Origin: Botryllus schlosseri
Taxonomy: Eukaryota
NCBI GenBank assembly: GCA_051294905.1
Contig: CM119372.1
Span: forward strand, 12,588,001 to 12,648,000
Reading direction: 5' to 3'
DNA length: 60,000 nucleotides
Translations under genes and position numbers: made by a program
Notes under the pieces: generated by a model
What the model saw: the letters and a program-made list of their open reading frames with translations, nothing else
The model's database searches: none
Told to the model about the DNA's origin: nothing
In this document: one piece after another, positions 1 through 60,000 of the stretch
How positions within the stretch are numbered: position 1 is the first letter of the stretch
Layout of the letters: each line of letters begins with the position of its first letter

Positions 1-537
1 TCCAGTTAAAGTATTGTTAAACCAACTTTTTAGAACTCTTGAAATTGAAATTGAAAAATGTTGGAAAAAGTTTTTTTTTTTAATGCGCTATGATTTATAT
101 TCATTTGCAAACTAATTTTGGGCCCTTTTCAAGCTCGGCCTCTCTCCAATTGGGCGGTTTGGAGTGCCCAAGTTACGGCCCTGCACAAAATGAATGAATT
201 GAAAACGAATAATCGCGCAAACTGCACTGTTTAGCGATGAGCTCGTATCTGTTCTGTACTTATCGCCTTCAACATTGCATCTTGAAATTAAGGTATAAAA
301 TTGTAATATACCTGGCGGACCGGCAGGAATGTCGTCGCGGACCGGCGGTTGAGAACCACTGATGTATACGACTATACAGCCTATCAGGTAGTCGAATTTT
401 ATGTTTGAACCACTCCTTTCTATCCTAAAGTACAGAGTGCACTGTATACATAGTGTCATATACTCGATATACATTTCGAAATGGGCGTATATAGGTATAG
501 GAATCTATTACGCTCGAAATTAAACCTATTGCCATAC

Positions 538-2929
538 CTGTTGCCTGGGGAAATTAGGAGAGAACCCGCTTATGCCTTGTTGATAGCGACTGCGAACGAG
601 GGGGATTTCCACAGTACCGGTTCCTTCTGGGTCGTACAATGAGTCGTTCTTCGGGATCGGTATGTTGAAATATTCTGGCGGACAGCCGGGCCGTTGTGCG
701 TCGAGAATTTCCTCCACGACCTGTTGACCTACGCGGTCGCGGCAACGTAATGCTCTTTTAATAGGGTATATAGTATTTACTTTGCACACATCAGGTACCA
801 GGACTTTCTTTTTAAAGTGGATTTAGTTACAACATTTAAAGTCAAGCTATATATTCGAATAAATTGTTGGCTTCACTTGCCTTCTTGATATTAAGTCACA
901 TTCTTTGTTAAAGGTATACATAGCTTCTATTCAAAGGATTTAATGGCATGTGTCGCTGTCCATCAGCATGCGCGATACACTATACCGCCATAATGTTCCT
1001 ACGGCACATTATCGATACACTATTCTAAAAACCCTTTCAAAACATTAATATGCGGTCGCACAATTATGCTATCGTTACAAACTAATTATTATCGGCAAAA
1101 AATTGTCCCTGCGGGATGGCATTTGTCCTGTGGGATTCATTTCAGATCGCCAGGACAGGAACATTCGGCGCCATCAATTTAGGCGCCTATGGACAATTAA
1201 ACATGTATGTATATATATCGAGGTTTTGGGTCAGACCTAACATTTCGAGGTTTTGGATCAGACCTAACACTTTCATGGGCTGAACAGAAAATTTTCAAAC
1301 TTTTAGTTATATATTTCTATATAATATATAGAAACTTTCCTTCCCTGTAGCAATGCGGCTACTGGTTGGAATTGAACCAAATTTGGTGTGTAGGCTTAAA
1401 TTAGGTAACCTTACAATTTTATCAAGTAGCCAGTACGATTTGAGAAAAAAGTCATTTTTGAAGACCCCTAATGTCTGGGTACATCGTGGTGCAGTAATGG
1501 CCGACGCCGAAGTCTCCATTGCTATAAATCATGCGTATTTCTGTTGGGGGGAGGGTACCCAATAATCAAGATATTTGGCAATATGAAATCGCACGCAGAG
1601 CGGAAAAATTTTGAAAAAGTTGCATAAATTACCAAAAATATATTCTATAATTTTTGTTAATTCACTAAATAATTTTGAGCTCTCTTCGAACTCGCCCCCC
1701 CCCCAATTGGGGGGTTTGGGGTGCGGCAGCTACGGTCCTGGTTGTGATACTCACCGAAGAATACCATCAACGCAGTTTTGTTCAGATACGAGTTTTTGCC
1801 CGTGTCACCTTTCATCAACTGTTCACTAATCGTCCTGGGATTCGGTCTGTTCCATCCTGACGGCATGTATACTCCGTCTTGGTAATGGGACGGCAGGCGC
1901 CGCGTCAAAGGCATGTCTGACGAAAAGTACATAGGGGTTATAAGTTGACTTAAAAAGTCGCCATTTACCATGCTTGAGATTGACAAACCGTTCAAGTTTT
2001 GAACTAAGCTTTACTTCAATTGCTCCTCCTGACTGAATATGTGATACTCCGACTACATCGGGTTTGAATAGCGCTGCTGTCTCCTATTGTTAAAGACGTT
2101 GTCAAATTCAATAATTAATGTGTGCCTGTCAGGGATATATTCGATTACAAAAATTGTCCAATCCATCCGTGAAAGTAGTTTCCGTGAATTATGAGTTGCT
2201 GTTGTTGTTGTTGTTGCTTGTGGTATTTATGGCATTTATGGTAGCGATCTCAATTATACCTGGAGCGACATTGCGATTTTGATAAAATATCATCAATGAC
2301 AGAAATTGATCCTAATCACGATAGGTATTTCATCTATCCTTACCTACAACGCCCCATTCTGGATGGGCCCGGTTGTTGTACCAGCCATCATAAGGTGGAT
2401 ACTCCTTTTCAGCCTCTTGACCTAGAATTTTGCAAATTGATACAAATTCTGTTACGGGGGTAAGATCTATGGTTTATTTGTGCTGTACGATGTTGGATAC
2501 AATGGGAGAATGTCTTTTCCCTTAATACTACAATACATTATATCGAGTATACATTACAATGCGTTATTATATTGAACCATGGTAAAAATGATTCAGTCTA
2601 TAACTCTACATATATGGGCCTACCAACAAAAGACGATTATGTGATTACTTGAAAGAGGTGTGTAAAGTAAAACACTTTTCTTTCGACGTAAACTGTGCGA
2701 TACAAATGAATTCAACGTGATACTAAGTACACATGCACGGCAATACTCAATACTCAAGGCGGCGTTTATAGAGTTTTACGAATGACATTATCACTAAGTT
2801 AGTAAAAGGCGTATTATGAAAATAATGTATTCTATCACTACCCCATTCATTAACACAACAGCACGCAAAATGCGCCTTACCTGATATTATTTTCAATGTT
2901 GTCAGCAACAATAATGCTGCCCACTTCAT
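538..2929 (-). CDS. DUOX: Dual oxidase, 5' part (exons 1-4: signal peptide plus start of peroxidase-like domain); gene continues beyond the left edge
   Basis: Exons 2929-2881, 2421-2344, 1916-1755 and 728-538 have GT-AG boundaries and consistent phase. They join to 160 aa: MKWAALLLLTTLKIISGQEAEKEYPPYDGWYNNRAHPEWGVVDMPLTRRLPSHYQDGVYMPSGWNRPNPRTISEQLMKGDTGKNSYLNKTALMVFFGQQVVEEILDAQRPGCPPEYFNIPIP...FPRQQ. The motifs DGWYNN..HP.WG, RRLP..Y.DGVY, PNPR.IS, FFGQ.V..EI (no distal His) and GCP.E.FNI.IP are DUOX-type. The NADPH-oxidase part is outside the window. Confidence 0.9.
1218..1270 (+). repeat. Short tandem duplication in DUOX intron
   Basis: TCGAGGTTTTGG(G/A)TCAGACCTAACA occurs twice in tandem. 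Confidence 0.6.
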
Positions 2930-3974
2930 TTTGAATGAAGAAAATCTTCGATAATAGCGATATATTTTTCTGTAAGTTATCTACATGTGTCCTACAACGA
3001 ATATAAGCTTATAGTTCTGATAGTGGCCTCTAACTCTCTGGTATGAATTCTGCGGGCTATCGTTCACTCTCGGCGCTCGAAAATACCACGAAGCGTGTCG
3101 ACTTATCGAGCCACTGTAAATTCGGAGTCCAATCAAATCGAGTATTTTCAATTTTTTTTTGTCAAGTTACAAGTCAAGTCTTACAAATTTTTAAAGTGAC
3201 TCCAGTCGAGTCAAGTCATTTAATCTCAGATTTTCCGAATTTAAACCATTTTTAAGTTATCAAATATCTCAAGTTCCTGTTTCCATGAATGCATATAGGT
3301 TTAACCACGCCGAGCTAATCGAACTCCGTGCCTCACCTGTCGTCAGGGTCACTACAACATAATTGCGAAATTGCAATGATTACTTACAACTCCAATATTT
3401 TCGGGAATTTTCCGTCGATGTTCACGAATAAATATATTTTAAGCATTTTCACACACAAAACCACGGAATTTCGGTATTTATTGTTGAAAGAATATAGCGC
3501 GAAAGGAGAGGCGAGGCGCAGATACGCCAAACCCCACCTACGACAGCGAAGTTCATCAAGAACTGCTCAACATTTATAATAACTGGTACTAATCGAATAG
3601 TTTTTCGCAATGATTCCGAAAATCAAAATATTAATAGTGTCAGAGCACCGGACCCACTTAAAAATGGCCAGGGAATGTGAAATTCGGATTTGTTACGTAC
3701 ACGGACAGTGCAAAGAAACAATAGTTGCGACAGAAAGCATGTAGTTCAGATCAAATACAATCCTTTACTGATGTAGCTGCTCTGTATTTTCCATCCATAC
3801 GTTACCTATACCTTCGATTGTGGTTTTGTATATTAGCTTCTCCGTGTGAAGACTGTTAATGTGATACTGATAATAACAAACTAGTCGCCAACTGAATCAT
3901 CTGCAATTTTGGGTTTATGTATTTGTAAATCTGACTCCAAAGCAGTCCATGTCCTACCAACCATGAACCCCACC

Positions 3975-4100
3975 GAGCGAGATAGTGTAATGGTGATGCA
4001 GCCGGTTTCATTGAACGGAAGGTCGTGGGCTCGATCCCCGGCCGGCCCACAACAAAGACTCGTATACTGGTAGCCGTGGCCCTCCTGTTTAGCACTCGAA
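3975..4100 (+). mobile_element. tRNA-derived SINE fragment (possible Meta-domain-type body)
   Basis: A-box-like TAGTGTAATGG and B-box-like GGCTCGATCC, followed by AACAAAGACTCGTATACTGGTAGCCGTGGCCCTCCTGTTTAGCACTC, which resembles a conserved invertebrate SINE body. It does not fold as a clean cloverleaf. Confidence 0.55.
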
Positions 4101-6039
4101 TAGATGCAACGTTAAGCCTCGCCGGGAAACTTTAATGTTTGGAAATAGTTTACTTTTCGAAAACTTGCCACATCCAATACATTAGCTAATCTCAAGCAAT
4201 CGTTTGGAAGCTCAGTAAAGAAGCTCGCGAAAATCTTCCAGGTTAGACTTGACATATGAGGGGTAAACAGCTTCCTTGTTTTACACCCTAATATGATATA
4301 CGTCCCAGATCCACAGACGAATGCAGTATTCGTCACCCAGTGACATAGCCCGTGACTGATATCCATCTGCCAAGTTACCGTGGTTTCTGTAGTTTGTTTC
4401 CAGTTGACTAGCATCATAAAGATGTACCTAATTTTGCAGTCATTCGGTTTATATTCAGAATGAAAACTATTTCGTGAAATCCCCGATCGCCAAAATGGTT
4501 TCGTAGTTCGATTTCTATTTTTGAAAAAAAAAGTAGTCTTTAGCACTTCCTCATATAACTATTTCTATTATCTTCGCCGCAACTGATTGCTCAACGATAT
4601 GTGATCTCGAATAGCTGGTGTTACAGTTCTGGCTAAATCGCAAGCAATTTGGGTAAACAATATCTAAGGAAAAGTTCCTAATGTCAATCCGACCGATATA
4701 TCTGCATCCGTAGAGATATCGGCATTGACCAACTCCGAAACTGCGTCCGGTACGTACGTGCACTCATGTTTATAGAACACTAGATAAGCGACAGCCTTTT
4801 TCTCCTTTGTTCTTGGTTGGACAATTTCCTACGCCTATGTTAATAATTAATTATTATCGTCGGATTATATTTTACTATTAACAAGGCACACACAATGTAA
4901 AATGCGATACAAACAGGCCGTGTTATTTTTGACATTTTTCAGATTTTGTTTTTGGTAGTTTTGGCATCGCCAGGAATTTATATTTGTATACTCGAGTAAA
5001 CGATGTAAAACGCTTTATAGTTCAATCTTTATTATCAAACGAAAGTCACAAACGTGCAGTATCAACTTTGTGTCATCAAACGGCGACAGTAAAACCGACT
5101 ACATATCGTTGTGGGAGAGTCAATTCACCTAATACGAGGCCGACCGACTGCTTCTGCAATATCTAATCCGAATAGTAGATTCCATATGCCTGCATACTCA
5201 CCTGTATTCACACAAATCACAATACCACTTATGATAACAATTCAAAATCGTTGCTCACACGTGTAAATCACAACCCTTCACTCGCTATAATCAATGGTTA
5301 GAAATCACGAGTAGCTTCAATACTCAATAAAATATGAAAAAATACCCAACGGGCAAACAAAACAAAAAACAGTGAAGGACTGGATGTTCGCAAGCCTGTG
5401 TATGGTAGCCTATGCATTGACGAGGGTCACTTCTTGGTGACCAGGGCTGTTGGGTCGGAGTCTGAGTACCTTTTTAGCACGCCTCGGAGTCGAAGTCGGA
5501 GTCGTCAAAAAATACTGACTTGATTCGGGGTCGGAGTTTGTGAAAATGACCCTGACTCCGACTCCGACTCCGACTCCAACTTCTTTATTTTGAAAACAAT
5601 TGCTTTCAAAGGCGATTTATTATTGACATGTCAATAAAGTCAAAATCAGGTCAAAGTTGTAGCGTTGGGTCAAAAAATGTCAAAATTGTTTACAAAGTCA
5701 AAACTTTTTTGCAACCTACATTTCGTTTGTATCGTAGATTTTGCACTGTCGGTGAACTTATCATTTGACATTTTACAGTTTGTAGCCTACTTCATAGACC
5801 TATCGTTGTAGACGGCCCCTTGTCTGCTCATTGTGAATGATAAATATTCAAATGAAACAAATAGGTTGACATTGCGTTATGCTCAACGTACCGCAATATC
5901 CCAACTGAAGCAAGACTGCGAGCGCATTGCATGATTCTTATATCAAGAAGCGCATTATGAAAAATTGTGATGTAGACACCATTGCCAGAATGAAACAACA
6001 CGGTTTGTCACCAGCAGTGTATACGCACAACTTCAGTGT

Positions 6040-6156
6040 TGTCAGCCAACAACTGCTGATGTTGAACGTTCTTTCTCCATTCTTGGCAAGCTACTTAGTA
6101 AGGACAGACACTTTCTACCCGAGAATGTAGGAAAGTATCTTTCGTTGTACTACAAA
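6040..6156 (+). pseudogene. hAT-like transposase C-terminal (dimerisation domain) remnant
   Basis: Frame reads CQPTTADVERSFSILGKLLSKDRHFLPENVGKYLSLYYK, containing the P.T...ERSFS motif of hAT C-termini. It is frameshifted relative to the upstream ORF 5927-6130. Confidence 0.7.
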
Positions 6157-6505
6157 TTTTTTCAATTATTTCTACCATAATGCGTAATGTAACCAGACAT
6201 GGGGTAATCGCGATTAGTAATCGTAATCGATTACGACGATTACAGCATTTTCAAGTAATCGTAATCGCAATCGATTACATTCGAAAAAATTCCGAAGAAA
6301 TCGTGATCGTAATCGACTACTTCTCACATCTAATCAATTTCTTTGTGAAAGAGCGATTCGTTTTTATTTGTACAAGGACTACGAGATTAACTCAACATTC
6401 GTGAACAAGGAAAAGATATTATACCAGGTTGGTGATAGCACAAACGTCTGATTTACAAACACCACTGCTCATTATCACGTCAGTAGTATAAAAGATCGCT
6501 CGTGA

Positions 6506-6965
6506 GGTGGCAGGGGTTCTTATGGGCGGGGTGGCATGGTGCCGTGAAACCGGGGGTGGCATGGTGACCCTTATGTCTTATGGCGGGGGTGGCATGGTGC
6601 CATTGTGTCTTATGGCGGGGGTGGCATGGTTACCTTTTCGGGTATAGGCTGCGGCGGCATGGTGCCGAGAAACCGGGGGTGGCATGCGGCTATTTCGTCT
6701 TATGGCGGGGGTGGCATGGTGCCATTGTGTCTTATGGCGAGGGTGGCATGGTGACCCTTATGTCTTATGGCGGGGGTGGCATGGTGCCATTGTGTCTTAT
6801 GGCGGGGGTGGCATGGTTACCTTTTCGGGTATAGGCTGCGGCGGCATGGTGCCGAGAAACCGGGGGTGGCATGCGGCTATTTCGTCTTATGGCGGGGGTG
6901 GCATGGTGCCATTGTGTCTTATGGCGGGGGTGGCATGGTTACCTTTTCGGGTATAGGCTGCGGCG
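6506..6965 (+). repeat. Subterminal GC-rich tandem repeat (about 30-bp monomer, 187-bp higher-order unit); mirror at 20788-21247
   Basis: Recurring TCTTATGGCGGGGGTGGCATGGT. The block starting at 6571 recurs at 6758. Confidence 0.9.
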
Positions 6966-8904
6966 GTGACTCGTAATGAAAACTCGGGGTCGTGAGTCGT
7001 ACTTTCGGATGGGCCCGCTCGCACATCGCCGTGAAAACTCGTGTTGGCATATCGCGCTTTTAGACCCCCCCCCTTCCGCTCGCACATCGCCATTGGTTCT
7101 TATGGGTGCGCTCGCATGTCGCACTTTCGGGTATAGGCATCTCTCGCACATCGCATGGAAAACTCGTGGTGGCACATCGCCCTTTCGGGTAAAGGCACCT
7201 CTCGCACATCGCCCTTTCGGGTAAAGGCATCTCTCGCACGTCGTACTTTCGCATGTCGTGCTTTCGCGTATAGGCTGTGTTGGTGATTCACCATGTGTTC
7301 TTATGGGTGCAGTCGTGAATCGTACTTTCAGGCATCTCTCGTGCGGTGTTGAATAGTCACCAACAATAACCGCACAAACGGAAACGTGGCTTGCAAGAGG
7401 ATTAAGCAGTGCGTGCGACCTATATTTCGAATGACCTGCGCGCTGAATTGTTTCCGTGCAGTCGTGTGCTACTATCGATTATTACACTAGATCAGTCAGT
7501 GTGAAATAGTTTGCTAAATCTAGGAATCAGTCGCATGGTGTTACTTTAGTAATTAGTTTACCACAGAGCCGGCGTAGCCGGTGATTCGAATACCGACAAA
7601 TTTTCACTTATTTCTGACCCAACCCTAATCCTCTGTGAAGTTGACGCTTATTCAAAAAGGTGTGAAATAATTGTAAAATCCTAATCCGAAACCGATTATT
7701 TCGACTTTGGCGTAGTGCGCATTGAAATAGGATTGACAAACATGACTAGCAACTTCCCCCACAGTCCCGTTTCGATATTATACACACACTGATTTGAAAC
7801 AAGTAATGTAACATTACAACTCTATTCCCGATCCAGCTTTCCGTTTGTCAAAGAGACATTTTAACATCTTACCATACTCAAAAGAATTATTCACAACATT
7901 ACCAATTGTTAAAAATCTAGTTTTCACTTACTTGATTATATCATAATGTTTCGGGCATAACCATTTTTAGTGACTTGGTGTTAAAGACATACCGATCGCT
8001 CACAAGGTAATATTTCGGTAATTAGTTTACCATAGAACCGGCGTAGACGGTGATTCGAAAACCAACTATTTGACGCTTTCTGGTGCTTGCTATATGTTTG
8101 TACACTTCGAACGTGGTGGACTTTAGTTGCGTGATAAGAATATTCAAGCAACGTGTCAATTTGTCAACTCGAAATGAAACTTGCTACACAGCTCAAGTTG
8201 ATTCGTATCTGAATGTGTTAATTCGGTACAATTCTAATTATTTTGAGAAATCTTTTCGTGATCTTTTGATTCGACCGTAACCTGAATATTACTGACACCG
8301 ACTTTCAGCCACATTGAATTATTCGCACATTCCGCGCCGCTGTTTTCACACCTATAGAATCAATACCAACTATAACTCTACAAGAATCAAGAATCACATA
8401 CGTATGTGCATTATACAGTTATTGTCTTTATTAACTTGAAATCAAACTCTTAACAAAACACCCATCTTATCGCTCGTCAACTCTATCATGAAAATCCTCG
8501 AGTCCTTATCATCAAAAATGTTATAGCGCGGCGTCGGAATCCATTCGTGGGATGTACTAAAGATAAATCCAGATAATCCAAAATGAAATATTTGGACTTT
8601 GACATAGTCTGAATCGAAATATATTGACAAACATGACTACCAACTTTGATCCAGTCACATTTCAAGATCGTACTTTGAAACAATCCTTGAAACTTACAAC
8701 TCTATTCACGACTGAGTTTTCCGTTTACCAAATAGAGTTTCAGTAAATACTATCGCGATATTTTAATGTGTTACTACACACAATAGAATCAATCAATGAA
8801 ATAGCACCTGTTGTAAATATTTCTAACTTGACAGCCACTTGTGCATACCGCGATCGACTTGTGACGCGGTGAGTTAAATCGAAATATTTCAATCTATTTG
8901 TCGA

Positions 8905-9243
8905 GGGGAAGCGAGTGGCGCAGTTGGTTAAGCGCCAGCGTCACGACACCAATGGCTGTGGTTCGGAGGTTTATCTGGGCTCCTCATCGCTAACCTCACT
9001 GCAATAGCAGTGTCTCAAAAAGCCCAGTATGATGGTGAGCCGCGCCAGTACTAAGTCGGCAGTAAAGAAAAGTCCGGATGCATGAAAGAGAGAGAGACTG
9101 ACGCTGGAAGCGCGCGAGTGTGAAAGTCGTCCGGAATGAATACGAAAAGCAAAGAACCTGAACATTACTAATATCATTGTCGTGGTGTACATGACCTTAA
9201 TAGGCGATAAACACCACTGTTGTATGTGTGAAATAAACCAAAC
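8905..9243 (+). mobile_element. tRNA-derived SINE (339 bp) inside the left arm
   Basis: A-box TGGCGCAGTTGG (8916-8927) with D-stem GCGC/GCGC, B-box-like GGTTCG at 8960 and 3' tail AAATAAACCAAAC. Perfect 15-bp TSD CAATCTATTTGTCGA (8890-8904, 9244-9258). Confidence 0.8.
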
Positions 9244-11829
9244 CAATCTATTTGTCGAAACCTTGAACAAACTAGCAGGTTATTTTTTGTTGCAATCGAG
9301 TGAACGGAAATAGTATTACGGCTCAACAATTTTAACATCTTCCCATACACAAAAGAGTAAAATACAAAAAGCCTTGTCAAGTCAATCCGTTTGTAACTTA
9401 CCCAACCAAAGCAAAAAGTATCCTTATGAAAAGTAGACAAGACTACGCGAGTAATCACCACACTCCAAAATCCATAGCAAGTTCGGTTGTAGTCATATAC
9501 CGCCAAATCGTATTTTTATTTGTTCAACTGTAAAAGTCGTTACTATTCTGTAAGATAAAGTAATTACTACTCGGTATATTTTATAAACCAAAGTAAATAC
9601 TACTCGGTGTGTGGTTTGAGATTAACATATTACATTTGAGTATACCGGATTTGAATGTCTGACCAACGTAGTTGAGAATTCATTTCTTACAATCAAACGC
9701 CGGTGTTACATTGAAAGGTATCATACTGTAAACATAAGGATTGACACATTGATTTGATATATGAGATTTTGTAATGTTCGACCACGACTTGATTATTAAA
9801 TTATTCACGATAATTAGACCCGGTGTTGTGGTAAAGGTTATTAGAAAATATCACTTTTGGCATCGAGTACCAGTCGAAGTGAGTGAACAATACTTAATCC
9901 TTTCAGTGACTAGCTGTTGTACGTGCTAAATGTAAAACATTACGAGGTTAAACTCTAAGACTTTGATCAGCACAAGAGCAATTTGGAATATCTTTACTGG
10001 CTGCAACCTATTCTACTAGACAAAACTCGCAGCATTAATAAAATCAAAATATGTGCTACACTGAAATCTACAAAATGTGTTTGTATTGTTGCTAGTAGCG
10101 ATCATGCATTATCATTTGAATCTTCTAAAGTAATTGTAATGATAAAACCAAACTACTCAAAGTCATTACCAACACAAAAAACGATTTCTATGATATTCGT
10201 CAAACGCATCATACCTCAGTATGCAGAAATTATTTGTAGAGTGCATACCAACAAAGAAATCAGGAACACAACCAACACCGAAAATGATAAATGCGTTTCG
10301 CGTTACTATTGATACAAGTTCATTTCTATCGGGCGAAATAAACACCACCACAAAACTCAGAGCATGCAAAGGTCTTGATTGATGTGAATTTCGATTTGTG
10401 TCTTATGATACCAGCAAGCATTTTGGAAATATTATGACTCGTTAAACCAAAGTCGTATGTCCGATTATTAATTGATTGGAAACTTGATCACGTACCTCGA
10501 TCATTACAGAGGAGTATAACACCATTGTCCGACAATCTTTTACAAAAGGATCGAAACCAAGTAACCCAAAGTCGTTGCCGTCGCATAAACAATTTGTACG
10601 ACGTTTGATAAATGTACCCTATACTTTGGTGTACTAGAAATATTTGTAAAACACACTCTGGTAAAGAAATCGAAAAGATATCCTACACCTAAATCTGATA
10701 AAACCATTTTGCACTTTTTGTTCGTCAGTAGTATCCATTTGAGCATGCGAATACCATGTGTAAGTCCAGCACAATTGCGGTATCCATCCGAGTTTAGTTA
10801 ACACAAATTTATTACAACGGAGTCACGTAAACTTTCGTGAAAGAAAAGCATACTCACTCCTAGAGGGTTATGTCAATGCCATAGCAGTTCCCCAACAACA
10901 AAGTACATATGTTTTCTAGTCACGGTCCTTACATCTTTCACATAGATCAATCTACTTTGCTAACGAAAAGTGCTGAGTCATCACATGATCGCTCTCACAA
11001 CAAAACAGCTAGTAGATATTATCATTCAAAATATTCCTAACCCTTTACACACCAGTAACAAATCATACAACGAATATGTTTTGTGGGTTGAATTGCTGTT
11101 CAGTGTCAAGTCTACCTGTTGAAACGTACATTAAAACAACACAGTCACAATCAAATTAAAACCACGAATCTATTTTCATTTCCTCGCAAACTGTCACATA
11201 CAGAAAAATAAATTTAATTTCCCAAAACATACTTGTAACCAATCGCTTTCATTAAACATACAACACCATAATAGTATTTACTTTCTACAACATAGACATT
11301 CCGGTGTAGTCAAGAAATATTTTTAATAATCAAAATCATCGACTTCTGTTTACGGTGTTAGTGTGTGCATGTCATACATGTGGGCCCGTATTAAAATGGA
11401 CACGACACGACTGACTGTAAGGAGATAGAAGTCTATCGCATAGATTTACATGTGGTCTTCGCTACGGTTTCAAAAAACGAATCATCTCTTTTGCATTGAT
11501 CTAGACCGAGCAAGTTAGTTAATGGCCATGATTGTGTTTGTCATATGCGAATGATAGGGTTACTGTCAAATCTACATACAACAATCTTCTGACGATCATA
11601 ATAGCAATTTCATTTTCCTCCCCTTCATAATTGTACAACTCGGTAACTACGTTTAACAAGACCAATCACACTACCAGCGTTGAACACAAGATACCTACCC
11701 AAGTAAAAATATCATTCTGGTTTGGACAACTGACGTTTACCTGTGTAAAATTATCATTTTCACTTGGAGGTCCACCGTTACCTAACTAAAATACCATTGT
11801 CCTTTGGGGATTTATCGTTTACCCAGTGT

Positions 11830-12262
11830 AACAATCCCCCTTTCACTTGGAAATATATTTTTGACCTGAATAACAAACCCCCTATCACTTGGAAATATAT
11901 TTTTGCCCTGGATAACAAACCTTTTTCACTTGGAAATATATTTTTTTCTCTTGGTAACAAACCTTTTTCACTTGGAGATATATTTTTTCTCTGGGTAACA
12001 AACCTTTTTCACTTGGAAATATATTTTTTCTCTTGGTAATAAACCTTTTTCCCTTGGAAATATATTTTTTCTCTGGGTAACAAACCTTTTTCACTTGGAA
12101 ATATATTTTTTCTCTTGGTAATAAACCTTTTTCACTTGGAAATATATTTTTTCTCTGAGTAACAAACCTTTTTCACTTGGGAATATATTTTTTCTCTGGG
12201 TAACAAACCTTTTTCACTTTGGAATATATTTTTTCCCTGACCAACAAACCATTTTCACTTGG
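11830..12262 (+). repeat. 41-42-bp tandem array, about 11 copies plus degenerate flanking copies
   Basis: Unit AACAAACCTTTTTCACTTGGAAATATATTTTTTCTCTGGGT. The CACTTGG core or a one-base variant occurs at 11844, 11886, 11927, 11969, 12010, 12051, 12092, 12133, 12174, 12215 and 12256. Confidence 0.95.
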
Positions 12263-13614
12263 TGGGTCGTCGTTGACCTTAGTAAAAATATCATTTTCCT
12301 TTGGAGATCCGGCGTTTACCAGTGCAACAATACATTTTCTCTTGGTCATCTAACTTTTCCTAGAGTAACAAAAACCATTTTCATTTTGAAATCTGACAAA
12401 CACACCTGACAATTTGGTATTTGTTGTATTGACGATAGTTTGAAATAGATTACAACGAGCAGTGACGGAAATATACACGGACTACCGGTTTCAGAGTATA
12501 CCTCCATCAGTCGTATCACATCAATATCATCGGTTAACCACATACAATATCCTCTTGTACACAGAAATGCATGTTTCGGAAAATTGGACAATAGACTTCG
12601 ATAGTTCTGTGATGTCCAGGTTCACGCTTTGGATTTTCCAGAGTCAAAATGTCTGAATAAAACACCTCCTCGACGATGGTTGGTATGTGGATAACGGTGT
12701 TCGGAAAACGGTTGTATTTATGTCACCCATCGCGATAACAATTCCAGGTCGATTTATCCCCCGCGTGTTTACTATATTGTGTCTTTATTGGTCAATGTAT
12801 GTCTCGACATTCAGTTTGAAATCGGAAACCCTGATAAAGTATGTAACCGGATCCGGATATCAATTCTGAATCGATAAACCAATGAACAATATTCAAAGTA
12901 AACATGTTACATCCTGTGTTTCCACGAAAAAATACCATCCAGACATACGTCGCGCTTGTTTACCCACAACAGTATACGCGTAAATGGAGGTGTGTGACAT
13001 TGCATGCAATGTGTTGGTATACAAACATCGATCCACAGACATTAACATAGCCGGTAGTTTTGATGTAGATCGAATGTCATCACACCCGATAACAATGTCA
13101 TACCAATAAGCCACATTGCAACGACTCTGAGTCAATCTGAAGCAGGACATACAGACACACAAACATGGAACCGTAACATGGGTTATTCGCACGACAGTGA
13201 AAGTGAACTGTACAGTACATACCAATATTGTGATCACAGTCAAATATGCGAACCGTGCACAATCATATACCCAGGTTTTTGTTGGATATGTACGAAACCG
13301 ATAAATCGATACATTTCTTTTCCTTTGACGTCAACAATACAATCACCATTCCAATGTATCGCTCGAATGTGAGGTTCATCTGGTGTAAAATCCATGTCAA
13401 ATAACACCAAAGTGTGCTTTCCGTGTTTTATTATTTCAACCGTCGCTTCTTGTCTGTGTCGTAACACTATGGTGCAGGGACTTGAAAAACGGTGGATTGT
13501 GAAACGGATTGACATGACCAACAGAATCGACGTCAATAGACTTGTTACGATGTCGTTTCAAAATGCTCCGATGTGACGAGCGCAACCTCGATTTATTGTG
13601 GCGATGACCGTTTC

Positions 13615-13670
13615 GAAATGTTACCGGACGAACTGGACCCTTGAAATGTTACCGGACGAACTGGATCCTT
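13615..13670 (+). repeat. 28-bp direct tandem duplication at the centre of the palindrome spacer
   Basis: GAAATGTTACCGGACGAACTGGA(C/T)CCTT occurs twice. Confidence 0.9.
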
Positions 13671-14973
13671 ACGATGGTGTGTTTTATGATTGTGTGTGAA
13701 ATCACGAGGCAGTGTTCTATTGTGGTATACGATTGCAGTCTTCATTCCACTGAAACACACCTTATTGGATTACAGTATCAGCCCGATATTTGCAGAATCA
13801 CTGTTCACGATATTTATCTGGAGTCGTTATGTGGGAGTAGCGACATACATTCATCGTGACTGAAAGACTGATCGCAATCATTTCGAGCACCCGTACTAGA
13901 TCAAACGCTGTAGTCTCAGCAGAAAACTTCGGTGTCGACAACACGATGGATATTGACCCATGTATCCAATTGATCTGGGACGTCTGTCCGGAGATAGGGT
14001 CATGACTATCTTGTAATGTTACAACGCGATAAAACCATCGAGTAAATCAGTAAACGGGGTCGAAATATCGATGTAATACCGCGGACTCAGAGTCGTTGCA
14101 ATGTGGCTTATTGGTATGACATTGTTATCGGGTGTGCTTGATGACATTCGATCTACATCAAAACTACCGGCTATGTTAATGTCTGTGGATCGAAGGCTTA
14201 CTCCCCGATGTTTGTATACCAACACATTGCATGCAATGTCACACACCTCCATTTACGCGTATACTGTTGTGGGTAAACAAGCGCGACGTATGTCTGGATG
14301 GTATTTTTTCGTGGAAACACAGGATGTAACATGTTTACTTTGAATATTGTTCATTGGTTTATCGATTCAGAATTGATATCCGGATCCGGTTACATACTTT
14401 ATCAGGGTTTCCGATTTCAAACTGAATGTCGAGACATACATTGACCAATAAAGACACAATATAGTAAACACGCGGGGGAAAACTCGACCTGGAATTGTTA
14501 TCGCGATGGGTGACATAAATCCAACCGTTTTCCGAACACCGTTATCCACATACCAACCATCGTCGAGGAGGTGTTTTATTCAGACATTTTGACTCTGGAA
14601 AATCCAAAGCGTGAACCTGGACATCACAGAACTATCGAAGTCTATTGTCCAATTTTCCGAAACATGCATTTCTGTGTACAAGAGGATATTGTATGTGGTT
14701 AACCGATGATATTGATGTGATACGACTGATGGAGGTATACTCTGAAACCGGTAGTCCGTGTATATTTCCGTCACTGCTCGTTGTAATCTATTTCAAACTA
14801 TCGTCAATACAACAAATACCAAATTGTCAGGTGTGTTTGTCAGATTTCAAAATGAAAATGGTTTTTGTTACTCTAGGAAAAGTTAGATGACCAAGAGAAA
14901 ATGTATTGTTGCACTGGTAAACGCCGGATCTCCAAAGGAAAATGATATTTTTACTAAGGTCAACGACGACCCA

Positions 14974-15406
14974 CCAAGTGAAAATGGTTTGTTGGTCAGG
15001 GAAAAAATATATTCCAAAGTGAAAAAGGTTTGTTACCCAGAGAAAAAATATATTCCCAAGTGAAAAAGGTTTGTTACTCAGAGAAAAAATATATTTCCAA
15101 GTAAAAAAGGTTTATTACCAAAAGAAAAAATATATTTCCAAGTTAAAAAGGTTTGTTACCCGGAGAAAAAATATATTTCCAAGGGAAAAAGGTTTATTAC
15201 CAAGAGAAAAAATATATTTCCAAGTGAAAAAGGTTTGTTACCCAGAGAAAAAATATATCTCCAAGTGAAAAAGGTTTGTTACCAAGAGAAAAAAATATAT
15301 TTCCAAGTGAAAAAGGTTTGTTATCCGGGGCAAAAATATATTTCCAAGTGAAAGGGGGTTTGTTATTCAGGTCAAAAATATATTTCCAAGTGAAAAGGGG
15401 ATTGTT
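14974..15406 (-). repeat. Mirror copy of the 41-bp tandem array
   Basis: Unit CCAAGTGAAAAAGGTTTGTTACCCAGAGAAAAAATATATTT. Same length as the left copy, with several SNPs. Confidence 0.95.
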
Positions 15407-18400
15407 ACACTGGGTAAACGATAAATCCCTAAAGGACAATGGTATTTTAGTTAGGTAACGGTGGACCTCCAAGTGAAAATGATAATTTTACACAGGTAAA
15501 CGTCAGTTGTCCAAACCAGAATGATATTTTTACTTGGGTAGGTATCTTGTGTTCAACGCTGGTAGTGTGATTGGTCTTGTTAAACGTAGTTACCGAGTTG
15601 TACAATTATGAAGGGGAGGAAAATGAAATTGCTATTATGATCGTCAGAAGATTGTTGTATGTAGATTTGACAGTAACCCTATCATTCGCATATGACAAAC
15701 ACAATCATGGCCATTAACTAACTTGCTCGGTCTAGATCAATGCAAAAGAGATGATTCGTTTTTTGAAACCGTAGCGAAGACCACATGTAAATCTATGCGA
15801 TAGACTTCTATCTCCTTACAGTCAGTCGTGTCGTGTCCATTTTAATACGGGCCCACATGTATGACATGCACACACTAACACCGTAAACAGAAGTCGATGA
15901 TTTTGATTATTAAAAATATTTCTTGACTACACCGGAATGTCTATGTTGTAGAAAGTAAATACTATTATGGTGTTGTATGTTTAATGAAAGCGATTGGTTA
16001 CAAGTATGTTTTGGGAAATTAAATTTATTTTTCTGTATGTGACAGTTTGCGAGGAAATGAAAATAGATTCGTGGTTTTAATTTGATTGTGACTGTGTTGT
16101 TTTAATGTACGTTTCAACAGGTAGACTTGACACTGAACAGCAATTCAACCCACAAAACATATTCGTTGTATGATTTGTTACTGGTGTGTAAAGGGTTAGG
16201 AATATTTTGAATGATAATATCTACTAGCTGTTTTGTTGTGAGAGCGATCATGTGATGACTCAGCACTTTTCGTTAGCAAAGTAGATTGATCTATGTGAAA
16301 GATGTAAGGACCGTGACTAGAAAACATATGTACTTTGTTGTTGGGGAACTGCTATGGCATTGACATAACCCTCTAGGAGTGAGTATGCTTTTCTTTCACG
16401 AAAGTTTACGTGACTCCGTTGTAATAAATTTGTGTTAACTAAACTCGGATGGATACCGCAATTGTGCTGGACTTACACATGGTATTCGCATGCTGTGCAC
16501 ATATACAAACTTTTGTGTAAACAACTCTGATGTTTCTGTTAGTACTAGTTCTGTGTTGAACTATTTGATTATTAAGATACATGAACACCCCTTCAGACAA
16601 TAAAGGTCTTGTGATATCGAAACAGTTTGTAGAGTCTAACCAACCATTCTTTAGTTTTGTAATGCGAGAATATCGAGTAAAGTTAATTACTTAGTGCGAT
16701 GTTAATATCCTTCGTACTTTTGTAAGAGTTGTGGGGTAACATACAAAGTAACTAATTGACACAAACAAAATGGTGATATTATGAAGATGATGCCGCAACA
16801 ACACAGCAAGTAATATTTTGTATCGGGTGTTTGTACTTTGGGAATAGCGGAGTGTGCGATATTTTGGATATGTGTGCACGGTTGTAAACTACGGTTGTTC
16901 TTGGGTCTTGCGTCGAGTAAATCATAACTATGTCTAGAATTCAAACACATCCAAGTAAGTTCTTTAGCGACTATGATTACATTTACTTTGACGAGAGGAA
17001 ATGGAAAAATTCAAATGGATACTACTGACGAACAAAAAGTGCAAAATGGTTTTATCAGATTTAGGTGTAGGATATCTTTTCGATTTCTTTACCAGAGTGT
17101 GTTTTACAAATATTTCTAGTACACCAAAGTATAGGGTACATTTATCAAACGTCGTACAAATTGTTTATGCGACGGCAACGACTTTGGGTTACTTGGTTTC
17201 GATCCTTTTGTAAAAGATTGTCGGACAATGGTGTTATACTCCTCTGTAATGATCGAGGTACGTGATCAAGTTTCCAATCAATTAATAATCGGACATACGA
17301 CTTTGGTTTAACGAGTCATAATATTTACAAAATGCTTGCTGGTATCATAAGACACAAATCGAAATTCACATCAATCAAGACCTTTGCATGCTCTGAGTTT
17401 TGTGGTGGTGTTTATTTCGCCCGATAGAAATGAACTTGTATCAATAGTAACGCGAAACGCATTTATCATTTTCGGTGTTGGTTGTGTTCCTGATTTCTTT
17501 GTTGGTATGCACTCTACAAATAATTTCTGCATACTGAGGTATGATGCGTTTGACGAATATCATAGAAATCGTTTTTTGTGTTGGTAATGACTTTGAGTAG
17601 TTTGGTTTTATCATTACAATTACTTTAGAAGATTCAAATGATAATGCATGATCGCTACTAGCAACAATACAAACACATTTTGTAGATTTCAGTGTAGCAC
17701 ATATTTTGATTTTATTAATGCTGCGAGTTTTGTCTAGTAGAATAGGTTGCAGCCAGTAAAGATATTCCAAATTGCTCTTGTGCTGATCAAAGTCTTAGAG
17801 TTTAACCTCGTAATGTTTTACATTTAGCACGTACAACAGCTAGTCACTGAAAGGATTAAGTATTGTTCACTCACTTCGACTGGTACTCGATGCCAAAAGT
17901 GATATTTTCTAATAACCTTTACCACAACACCGGGTCTAATTATCGTGAATAATTTAATAATCAAGTCGTGGTCGAACATTACAAAATCTCATATATCAAA
18001 TCAATGTGTCAATCCTTATGTTTACAGTATGATACCTTTCAATGTAACACCGGCGTTTGATTGTAAGAAATGAATTCTCAACTACGTTGGTCAGACATTC
18101 AAATCCGGTATACTCAAATGTAATATGTTAATCTCAAACCACACACCGAGTAGTATTTACTTTGGTTTATAAAATATACCGAGTAGTAATTACTTTATCT
18201 TACAGAATAGTAACGACTTTTACAGTTGAACAAATAAAAATACGATTTGGCGGTATATGACTACAACCGAACTTGCTATGGATTTTGGAGTGTGGTGATT
18301 ACTCGCGTAGTCTTGTCTACTTTTCATAAGGATACTTTTTGCTTTGGTTGGGTAAGTTACAAACGGATTGACTTGACAAGGCTTTTTGTATTTTACTCTT

Positions 18401-18509
18401 TTGTGTATGGGAAGATGTTAAAATTGTTGAGCCGTAATACTATTTCCGTTCACTCGATTGCAACAAAAAATAACCTGCTAGTTTGTTCAAGGTTTCGACA
18501 AATAGATTG

Positions 18510-18848
18510 GTTTGGTTTATTTCACACATACAACAGTGGTGTTTATCGCCTATTAAGGTCATGTACACCACGACAATGATATTAGTAATGTTCAGGTTCT
18601 TTGCTTTTCGTATTCATTCCGGACGACTTTCACACTCGCGCGCTTCCAGCGTCAGTCTCTCTCTCTTTCATGCATCCGGACTTTTCTTTACTGCCGACTT
18701 AGTACTGGCGCGGCTCACCATCATACTGGGCTTTTTGAGACACTGCTATTGCAGTGAGGTTAGCGATGAGGAGCCCAGATAAACCTCCGAACCACAGCCA
18801 TTGGTGTCGTGACGCTGGCGCTTAACCAACTGCGCCACTCGCTTCCCC
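18510..18848 (-). mobile_element. Mirror copy of the tRNA-derived SINE inside the right arm
   Basis: Reverse complement of 8905-9243 with the same TSD. Confidence 0.8.
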
Positions 18849-19019
18849 TCGACAAATAGATTGAAATATTTCGATTTAACTCACCGCGTCACAAGTCGAT
18901 CGCGGTATGCACAAGTGGCTGTCAAGTTAGAAATATTTACAACAGGTGCTATTTCATTGATTGATTCTATTGTGTGTAGTAACACATTAAAATATCGCGA
19001 TAGTATTTACTGAAACTCT

Positions 19020-20200
19020 ATTTGGTAAACGGAAAACTCAGTCGTGAATAGAGTTGTAAGTTTCAAGGATTGTTTCAAAGTACGATCTTGAAATGTGACT
19101 GGATCAAAGTTGGTAGTCATGTTTGTCAATATATTTCGATTCAGACTATGTCAAAGTCCAAATATTTCATTTTGGATTATCTGGATTTATCTTTAGTACA
19201 TCCCACGAATGGATTCCGACGCCGCGCTATAACATTTTTGATGATAAGGACTCGAGGATTTTCATGATAGAGTTGACGAGCGATAAGATGGGTGTTTTGT
19301 TAAGAGTTTGATTTCAAGTTAATAAAGACAATAACTGTATAATGCACATACGTATGTGATTCTTGATTCTTGTAGAGTTATAGTTGGTATTGATTCTATA
19401 GGTGTGAAAACAGCGGCGCGGAATGTGCGAATAATTCAATGTGGCTGAAAGTCGGTGTCAGTAATATTCAGGTTACGGTCGAATCAAAAGATCACGAAAA
19501 GATTTCTCAAAATAATTAGAATTGTACCGAATTAACACATTCAGATACGAATCAACTTGAGCTGTGTAGCAAGTTTCATTTCGAGTTGACAAATTGACAC
19601 GTTGCTTGAATATTCTTATCACGCAACTAAAGTCCACCACGTTCGAAGTGTACAAACATATAGCAAGCACCAGAAAGCGTCAAATAGTTGGTTTTCGAAT
19701 CACCGTCTACGCCGGTTCTATGGTAAACTAATTACCGAAATATTACCTTGTGAGCGATCGGTATGTCTTTAACACCAAGTCACTAAAAATGGTTATGCCC
19801 GAAACATTATGATATAATCAAGTAAGTGAAAACTAGATTTTTAACAATTGGTAATGTTGTGAATAATTCTTTTGAGTATGGTAAGATGTTAAAATGTCTC
19901 TTTGACAAACGGAAAGCTGGATCGGGAATAGAGTTGTAATGTTACATTACTTGTTTCAAATCAGTGTGTGTATAATATCGAAACGGGACTGTGGGGGAAG
20001 TTGCTAGTCATGTTTGTCAATCCTATTTCAATGCGCACTACGCCAAAGTCGAAATAATCGGTTTCGGATTAGGATTTTACAATTATTTCACACCTTTTTG
20101 AATAAGCGTCAACTTCACAGAGGATTAGGGTTGGGTCAGAAATAAGTGAAAATTTGTCGGTATTCGAATCACCGGCTACGCCGGCTCTGTGGTAAACTAA
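19020..20200 (+). pseudogene. Two decayed tandem paralogous ORFs of unknown family within the element (mirror at 7553-8733, - strand)
   Basis: KVGSHVCQ/(fs)IYFDSDYVKVQIFHFGL versus EVASHVCQSYFNAHYAKVEIIGFGL. C-termini QIVGFRITVYAGSMVN* (stop 19729-19731) versus KFVGIRITGYAGSVVN* (stop 20198-20200). Confidence 0.6.
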
Positions 20201-20787
20201 TTACTAAAGTAACACCATGCGACTGATTCCTAGATTTAGCAAACTATTTCACACTGACTGATCTAGTGTAATAATCGATAGTAGCACACGACTGCACGGA
20301 AACAATTCAGCGCGCAGGTCATTCGAAATATAGGTCGCACGCACTGCTTAATCCTCTTGCAAGCCACGTTTCCGTTTGTGCGGTTATTGTTGGTGACTAT
20401 TCAACACCGCACGAGAGATGCCTGAAAGTACGATTCACGACTGCACCCATAAGAACACATGGTGAATCACCAACACAGCCTATACGCGAAAGCACGACAT
20501 GCGAAAGTACGACGTGCGAGAGATGCCTTTACCCGAAAGGGCGATGTGCGAGAGGTGCCTTTACCCGAAAGGGCGATGTGCCACCACGAGTTTTCCATGC
20601 GATGTGCGAGAGATGCCTATACCCGAAAGTGCGACATGCGAGTGCACCCATAAGAACCAATGGCGATGTGCGAGCGGAAGGGGGGGGGTCTAAAAGCGCG
20701 ATATGCCAACACGAGTTTTCACGGCGATGTGCGAGCGGGCCCATCCGAAAGTACGACTCACGACCCCGAGTTTTCATTACGAGTCAC

Positions 20788-21247
20788 CGCCGCAGCCTAT
20801 ACCCGAAAAGGTAACCATGCCACCCCCGCCATAAGACACAATGGCACCATGCCACCCCCGCCATAAGACGAAATAGCCGCATGCCACCCCCGGTTTCTCG
20901 GCACCATGCCGCCGCAGCCTATACCCGAAAAGGTAACCATGCCACCCCCGCCATAAGACACAATGGCACCATGCCACCCCCGCCATAAGACATAAGGGTC
21001 ACCATGCCACCCCCGCCATAAGACACAATGGCACCATGCCACCCCCGCCATAAGACGAAATAGCCGCATGCCACCCCCGGTTTCTCGGCACCATGCCGCC
21101 GCAGCCTATACCCGAAAAGGTAACCATGCCACCCCCGCCATAAGACACAATGGCACCATGCCACCCCCGCCATAAGACATAAGGGTCACCATGCCACCCC
21201 CGGTTTCACGGCACCATGCCACCCCGCCCATAAGAACCCCTGCCACC
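20788..21247 (-). repeat. Mirror copy of subterminal GC-rich tandem repeat
   Basis: Recurring ACCATGCCACCCCCGCCATAAGA. Confidence 0.9.
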
Positions 21248-22507
21248 TCACGAGCGATCTACTATACTACTTACGTCAGAAGTATTAGTATCGCTCATGA
21301 TTGCGTAAGAAGTATCCACACACTGTAAATCGATATTCGACGTACATTGTAGTGTGATTGTAAGAACACATGCCGTGCGACATAACATGTTATCGCAACA
21401 CTCCAGACGCCATCTATACCTCGCAGCAGGAAAATAATAAGCATTCTGCCTAGTTGCAAATGGTAACTTATGTATTGATGTTTAGTTAAAGGTTATGCTT
21501 GTAGTTAAACGCAGTTTGTCTGTTTGTGTTGGGCGAGCAGCAGGCCTATATGTAGCAGGGCTTTGGAACCGAAGCCCGAGCAAGGAGTCGGAGCCCCAGA
21601 GCCGTGCATTTTTAGCGTAGCCGGAGTTCTACATAAAATTCAAGTGGAGCTGGAGCCGATTATTTGAACGGTAGCTCCGGCTCCGATGTATTTCATAAGA
21701 TACTTGTGCTTTTACTAATCGTTGAATTCACATAATTTTACGATAATCGTTCACAAGATTAAGAATTGTTGCCTCGCTGTCACCACATTTTCTATCTACC
21801 CAGTAACCAAGTTCATACATAGGCACCAAAACTGGGTAAGCTGAATTTGCCGCGCTTACTCCGTATTTACTTTATTATGCCTATACCCGCAAGTTCGTTT
21901 TCAGCACAACAACGATGGCCAACTGTGTGGTACGAAAAATGATAAGAACCATGCCTGTCACAAAACGGGATTGCTGCTTATGTGAGCTGAGCAATTTACC
22001 TACGAATATATAAGCGACGCCAGCGAATAAAAACGTTAGCTTGCTGCACATTTCGACTTGGAGGCGCGCATATGCCGCACGCCGAGAAACATCGTCTCCA
22101 TTCTGAATTGGATGAGCAAATGCACGACCTTGGTTGATAGTTTTTTAATCCTAGCGCCAAATTGGACAGTATGTTATCGTTTATGCCTGCGAATTGAAAT
22201 TCATTACAGCGCATGATCGTTTATTCCAATCACGATTTGCGAACGTAAATATAGGGAAACGAATCGAAGCAGCCCAGATCGCTATCATAGTCCACACACA
22301 ATTGTCGGGATGCGAGCTGGTCAATGAGATGTCCGAACCCGGCCCTGGTGTTGAATATAAGAGGGCAATTAGTGATTGGATGCGCGCTTTCCAATTTGTA
22401 AACATCAATTTTGTGTATCCATTCCTGTCGGCTTGATACACTAGTATTCTTTAATTGTCGCGCAATGTCACTTGCGAGCTTGCAGTTTAATTAGGTACTG
22501 TGTACAC

Positions 22508-24081
22508 TAGGGTTATGACTAAAAAAATCGCCTGTAGCAGGAATTGATGAGCATTTTGGTATAAATTAAAAAAATTAAAATCATTTTGTTCAAATCGAAA
22601 AAAAATGTCCGGCACAAACCAACTTCAATTTGCGACGCTGGTCCAAATATAGAAAAAATTTACAATTCAAAGGTATTATTTGCTACAAATTCAATCTTCA
22701 GATATATGTCCTTTTGTACTTCTGGTAAAGTTCATCCATCAATTTGACTTCTCTTTCTGTTATTATGTTAGTGCCAGGGACATCAACAACGGAAATATCC
22801 GACTTCCAATGGGATTTTAAGGCACTTTATCGCTGCAGGACATTCGAGCGCAAAAATAGCAGCAAATAATCTTTGGTATACTCTAGAGCCCGATCGATAT
22901 TGGATATTTGGGTCGATACCGATAAAACCGATATCTCACACCTTGACCGAGAACCCCAATACATTCAGCCGATATTCAAAAGAAGTTGGATATACATAAG
23001 CACATTTTCAAAGCTTCAGAGCATTTATTTGAACTTATTTACAGCCATTGTTATATTTGAACATGAAATAAACCAGAAAGGCTACATCTGGGCACCTGTT
23101 AAGTGTGCACATATTGTGAACTTGCAAGGCGAACCAAAAATTTGATTAGTCTGGCCGCAACACTTCAGATGTGATGACTGAAATATCAGTTCCGACGCAT
23201 TGACAGATCCATCAGCCATTCACATATTGGTATATCTTCGTACACTAAAGCAAAATAATTTGCGATTGATTTATCAAAGGTAAAAAATTTCTACAAGCTT
23301 GACGCAACATGTTGTCACTCGATTTCTTGTTTTTAATATTGTTGCCCTTTTGTGAAAATGGAAGAATACCTACTGTATCAGATTGAGTCGAACTATATTC
23401 GCGATTACGAGACAAAGTGTCGTTCAACATATATGCGACATTGCGTTTGCGCTCGCAGTAAGACCGTCGACTATGAAACCTAGGCACGGAATGATTGACG
23501 CATGTTGGTCGCAGCTTTCGACATCGATATGTCCGTGCGCCGAATAGCCCAGTCCTCGCAAACGTAGCTCAGCGATATACAACATGCCCGCAATATAGTC
23601 AAGTGACAATATTATTGACCTATGAACTACAAAGAGTTTTCGCGCTTCGCGCGGCTATTGGCCCGCGCAATAGTTCGTCATCGAATGTGGCCCTTTGGCT
23701 GAAAAGGTTGGCCAGCCCTGATCTACATCTAAAATCGAAATTAATAATTATTTGATAATTATTTAATTTTGACTGTAAACAAGAAAAAGATAGGAATAAT
23801 TCAATATGATCGATCAAAATTAACCAAAATACTATTTTAAATCTTTGCGATTGGAATTGTGTCAGTTAAATTCAAATCAGTCGGTATATATATTATATAG
23901 TCTGTATCTACAAAAAAAAAGCCTATCCTTCATACCGTGAAAACTGGAAAATTTTTGTGCGGGAGGTTTTTGTTTACCCAGTCTTAACTTTTGATAATTT
24001 TGCAATCAGGACACAAAAGTTCATCGTTTGTGACTACAGGACACACAAAATTTTGATTTTTTTTTCCTAGTCATAACCCTA
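22508..24081. mobile_element. hAT-type MITE
   Basis: TIR TAGGGTTATGACTA...TAGTCATAACCCTA. Perfect TSD GTGTACAC. Confidence 0.85.
23110..23720 (+). mobile_element. 5'-truncated copy of the MITE family at 40359-41062
   Basis: Colinear high similarity to about 40445-41062, ending in AAAAGGTTGGCCAGCCCTG. Confidence 0.8.
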
Positions 24082-24750
24082 GTGTACACACTGTACAGTG
24101 TACGGCGCTGCATTAACACTTTAGCTGCCAAGGCCTATTATGGAAATTACCAGTAAATGCCAGCAAACAACGAATTTTCGACTAGTTGCATATTTAGCTG
24201 GAATCGGGCGTGCTGATAAGTGTAAATCTTCTGCATCTTATGAATTTTTTTTTTCCAATATCAAGGAAGTACAAAAATATTGCAATTTTTTGGCTGCTCA
24301 TTTTATGAAAACGCCACCTAGTTACAAACCAAAAAAATGTTGACCTATTGTATACAGATGTGATATTTTAAAAATACTTCCGGTAACGAAAATGGTTGTT
24401 CCTGACAACAAGCCTATTGAGTAGCCTCGAATACACCCGTAATCCGGGGATAGAACCAATTCTGGACTTCACTGTACGCATTTGAAAAATATCCTAAATA
24501 TAGGATCGTTGGCACGTTATGGGATTGAGTAAAATCCTAAATCTAGGATTGTTGACAGTCAAAGTGTTAAGTTCTCGAATATTGATGCAACACCCGATTC
24601 TCAGTGGGACTAATTCTGAGTTTATTCGATTCGTTTGAAGGGGAACCCATTTTGCACTAAACTTGATCGGCGACAGACGGACCGGTGACGAGCGCACCAA
24701 TATCGAATTTCAAACCATTGGGTATTTGGTAAAAAAAAGTGGATTTCTAC

Positions 24751-26312
24751 CAGAGTTGGATCAATTGTAATTTGTAATTGATCTGAATGTAATTAATTAC
24801 ATTTTTTCATGTAATTGTAATTGTAATTGTAATTGAAGCATTTCAATTTTGTGTAATTGTAATTGTAATTTGATCAAAATTTTGCTCAATTACAATCTCA
24901 ATTACATTTTCATGGAAACCTGACAATCACAACATAAAATAATCATTTAATCAATCATTTATTCGTCGCACCAGTGAAAATCCGGTACGAACCAGGATGA
25001 CGACGAGGGACCTTAAGGCCTTAGTAAACAGTGACCACATGTAATAATTAGCCTATTTACATCGGTGTTCTATGCGTGCTGCGTTATAACTAGATAATTC
25101 AGTCACGCTAGACTGTTTCCCATACTTCAGTAGCAACAGAAAACTTTGTGAATTACAATATAGGCTGAACCAGTGGTTCTTAAATTGGGGGCGTGCCCCC
25201 TTGGGCGGCGTGAAAGCATCTGAACGGGGCGCGACGCTCCAGTGAACTGAAATCTTTTCAGCGTTTGGCCGGATTCACCTCCGTTTTCTGGTTAGTGCTC
25301 GGTGTATAGTCTGAATTTCTTATTGGAGAATTCTCTCATCAACAGTCATAACCTTCCATACCAGCAAACTATATGTAAGGATTGTTAACTTTCTGGTTTC
25401 ATTGTGTGGTATGACGATAAGGGGGGCACGAAATATTCACTGTCATAAAGGGGGCGTGTCTAAAAAAGTTAGAGAACCAGTGGGCTAAACTAAATCTTAA
25501 CATTTCAAAAATGGATGAACAGCAAATAAACTCTTCTGAAACCTGTGCTCAACCATTTCCAACACCACGGTCCAAGTTTTTTTAAATCTCTGATCAGTAC
25601 CGAGGCTTGTTGCAATCTTACCTCCAATCTTGGCCAAATTTACTGGGGCCAGAAACTTTTCGCACCCTAATGTTCATCAAATGCAATCTAACAGTTTCCG
25701 AGCAAGTGAAAATGTAAAGGCGAACCAAAATATTGTAATTCTTAGTTATCAGGAGGTTATTTCCTTTTGCATCTATTTTAATTTTACGCACCTTATCGGT
25801 ATCATCCTTATCGCTGACGCCTTACCATACATTTCATTATCCTGACTCAGCTCTGAGTAGCCTAATCGTTTGATTACATTTCATTGACTGTCCTGTAGCC
25901 TATTCGCTGTTAGTCGCTCAAACCGCTGGTTCTTAACAGTCGCTTGAAACATTTTTTGTGCTTGTAGTTTTCAGTACTCATGATTAGGAACAGTTCGAAT
26001 ACGTTCGAGTTTTTTTAATTAAAGGGTATTCTACATATCAGGAATGAAACATGAATAGCTTGAGATTGTTGCTAATGATGTCGCTACGGTTGTCAAAGAA
26101 CACCTCTTTACTGAATCAATTACCTGTTTAAAAGTAATTGTAATTGTATTGCAATTGTATTAATTACATGTTTAACAGTAATTGTAATTGTAATTGTAAT
26201 TTGGTATTTTTAGAATTGAGTAATTGTAATTGTAATGTAATTGAAGCATGTAAGGAAGTAATTGTAATTGTAATTGTAATTGAATTAAAATATTGTAATT
26301 GATCCAACTCTG
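24751..26312. mobile_element. hAT-type MITE with GTAATT arrays
   Basis: TIR CAGAGTTGGATCAATT...AATTGATCCAACTCTG. Perfect TSD ATTTCTAC. Confidence 0.9.
25171..25482. mobile_element. Small hAT (Buster/Charlie-like) MITE; related degenerate copy at about 31632-31933
   Basis: CAGTGGTTCT...AGAACCAGTG. TSD GGCTGAAC/GGCTAAAC. Confidence 0.75.
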
Positions 26313-27889
26313 ATTTCTACTGACAAGGTCGCAACATGCGCTGATTTCTGCGGTCACAGTTGAACAAATCGCACCATTTCAAGATTAAATTGGACTGTAA
26401 GGCTTGATATTAACGAGTGCGGTACCGGTATTAAAACGTCACGGAACTGTTTTAACGCTGTACAATGTGTACAGTACATGCAACGGCATGGAGTAAAGTG
26501 CGTTCTCATGCGGATATGACGTCATCGACAGACGAAACGAAGTAATTATCACGTCACACGACTTTGCATACCCCAACAAAATGACGGTTCCTTGCGAAGG
26601 CTACAACCGAACCACAGCTGCCGGAGCTGGAGCCGGAGCAGTGCTTATCAATGAGCTCCGGAGCTGGAGCCGGAGCTAATCTATGATAAAAGAGAGCGCT
26701 GGAGCTGGAGCAGTTTAAAATTTTCGACTGCTCCAAAGCCCTGCTATGTAGTACGTACGTCGTACGTACACCGGCAAAGATTTGAAATTTTGTACTCGCC
26801 AAATAAAACATTACGATTTCCACAACGAAGCATTAAAAATCAACAGCTGCTGATATATATCATAACCGAACCGTTATTTGCCGTTTCTCGTAACGGCAGC
26901 TTGCAGTGTCTGTATTAAGTAGAAGGCAGAATTTTGTGTTCACTTTATCTTATTCTGATATGACTCTAAACGGGCGCCAATCGTTATCTCGCAATACTTA
27001 CCTGCCGCCATAGCCATCCGCTAATCTGCCATGTTAGCGTGGGTTGTAGCTAGAATGAGAACCAAAACAGCAATTCGTCCCGCACTCTAAATGTTGGTCT
27101 TGGGCCCCAATAAGGTGGTCAATTTTCAAGTTGAATGATCGACAATAATATTAGTAATTACATTAAAATCTATTACTATTCCTTTTTAATCCTCTCTCAG
27201 CCCTTGTTAGTCAGATCTACGTGTGAAGCTGATGGCACTCGATTCATCATTACAACAGCTGGTGTGTTGTTGTAATTACTTTATTGTAAGCTGTTAATTC
27301 GTGACCTCCGGTCTGTTGTATAATCAAAAGATATTGTAGTCACCCACACGAAGCAGACGGAAAAAAAAAACATTTAAATCGCGAAGCCCGAAATTTTTTC
27401 TCAGGTTAATCAAATCTCTCGAAAATACTCTATAATTCATGTTGGCTTTACCAAATACTTGTGAGTCCCCTTCGAGCGAGCTCACGACCCTATTGGGGAG
27501 TTTAGGGTGAGACAGTTACGGACCTGGCAAGAATGCAAATCGTTGGATGCGATAAATCATCCTCTATAAAGTTGGGCAATGTGTACATTATGACATAGCA
27601 AGCAAATTGCGCATCATTTATTGAGAAAGTTGTTGTTATCTCATTAGGTCTTTTCAACGCAATCCTTATATTGTCTTAAATATATCTTCTAAGATTACTT
27701 CTAAGAAGCAAAATAAATGTAATCGTGAGTAATCGTGATTACTTTTCCAATGTAATCGTAATCGTAATCGACTACTTCCTGATTTTGCTGTAATCGTAAT
27801 CGTAATCGCATGATTCAGAAGTAATCGTAATCGCAATCGATTACATTCATGAAGTAATCACCCCATGTCTGAATGTAACTACTGGAATT

Positions 27890-28783
27890 CAGTGTTGGGA
27901 TGACTCGAGTCACCTTTTTCGTATGACTTGACTTGACTCGAGTCACTTTGCTAAAATGACTTGACTTGACTTGACTCGGCGTATCAAAAATGCGGATTGA
28001 CTCGTGACTCGGAGCAAAATTCACGAGTCAATTTCGAGTCATCAAGCAATCGAGGTCGATCAAAATCATTGTATCTTGCATATGCTCGGATTGTACGCGA
28101 AACGCTGGTGTAACCTATGAGAGCGACCAATCATTCAATGATCGTTCTCTCACAAATAAATTGATCGCAAACGAAGTGACCGAAGCTTACAGCTTACGTT
28201 GTCGTAAACTAGTATAGTGGAGTAATTTAATAGCAAATTGTCTATTTCTGTTCTCTGTTCTTAACTTAATCAAACCTTTTGCTTTATTGAAATTGAATTC
28301 CAATAAAGTGCGCAGGTTGGAATTGTATCATATCAATTTGTAGATGGGTAATGGTATCGCATCTTATCAATTCGTTTCTATATTCTCTATTTTGGCTGGT
28401 AACTATAAACTGAGGCTGTGCAATTACTTACGTAGTTTATTAGTTCTACTTATACGTGAGCGATACAGCGCCTTACTTGCGTGTATATTCAACTCTAATT
28501 CGTTCATCGGTTCAAAATCAATGACCATTCAATCTGTATTTCAGACAGCTAGCAAAATACAATGACGTAATCACGCCTCATACCTCGAAAAGGCAATTTG
28601 ACTTGAATTGTAACTTGACTCGTGACTTGACTTGACTTGACTCGAGTCACCTCCGAAAATCGACTGACTTGACTTGACTCGAGTCACCTTCGAAAATCGA
28701 TTGACTTGACTTGACTCGAGTCAAAATGTGCAATGACTCGAAATGACTCGTGACTCGAAGGTAGTGACTTGATCCCAACACTG
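27890..28783. mobile_element. hAT-type MITE with GACTC/GACTT arrays
   Basis: TIR CAGTGTTGGGAT...ATCCCAACACTG. Perfect TSD CTGGAATT. Confidence 0.9.
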
Positions 28784-30938
28784 CTGGAATTCTTCATAAG
28801 GCCAGATTTCGTTAAAATAAAATTTTTTCATGTAAAAATTTGTCAGTTTTTGAGGCAAAAAAGTGTTTTCAGGCCAAACTACTTCGTCAATACAGACAGT
28901 TCCAACCAGAAATGAATATAAGTAGTACAATTCTAACATTATGTGGGAAAAAAACCTAATTTGCATATGTTAGGCCAAATTTGGTCAAAATTAAGATTTT
29001 TAAGGTAAAAAATGTCAAAATTAAGGGTTTTTTAGGTCAAAATCTTCCGTTTTTTAAGTAAAAAAATCGCCCTACTAATAACTAAAAAAGGGTTTTTATG
29101 TACCATCAATCACGGTTATTAGTAACAATATTGATAAAGTTAGACATTATTCGCAAATATTAATACAGTTGCAGTCTTGCAGAGGAAGAAAATCGCAATA
29201 TGCAACATCGATCAGGATGCAGTCACAACTTGTAGCAATTTTTGTAATTATACCATGATACTGTGACAGAGTAAATATAGTCTGGCTTTATAAAATTGAT
29301 GTAAATATACCAAACGCTGCTTCCCACTTGTCAAAATCAAAATTATTTGCAGTGTAGCTTAGCTGCTTGGGCCTAACAAATGATTAAAAAAACTCCAAGT
29401 CCTAGTCTATGAATACTTGAGTAAGTGCATGTAGACTAGACATAATCTATGTCACCACTTCCTCAGTTTCGTTTCTGACTATTACTGATTAGTAGTGAGA
29501 CAGTGTGTGCTTGTAATCAGTATAGTGTGTAATGAGAAAATTAGTAAGTTACATCTCTGTATTAGTTGCTGACTCATACACAAGAGCTTCTCTAGATTGT
29601 TTTATCTACATTTCAATTATACAGGATTGGATATAGAGCCTATGTCATGTTTGAATGATTCATACATATTAGGATATTAAAGAGTCCTTGTTGGAGTCGG
29701 TGGCAAAATTTACCGAATCCACAGCCCTGTTGGCGACTGAGCCATTTTGCACTGTGTAAGTGTGTATTTTAAATTTTTTATTGACGAAACTACATATCTA
29801 TTGTCTAACAAGACACCGTCCACCAGTGATTCGCACCATATGCTGACATTTTCATTAACAAGTTGAAAGTAAATGGAATTGTATATACGCATTGGCCTCA
29901 ATGCAGCATGGGTCGCACGTGTCGGCTACATGAGATAGCAAACGCACGAGCGTGGCAACAAGAAAATGCCTAGTCATTGACAGGACCGTAACAGCACTTC
30001 GTCACCCCCTCCCCCTCCCCCCCAAAAAAGACGATGGTCTTGGGCCCCCCAGAGGGTGCTAAACCGAACTCCTGGGGGCCGTTTGGTGATTGAGCTTGCG
30101 TCGCCTAAACGCGCGAAGCGCGAAAAATTTATGTAATTCATGATTGAATCAGTCAATATGATCGGGAAATGCACATATATTGATATCAATTTTCATCTTC
30201 TCTCTGCTCACGTAATCGGATTTACCGGTAGCGCTGCGTGAGGTGTGCTGGAAAAGTACGTAGGACCCCTAAATAATAATTAAACTTCTGCGGGCGTATC
30301 CGTTGGTATACTGACTTTGTTACATGATGCTATTTCGTGACCTCCTATCTGCTATGTCACAAGATTTTGAAATCGCCCAAACGCACTAAACTAGAAGACG
30401 TACACGGTTTCAAATAGGTATTTCTTTACTGGCAAATACTGTTCCAAGCGCGATGGCATTTGTCTTGTGGGGCTCAGATTGCTAGGACATTTAGGCGCCT
30501 ATGGACAATTAAACATATATGTATTGTATTTATATTGAAGTTTTCGGTCAGCACAAGGGCAGTATTTTTCGGTCAAGGTCTTCTCGCTGCTGATCGTTCT
30601 GGCACACTTCTCGGAATCGCATGTTACATGGCCATCACTAAGCGTTCAAGACTGAAATTCGAGGACCTCAACACTTGTTTTTCCACTTCATGCAGACTCA
30701 TTTCAATACTTGCTTATATTTATATCTAAAACTTTTATAAAAATCTATATTTTACAAAAGCCCTATTTTTGATATTTTTCGGTAGTTTTTTTTCGGTAGT
30801 TATGGCATTTGTTTCCCGAATTGCCAAAAATACCACGGCCTGATTATTATTGACAGCTATCGCAAGCTGAACACATGTCTCCTGTTCTATACTCCAAAAC
30901 GAACCAATAAGTCCGTTACTTGCAACATTGGCTTATGG

Positions 30939-32155
30939 CAGGGGCGGGCAACATACGGCCCGTGGGCCGGATCCGGCCCGCGACGGCATTTTGTCCGGCC
31001 CGCGGGCAGCTTCCCGTCTTACATGATAATGTGGCCTGTGGCTAATCAGTCTGCCGAGATTTCCCACTACTTGGCTACTACGTCAAATTTCAGTGACTGT
31101 ATGTTAATATATTCGTGTGTTAGCACTGCGCAGCGTGCGAGAGTGGAGCTTACGGGTAAGTTCGTCGAAGCGTGAAGACTTGCATTGTCAGCATTCACTA
31201 TGAACTTAACCCCTATGTTGTTTGTGGTAATCATGGTGTTTGTCGACTGCAATGGTCATTTACACCAGGCCGATATTTCTTATTTTTCATTCCGTAACCG
31301 CCAACTGGTAGCACGGCACACGTCCAGGCTTTTGTGCGACACCGCTTAATGGTTATGCCGATGAGATGGCGAGTAGGAGCCTAGATTAACCTTCAACACT
31401 TAGGTAGCAATTCTAGAGTCGGACTCGAACCCAAAACACATTGGGTTTTGTAGCTGTGTATTATACCACTACGCTATCTCACCCACTATCTCGCCACCTA
31501 CTCAACCCTAATGAATTGATATCTTGGTAAATTTGGAGTACCGGGCTTATCGAACAACTTAAAATCTTAATTAAGGATTGCACCTTGTGTTGATTGATCA
31601 GAGAAAAGCAGACATGGCGGTGCATGTACGACCGCGGTTCTCAAGCTGGGGGGCGTGAAAGCATCTGAAGGGGGTGCGAAGTCACAGTTAACTGAAAAAT
31701 TTTTCGCGCTTGGCGCGATTTACCTTAACCTCATGCTCTATCTATTGTCCGAATTTCATATTTGAGAATTTTCTCATCGATAGCCATAACCTTTAGTGCC
31801 TTCATACTCTCCGTTGGGAGGGCTAGCATTCTGATTCACCTCTTTAATATTTGTGATATCACGATAAGGAGGGGCGCGGAATTTTTCACTATAAAAAAGA
31901 GGGAAATGTTAAAAAAAGTTTAAGAACCACATGGCAATGCTGTCCTCAAATCCACATTCTCTTCGTCATTACCGGCGAGAAATTGCTTTGAAATAACATT
32001 GATTCGTTAAAATACTATCATTAGATACCATTTATACCATGTATAATGTATGTGTGAATAAATGGGCAAATAATGTATCGATTCAGCAATCCGGCCCGCC
32101 AAGTACTTAATTTTCCTATATCCGGCCCGCCGACTGGAGAAGTTGCCCGCCCCTG
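30939..32155. mobile_element. hAT (Buster-like) MITE with nested SINE and MITE
   Basis: TIR CAGGGGCGGGCAA...TTGCCCGCCCCTG. Perfect TSD GCTTATGG. GGCCCGC subterminal motifs. Confidence 0.9.
31270..31486 (-). mobile_element. tRNA-derived SINE fragment (3' boundary approximate)
   Basis: Minus strand reads GGTGAGATAGCGTAGTGGTAT...TTGGGTTCGAGTCC (A and B boxes). Confidence 0.55.
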
Positions 32156-33486
32156 GCTTATGGCATCACAAAAGGAATGTTACTTACAAGTTACAAGCTG
32201 CATACAGCTGGTATGAAGATTGTGCGATAGATTATTGCACACTCTGTTAACATGTTCTGAAGCATAAACTTTCCTGTTTGTTGTTATACCGAGTCATTGC
32301 TATATTTTAAAGCGGATTTGGTACACCCCAGTACACCCCATCTGAGTGGTACACCATTATACAAATTTGCTACTACCCAGGGTGTACGCGATTACTTTCT
32401 TAAGCTAGAAATTTTGAATCCTGTCCTGATCCAGATCCAGCTGTCGATCAAAAACGAGAATCCGGATCCGATCCAGTTTGAGAAAAACTTGCCGGATTCC
32501 TTCTGTTCGGTTAGAATCTAAAATCCTCATCCAGTGCATCTCTAGTGTACGTACCAGAGATAAGCGGATTTGAAATTTCTATGTCCTAATCCAATCCAAA
32601 TCCGAAGCTTCATATTCTAATCCCAAACCTAATCCAGAAATATTGTATATTATAATCCTAATTCAAATCCTAATCAGATTCAAAGTTAGAATTCCACATA
32701 CAAATACTACGTTCATGCCTGTAATTCTGTGAAAATAAATAAAACGCTAAATGAGTGCCAAAGTACATAGAGTTACCATACGTCGTCCTTTAGAAGGATT
32801 TGTAAAATGGACATATATTTTGAGAAAATTCATTTTACGCGAAAGCCATATATTGGCCCTGATTAGCTTGCGAGACATTCACAACCCTGGCCAAGATATG
32901 AACGAAAAATATTCCTAAAATTTCGTAAATTTGATTTTTTTCGTGTTTTCAACAAGTACCTTAAAAACCACGAATTTCCAGCTTTCTCGCCCGTCTTCGC
33001 TGTTTAAAGTCATTTATGCCCATTTTCACTCTAATCTGTCCATTACCTTAGCCGTTAGAGCTGTAAAGGAGGACGAATTGCCAGAAAAGACGACATTTAG
33101 GCGTCCTCTGTTGACAGTTTCAGAAGAGTCAGAAAAGAGGACAAATCCTCTTAAAACAGGACGTATGGTAACCAAGCCCCGAACTACTGCTATCTCCGAC
33201 TAAGCAAATTTGCGTGATCACCATGGGCAGATGCATTTTGAGTAGTAAGCTGGACGATTTAGTACAGGCGCTTATGGGAAAGCATCCAGTGTTTAAATAT
33301 ATTTGATTCATGATGGGTTTGTAGTATTTTATGCAAATGAAGCTTTGAATGAATAAGTATCGTAACATTCAGGATTTGTTTCAGCCCAATATCTCGTGTT
33401 TATATCTGTGTAGTTCGACATGTCGAAGATATCTCGTTCTGGGGGTAGTGTTGGTTGCGCCCATTCAGTTTTCCATGCTCTGATAC

Positions 33487-34870
33487 CAGAGGTGGTCAGT
33501 AACGAAGTACTTCTACTTTTTCGAAGTACTCAAGTAGTTTTCCTCTACTTCTGGTACTTACTCAAGTAGATATGATTTTCGCTACTTCTACTTCTACTTC
33601 GTAATATTCTGTGATCTACTTACTTACTTTTCGCTGCTTTCAGTTTGTCAAGTAGAAGTAGTTTGATCCCCCAATACGGAAGATAGCCTGAGGAATTCAG
33701 GGGCTCTTTTCACGGAGAACCAACATTTCATATTCACAAAAGTCATGTCAAGCCCTGAAATTTTTTTGCGCTTTGCGCACACTAGTTATGGAGTAACAAA
33801 TATATTTTCACGAAAGTATCAGTGAATATAATTTAGGTACTGGATTGCTTGGTTCCGCTCTCACCGCATTCTCGCCCATATCAAATATTTAATCACGGTA
33901 AATATGGCCCACCATAACGTTTGAAACTACCGTTTCGCAATCTAGCAATTACCTATCGTATAGTAATCTAGCAGCCCATGACGTGTCCTGCTAATCTGGA
34001 AAATCCGGATTTTTTGAACGTTACACCTGTTTTAGCAGATCACCTTTGAAGCTTTATGAACAAATGACATGAAATATATTGTCCGCTTTTTAGAAGTGGT
34101 ATTTGTATTTTACTTTCAATTCCGATCGAGTATCATATTTTCAGTTCTTTTGTCTGCATGTTGAAGCATAAAAGCAAGTGTAGTAATGCCTCTATTTTCC
34201 GAAAATAAAGCTACACTAAATATAAATTTTACGATCCACAATATTTGTTATTAACGTGTACTAATCGCGCAAAGTGTTGAAACCGTATCCGATAACACTT
34301 TGCTGTATTGCTCTTCGCCGAAACTTGGGGCCTTATAATATGGGGTAGGGCGCCATGTCATGATGTTCTCTAAAACGTGGGTCTCCCAGTAAACAAAGGG
34401 TTAGTATCGCATTTTCATATCAATACTATAATTTGCATCCCATGATGCAAAAGAATGCTTATTTTGTCGAAAATTGAAACCTCATGGGATGCATCAATAC
34501 GAATCAAGTTCTCTTCACCTTCCACATAGCTCAATTTACAGCATTTGACAGTCCATGCGAACGAATAAATACTGTTTTCAAAACTACTTACTTACTAATG
34601 GCGCAAAGTGTTTTCACCGTATCCGATACAATTTTCTCTATATCGCATCGCTCAATTTGCAGCTTTTGACAATCCATGTGAACGAATTACGATATTTTTC
34701 ACAACTACTTACTTACTTGAGTAGATTTAAAGGCGGTCAATTCTACTTCTACTTCAAGTAGTTTTAGGTGGCCTATTGAAGAAGTACTTCTACTCGTACT
34801 TGAGTAGATTTTTTCGTCGCTACTTCTACTTCTACTTGAGTAGCTTTCTTGACTACTTTGACCACCTCTG
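33487..34870. mobile_element. hAT-type MITE with TACTT arrays
   Basis: TIR CAGAGGTGGTCA...TGACCACCTCTG. Perfect TSD TCTGATAC. A related left end occurs near 52547. Confidence 0.9.
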
Positions 34871-36534
34871 TCTGATACTCTGTTTATATAGCTCAAAAAG
34901 AGTTCGTGTATCATCTAAAAATAGTACATTGAACGCTCTCGTATTCGACATTTCGTGCTGGTGACGTCATATTTTGTGTTACGATTGTTGATATACGCTG
35001 TTCTTTCGAATTCTCTACTAGTTGCTGACGATTACCCCTGACGAGTGTCAGCCGAAAATATTCGGGTTCATTTTAATATGAATATGCTATTCAATTGTAT
35101 ATTGAAGTTCTGTACCTCAAAGAAGCTGTTCTTATATAGCTCAGTGCTCTGATTCCACTGCGACTCAAAGCTCCGAACTCAACCCTGGCATCTAGCGGTT
35201 CTGTAACTTATTTTCTGCCGCTGAAAAGTGTCGCTGTAGAGCCTTCTTATCTTCTGAAGAAATTCTTGTAAACTACGCAATGAAGGAGAACGGCAGCGGG
35301 AAGCGTAGTATGAAGTTTTCATGAAGGGTTATTGTTCAGAATTTGAATCATCAGCAGCGAAGTGTAACTTAATGATGCAAAGTGATGCTCTCATAGTTTG
35401 ATCAAGTTCACTTCATAAAGATAGTATCTAGTAGTGTTAGTTGAATAGCGATAGTCAGTTGGCGACCGAGGTAGTATCGATTGCTTATCGCAACGCTATT
35501 GATATCATATTTGAGTAATTACCGCATTATGTATTTCACCTATGCCCCGTGTCTTAACCTGTCCGGCTATCCCTGTTTATTCGCGTAGTGTTTCACATAT
35601 TAAAAAGAAATAACATTAGCTAGCCTACTGAAATTCTATTAAAATGTATCGTACTTCGGGTATGGTCATAGGTGAATCTTTGATCTACTTGAAATTTCCA
35701 GCTTTTCTTTGTATTGATGCATTCATCATTCATAGACTCCCTTGTAAGTCTACTGTACAGACTGAGTGCAGTTCCCTGCAAAGATTGAGACCCATTCCTA
35801 TGCATCGCAACTCATAACTTCGCACCTTATCTAGTAAACGGCTGTCATTCGTAATTCTCATGTCATTCCAACGTTTTCCGTTAACATACCATGTGATCCG
35901 ACGTATGGAATCGGTGTCTCGTGCACAACAAAGATTCTATTGACTACACACAGGTGTGATGCTGAGAACCGTCTTTGCACACTACATATATTACGCCAAA
36001 CGTACCTGAATTCCAACCCGGCATATAATTCATATGCACTTCGGATATTTCAATTCAATGATATAGAAGCTTCACATCAATATGGCAAACACGAGAAAAA
36101 TATGCAAAAGAGACTGTTTCTACATGAACTGAAGGAATCTATGTTGCATAGGCCTAGTGATTGATTGTTGAACTTGGTTACAGTGCACTTAATGTGCTGC
36201 TCCGTTCCAGTTTGCCAATGCTAAGCGAAGTCACTTGATAACATTACTTGATGATGCGAAAATCCTGCACTGCTCGTGTTACAAGATATGATTTCGAAAT
36301 ACATTGTCTATAGGGATTTTATCGCGTGTACAGTAGCCTACATTATTTTTGTGTTTCATTTCAGCAGGAAGGAATTTGTTCTCAAAATTCTTGTCTACTG
36401 CTCCTTACTCTGCCTGTGCCACTGCTATGATGATATAAGTAGACTGCCATTACTGAATTGACCCTACTTTTGCAGCTTTTTCAATTCCGTAGTCCCCACG
36501 ACAATTCTATTCCGCACGTCCTGGTCTGCCCACT

Positions 36535-37806
36535 ATGCAGACGAGGAGAAAAAGACCGGTCCGTGAGGCGTCCAAGGCCGCTGCACCGCCCTCTAATACA
36601 GGCAAGAAAAAGCCTCCAGTGAAATGCATTGTCAAGCCTCCTCCCATCAAAAAACGCAAAAAGTCAAAAAGTTCAGCGAACGAGACTAGTGCCAAAGAAA
36701 TTGTTGAAACCGTTGACACCGTTGTATCGTCGGCACCAGACAAAGCTTTGGAAGAGAAATTACAGGCAGCGCCGCCTGCTACAAAGCCTAAAAGACGAAG
36801 GCGCAAATCATCTACAAAACCCCGTAGAACCAAAAGAAGTCCGTCATTGTTTTCACCTACCTACAAGATACCAAGCCATTCTGAAGAGGAGGACGGTGAA
36901 GATGAAACCGCCTTGCCGCCAAACACGGAGTTAGAGGAACAGGTACCTGAAGTCTCGTCAACAACCGGCGAGCTCGAAACGGTCCCAGAGCACGGAGAAA
37001 CGGAATCTGCGGATCCAAAGGATAGCAGCGGTATGATGACAGCTTTGGAGGAACCTGCATCGTCTCCGGATATCACTCCTCAAGATATTCAAAACGCAGA
37101 GCCGGATTTATCTTACCTTCAGCCCGCCGTTCCCAACGCTTCTGCGAATTACGACGCAGATTGGGAGGTCTTCGATCCGTTCTTTTTCATCAAGCACCTA
37201 CCTCCTTTGACAGAGGAGCAGCGATCTAGGCAACCGGCATTACCGCTAAAAACAAGAAGCTCCCCAGAACTTTCGTTAGTTCTTGACTTGGACGAAACAC
37301 TAGTGCACTGCAGTCTTACCGAGCTGCCAGACGCGGATCTCACTTTCTCTGTCCTATTTCAAGGGATCATGTATCAGGTGTACGTGCGCACCAGGCCGGA
37401 TTTCGGCGAATTTCTGGAGAGAATGTCAAAGTTCTACGAAATCATTCTGTTCACGGCGTCGAAAAAAGTCTACGCCAATAAGTTGCTGAATATGCTAGAC
37501 GGGGAGAAGAAGTTGGTGAAGCACCGACTGTTTCGCGAGCATTGCGTCTGCGTGCAAGGGAATTACATCAAAGATCTCAACATTCTCGGCAGGGATCTCA
37601 GCAAGACTGTAATCGTGGATAACTCCCCGCAGGCTTTCGCTTATCAGCTGTCTAACGGAATTCCGATACTGAGCTGGTTCTCCGACAAATCAGACAGGGA
37701 GCTGCTGAAACTGGCCCCCTTTCTGGAATCGCTCGCAGTTACCGGCGGGGACGTCCGGCCTAAAGTCAAACAGAAGTTCCGTCTCCATGAACTGTTACCC
37801 CCGTAA
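36535..37806 (+). CDS. CTDSPL2: CTD small phosphatase-like 2 (SCP4; FCP1/NIF HAD phosphatase), single coding exon, 423 aa
   Basis: Motifs [107 protein letters not shown] and C-terminal FRLHELLPP. Basic/acidic disordered N-terminus. Acceptor-like TTTGCAG ends at 36475. Confidence 0.97.
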
Positions 37807-39913
37807 CGTGTCGAGACTGCTATAGATTACATTAGCGGTGCCGGTGAAGGTTTGATCGTTGCATGTATTTTTATATTTCGTTGGTGAAGTATTATCTTCC
37901 GCCTTGTATTTTGTCAGTAGCTCGGAGATTTTTTATGTCACAGCAAATCTCATTATTTTCATAGTCGCTATCTGAAGTTTATAATTGTAATGAATAGTAA
38001 CCGCGAGGATCCTGATTTGAGAGTTTTCATTTTAAACTTAACACTGCTTTATTAGAGAATGCTTTTCGGATTCTATTTTGTTTTTATGCACTGCGTAAAC
38101 CTATTGAACTCACAGTTCTTTGATATGTATTGCCAAGTTATCTAATTTTCACCGCAAGCACTCAGTTTACACTGCCAATGTAGCGGAATGGATATCGCAA
38201 TCACCGATATTTCCTGTGTGCACACTGCACAATTGCACATTCACGCCAAACAAAACTTTGTGCTTCCTGTGAATAAGACCACTTTCTCGCATAACTTGAA
38301 TAGTGCTCCTGTAGAAGACGCAAGGCTCTGTATAGTGCTGGCGAGAACTCCACCTCTGACATGTTGGACACACTTCTTTCACAAAACCAAGCTTCCTTGG
38401 AACAAATTAGTGTACTATACAAGTAATTACAGAGGTTGAAATGAAACAAGTTTCTACTTGGAATCTATCGCTGGGCTACTCTTGATGTAGTTCAACTTTT
38501 TAAGTTATCTGGTTGACGTAGGCACTTCGATTATTGCGTGGTTAGCGATGTGACTTGGTAATCGACATTGGGCAGTGTAAACTGAGCTGAAAATGTTAGC
38601 AAACATATCTTTCGTTGTAATTTTTCCTAGCATGCCTAGACTGCTGACTGTGCGACATAGGAAGCACATGCAAGTTAGACCAATCATAATATGTGAACTT
38701 TACTCGTCGCAGTAAGCTACACGGGTTGGATGCCATTTTTTACAGTCTGTTGGTAGGGCCTGCTTATTTTGAAAATTCCTGATGGTACTAATGGTGATCA
38801 GGCTGCCAGTCCTTGTAAATTTCTATACTTCGATTTCGTTTCATAATCGTTTTTCAAGTTATGATTTCATTATGAACGCTTGTTATTAACATCTTTTCGA
38901 CGGCATACTCATTATGTACCATCCTGATGTTCGTTATCTACTGATTATAATCTTTTGCTAAATCTGGGAGCAATTCAATTTTTATGTTATGTATCTGCTT
39001 TGTAAATACAGCCATCCTACGTGTTAATGCCAGTGCCGAGCTTACTTTCCGGCACTGAGCAATGAACTTGGGTCCAGCAATTAGGACATGCTTGTAATTA
39101 GGATTTGCGACAATTTGTGATACACTCTATTTATTTCATCCACCCGACACTATCATATGCTCGTGTCCAAATGCGGAATGACACCCATCGGCTAAGCCAA
39201 GGCGTGATTTAGCTCAATTTTATATTGTTTCCACAATGTGATATAACAAACAATATTTATTATTGAAGAATTTTTAGCCCCTTTTTCAGATTTTAGCCCA
39301 TCACTTCTGATCAAACCAATACTTGGTTATGCGAACTTGGATATACCACAATTTGATAGGCCTTCTGATTTGAAAATACCTGGTTATTGTATAAAAAGTT
39401 GTTTTTCATAGTTCAAATCGCTGGGAAAATCTTTTACATAAATTAGACAGTTTTGTGTACCCTCCCACAATTGTAAGCGTTGGCTTGAGATTTGACATTG
39501 GTGCATGGCTTGCTGTCGATACTCTGGCTGGGAACCGCAAGTCAGGGCCTATATGAACAATTTTATATTGAGTTCTGGAACTGCTCCTGTAAGGGTCATA
39601 TGGTATGATACGAAAGATTTCACTACAGCCGAGTTGGAAGAAGCCAATGTGATTTTTGTATTCAGTCGTAGGCACTGAATGAAAAGATTTTCAGTGAGAA
39701 TTCGTATTTTCCTGAAATCTTTTTGTGCAATTTTTTCTGCTTGTGATAAGGCTACCCTGCAAGCAATCTTATCACACTAAACACATTTGAAATCGTCGCT
39801 TTTAACTTGCTTAGTCGTCTTAATTGTGTATACTCGCGGGTGTCGAACGTTGTCACAAATGTACACTACACCCATGCTTATATCGCCAGTTTATGAGTTT
39901 ATCTGCTAGCGAA

Positions 39914-39919
39914 AATAAA
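39914..39919 (+). terminator. Likely poly(A) signal of CTDSPL2
   Basis: First AATAAA I found downstream of the stop codon, implying a 3' UTR of about 2.1 kb. Confidence 0.55.
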
Positions 39920-40029
39920 CATTCATAATTCTTTTGTAGATCATGTAAATAGTGTCTGCCAACGTACATCATAGGTGTTTAGATAGTTTCAATTTGGGAG
40001 GTAGTCTGTAAAATAGCCTATATAATTCA

Positions 40030-43000
40030 ATGGAGGCAGATTCTGTTGGACTGGCTGGCTGGATTACCACTGGGCAGCAGTACGTTCTTCATTCCGTACA
40101 GGCGTTGAAGAACAGGTACGTGGATTATGTGGACAAAAATCCGGAAATGATAGCGCAGGTATGTCGACACTCTAATCACTAATGCGTATTACTGAAAATC
40201 CCCATTCCTATCCCAGATGGAGAAATTGCTGACAACAGTGTCGTACGTCATTGAATATCTACCGCAAAATTATGACAATTTCGTACTTGTCTCGGAGTTA
40301 TGTGAGTGCATTGTACATCTGTGATTATATATTTGATCAGTGCCTTGTAACCTTAGACCAGGGCCGGCCAACCCATGGCCCGCGAGAAGGTTTTGTGTGG
40401 CCCGCGAGGTAATTTCCGAAATTATTAATATCAAAAATGGATTGCACAGATTGTGAACTTGCAAGGCCAAACAAAAATTTGATTAGTCTTGCCGCAACAC
40501 TTGAGATGTGATGACTAAAATATCAGTTCCAAAGCATTGGCAGATCCATGAGCCTGTCACATTTTGGTAGATCTTAGTACACTACCATCAAGCAGAATAA
40601 TTTACGATAAATTTATCAAAAGTAAAATTTTCTACACGCTTCGTGCAACATGTTGTCACTCGATTTCTTGCTTTTAATATTGTTACCCCTTTGTGAAAAT
40701 AAAAGAACGACTAATGTAAGAGATTGAGTCTAACTATATTCGCGATTACGAGACAAAGTGTCGTTCAAGATATGCGACCTTGCGTTTGCGCTCGCTGAAA
40801 GACCGTCTACTATATGAAACCTAGGCACAAAATGATTGGCGCACGTTGGTCGAAGCTTTCGATATCGATATGTCCAGGCGCCGAATAGTCCATTCCTTGC
40901 AAACTGAGCCCAACGATATACAGCATGCCCGCATTATAGTCAAGTTACAATAGTATTGACCCATGAACTTCGAAAAATTTTCGCGCTTGGCGTGGCTAGT
41001 GGCCTGCGCAATAGTTCGTCAATCAAATGTGGCCCTTTGGCTGAAAAGGTTGGCCACCCCTGCCTTAGACAGTTCATGGCAGCTGTGCGATTTTACCGCT
41101 ATTTAGTTATCACCAGTTAAGCAGTCTGATGTATAATGATATGCAAACAATCCCGAAGACATGAGACTTCATGAAAAAAAGTTGTTACGGGCATTATTTC
41201 TACGAGTCCATTACTATATTACGGTACCCCTTTCATAAGCATCTTTTGATCGTAAACAGTTTCATAATAAATTTGATCAAAGATTAGCCTCTGTACCCTT
41301 TGTCGTAAACATTTTGTTAATAAATTTGATTGGGGACTTCTAACCATTAAGCATCGAAATTATCGGCACAGCAATTTCAGTAGCTAATGACCACAATTAT
41401 TTTCAATTACCTAGTATTTCGACGTATTTATTAGAGCTTCATTTTGTGGCAGACGTGTTGCATCATTGTGGCTTTGTACCTTGTAGGCTGTATAAGGGCT
41501 GTTCAAAAATAACCTTTTTTCCTGAATCTTGCAGGTTACTTGATTAAATCGTTAGGTTGCCTTAAAAAACGACGCACACCAAATTTGAATTCATTCCAAC
41601 CAATATTCGCGGATTTCGTAGAGTTTGAAAATTTTGAATTTGCCTAAAAATGCAAAAAAAAAAATTTTTCAAATTTTCCTTTCAACCTGATGAAATTGTT
41701 GCGCTGTCTTCAAAAACGATGGAAAACAAATTTGACTCAATTCCAAGCTGTAGAAGCGGAGTTATTCAAGTTTTTTGATGATAATTCTGGGATGATCCAC
41801 CAATCAAGGATAATCCCATAATTATCAAAGAAAAACTGAAATAACTCCACTTCTACGGCTTCGAATTGAGTCAAATTTGTTCTGCATCGTTTTTGAAGAC
41901 AGCGCAACAATGTCATGGGGTTGGCAAAAAAATGTGAAAAATTTTTTTTTTTGCATTTTTAGGCAAATTCAAAATTTTCAAACTCTACGAAATCCGCGAA
42001 TATTGGTTGGAATGAATTCAAATTTGGTGTGCGTCGTTTTTTGAGGCAACCTAACGATTTAATCAAGTAACCTGCAAGATTCAGGAAAAAAGGTTATTTT
42101 TGAACAGCCCTCGTAGCTTGCATCCACTGGTAGGTCATAAGAAAGAACATTTCACATAAAGACAGCTCTAGTATGAAATGTTACAAGCGTGTGCATGTGC
42201 AACTGTACAGTGCATCCACTCTCTTTTGTTAAGATACTGGAATATTTCCTCACCGCAATGACTCATGATGATCCATTGAATATTCTGAAACAAAGATTAT
42301 GCTCAACAGTTGCTTTCATATTAGCTGTGATTTGATGGACGTGAGTCATCAGAGTTGTCAAGGTCCATTTCTTTGTGGTATCTAACTGTGAACAACAGCT
42401 GATTCCTCGACACAGGTGTACAACTGCTCAGTGTGCCTATCCCATCAGCATGGGCTGATAACTTCAACCTTACTCGGACCATGGATATTGATTTTCAAAT
42501 TATTAGAGTAGGCCTACTTGAAAATGTTTACGTTCTTGCTACTTATCGTGGCATTTCATTACATTTGCTACATTTGCGATGAATGCATTCCCATAGACGT
42601 GGGATTCCAGGTAGTACCACCACTTATTTAGCCTTAAAGACTTGAGTGTAGGAATTTGTTAAACTCAGTGACGAGTAACACTGCTATTATAGATTTTAGT
42701 ATTCATGTATGCCAGTTTGCTGACCATGCAGTTACTATACTTTTTCCTACCGTTTCGTTTAACATGACAAGGTTTTTTAATTGACTCAACGTGGCATGCG
42801 GCCTATCTGCCTATCCTATATTATACAAAATCAAACCAGTATCATTGACTACTGGTGCAAGAATTCAACAATAGCAATTCAGTAATCATACTTGATAGCA
42901 GATAAAATCGGATTCTTAAATGATATGCTCATCTGGTCCTGTTCTAACTTCGCGATCAAAAACTGCTGTACCTTCAGCTGTGTCGTTTCTTGACCTTGCC

Positions 43001-46000
43001 GACAGTAGCCTACGCATGAAGAAATATTCAGTGAAAACCTTTATTATGAAAAATAATGGTAGATAACGGGTACTTAATTCCACTGATTCTACATTGCTAC
43101 ATTTTTCAATTTGTAAAACGATATTGCGTTTGTTTCAAATATTTTTCTCTTTTGGTGAGAGTATTCTATTAATAGATCATCCATCAACTGGTACACGTCC
43201 ACCAGGTTAGCATTGGCCATTTTGCAAACTGGCCAATCGGATCCGAACATGACTCTGTCCACACCAAATGAATGCATGACGTGTTGAACATGGCTTCTGA
43301 AGTTTTCAGCCTTCCAGGATTGCAGATTGGCTTCTGTTACCATCCCTGAAAATAGAATACAACGTAGCACATCAACAATTCTCAATGGTCGTATTCGTTT
43401 CCAGCTAAGCCCTATAAAACAATTGATTAGCAGTGGGGAATACCGATAATTTGAAACTACAAATGATGGGCTAGCTCTATTGTTTTAATATTCATAAATA
43501 CGCAGTGATTTAATTGCGCAGACCTGATAATTTGCAATGCACATTGTCGAATTGTGCTAACAATGTCATTCCTTCGTACCACTCGTTGGTAGCCCCAGTT
43601 TCGGCATTCGGTTTAGCCAGGTGGTCGATGACAAACTTGACATCTGGATTGTTTCGTACCACGTGGACTGCATCCTTGAAGTTCTCTTTTTTGACCTGAA
43701 GAACAGTGGAAATGATCTTTTGGTCGTGTGGACAAGATGGCGTGGACCATAGAAGACTCACCAGCAGATCATAAGCAAGCCCGTACTTTTGCAGCACTTT
43801 CATACCCTCGCAAACGGACGGTTTGGCGAGCCATCCTGGCTCTTCCAATGGTACGATATTTCTCACGCCCACAAATTTCGGCTCTTTTGTGAATTCGGCT
43901 AGCTCAGCATCCAGTAAGTCGATATCGCCCGTGTGAGCGTAGCCCACGATTCCTTTAAGAAGTGAAGTTGAATTGTTTCAAAATTCAGTTTAATGAAAAT
44001 TGTCTAGTCATTTTCACCAGCGACGCTTGGTCTGCCTTTAAGATGACTTATCATCCACCTTGTTTCTTCTATGGAATTTTGAGCCTCCACAAAAACGCCT
44101 TCCTTGATACCGGTATTCTTCCTGAAATTGAAAAGTTGCGTTTGTTATTTCTAATAAGCTATGTAACCTAGTCACCAGAGCATCATAATCCAGGAAACAC
44201 ACACAACAGAAATCTACAAAAACCTGAATTCAAAAAAATTTATTCCGCTCTTATTTTAATGGTGAAAAAATATTTTCCAAATTTCTCAATGACAGGAATT
44301 TTTTGGTCATTTTGTTGCTTTGATGAGTTAACATCCGCAGTTGGTCAGAGCGTAGTCATTGTTGTTACTTGAGTTCAATTAGAAGTAATACCGCGATTAC
44401 GAGTATAAGTAGTAATTTTCATAGCACACAAAGCTAGAATCCGAAAAGTTTGAAAAGTATTCGTGTAGTTTGAAGAAACTTGTTAGGCAATTTTGAACAC
44501 TTGCACTGGCCTGACGCACCTTCGCAACCGATGCATAATAACTTTTTGAAAATTAAATGTTTTCTGTCGTACATGGTCTGTTTTGCCTAGCTGTGATGGC
44601 AGTTTCACAAATGAAAGTGAGGCTTTCTACTTGACTAAGTCTACAATGATAAAAAGAAAACAAGTAATTTGGCTTCAAAACCTGTTATAGAATTTGAAGT
44701 AGTCTAAAGGCAATAGAGTAAATAGTGTAACTAGATATAAAACCACTTGAGTAGCCTATGTCTAGTTTTGAAAACTGAGCGCTTAAATACTGACTACACA
44801 GCGCACAGAAAGAGGAACTTCATCTATTTATAACAAGCTTGTTTACAACATTTGCGCTGTTGATATGATTTTGCAGGTGATCCAATAATATTGATTGCCT
44901 AATTTTGAAACCGCAACAACGGAGCTGTTGTAATGCTGATCGCGAAAGCGCGACGTGCATCCGCGCGATTACAACGGCGTGAAATCTGCTTTTCTCCTCA
45001 CTGTTCTTCTTCGTAATCCGCGATGTCGAAGTTCCTGAAAATGACTCCCTCTGCCTTCGTCGGCCATTGGTATTCCAGCCTCGACAAGTCCCAAATGTGA
45101 AAATGCGTGTCTATCACGTTTATGTTCTCCATGATGCCGCTATTTTTGACAAAGTCCTTCAGCAACCTGCAGGTTCCTTTCCCGAGCGAATATAGACTTT
45201 CACCGCAGGGTAGCTTAAAGGCCAAAGTATACCGCCAGTATCGGTGCGTTTGTATGCTTGGTCACGCGTGGTTGCTCAATCAATGCGCTCGCCGTTCGTA
45301 TCATGATGCGAGGCATCTCGGCGATTGCTGTATTGCTTTATTAGAAGTATACTGCGAAATGTTTCACTGATGATGCGTCATAACCTGGCCGATTTTTTAT
45401 GTTTACTGTTGCACCGTTGTTTTGACATGATACCGCGACGCGATAACTTACTGCTTTGTCTGAATGAGAATGAGAATACTTATAATAACGGTAACTCACC
45501 AGTCGGGTATGTTAGAATTGCAAAAATCAATAATGAACCATAGTCGCCGACTTGCCGCCATTCCATTGAACTCCCATCTTAGTAATGCGTGAGCACTGAG
45601 CAATGCATAATAATGATTACACCTAGCACCTGACCGCCCTACGCCAGCATGTATTGTTGCAAGGCTGAGAAATGACATTTTTCCGGAACGAAAGTTGGTG
45701 GATTTGGCTGCGCGATGCTAATAATGATGTTTGTTCCATTCGCGCGGCCATGTTCTATTATTATGCACTTTGGAGCAAAGGTTTATTATGTTCGATGATC
45801 ATCCGCTCACTATATATCTAGGCCGCGCTTCGGGCGGTAGCGCAGAGCTGATGCAGGCCTGCGCTAAAACTACAGGTGCAAAGTTTATTCACGACCCTAT
45901 TTCCGAATCCATCCGTCTCCGGCTAGGTATTTAAATTTCGAGTTCCAAAAAATCTGGCTGGTACCTGAAGTGTTGCTGTTTTTACGTAATGTGGTGGAAA

Positions 46001-49000
46001 AACTCCCGCAACAATTCTGCCACGGCTTCTGGACATCTGTTATCTGCGACCAGGTTAGGGTCTAGTCGAGTGATCGAGTGTCACTTATTATGACATCAAA
46101 ACATCATTAGTGATGAGCCGAGTTCAAATATATACATTGTACAGTTTATGCGGCCACAAAGAATACCTGTCGTACTTCACATTAAAGAAAATCTGGTATC
46201 TTTTGGACCATGCCTTGCCTACTCTTCATTGCACTTTCTGTCAATGCTTTGGGTCGATCACGGCTGATTACGCTATGTGTCACGCGAGCAGCTTATGCAA
46301 TCCGTTGTCTAGGCTAACCAGTTACCCGCGGTGCATGGAATTGGATTCGCGTTAATCGCTAAATTTCATCGTTTAGTGAGCTGCGCCAATGGCCTCATCC
46401 GTTACTGTAACGATTGCATCATCAAAGGCGGCGTCGCGGCGCAAGTCCCGGGCGGGGACACCGTGCACCTCGTGCGGTTGATCGAACGGTGGCTGGTGAT
46501 CTTGGAAGCTTTACAGGTAGGCTCAGCCGCAGGCCGGCAACACTGGGCAGGGTTTAAACAACTGGAGAATTTTTAGTTTTTCCAAATTAAATTCGATTTG
46601 GAATTATACCTACAGTTTTTTCAAGTTAGATTAGAATTACTGAATCCGCAAAAACTGTGAAATTAACTCATATTTAGTTCACATCGAGTCACGGATCATT
46701 TTCATAATTATTGCGAATTTCGTTTTGTTTAGTTTTTTTCGTATAGTCGTTTCGCACTATGCGACTATACTATACAATACATACACTATACTACTACTAT
46801 ACCTGCAGCATTTTCTGAAAAACCAGAAGGCCAGGAACCCCCCACATACTAGTTTAGAGTTAGAGATCCGACATTTCGCTCTAATTATAGTCTCAGTCAG
46901 GGTGTCAAACATAAGGCCCGCCATCGTCCGGCCCGCGACGCAATTCTGAGTAGATTGAAAAATGCTTGTATCATCGAGCACATTTCCAACAAATGTTGAG
47001 ATTTTTAGTAAGAAATATTTCCATTCTAATCCATCGTCAAATCAGCAAATGTCGACTGTGTTCATAGGCCACATGATAACCATCGATCGGATCACGGTGT
47101 TTTGGTTTCACTATAGGCACCATTAGGAATAAGTCGGTGACGTTGGCACGCAATTACGGGAAGGCAAAAAATGCGCACACAGACAAATATCTCCTATGTT
47201 CCTCACAACGCACACGCAGGGCTGCTGCCAGATTACGACTAAATATATGCCAACTAATATCGTCGTTAGAGCAAATGTTTCAACGTTTTTTTTAACTGTA
47301 TTCAAGAGCCCAATCATCGTATTTCCGCCAAATCCGCTGTTTGCGAATAAAGGCGCCGGTAGAATATAACGCTTATGATCCGTAATGTAATGCAATATGC
47401 TATTGTGTGTGTAGGGTTGATATAGTGTTCAAGTGCAAAATAAGGTCATGGATGTTGACGTAACATTTTGGTATCATTTGACCGCCCTGCAAGCGATCTG
47501 AAGGTTTGATTCCGGCCTGCGACGCAGGTTAAGTTGGACACCCCTTGTCTATGTAGACAACTAGAATTCTCTCGTTGTCCAGGTTTGGCCTCTGGTTCCA
47601 TTGTGACGTCATATGTTTTTTGTATTTCAGGCGTTCCTGGAAATGATAGCGTACCGAGTCGGCGGCAGTGGCACGAAGTGGGCTGTAGTCGTTCTTATCA
47701 CACTCGTGAAGGTAAATGCGCCGCTGCGTTTCGTGAAAATCGCTGCTCAAAAGCAGCCTATGTGCGCTTGCTGGCTACTGCGGCCGTATTTTATATTTTC
47801 CGTGATTTTACAATGTCCTGCCGTGTGTGACGGCAATATCGCGCTGTGTTTGATATGTTTAGATGGCGCCCGCGGCGTTATAATCCGGGAGCGTGTGTAA
47901 AATCGTTATTACAATTAGGATGTGGCGTCTTCGTATTGACGTTGATAGACGCGGTGTTGCGGAGTTCGTAAGGGCGCGCTGTTGACCCTGGAATGGGCGT
48001 GGATTCGGATTTGGAAATTTAAACGCATTTGACGATTCTCGCCGACTTTGAACTCGATCGAGGAATTTGGAATGATTTTGAATTTATCAGTTTTTATCGA
48101 CTTTAATCGTTTACCGGACCTGCACTTTATATACACATGGATGGGTGTATTTACTGAGTTTACACCGTAGCGTAGGGTGAAGATCAGGCCGTCGGCACTT
48201 TCTGGTACTAAGTATTGCTTTCCTACCCGTTCCAACGGGGGAGGTCGAGTCAAATACACCAATCTTTGTGTAGGTGTCGGTCTATCCCAGGGGCGTAGTA
48301 GGTTCTGTCCACATGGACCGCATTTATGCGCCTTCAGGGGGTGCTACACGAACCGCGCCCTTGAAATATACATAAATTGGTGTATTTGACTCGCTTTCAC
48401 TCGTTGAAATCGGTGTGAAAGCAAAATTCTGTACCAGAAAGTGCCGATGGCCTGATTTTCAGAAGATGCAATTTTCGTTTACTACAGTGTGTGGACATGA
48501 CTACTAGGGATGGTGTGAACCTCTGAAAGGTTCAGGCTCGTGTGAACGCGAACCTTTTTAAAAGGTTCTGTGTGAACGCGATCGTGAACCTCGTAACGTC
48601 GCGTGACGTCTTATTGCTAATTCCAACCCTACATTTCCGTGAAGTGATATATATTACATACACGATACCTAGCGACAATGCTGACTTTTTAAACGTCGCC
48701 AAATGTATCAACTGGACGGTGCAATCAAATGATATAATAATCCCATAAAATCGTATCTTCCGTCGCTTTGCCAACAATTTCGACGTGGACTTGTAAGGGT
48801 ATGTAATCTCACGCCCTAACGGTCTAGGCCAGACCGGACAATGTATTCGGCGTCTGAGTGTTGCTACTTTGATATTGGGCAGAGTGTAATACGGGTTTTA
48901 CCCCATTAACAAGTTGTACAGCAATAGCCAACACCCCAATCACACGGATTTGGTAATGGTTTATATAACACAGTAAACATATGAAATCGAGATGGACACC

Positions 49001-52000
49001 GTACGCTTGCTAGATTTTTTACATCAGACAACGATATCCATTCATTGATTGGTTGGATAAGCATCGTTCGCTGACTGCCTACATGTAGCGTATTTCGCTC
49101 TTGATGTTGTGTGATTGCGTGTCAAGCTCACAGCAGAGAGTCACTAAATATTCATAAACAGAAAACTAGATATTTCGAGCAAACTTGTAACATAGCAGGT
49201 AAAATCTCTGAGATTGTCAACGTGCATGCTGTTTAGTGTTGATTTTTTTTATGCTGCCAGCGCCATGCATACAGCGGCCCGCATTAGAAATGCAATAAAT
49301 TTCAACCAAAGATGTTATAATGACATGAAAATTGTAATATATGAAAAAGGTTCACTGTGCAGAACCGACCAAGGTTCGTTTGTGAACCTGAACCTCTAAA
49401 TTTCCGAGGTTCACACACAAAACGCGAACGTGAACCTCATGTTCAGTTGTTCACACCATCCCTAATGACTTCATATTGGGCATGATCGCGAACAGAGTCG
49501 GGGTTCAAATTTTATGGTCTTACATTCGCCCACACAGCTGATCCCACCATAGCGATATGGCGCCGTTTTGCGTTAGTTCGTTGATTACATTTGAGCCAAT
49601 CCCGTTCTCTTTACAGGCCGCCATGCGTCTGATCTTACTTTACGTTTTCAAACCGAACTTGCAAACGCACCCGTACGTGAAGCCGTTGGACCGCGTCAAG
49701 TTTTTGAGCAAATCCGAACCAGGCTCGCCTGCCGAACGCAGTCACGGGACAAGTAATACGCCATATATAACCAAAGTATCCAGGATTGCTAGTCGTGTAG
49801 AAATAGAAGCAATACACTCGATTTCTAGTCTAATGACTTGTGACAACGCGAATAGGAACACTTTTCGAAAAATATATTCAGTTCTCGTAATAGGCCTACA
49901 GGGGTTATTTCGTTCGGTTGTCGTGACGCCGTCACTCGTAAAAGTGACGCAGACCTATCCACAAAACTGTTACGGACGAAATTGGAAGCATAACCGCTCG
50001 AATGGTCCTACAAGTATGCAAACCCGACTTGTGTTTTCCTCCGACAAGTATTAGTACTTCGTCACCGACCACCTATGTGTGTAGTTCAAGACTTAAGCAA
50101 TGATGTGGGACTAGCCGTCAGTTGTTTTTAGAGCCGTTCGTGTACGTCGGACGACGGACGGGCATCAAAATGAAGAGACTGAGCAGCGCCACCGACGGAC
50201 TCGCGGCCGCCGCCACAGAGTTTCCGGACCGCGAGGCGAACTTTGACCCGTGTTTCCCTTCTCCGTCCGGGAGTCCCACCAGGCTTAGCAGTGTGGAGCG
50301 TGTCGGGGAAACTCTTCACATTTTAAGACCTCTGATTCACCGTATCCTTTGAATGTTAATATGTGTACTTTTTGTCCGCCATGACTCCATGACCGCCATC
50401 GATTAGTCTTCACTGTGGACATGTCTAAATTTATGGTGTTTCATGCGATCATCGACTATTGTCCCCCAACCTCGATATACGCGCGTCGGAGATCCACACG
50501 TTTGTGTGATGGGTTTAGGGTTCACGTTAGGATGTCGTAGGAGCATTCATAACCCTCACCCAACTCTAAACTGGCCCTATACCCCCAACACGAAACAAAC
50601 CCTAACCTGTTGTCCATACTAGTGTAGGTATATATCTGCCATCAAATATAAATATTCGTGAAGAACACAGTCAATGATCACATGAAACACCATATGTGTG
50701 GATATGGAACACTTCTCGATGCTGGTAAGAAAGTATTATACCAGCATGTTATGGTTGTGTTCGCTTCGGGTTAGTTAGAGGGTTATAAAGTCAAATAATA
50801 AAGTGCGGCATCCGAAATGCTCCGCTGTCGTTTTACATTATGTCGCATGCTCGAATGTCAGACAACCGCTTGGAAGACGCAAAAATCAACCCCGCGACGT
50901 TCTCGTCGCAATCACATGCGCAACCCCGCTCTGTTCCAATCCTATCGAACGCAACGATTTTTCTCGCCGCTACCCCGCCGCGTACAATTTGCGGTTTGTT
51001 CCGGCACGCTTCATTACGTTCAGTTACGCATTGCGGGGTTGATGATAAGAGGCAGACATTTCGGTTCCGTTATTTACCGCTCTGTTGCGAAAGCGAGCTA
51101 ATCTGGTTTGCGATCGATATGCAAATTTTCGCTGCTGAGTATTGTAACTAGCGCCGATGAAAGCTAGAGCCTACGGTGCGACTTGCAAACCATCGGTTAG
51201 GATAGCGGGCGCAACTTACATCTTAAAATCAAATACGAAAGTGCGCGTTTAGCAAAACCAAATTTATACTGCCGATCGCTGTAAAAGGTCTTTATCGCGA
51301 ACAGCTTCAAACTTTGCAGGTACTTCTCTTTATTATTATCTGAAGAGGCTCATGGAAGTACAGAACTTCAGTATACCTACAATTGAATAATATATTCGTA
51401 TTGAAATATTCTGGACTATTTCAATATGAATATGCAATTTGCAATTGATAATATGAATACTGAATAGTGAATACCGTGTATTATTCACATATTGAAGTAC
51501 TGTACCTCCAAGAAGCTCTTCGAATATACAAATATTCATGTATTATTCAATATTATTATCTGTTCGCCAACCTAGGAATTGGCAATGTCTATTATAGTGC
51601 GTGAGCGTTTCGATTCCTAGTCGATTATTCGAGCACCACATGTTATGACGTCATAACAGTAATATAGACTTGACATTACGAATATGCGAAGATTGGTAGC
51701 CTTGCGCAACCTGGACCTGCGTAATAATTTTGAACTGCGAGTTATGACCAATCGGGGTTTCGAAGCTATCGTGTATCGAAACTACGCTTCTCGTTGATGA
51801 AACCACTCTATAATATATGTGTAATAATCCGCTAATCTGCAAGTTTTCGGCGAACCCTAACTTTTCGCTGGGTCACAAAAACAAAGATCTACCAGGATAC
51901 ACGTCTAAGACATCAATGTAGAACATTGGTGCACAAAATGAACTGCGCATCAACGACAATGTTAAAAGAACAGGACTAATAAAACATAATTTTCATACAA

Positions 52001-55000
52001 AATCAAGAAGAATATAATGAATATCTACTTCATGTCGGGTTTGTGTCTTAAACGTCCGTTGAACAAGGAGTCTGGCTCAGCGAAGCCCTGAGGTTCGTGT
52101 GAACCCAAGTTACAGAACTCCTGTGTTAAACCAATGAATGAACAGAAGGCTTAAACGTCATTTTTTAAATACGGTTTAAATATGTCTCTTATGCACCAAC
52201 CAACAGCAACTGTGCCGTATTTTCCTTGACGCCAGCCCTTCGTCAGTGGTTGGTCTTGGCTTTTTCGGCAGCCAGTCCGCCGTGCCGTGGCTTGCGGCGT
52301 TCGTGACTGACGCCTCTTCCCACACGCTGCTGAGCGGTCACGTGGCTCGAAGGCGCAAGACTTCCGCCCGATTCAACGCCGAGGAGCTGCGGGAACTGCG
52401 ACGCAGGGCCTGGATCATGGCTTTCTACCTGCTGCGGTCGCCGGTATACGACCGGTTTACCAAGTATGTACCCTAGACCCGAAGCCTACTAAACTAAGTA
52501 TCGCAATACCCGCTCGTCATTGTAATATTTGTGATGCTCATATTGTCAGAGGTGGTCGGTAACGCAGTACTGTCGCATTTTAGGAGTACTCAATTTGGTT
52601 TTGCCCATTTGCACTGCGTGCTCAAGTGGATATGATTTTAGGCTACTTCAGCTTCTACTTGGGCACAATGAGCAGTTTTCCAGGCACAACTATGTACTTA
52701 CTCTGGATTTTAAAACTAGAGAGTAGATTAGAGACGAGTTGAAATCGCTTTTCTGAGTGTGGAATTGTCATAAGAACCACGTGAAATAGAGCCTGTAGCG
52801 CGGTGATTGAAAATATTTGTGTCATTTGTCGTTTTGCGTTAGTCTGGTTTGAAACTACTTAGTTGAGTTGAGCCTTTGATAAAAGTATAAATGTACTGGT
52901 TTTACTTTAGTACAGGGGTCTCAAAACTCAAATTTGCTCGCAGGCCTCTTCCCTAATTTTTGATGACGCCGTGGGCTACAGCATCAATAACGGGGGTAAT
53001 CAATGCATTTCCTAGCAAGCAGGCCTTATTTGACGGGACCACGCAGAAGGACATTGCACAATGCACATGCACATTGCACGCCCATCGTGAAAATGCCATT
53101 TAGTGTGTAGCGATACATGCCTTGGCACGAAATAAAATAACTTTTTCAAGTATTTCAATAAAATTGGTTTTGAACTTGCTTTCGACGCGGGTCGCGTGTA
53201 TCTTGTTCTCCCGCGTCATCCTCAAATATTCATGTCCCCCCCCCCCAACATATTGAAACTTGCTGATTTTGGTATTTCGCCGACTAATCGAACCGTTACT
53301 CCGCGATTGTGACGTCACACTACAGCTCAACAGTCATCACCGGTATTTTTCCGTATTGTCCCGTTATCGCGCCGGCGGGCTGTAAAAGCAACGCGTAAAA
53401 TACTCCCAACTAATAGAGCGGACTCTTTTACAAATAGTGCGCTGTGTGGCGATCCAAATTCGCATCGTTTTCGTCTAGTAAAGCCGCTATTCAAAGTATA
53501 GCAAATCAGCTCTCTTGGCCCGCGAGATTAAGCTGCGTAATCTCGCTTTGAGATCGCAAGTGTTGTTTGGATTGAGATCGCAAGTGTTGTTTGGTTCCGC
53601 TAATGACTTGTAATTCGTTGTTACAACACGGTCCGCGGATTCCGACGCTTCTTATCGCGATTTATTTTTCGCGCGGAGGGCTCGCGCGGCTACTAAATCA
53701 ACCGAACGTTATTGACTATAGCCCGGGTTATTGCAAACTCCTTCTATGAGACTACGGTTAGTCGGTGCTTGCTTGCGCAGCTGAGCGGGATGTAATTCGG
53801 TGAAGACATCTCAACAAATCCCGTGTGTTGTTCACTTGCCGGCATCGTAACAGCAGCGTAGAGATATTTTTCCACTTGTTGACTTTTGGGTGAAAGTTGA
53901 TTGTTGCGTTACGCTGGCGCGCATTGATCGACCAATGAAACGCTCGCGCCTTGTGCAATTGTGCATGATAGTGGGCCTGCTGCATTTGAATGTGCAGCAA
54001 TCACCAGAATTTACAATCGTAAATGTGAATTGTTGGTTACCAGTGAAATCGGTATCTTGGTGAATTTGGCATTTGCAATGTAAAAACTGGTAATGAAAGC
54101 GATGCATCAATATTGTATAAATGAATTCGAAAATGAATGTTGAACTGAATAGGAACGTGACTTGTGATATACGGCACCACTTGACGCACTCGGCACTTGG
54201 TAGTTGGACGGACAGCTAAAAAATCTTCTGCTCATTTAAATTAGATTAGAATTTGAATTCGCAAAAAGAATTGCTAATCGAATTAAATTACGAATTAAAA
54301 GAGACACAACAAAAATGAAGTACAGTTCATACCAAGGCAGAGTTCATTCTTATATGCATGACAATGTCTGTACAGTGTACACCAAACTTGGCTCGTTTCG
54401 CACCAAGTTCCGAATTCACTGGTAACCGAATCGCTGACTAGAACACATTAGTGCATGCACCTGATCGACGCGGACGCTCGGATCGCATCGGCGTAAATCC
54501 GCCTCTCGCGTGGCGATATGGTGATGACGTCGTGTTTTTTTTCTGGCGGGCAAAAGAAACAGTTACGGCTCGATGATCGCCTTGATACCGTATTGTTTGC
54601 GCGAGCGGCCCATTGTTTACTTAGCGTACCGGCTTCGAAGCCGATAACGCGAGGGTTTGGGGGAATTGAGAAATGCGTTTCGCTTCACGCCCTATTTGAT
54701 GCGTTCGATAATACACCCGGCTGGTTTTGATCGCTGCAGGTCAAATTCGCCTGCGGCGTAATTCTGATTGCTTGGTACTACGCCGGGATTGTGTTTTCTT
54801 GTATTATACATACACACAAGCAGGGTTGTAACCAAGTCACAAGGCTCCGAATCACAAGTCAATCTCACTTTTATAGTTTTGACTCGAGTTAAGTCGAGTC
54901 ATTTTCTATTCACCACCGAGCCAAGTCCGAGTCTAAGTCAGCGAGCAGCGGGTCGAGTCCAAGTCATTATGTTGACTGATCAGTTTCCAGTTAAAGTCTG

Positions 55001-56027
55001 TTAAGTCCACTTTTTATAACTCTGTTTGGTGATATCGGATGGTTCGCATTTATAATATTCTAATTTTCCCCACCTTTAGCAGTTTCTGGTCGCATTTTCA
55101 AGTACCTGAACCAATAGACGCAATCCCTATAGTGTGGCTACTTTACTATTGTCCGAAATGATAATGGAATGTCGGTCTTGGCCGTCTGAGTCTCGAGTCA
55201 TTTCCGTATTTTGAGAAAATGACTCTAGTCAAGTCGAGTCATCAGAAAATCATGACTCGAGTCATTACAACCCTTAATACAAGTATATGTAGTTGGCGTG
55301 TCGGCACTTGTGTTTGTTGAACGATTACTCATTAACTTCCGATTGTTTGTCCGGTAGTCGCTTGTACAGGAATGCGTACGCCTTTGATATAGTGCTGGAA
55401 ATTGATTGTTTTTACCGTGACCCGGTTCGCTTTGATAAAGCGCGATAATGGGAAACGCTGATGTCGAAGTTTGGCCGTGAAATGACTTCGGCTTGTTTGC
55501 GGTGATCCACATTCAAGTCGAAATACAAGTAATTTCTACTAAATAATTACTAGTTAGCCCTCTATTTTTCCGGACTACGACCTGACATTTCGATCTCGCC
55601 TTCCGACACATGCCACCTTTTTTGTCACCTGTCCTTTTAGATAATCTTCTTTTACTTTTCATTCAGTGTGCAACTGTGCATGCCTCCTTTTTTACATCGC
55701 CTAGGCCAGGTGTGTGTCTGATTTCAAAGACTACTCCAAGTCGTTTCGACACTTTCCTATCTTTCATTGTCTCACACTCACAGCCTTGTGGTGTATTGAA
55801 ATGATTAAATTCTTATCAATAAATTGAATTGAATTGAATTAGTTGACCTTCAACTAACTAGATTGGTAGTTCGTGCAAGTCCGACTGGAATGTTTTGCAG
55901 GACAAAGATTTTGAAGATCATCCAATTCTTGTGCGATCACGTGCCGCTGGCGCGCTACGCGCTGGAGCCAGTGGCCAGGTATCTGCCCGCTTGGCAGCAG
56001 GTCTACTTCTACGTGTGGAGCGAATAA
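40030..56027 (+). CDS. PEX16: Peroxisomal membrane biogenesis factor 16, 8 exons, 374 aa
   Basis: Exons 40030-40158, 40217-40301, 46377-46516, 47631-47711, 49617-49752, 50132-50341, 52247-52463 and 55901-56027 total 1125 nt, all GT-AG and in phase. Motifs RYVDYVDKNP, LVSEL, LQTHPYVKPLDR, YVGRRTG, ETLHILRPLIHL, ELRRRAWIMAFYLLRSPVYDRF and YLPAWQQVYFYVWS. AATAAA near 56586. Confidence 0.95.
40359..41062. mobile_element. hAT (Buster-like) MITE
   Basis: TIR CAGGGCCGGCCAACC...GGTTGGCCACCCCTG. Perfect TSD CCTTAGAC. Confidence 0.9.
41493..42113. mobile_element. Palindromic Tc1/mariner-type MITE (about 620 bp)
   Basis: Arms of about 300 bp: (TA)TAAGGGCTGTTCAAAAATAACC...GGTTATTTTTGAACAGCCCTCG(TA). 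TA target duplication. Confidence 0.85.
43089..45132 (-). CDS. Amidohydrolase_2 family protein (COG3618 / L-fucono-1,5-lactonase-like), 5 exons, 284 aa, nested in PEX16 intron 2
   Basis: Exons 45132-45002, 44121-44018, 43952-43762, 43695-43524 and 43345-43089 total 855 nt, GT-AG and in phase. Motifs IDTHFHIWD, VFVEA, FVGVR, LAYDLL, FVIDHLAKP, NVHCKLSGMVTEA, FGVDRVMFGSDWPV and NA..FYKL. AATAAA on the - strand at 43045-43040. Confidence 0.92.
46898..47546. mobile_element. Degenerate hAT (Buster-like) MITE
   Basis: CAGGGTGTCAAAC...GTTGGACACCCCTT. Imperfect TSD GTCTCAGT/GTCTATGT. GGCCCGC motifs. Confidence 0.55.
48178..48461. repeat. Small foldback/MITE-like inverted repeat
   Basis: TGAAGATCAGGCCGTCGGCACTTTCTGGTAC...GTACCAGAAAGTGCCGATGGCCTGATTTTCA, with inner GAGTCAAATACACCAAT...ATTGGTGTATTTGACTC. 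Confidence 0.75.
48505..49464. mobile_element. hAT-type MITE with GTGAAC arrays
   Basis: TIR TAGGGATGGTGTGAAC...GTTCACACCATCCCTA. TSD ATGACTAC/ATGACTTC. Confidence 0.85.
54821..55275 (+). mobile_element. hAT-type MITE (GAGTC arrays), same family as 58970-59553 in the opposite orientation
   Basis: CAGGGTTGTAAC...TTACAACCCTT. Extensive reverse-complement similarity to 58970-59553. Imperfect TSD CACACAAG/AATACAAG. Confidence 0.8.
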
Positions 56028-57036
56028 GGCGGGCTGTGGATGGCGACCGCTTTGAATGGAAAAGACGAAACGCGTCGGATCTGTGTGATCGGTCGCGTGT
56101 GTTGGGGTCGGCGGCGGACGCCCCTTCTCGTTTTGTATTGTGTTTTGTGTCGATGTGAAATATGCAATCGTTTTTGTTTTCTTACTCTGTACCGTGTGCG
56201 ATATCCCGATCGATTTTGTCTACGACATCACGATTAAGGCTGGCAAAATTCGAGTACCCGGAGATTTCAATTCCGATTCTAGTATTAAACCCTGGCCACT
56301 GTTAAAGCCCCGGTAACAATGGCGTTGGTAATTATTACTGATTCTGCACGTTTAGACTACTTGTCTGGCATGGTGGGAAAGATAGGTGGATTCTCCCTTC
56401 GCGTTTCAGCGCAAAATCATGGACGAATCTTGAGGTATTGCCTGCGTAGCGTGACGTTGACTACTGGCATACTTTCGTGGTTGTTTACTGTGCCAATGAA
56501 GCTTAAACGTTCGGCTGCCATTGGTTAATATTTATTTCGATTGTCGTTGAGATCATGGTGTGCAAGATGTCGATTTTTTTCAATCAATAAAGAATGCTCA
56601 ATTGCTCATTTTTATTGTGGACTGTTAAGACTACAAGACTGGGCTTCTCACGTGAGGTCGATCCTGCGTGCTGCAATATAATCTAGCTAGGTCAATTGTG
56701 TAGCAGAAACAAGAATGGCAGATAATTGTGTACTTTGAGGTGGGCGGTCGTCCAGGGACGCACCTGGTCGAAGCCCCCCTCTTTGGTTTAAGCGCTTTTT
56801 TCAAGGATTATAGCGAATAAACATGGAAATCCGTGTACCAATCAAGATGATTCCGTACATATGGGTCAATCATCAAATCTCTGCATGCGGTAGAGGTGCT
56901 TAGGTTTGATGTAGCTATCCTTGTACACATGCAATAATATATATGGCCTAATCCAGCACCTGGCTCAGACCTTTGCGTGGTGTGCTGGCTTATTACTAAT
57001 GTCAGCCGATAGCTTTAAAATTAGTGTGGTCTATTT

Positions 57037-58111
57037 TAGGGTTACCATATTTCAGCAACCCAAATTCCGGACACTCTTTAGCGCCCACTAGTGGATTTGA
57101 AAAGGAGTTATGACGTCACACCAGCAAAGCTTTGGTCATAGACCAGAGGTGGTCACGGTCCGGCTCAGGAGTATGTGGCTGTGTGCTGTATAACCAGGAC
57201 CGAAAGCACATGTTTTCAGCCCCTTCCGCCCAAATAAACAATGATTTTGAGCCCACACTAGGTACTTGCTATATGAATCTGGTCGATTATTTGAATGATT
57301 TCTGTCAATAACATTGTTCGTTCCATATATTATTATATAGATACTACTCTCCGCTCACATGATCAGAGTTAGCGGTAGTGCTGGTGGAGGATGATGAGCT
57401 CGAAAATACTGGGAGCGCAATTGCACATCGTTAAGTCATGTTCATGTCCTACCCAGAAGATTGTTAATCAGCCTTATGCCGGTGCGCACCACGGTGCTTT
57501 TTCAACACCCCACATCCAGTGGTTTCCAACCTTTTATGGTCGCGACTCCATCTATAATTTGAAAATGTTCCGTGGCCCAGATCAAAATTTTACGAGCTGA
57601 TTACCAAAAGAAGCACCTTTGCCCAGACTTACTCATGGGCTATTTTGGAAGCTGATTACGTTCAACATATTCGCAAACCCCAGAATAAAGGCAAACGACC
57701 CCCCCCCCCCCCCCCCCCGTTCGGAACCACTATCTTTGAATAAAGAATGTAAACGGCCTTAACGATCTCTAGGAATATACCGTTCTCATATTATTGCGAT
57801 TACAATTTGGTTTATTCCAGTAGATGAAGGTCGTTTTTATTTATATTTTATGGCAGTTTTTGCGATGGCGGTAGTCTCCATATTAAAATCAAAAAATGTG
57901 ATAGTAAATCGCGCGCAGCGCGAAGAAAAATATCATATATCAGCGTAAATATTCCCAAACTATATTGTTTTTATGCTGATTTACGAAAAAAATTATAAGC
58001 CTACGTCAAAATTCCGGACATTTGGCATATTTTAGAAATTCCTCCCGGACGCTAGTTGGAACAGTGAAATTCCGGACATGTCCGGGAAATTCCGGACGTA
58101 TGGCAACCCTA
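57037..58111. mobile_element. hAT-type MITE with CCGGAC motifs; probable small nested element at about 57517-57731
   Basis: TIR TAGGGTTACCATA...TATGGCAACCCTA. Perfect TSD GTCTATTT. Confidence 0.85.
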
Positions 58112-58616
58112 GTCTATTTAGCCTGCAGCAGTTGTATCGCTATTCTTTTATTTCACGCTGCATGCCATACATCTTCAACATGAAGACATGAGATGACTGG
58201 GTCACTTCTTTTATAGTATGACAAAAGAAGGCTCGAGAGCTAGAGCAATTCCGCATTTAAGCCAGCTTCAAAGCCGAGTTATAGGGTGTCATACACACAC
58301 AGCACGTAATTCCGTCCATATTGCACACTAATATTAAGTTGGTAGCAACATATGAGAAATAGGGGTGTTGGGAGCGGAGCTCCCAGAAGCTACGATTACA
58401 TACTTATAGGGGCCTCCCCCGGAAAGTCTCGCCAAGCCGCCCCCCCCCCCCTCCAATCGTAGGGCCACCGCTGTAAATGTATCCATTTAATTGTCAAGCT
58501 GATGGACCATACCGTCTCAGCAGAATTAGCGATCTAACTGTATACTGAAACCGAGAGAAGGTACTGCGAACATTATGCAGATTGTTAGAAAAATATATAG
58601 GTAATCTCAGCGCAAT

Positions 58617-58690
58617 GACGACGTGATAGCTCAGTGGTGGAGCGCTCGGCTTCTCGGTCGGCAGGTCGGTTGGTTCGGTTTTTGGCCAAC
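58617..58690 (+). mobile_element. tRNA-derived SINE head
   Basis: TAGCTCAGTGGTGGAGCGC (A box/D arm) ... GGTTCG (partial B box). No intact acceptor or T stems. Confidence 0.5.
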
Positions 58691-58957
58691 GACTCCTTAC
58701 TTGCCTGATAAACTCTTAAATCCACCGTGCAGGTATATCGTGGCCGTGGGTGCAGACGAACATGATCTTACTTCCTCTATCCATACACGATTCGGTATTA
58801 TAATTATACAGAATATTCAACCAACCTGTCTGCTGGGCACATAGCTTGACAGTACCATCACCATCAGTGTCCTACAATGGCTGTGTGCACAAAGCAGATC
58901 TCATTGCGATTGGGTTAGGCTACGTCATTGTTTTCATTTTACCAGATGCAATTTACG

Positions 58958-59890
58958 TAGGGTTACCATCAGGGTTGTAATGACTCGAGTCATGACTCGA
59001 CTCGAGTCAGACTCGAGTCACGATTTTCGGATGACTCGACTCGACTCGAGTCATTTTCTCAAAATACGGAAATGACTCGACTCGACTCGAGTCAATCAGT
59101 GTATTGACTCGACTTGGACTCGAGTCATTGCGCATGACTCGAAGCAAGTCATTGACTCGAGATTCAGAGGGCGAAGACCGACATTTCATTGTAATTTCGA
59201 AGCCAACACACTATTGGGATTTCGTTTGTTGGTCCTGGTGCTTGAAAATGCGACCAGAAACTGCTAAAAGTGAGGAAAATTGATATATTATAAATGCGAA
59301 CCATTCAATATCACCAAACAGAGTTAGAAAAGTGGGTTTAGGGAGACTTTAACTGGAAACTGAGCAGTCAACACAATGACTTGGACTCGGACTCGAGTCA
59401 TAATACAATGACTCGGACTCGAACCTCTGTTCGCTGACTTGGACTCGGACTTGACTCGGTGGGAATTGAAAATGACTCGACTTGACTCGAGTCAAAAATA
59501 CAAAAGTGAGATTGACTTGTGACTCGGAGCCTTGTGACTTGGTTACAACCCTGGTTACCATACGTCCTCCTTTAGGATTTCTCTTCCTTTTTCAGGACGC
59601 CTAAATGTCCTTTTTTTTTGAGATTTTTTGTTAAATGTATGGCAAATTCGACTGAGATACAGTAAATCAGCACTGAAGTAGCGCTCCGGCGGCTATTTCG
59701 GGAGCCGAGCCGGAAAGTTGACTGTCAACTACCTGATAATGTGAAAAAAAATGTATTTTGGGCACTGAGCGAGGAAGTTGACCTTTTTTCAATCAACCGA
59801 AAAAATTTACCATATTTTCAAGATTTTCCTCCGGGATTTTGATTTTGAAAAAATGTCCTCCTTTCCCGATTCCAAAATACGGTAACTCTA
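58958..59890. mobile_element. hAT-type MITE whose left TIR is interrupted by 58970-59553
   Basis: TAGGGTTACCAT|ACGTCC...TACGGTAACTCTA. Perfect TSD AATTTACG (58950-58957, 59891-59898). Confidence 0.8.
58970..59553 (-). mobile_element. hAT-type MITE with GACTC arrays
   Basis: TIR CAGGGTTGTAA...TTACAACCCTG. Perfect TSD GTTACCAT. Confidence 0.9.
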
Positions 59891-60000
59891 AATTTACGGC
59901 ACTGTTTAGACCACGAAATTTGATATCAATCGAAAGCTACCGCGGCACTGATTGTGTAAATATAAATTATATTGTGCTCGTGGTCTTCAACACTACTCGC

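Follow-up and report, generated by a model that had tools for sequence, protein, structure and literature searches.

Polinton/Maverick elements carry terminal inverted repeats that begin 5'-AG and end CT-3'; their replication and virion formation in animals are still largely inferred. In ordinary Polintons, as in adenoviruses, the terminal repeats are thought to be kept identical by a panhandle logic. Virus satellites (phage satellites, virophage-associated transpovirons) have few or no structural genes and a small private gene set, and foldback/Galileo-type transposons, which are related to MULE or P transposases, generate 7-9-bp target duplications. Daniell reportedly described, in 1976, defective adenovirus genomes with inverted duplications. 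Helper-dependent adenovirus vectors shorter than ~27 kb rearrange, and a 15-kb vector was packaged as direct and inverted dimers (PMC4189039); Polinton inverted repeats in Anolis measure 584 bp (PMC3014272); polinton-related insertions in butterflies that lack polB have terminal repeats of ~2 kb (bioRxiv 10.1101/2025.02.07.637071); and Galileo has long, internally repetitive repeats (PMC3573991).

The sequence considered here (the window) is a 60,000-nt stretch of the Botryllus schlosseri assembly GCA_051294905.1, contig CM119372.1, positions 12,588,001-12,648,000 of the forward strand; positions below are in window numbering. It contains a largely palindromic element set into a high-copy host repeat, with the following features:

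6194-6481, forward strand: host repeat, left part; high-copy, interspersed, continuing from 21272 to ~21575
6476-6481, no strand: left target-site duplication copy, CACGTC, one change from TACGTC
6482-21271: palindromic element, 14,790 bp, with AGTAGT...ACTACT ends and a 6-bp target duplication
6482-13133, forward strand: left arm of the giant terminal inverted repeat, 6,652 bp, homologous to sister-copy arms
6482-6581, forward strand: conserved terminal core (AGTAGT ... GATCG ... TTCTTATGGGCGGGGTGG ...), common to the autonomous Polinton
6518-6943, forward strand: subterminal tandem array, 32-bp unit, ~12.5 copies, with a higher-order 187-bp unit; mirrored at 20810-21235
11841-12262, forward strand: 41-bp tandem array, 10 copies; mirrored at 14974-15408
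13134-14083, no strand: unique centre ("loop"), 950 bp, inherited among family members
13240-13515, reverse strand: conserved 91-aa ORF; ATG at 13515, stop codon at 13240-13242, open from stop to stop over 13243-13557
13615-13670, no strand: 28-bp tandem duplication, ~100-155 bp upstream of the ATG of the 91-aa ORF
14084-21271, reverse strand: right arm, mirroring the left arm, 7,188 bp (self-alignment)
16495-17010, no strand: right-arm-only segment, 517 bp, deleted from the left arm at 10742
21272-21277, no strand: right target-site duplication copy, TACGTC

Self-alignment gives two inverted arms, 98.8-99.9% alike, with the centre between them, as the first-pass annotation of this DNA had described. 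The outer block (6477-10742 against 21276-17011) is 99.86% identical over 4,266 nt, with 6 mismatches and no gaps; the inner block (10742-13133 against 16494-14084) is 98.76% identical over 2,411 aligned nt, with 11 mismatches and two gap openings. A sister copy, C10, has ~514 bp at the point matching the right-arm-only segment, so it is the left arm that has lost sequence. The element begins AGTAGTAT... at 6482 and ends ...ACTACT at 21271.

The host repeat is abundant (all 40 scored genomic hits, besides the window copy itself, are 92-94% identical), and its uninterrupted paralogues provide the empty site that the first-pass annotation had suggested looking for: both of the two found read a single TACGTC at the insertion point. 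The 6-bp duplication is therefore real, its left copy having mutated since, and the proposed termini, target duplication and insertion as a unit all hold. The description of the host as an otherwise intact MITE, putatively of hAT type, is not confirmed: next to the insertion no inverted counterpart of its left terminal motif was found, and towards the right end the window copy diverges from its paralogues.

Long-read libraries are known to yield artefactual palindromes, and an assembly could conceivably acquire such a structure from a chimeric read that folds back or from a wrongly joined terminal repeat. Here that origin can be given next to no weight: 17 substitutions and the 517-bp indel separate the arms; the surrounding contig is 40 Mb long, one half of a host repeat stands on either side of the element, and empty paralogues confirm the duplication; and copies of this design are found at dozens of loci, spread over 16 contigs, whose duplications differ and whose sequences show 75-97% divergence.

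Fifteen sister loci were fetched. All have AGTAGT...ACTACT ends, as the window element does; 14 have perfect 6-bp duplications, each different; and 11 share the giant-arm design, their first inverted block being 4.6-6.8 kb long and 98.1-99.95% identical. When the inner arm and centre were used as a query, an adjacent inverted arm was present in 40 of 40 scored genomic hits, and the window centre is homologous over its full length to those of C14, C2c and C9, and over part of it to that of C10. For the left and right subterminal segments, each single-copy at the C13 locus described below, 40 hits apiece were scored; they comprise 15 inverted pairs and 9 unpaired hits for the left segment, 17 and 5 for the right. 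The inverted-pair signature was found at no fewer than ~78 distinct loci, in genome-wide searches that scored 40 or 150 of 1,200-2,700 first-look candidates.

A one-off origin, in which a shorter element inserted here and was then duplicated in inverse orientation, is refuted, with a probability close to nil, by the junctions and centre held in common with C14, C2c, C10, C9 and all 40 scored hits. The palindrome and its centre are inherited across the family and were not made here. Because arms, junctions, centre and differing duplications recur in the sister loci, the family is not a single accident, and the element is confirmed as a real many-copy mobile element belonging to a large class. 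The first-pass annotation had proposed just such a class and sister copies with different 6-bp duplications, allowing that uniformly short terminal repeats among them would mean a local rearrangement; the sister copies are giant-armed as well.

The connection to autonomous Polintons is seen at C13, where a gene-less relative is interrupted by a nested element of 16,265 bp, which has AGTAGT ends and a GTCGTT duplication. The genes of this nested element include those for pPolB (PF03175; 32.3 bits, cut-off 25.8), an rve integrase with chromodomain (60.3 bits), an A32-like ATPase, and a capsid-like 432-aa ORF nearest to double-jelly-roll clusters (score 0.98); the genome has at least 77 pPolB loci. 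Its termini align with those of the window element, which supplies the autonomous relative predicted for it: in an alignment of seven ends, the nested element included, 58 of 101 columns are invariant, and further blocks within its 647-bp terminal repeat are 75-91% identical to the window.

The outer C13 element is gene-less, non-palindromic and ~8.3 kb long. It consists of terminal-repeat, left non-coding and right non-coding segments, and the same segments, followed by a further 0.74 kb, make up each arm in the window; at C13 the 41-bp array adjoins the inner edge of the right terminal repeat. The arms are thus not one half of a Polinton genome, as had been suggested, but non-coding subterminal DNA from both its left and right sides. 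For the inner 0.74 kb and the centre there is no match at C13, nor any profile hit in the autonomous element. Since the 8.3-kb form was seen once, and the one further non-palindromic candidate, L042, is rearranged, the step from monomer to dimer is a reconstruction.

Replication, integration and capsid genes were looked for in the window element in several ways, and the earlier impression that it has no recognisable Polinton genes was upheld by each. It has no ORF longer than 179 aa. None of the 14 ORFs of the autonomous C13 element, whether the 1,295-aa pPolB, the rve integrase, or any that might represent capsid, packaging ATPase or protease, gave a tblastn hit in it at 1e-3, and a Pfam scan of its 18 ORFs of at least 80 aa found no rve, with no hit at all for 17 and a sub-threshold RING match for one. 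The element is not an autonomous Polinton/Maverick. It has the cis features of one (a 6-bp duplication, and terminal inverted repeats of the form 5'-AG...CT-3') and those of a non-autonomous derivative (termini homologous to a pPolB- and integrase-bearing element, and insertions at many sites with their own duplications), and the evidence supports its being Polinton-derived, without replication, integration or capsid genes.

In its long arms, with tandem arrays inside them, the element also resembles foldback-type transposons such as FB and Galileo, and the Polinton likeness might then be superficial, with mobility due to a transposase of another superfamily. This is hardly credible given the 6-bp duplication, the alignment of the first 100 bp with the termini of the element that carries pPolB and rve, and the homology of the arm segments to a gene-less host element of Polinton type at C13; the sole ORF, at 91 aa, is too small for a transposase.

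That ORF is why the element should not be called gene-dead, as it had been. Its frame is open in 146 of 150 scored genomic copies, at 84-100% amino acid identity, where random mutation to comparable divergence would be expected to leave 56% open; dN/dS between subfamilies is 0.20-0.32, at dS of 0.9-1.3; and 43 of 91 columns in the protein alignment are invariant. The substitution pattern indicates that the centre encodes a predicted orphan protein under purifying selection: it belongs to no Pfam family, its only relatives found were P0001 and P0002, a profile search did not find it in the autonomous element, and its AlphaFold model has a mean pLDDT of 45.8. The ORF is central in 8 of 12 palindromic copies. 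The other four (C8, C2b, C1 and C7) have no ORF and nevertheless have perfect duplications, so the protein is dispensable in cis.

Two further properties bear on how the family is maintained. The two arms evolve in concert: comparison of six copy pairs gave 144 sites at which a difference between copies is fixed in both arms of one copy, and none at which it is confined to one side. For three blocks, the arms within a copy are 97.9-100% identical (93.6% at C6b, a chimeric locus), compared with medians of 87.5-96.5% between copies. Palindromic members also match the pPolB-bearing Polintons of the same genome in size, as the first-pass annotation had supposed: 12 measured copies span 13,325-16,440 bp, and five terminus pairs enclosing pPolB loci are ~15.25-16.9 kb apart. 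Within those totals the internal layouts vary, with a colinear first block of 4.6-6.8 kb and an inter-block interval of ~0.8-6.8 kb.

Arm identity could stem from gene conversion in the chromosome, and the size match could reflect common ancestry alone. If both were so, these would be ordinary non-autonomous Polintons whose terminal repeats expanded by chance and whose length came by descent, with neither packaging nor hairpins involved. The shared ancestry of the family, with its conserved centre and junctions, agrees with this, as do the ~2-kb terminal repeats already reported for butterfly polintons (bioRxiv 10.1101/2025.02.07.637071). It is nonetheless judged unlikely: the palindromic form prevails (inverted pairs outnumber unpaired hits 15 to 9 and 17 to 5, and the 8.3-kb form was met once), differing layouts still sum to 13.3-16.4 kb, and in the window arms an indel of 517 bp and 17 substitutions have escaped repair.

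Arms of 6-7 kb would, if transcribed, give a perfect hairpin RNA, and they have terminal and subterminal sequence in common with the genome's Polintons; the host might therefore exploit such loci as a source of long dsRNA for small-RNA silencing of Polintons. Transposon-style duplications at many sites fit selfish spread, and the conserved ORF would be left unexplained, which makes this a very improbable account.

The reading preferred here, with a probability of roughly two-thirds for the whole of it, conditional steps included, is that the window element belongs to a large family of non-autonomous, satellite-like Polinton/Maverick derivatives. Its shared termini and target duplications suggest replication in trans by a helper's protein-primed polymerase and integration in trans by the helper's rve integrase. 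The palindrome may have originated when a gene-less backbone missing one terminus was copied back on itself, yielding two identical ends. As replication by strand displacement proceeds, the strand set free would snap back into a hairpin of 6-7 kb, within which repair or re-synthesis could keep the arms identical, by the panhandle logic invoked for the terminal repeats of ordinary Polintons and adenoviruses. By analogy with the inverted dimers of helper-dependent adenovirus vectors, inverted duplication would have raised a backbone of ~8 kb to helper size; a capsid constraint on length and a copy-back origin may both have shaped the element. The loop protein has a putative role in the element's own propagation.

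A bolder statement can be offered only tentatively: that the family represents the first animal Polinton/Maverick satellite, a hairpin palindrome stripped of all replication, integration and capsid genes but with one loop protein, doubled to fit the helper capsid, its arms re-copied or repaired against each other in each round of replication. If true, eukaryotic chromosomes would preserve in this family a natural record of the panhandle or hairpin through which protein-primed replication passes. It may also be a defective-interfering parasite of Polintons. An element more than 90% of which is one sequence in mirror image, with strictly concerted arms, offers a natural test of the hairpin model, and an orphan protein kept while all else was discarded is a candidate handle on helper exploitation. 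More generally, an animal genome can carry near-perfect palindromes several kilobases long in copy numbers from dozens to hundreds. This is relevant to genome stability and also to repeat annotation, in which such elements would be liable to be split or misread.

Full-text literature searches found no satellite of an animal Polinton. Virus satellites resemble the family in their small private gene set, in a dependence on helper replication and capsid that here would be presumed, and in the relation of their size to that of the helper. Foldback/Galileo elements of Drosophila likewise consist mostly of long inverted arms with tandem arrays, most copies lacking a transposase; they belong to another superfamily, with other termini and with 7-9-bp rather than 6-bp duplications, and the arms here are several-fold longer and come from Polinton non-coding DNA. 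Membership of that group was rejected on the 6-bp duplication and the Polinton termini.

Gene-depleted Polinton derivatives are also related: they too have Polinton termini, inverted repeats and a target duplication, and have lost the polymerase and yet remain mobile, presumably by use of a helper. The butterfly derivatives differ in that the present family has no Polinton gene at all and has a private 91-aa gene at its centre; its inverted repeats, at 4.6-7 kb, occupy up to ~94% of the element, against the ~2 kb in butterflies and 584 bp in Anolis. Copy-back or snap-back defective viral genomes (PMC13506859) are one-ended fragments rescued by self-copying, with complementary ends, and offer an analogy for origin only; they have been described chiefly from RNA viruses and are not known to integrate or found lineages.

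With adenovirus inverted dimers the family shares several features: a gene-less replicon of protein-primed, linear dsDNA lineage, duplicated in inverse orientation to about helper size, with helper dependence probable in the present case. The window element likewise has two inverted copies of a segment, with the replication origin at both ends. The adenovirus dimers are episomal products of the laboratory or of infection, and are packaged; the Polinton family is heritable, integrating and diversifying, with packaging presumed, and has a unique centre with a selected gene. It may be a natural equivalent of those dimers, through which helper-dependent adenovirus vectors attain a packageable size.

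The Polinton/Maverick derivative at 6482–21271 had been described in the first-pass annotation as palindromic in design, and self-comparison bears this out, with two inverted blocks around a unique centre. The window itself lies within a 40.6-Mb contig of a 495-Mb assembly.

Features of the element, and two related loci elsewhere in the same assembly (G000)
6477–10742 against 21276–17011: outer inverted block, 4,266 nt, 99.86% identity, 6 mismatches (self-comparison)
10742–13133 against 16494–14084: inner inverted block, 2,411 aligned nt, 98.76% identity, 11 mismatches, 2 gap openings (self-comparison)
6482–13133: left arm (self-comparison)
14084–21271: right arm (self-comparison)
13134–14083: unique centre between the arms, 950 bp
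13243–13557, minus strand: open frame in the centre, in which a conserved ATG gives 91 aa
G000:C13:18335500–18360800: nested locus C13, one element within another
G000:C6:4775150–4788050: chimeric palindromic locus C6b

The arms are 17 substitutions and one indel apart. A stretch of 517 bp (16495–17010) in the right arm is missing from the left; as one sister copy has ~514 bp at the equivalent point, this represents a loss from the left arm after insertion. The element starts with AGTAGTAT and ends with ACTACT, and the doubled AGT at its ends presumably fits the jumping-back start of protein-primed synthesis. Its flanks are the two halves of one high-copy repeat, which is as far as the claim of an otherwise intact hAT MITE as host could be confirmed. 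The flanking hexamers are CACGTC and TACGTC, and two uninterrupted paralogues of the host repeat carry a single TACGTC; these empty sites confirm the proposed 6-bp target-site duplication, the left copy having since been altered by one base.

The terminal 600 bp match many loci in the genome as facing pairs, 12–16 kb apart, from which 15 sister loci were sampled. In 11 of the 15 the first colinear inverted block is 4.6–6.8 kb long, at 98.1–99.95% identity, and all but one have a perfect 6-bp duplication, every one different. Genome-wide counts are lower bounds, each search having scored only part of its first-look candidates: all 40 scored matches to the inner arm and centre are full-length, with an inverted inner arm adjoining each; two segments present only once each at the C13 locus form inverted pairs in other places, 15 for the one and 17 for the other (40 scored matches each); and the merged coordinates give at least ~78 distinct loci on 16 contigs. 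The element thus belongs to a class, as had been proposed, and is not a one-off, since there are sister copies with giant arms and differing duplications. Dozens of diverged copies, each with its own duplication, likewise rule out an assembly artefact. Among assembled contigs of 58–112 nt placed on the element, none spans a junction between arm and centre by 31 nt to either side; in a run labelled organism B, a fraction of 0.30 of the sampled words was present.

The centre and both of its junctions are common to four sister copies (C14, C2c, C10, and C9) and to 40 loci genome-wide. The palindromic design predates the spread of these copies, which inherited it. The sole exception to the perfect duplications, C6b, is flanked by CACGTA and CCCGTG. 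The idea that it is an ancient insertion whose arms have drifted apart was rejected: its duplications are mismatched and its arms come from two different subfamilies, the left being 99.7% identical to sister copy C8b and the right 99.0% to the window's element. By its sequence it is probably the product of ectopic recombination between two insertions.

Several further observations concern individual copies. CAC starts five of 16 target duplications, with a sixth on the other strand (GGTGTG), which may point to a weak target preference. Two terminus pairs 13–14 kb apart (G000:C14:16593629–16607093 and G000:C16:20685361–20699203, from coordinates only) have ends nearer the autonomous type, and their midpoint coincides exactly with the 91-aa ORF; they are probably additional palindromic subfamilies. 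The centre of copy C8 has a 546-aa open frame (L013:6188–7825, plus strand) with no Pfam family, within a segment of ~3.7 kb that is missing from its 99.6%-identical sister copy C2b and could represent cargo or a nested element.

Over three blocks, the two arms of a copy are 97.9–100% identical (93.6% in the chimeric C6b); between copies, median identity over the same blocks is 87.5–96.5%. With sides defined by the orientation of the centre, comparison of six copy pairs in the block adjoining the shared centre found 144 differences for which the two arms of a copy agree, and none that follows the side instead. Changes have therefore been copied from arm to arm along the propagating lineage. 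Gene conversion in the chromosome could have kept the arms identical in this way; the mechanism proposed here is instead that, in a protein-primed replicon, the single strand that is displaced would fold on itself, allowing one arm to be copied from the other. This proposal follows a model, cited for Polintons in bioRxiv 10.64898/2026.07.28.741278, whereby annealing of the opposing terminal repeats precedes replication by pPolB. If arms are copied by folding back, replication may pass through hairpin intermediates.

The C13 locus was at first taken as a 24.6-kb autonomous element; this was rejected, as it consists of a 16,265-bp element inside a gene-less one. The outer element is non-palindromic and ~8.3 kb long, has a repeat of 1.95 kb, and is flanked by a CGCGTC duplication; the inner has AGTAGT ends, an inverted repeat of ~647 bp, and a GTCGTT duplication. 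Polintons of this genome do, then, insert into their own derivatives. The inner element encodes a full-length pPolB scoring above the curated PF03175 cut-off, an rve integrase that carries a chromodomain, and an ATPase whose A32-type matches are weak; for a 432-aa ORF, the nearest Atlas clusters have a double-jelly-roll domain (a lead only). Over its first 100 bp it can be aligned with the termini of the window's element and those of four further copies (58 of 101 columns are invariant), so that the autonomous Polinton with shared termini suggested as a check has been found.

The outer C13 element accounts for most of the arm. From its end inward, the window's arm has the terminal repeat, then the outer element's left non-coding segment, then its right non-coding segment, the last in the same orientation as at C13 and terminating in a 41-bp array that at C13 adjoins the right terminal repeat; neither the arm's innermost 0.74 kb nor the centre matches this locus. 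Given this order of matching segments, the arm is the gene-less backbone without the terminal repeat of its right side, and the mirror image provides the missing end. The palindrome had been described as one genome half copied back on itself; what is mirrored is non-coding backbone rather than half a coding genome. The palindrome itself may have originated by copy-back. In a search for a free 8.3-kb non-palindromic copy, the one candidate sampled (L042) was rearranged and without a right end in the stretch examined.

At least 77 loci match a polymerase first found in sister copy C11, and in many of them the frame stays open for 1,200–1,300 aa. For the C11 polymerase, a Pfam search with its two halves gave no match and a PDB sequence search a chance match only. 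The C11 element (G000:C11:3271400–3286950) is 14,841 bp long, with a 1.9-kb repeat of the palindromic-family type, a polymerase gene broken by a single in-frame stop, and no ORF for an integrase; it resembles a form midway between elements with genes and elements without. Five terminus pairs around pPolB loci are ~15.25–16.9 kb apart, and palindromic sister copies total 13,325–16,440 bp. Palindromic copies are therefore the same size as gene-bearing ones, in keeping with the near-Polinton length noted earlier.

The element had also been called gene-dead, which the 91-aa ORF contradicts. In five close copies, the three codon positions account for 15, 18, and 33 variable columns, and in seven copies for 37, 24, and 55; dN/dS between subfamilies is 0.20–0.32 (with synonymous sites near saturation), and 43 of the 91 protein columns are invariant. 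All 150 scored genomic matches span the whole frame, at 84–100% identity, and 146 are stop-free; random mutation at similar divergence would leave ~56% of frames open. By these measures, the minus-strand frame behaves as a gene. It is found mid-element in eight of 12 palindromic copies examined; the other four lack it and have perfect duplications, so the ORF is not required in cis. It is missing from the autonomous element, where an HMM of the ORF family finds no match.

The 91-aa protein has no Pfam family. Large collections contain only two relatives, 93 aa and 91 aa in length, with no longer ones found; it has one representative among 1.84 billion proteins, and its top Atlas score, 0.85, does not reach the level at which a match counts as a lead. 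An AlphaFold model is all-beta, with a mean pLDDT of 45.8, and not usable. In one RNA run, of which ~6% was read, two reads fit partly, both outside the ORF. A RING-finger match on the opposite strand was rejected (17.9 bits vs. a cut-off of 27, with stops in four of five copies, the window's own alone being open). Upstream of the ORF, a block of ~80 bp (13795–13872) can still be aligned with the distant subfamily (C6, C2d), at 84%, as no other part of the centre beyond the ORF can; it is a candidate regulatory element.

Elsewhere in the window, a 437-aa open frame (36493–37806, plus strand) with a NIF/CTD-phosphatase-like domain (PF03031, 188 bits) probably represents a gene or exon of the host; a small foldback at 41495–42111, with two 304-nt arms 93% complementary and 9 nt between them, looks like a hairpin-type miniature element; and 54818–55200 and 59153–59556 form a ~400-bp inverted repeat (80% identity, 4 kb between).

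Taken together, these elements are best described as a real, abundant family, a new variant of non-autonomous Polinton, whose hallmarks are a giant-hairpin architecture, arms evolving in concert, the size of the presumed helper, and one private selected gene. The family would depend on a helper for its propagation, and its size may be under selection. In published accounts, Polintons are 15–25 kb long (PMC6431247); one from Anolis has a 584-bp repeat and a 6-bp duplication (PMC3014272); and butterfly polintons have ~2-kb repeats and mobile derivatives without polB (bioRxiv 10.1101/2025.02.07.637071). The full-text literature, with Repbase and Dfam outside the search, yielded neither a Polinton derivative with multi-kilobase arms nor a satellite that depends on an animal Polinton. 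Helper-dependent adenovirus vectors offer the closest working analogy: according to PMC4189039, those below ~27 kb rearrange, and one of 15 kb is packaged as direct and inverted dimers. Set against these dimers, the ~8.3-kb backbone here is about half the gene-bearing length, and the palindromic form 80–100% of it.

Follow-up and report, generated by a model that had tools for sequence, protein, structure and literature searches.

The DNA analysed (the window) is a stretch of 60,000 nucleotides from Botryllus schlosseri (assembly GCA_051294905.1, contig CM119372.1, positions 12,588,001 to 12,648,000). It contains an element of 14,790 bp (6482-21271), delimited by the junctions between its arms and the flanking DNA, which begins with 5'-AGTAGT (6482-6487) and finishes with ACTACT-3' (21266-21271). 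This is the (AGT)2//(ACT)2 end motif of Mavericks/Polintons. The element is bordered by a probable 6-bp target duplication, whose two copies on the forward strand, CACGTC (6476-6481) and TACGTC (21272-21277), agree in five of six letters, and its length lies inside the Maverick/Polinton range of approximately 13-25 kb. Since end motif, size and the five-of-six target duplication occur together, we regard the ends as probably of the Maverick type. The same coincidence of motif, probable duplication and size speaks against an origin as a foldback-type DNA transposon that a different transposase mobilises and whose ends resemble those of Mavericks by chance. Foldback elements likewise have long arms with internal tandem repeats, and the absence of detectable Maverick gene remnants (see below) would suit such an element, but we consider this origin very improbable.

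Approximately 94% of the element is a palindrome. As had been noticed from the sequence alone, it consists of two near-identical arms enclosing a central spacer, or loop, of 950 bp (13134-14083). The left arm (6482-13133, forward strand) measures 6.65 kb and the right arm (14084-21271, reverse strand) 7.19 kb, the latter being an inverted copy of the left with an additional 517, 15 and 4 bp. For statistical purposes the inner end of the arm was set at 13131. Self-complementarity in the spacer is not above chance, and its depth in public contigs is about 0.2-0.4 of arm depth in all four runs analysed. Two mirror constants (27753 and 27236) relate left-arm to right-arm positions.

Each arm includes two tandem arrays: subterminal GC-rich repeats with periods of 32, 122 and 187 bp (6506-7275 on the forward strand, mirrored at approximately 20478-21247) and a 41/42-bp minisatellite (11696-12392 on the forward strand, mirrored at approximately 14844-15540). 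Each also carries a SINE-like insert of 339 bp, flanked on either side by a copy of a 15-bp target duplication (8890-9258, forward strand, in the left arm; 18495-18863, reverse strand, in the right), and all 338 letters compared are identical between the two. By eye, the head of the insert is tRNA-like; ARAGORN and Rfam returned no tRNA or other Rfam match anywhere in the window, the insert included. The 517-bp segment (16495-17011) is found in the right arm only, and its first part is ordinary family sequence.

Coding content of arms and spacer

The sequence-only reading had described heavily decayed ORFs, none above about 116 aa, with stops and frameshifts shared by both arms. The limit holds for ATG-started frames, the longest of which in 7300-17050 is 91 aa, but not for frames measured from stop to stop, which reach 179, 145 and 117 aa. 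The mirrored frames given as examples (9983-10312 with 17441-17770, and 12346-12591 with 14645-14890) exist and obey the mirror constants. Decay, on the other hand, found no support: frames are about as long as in shuffled sequences and in the flanks, and searches of Pfam and PHROGs gave no significant match. For example, the longest frame in 7350-11690 has 117 aa compared with a shuffle mean of 106 (p = 0.27, 300 shuffles). Frames of at least 60 aa are slightly more numerous than in shuffles (p = 0.06 and 0.04), with a similar excess in the left host flank, and several measures of frame number in the inner arm and spacer are marginally above shuffles (p between 0.04 and 0.07). The 517-bp segment of the right arm includes a 102-aa frame (p = 0.013 against shuffles). 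By a score for amino-acid composition, only the minisatellite and the SINE-like insert rise above the range of the shuffles; the host phosphatase scored 63. An intronless frame of a CTD small phosphatase-like 2 protein occupies approximately 36535-37806 of the window, and its phosphatase part is 94% identical to that of Styela clava and 80% to that of Clavelina lepadiformis, which points to a styelid ascidian as the most probable host.

When 7300-14200 and 16300-17300 are translated through stops in six frames, Pfam gives no significant match, and PHROGs gives none for frames read through stops. No long frame, and in these two intervals no significant Pfam match, corresponds to a protein-primed polymerase B or a retroviral-type integrase. 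Genes for capsid, packaging ATPase and protease were likewise not found with Pfam or PHROGs, searches that remote remnants could escape. A minus-strand frame of 11400-14084 (one of three, and not that containing the spacer frame described below) was compared with representatives of 1.84 billion proteins. It gave a single unnamed match of 79 aa at 76% identity, probably a protein call on a sister copy of the element, and nine further matches of a compositional, low-complexity type over the minisatellite. In the ESM Atlas the best feature score was 0.86, which is at most a lead, and the 117-aa frame had no usable match. Any stop is mirrored in arms that are nearly identical and the premise of decayed ORFs is unsupported, so the shared stops are uninformative. 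On this evidence the arms are not supported as genes, and we regard them as mostly non-coding rather than as decayed coding DNA.

The best candidate for a gene is a 91-aa reading frame with an ATG start in the spacer (13240-13515, reverse strand). It has one relative in the databases, a cluster (P0131/P0132) of 93 aa that is 87% identical and shares the start. Neither Pfam nor PDB provided a match, no longer relatives were found in a search for them, and viral contigs contained no match to the protein. The six family variants listed for this frame comprise two silent changes, four residue changes and no stops, which does not amount to a demonstration of selection. As a guess, the 42-bp units that flank the 41-bp array could be the relic of a coding repeat of 14 residues.

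The family in public contigs

Part of the element is present in 20 of the 24 public runs listed. For four of these (X1, X15, X6 and X5), contigs were placed at 85% likeness on the spacer and right arm (13132-20450), an interval that stops short of the termini and flanks. X1 alone provided 149,842 placed contigs, of which 29% are at least 99% alike, 35% between 95 and 99%, 29% between 90 and 95% and 6% below 90%. In this run a different letter reaches at least 10% of depth at 382 places, compared with 12 mismatches between the arms in the same stretch.

The ratio of arm to spacer depth (median arm over mean spacer) is 2.43, 2.82, 4.82 and 2.63 in the four runs when the bins of the minisatellite, the variable region and the SINE-like insert (9 of 26 arm bins) are omitted, and 2.16, 2.54, 4.33 and 2.53 with all 26. 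Depth here is a sum over overlapping contigs that are unphased into arms and should not be read as copy number; the ratio nevertheless agrees with a family in which every spacer has two arms. The family is very abundant, and its arm-loop-arm plan appears to be family-wide.

The same variants occur, though at very low depth, in the runs labelled organism B and C. This is consistent with carried-over host DNA as much as with anything else, and we do not read it as horizontal transfer. A search for the terminal motifs in viral or metagenome contigs found nothing. A further locus (L001) was dropped, as its DNA shows no similarity to that of the window.

The two arms evolve in concert

The arms are 99.76% alike. 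Between them there are 16 substitutions (0.24% of 6650 bp) and three indels. The substitutions lie at 6491, 6492, 6740, 7110, 10426, 12715, 12753 and 12756, with a further eight in 11806-12133; the indels are segments present only in the right arm, of 517 bp (16495-17011), 15 bp (14194-14208) and 4 bp (approximately 14137-14140). The differences named earlier as scattered can thus be recovered at 6740, 7110, 10426 and, for eight, in the 41-bp array, while the one given as 12716 is at 12715; those at 6491, 6492, 12753 and 12756 and the three right-only segments had been overlooked.

Mismatch density is not uniform. The minisatellite, which makes up 10% of the arm, holds 8 of the 16 substitutions (p = 9e-5). 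The impression that differences increase towards the inner part is correct in that the inner 1.33 kb includes 11 of the 16 substitutions and two of the three indels, but eight of those 11 belong to the one minisatellite. Outside all tandem arrays, which leaves 5183 bp, the inner 739 bp hold four of seven clustered difference events (p = 0.01, with boundaries set post hoc). When only the 41-bp array is removed, inner clustering of events gives p = 0.018, and for substitutions alone p = 0.16. In bins of 500 bp the profile is U-shaped: the outer 630 bp hold four substitutions (positions 10 and 11 of the element account for two), the next 4.7 kb (7111-11805) one substitution and one deletion, and the remainder 11 substitutions and two indels. 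A gradient of identity from the termini inward had been proposed as a sign of homogenisation; what the aligned arms show is a patchy distribution with no steady rise.

Some of the differences can be followed in the family. All four runs contain the form with the 4-bp deletion, its share of depth being 36% in X1, 50% in X15, 65% in X6 and 99% in X5, where depth is low. Three contigs of X15 have a loose end matching the form with the 15-bp deletion, a loss that shows 3-bp microhomology. These two indels, observed here in contigs that are unphased as to arm, could represent asymmetries between left and right that are inherited close to the loop. In the 517-bp segment, the bin 16548-16791 has 0.83-1.21 of arm depth; since this first part is at normal arm depth, its lack in the left arm is a later loss. 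Depth is low (0.23-0.29 of arm depth) over 16792-18011, with joints and loose ends, which suggests a variable region.

Comparison of divergence within and between copies, which had been put forward as a test of concerted evolution, gave a large difference: the arms are 0.24% apart, whereas 71% of X1 contigs are less than 99% alike. Rare alleles provide a second line of evidence. The 40 variant positions listed, from a total of 590, include 26 arm sites, and at 13 of these the allele of the window represents less than 3% of family depth in X1 as well as in X15. Of the 13, two lie in the right-only segment. For the remaining 11 a mirror position exists, and at 10 of them the letter is the same in both arms; the single exception is 17327/10426, where the left arm carries the family letter. 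The choice of listed positions cannot account for 10 of 11, because there are only 12 arm mismatches in the entire placed stretch. A rare allele at 14176/13045 is present in both arms despite its position between the 15-bp and 4-bp indels.

The third line is the SINE-like insert. The bin holding it is at 0.025-0.08 of arm depth, and three of the four runs (X1, X15 and X6) include contigs in which exactly 354 bp are skipped at its site. The empty form is therefore the norm and the insert is absent from most copies of the family. Since a retroelement inserts once, we infer that the insert was copied from arm to arm after this lineage had diverged. A single old fold-back could not have produced rare alleles and an insert that are present in both arms. 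The two arms evolve in concert, having been re-equalised after the lineage of this copy split from the family, and homogenisation by some route is very probable indeed.

Of the two options left by the earlier reading, the data therefore support homogenisation but not a one-off young duplication. The latter would be a single fold-back that followed gene decay, with no later homogenisation, and would explain the close likeness of the arms. It is difficult to reconcile with copies that are far more diverged than the two arms, with an arm-loop-arm plan that is apparently family-wide (depth ratio above 2 in all four runs) and with lineage-specific alleles and an insert common to both arms. There is moreover no sign of decayed genes, and a fold-back formed anew in each lineage would be homogenisation by another name. 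We give it very little credence. An assembly or polishing artefact, in which the consensus of one arm has been copied onto the other, has to be weighed as well, given that long inverted repeats of high-copy families are difficult to assemble and that no placed contig spans 13132-20450. Against this, the 16 substitutions and three indels that distinguish the arms, one indel being of 517 bp, are preserved in the assembly, the flanks are distinct, with a near-duplication, and collapse to the majority would erase rare alleles, not put them into both arms. An artefact is accordingly highly unlikely.

Routes of homogenisation and known systems

The explanation we favour, and consider on balance a probable one, is that the element derives from Mavericks, depends on a helper and has its arms made equal again in a hairpin intermediate of replication. 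The helper, an autonomous Maverick, would provide the protein-primed polymerase and the integrase. Copying by strand displacement would free a single strand, which would fold into a stem of 6.6 kb with a loop of 1 kb. In this stem, trimming and re-extension, or mismatch repair, would copy one arm onto the other, usually without reaching the loop end, and the product would then integrate with a 6-bp duplication. The residual differences between the arms would represent later private changes (10426 and the 517-bp loss), turnover of the minisatellite and loop-proximal escapes from correction. Sequence correction occurs within panhandles of the adenovirus type, and the Polinton model of Kapitonov and Jurka (2006) reportedly involves a racket or panhandle formed by a folded single strand, by analogy with adenovirus.

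Several observations count against correction in a hairpin. The gradient is non-monotonic, and differences are found at positions 10 and 11 of the element, the part in which correction by a panhandle should be most effective. The mismatch in the target duplication would hardly be expected of an insertion as recent as an arm divergence of 0.24% suggests. The allele shared at 14176/13045 counts against simple polar re-extension, unless the loss of 15 bp happened afterwards or more than once.

These are the points at which arm-to-arm gene conversion in place on the chromosome, by a cruciform or intrachromatid pairing, does well. Such conversion, for which mouse X palindromes offer a precedent (10.1101/800185), would be compatible with a U-shaped profile having differences at both edges, and with a rare allele common to both arms between two uncorrected indels. 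It would also allow the insertion to predate what arm identity suggests and so accommodate the duplication mismatch. It accounts for the edge effects and this mismatch at least as well as the hairpin model. However, the edge differences at 6740 and 7110, together with eight of the inner ones, fall within tandem arrays that have their own turnover, and the family appears to have spread recently, as indicated by the 29% of X1 contigs that are at least 99% alike. Conversion in place is the main rival, to which we give a rather low, though appreciable, probability. That a 354-bp insert has been copied while a 517-bp loss is uncorrected is compatible with either model.

Returning to the hairpin model, its fuller form is a class of Maverick satellites that replicate as a near-complete DNA hairpin and whose 6.6-kb arms are re-equalised at every transposition. 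We advance this tentatively, as a possibility somewhat short of an even chance. If true, each copy would be both a clock similar to that of LTRs and a record of the endpoints of repair tracts, and hundreds of copies would afford the first population-scale view of the Polinton replication intermediate, which has never been directly observed. More generally, an abundant family that is nearly all inverted repeat, with concerted arms, makes the Maverick/Polinton replication route testable from genomes alone. Until replication-linked and in-place conversion are separated, arm identity is not readable as insertion age. The family may also explain part of the large unclassified repeat fraction in ascidian genomes: for the Botryllus schlosseri assembly the unclassified part is given as 46%, and the accessible main text makes no mention of Maverick or Polinton (PMC12448946).

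The element resembles Mavericks/Polintons in its end motif, its probable 6-bp duplication, its size within 13-25 kb and its terminal inverted repeats, as these are given in PMC8097293 and PMC10748475. In vertebrate Mavericks (AGT)2//(ACT)2 is the commonest end motif, with (AG)3//(CT)3 also present, and intact copies show a 6-bp duplication, measure 12.7-24.6 kb and possess repeats of 46-1,447 bp (PMC8097293). The arms described here, in contrast, measure 6.65 kb (100-1,500 bp is generally quoted for the repeats), the palindrome takes up nearly the whole element, and polymerase, integrase, capsid, ATPase and protease are undetected. The family is also far more abundant than vertebrate Mavericks, for which a median of 8 copies is given. 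Because of its gene content and the length of its repeats we do not class the element as an autonomous Maverick; it looks like a dependent derivative. Some non-autonomous Polintons of zebrafish are said to have multi-kb inverted repeats. Non-autonomous Polintons are known in Repbase, for example under the name Polinton-1N1_DR (PMC9341505), and dependence on an autonomous partner is presumably common to both.

The likeness to adenovirus lies in inverted ends able to anneal on a displaced single strand, where they form a panhandle (PMC9863843), although its repeats are of approximately 100 bp whereas the stem here would be of 6.6 kb. In the literature searched, which extended to few subscription papers and not to Repbase Reports, we found no account of such a palindromic family or of concerted arm evolution, non-autonomous Polintons included. 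Inverted arms kept near-identical through conversion are also described for mammalian X/Y palindromes (10.1101/800185) and for the terminal repeats of linear mitochondrial DNAs and plasmids, which expand into the interior (PMC3673629). Those systems, however, are fixed loci or organelle replicons, whereas the element described here appears to belong to a dispersed, mobile family of the nuclear genome.

Uneven contig depth along the right arm

When contigs from four public sequencing runs (X1, X15, X6 and X5) were aligned to the spacer and right arm of the 14.8-kb palindromic transposon (13132-20450), depth was uneven. Region 16792-18011 reached just 0.23 to 0.29 of arm depth (the summed depth of overlapping family contigs, unphased between arms, and not a copy number) in all four runs. 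Several joints were found in the contigs covering this region, one of them linking 17478 with 17861, and contigs with loose ends were noted at 16629. Together, the low depth, joints and loose ends suggest that the element family is structurally variable at 16792-18011. In X1, X15 and X6, depth in the inner arm bins (14108-14595) was approximately 1.2 to 2.3 times the arm median; X5 showed no such increase. The surplus is perhaps due to sequence common to another family or to contig fragmentation.

Repeats within the arms and at their inner ends

Each arm carries two pairs of direct repeats, located in the left arm at 7676-7856/8565-8736 (72% alike) and 7531-7597/8000-8066 (82% alike) and mirrored in the right. 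These repeats are old and may represent regulatory or origin-like motifs that were duplicated. A short palindrome, GACTC-N-GAGTC, forms the inner end of both arms (13123-13133 and 14084-14094) and is a possible template-switch point.

Host genes

An intronless frame on the forward strand (36535-37806; Pfam NIF, E 8.5e-56) encodes CTD small phosphatase-like 2, with a domain 94% identical to that of Styela clava. It is either a single-exon gene or a retrocopy. An Amidohydrolase_2 gene (Pfam; 43089-43977, reverse strand) comprises two open frames, the first with an additional in-frame stretch; these are probably exons and not a broken gene.

Other mobile elements and dispersed repeats

Approximately 300 bp to the left of the palindromic element lies a hAT transposase remnant (C-terminal dimerisation region; 5905-6177, forward strand), whose Pfam match (E 0.0009) is slightly below the curated cut-off. 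A 4.7-kb element (54818-59556) has inverted ends of approximately 450 bp (77-94% alike) composed of TGACTCGAGTCA-type repeats, and a Pfam search within it gave no matches. A 620-bp dispersed repeat occurs twice (23106-23720 and 40443-41062; 87% alike). Finally, a near-perfect 617-bp palindrome (41495-42111; 304-bp arms, 93%, 9-bp loop), to which a fragment at 1355-1472 is related, is MITE-like.
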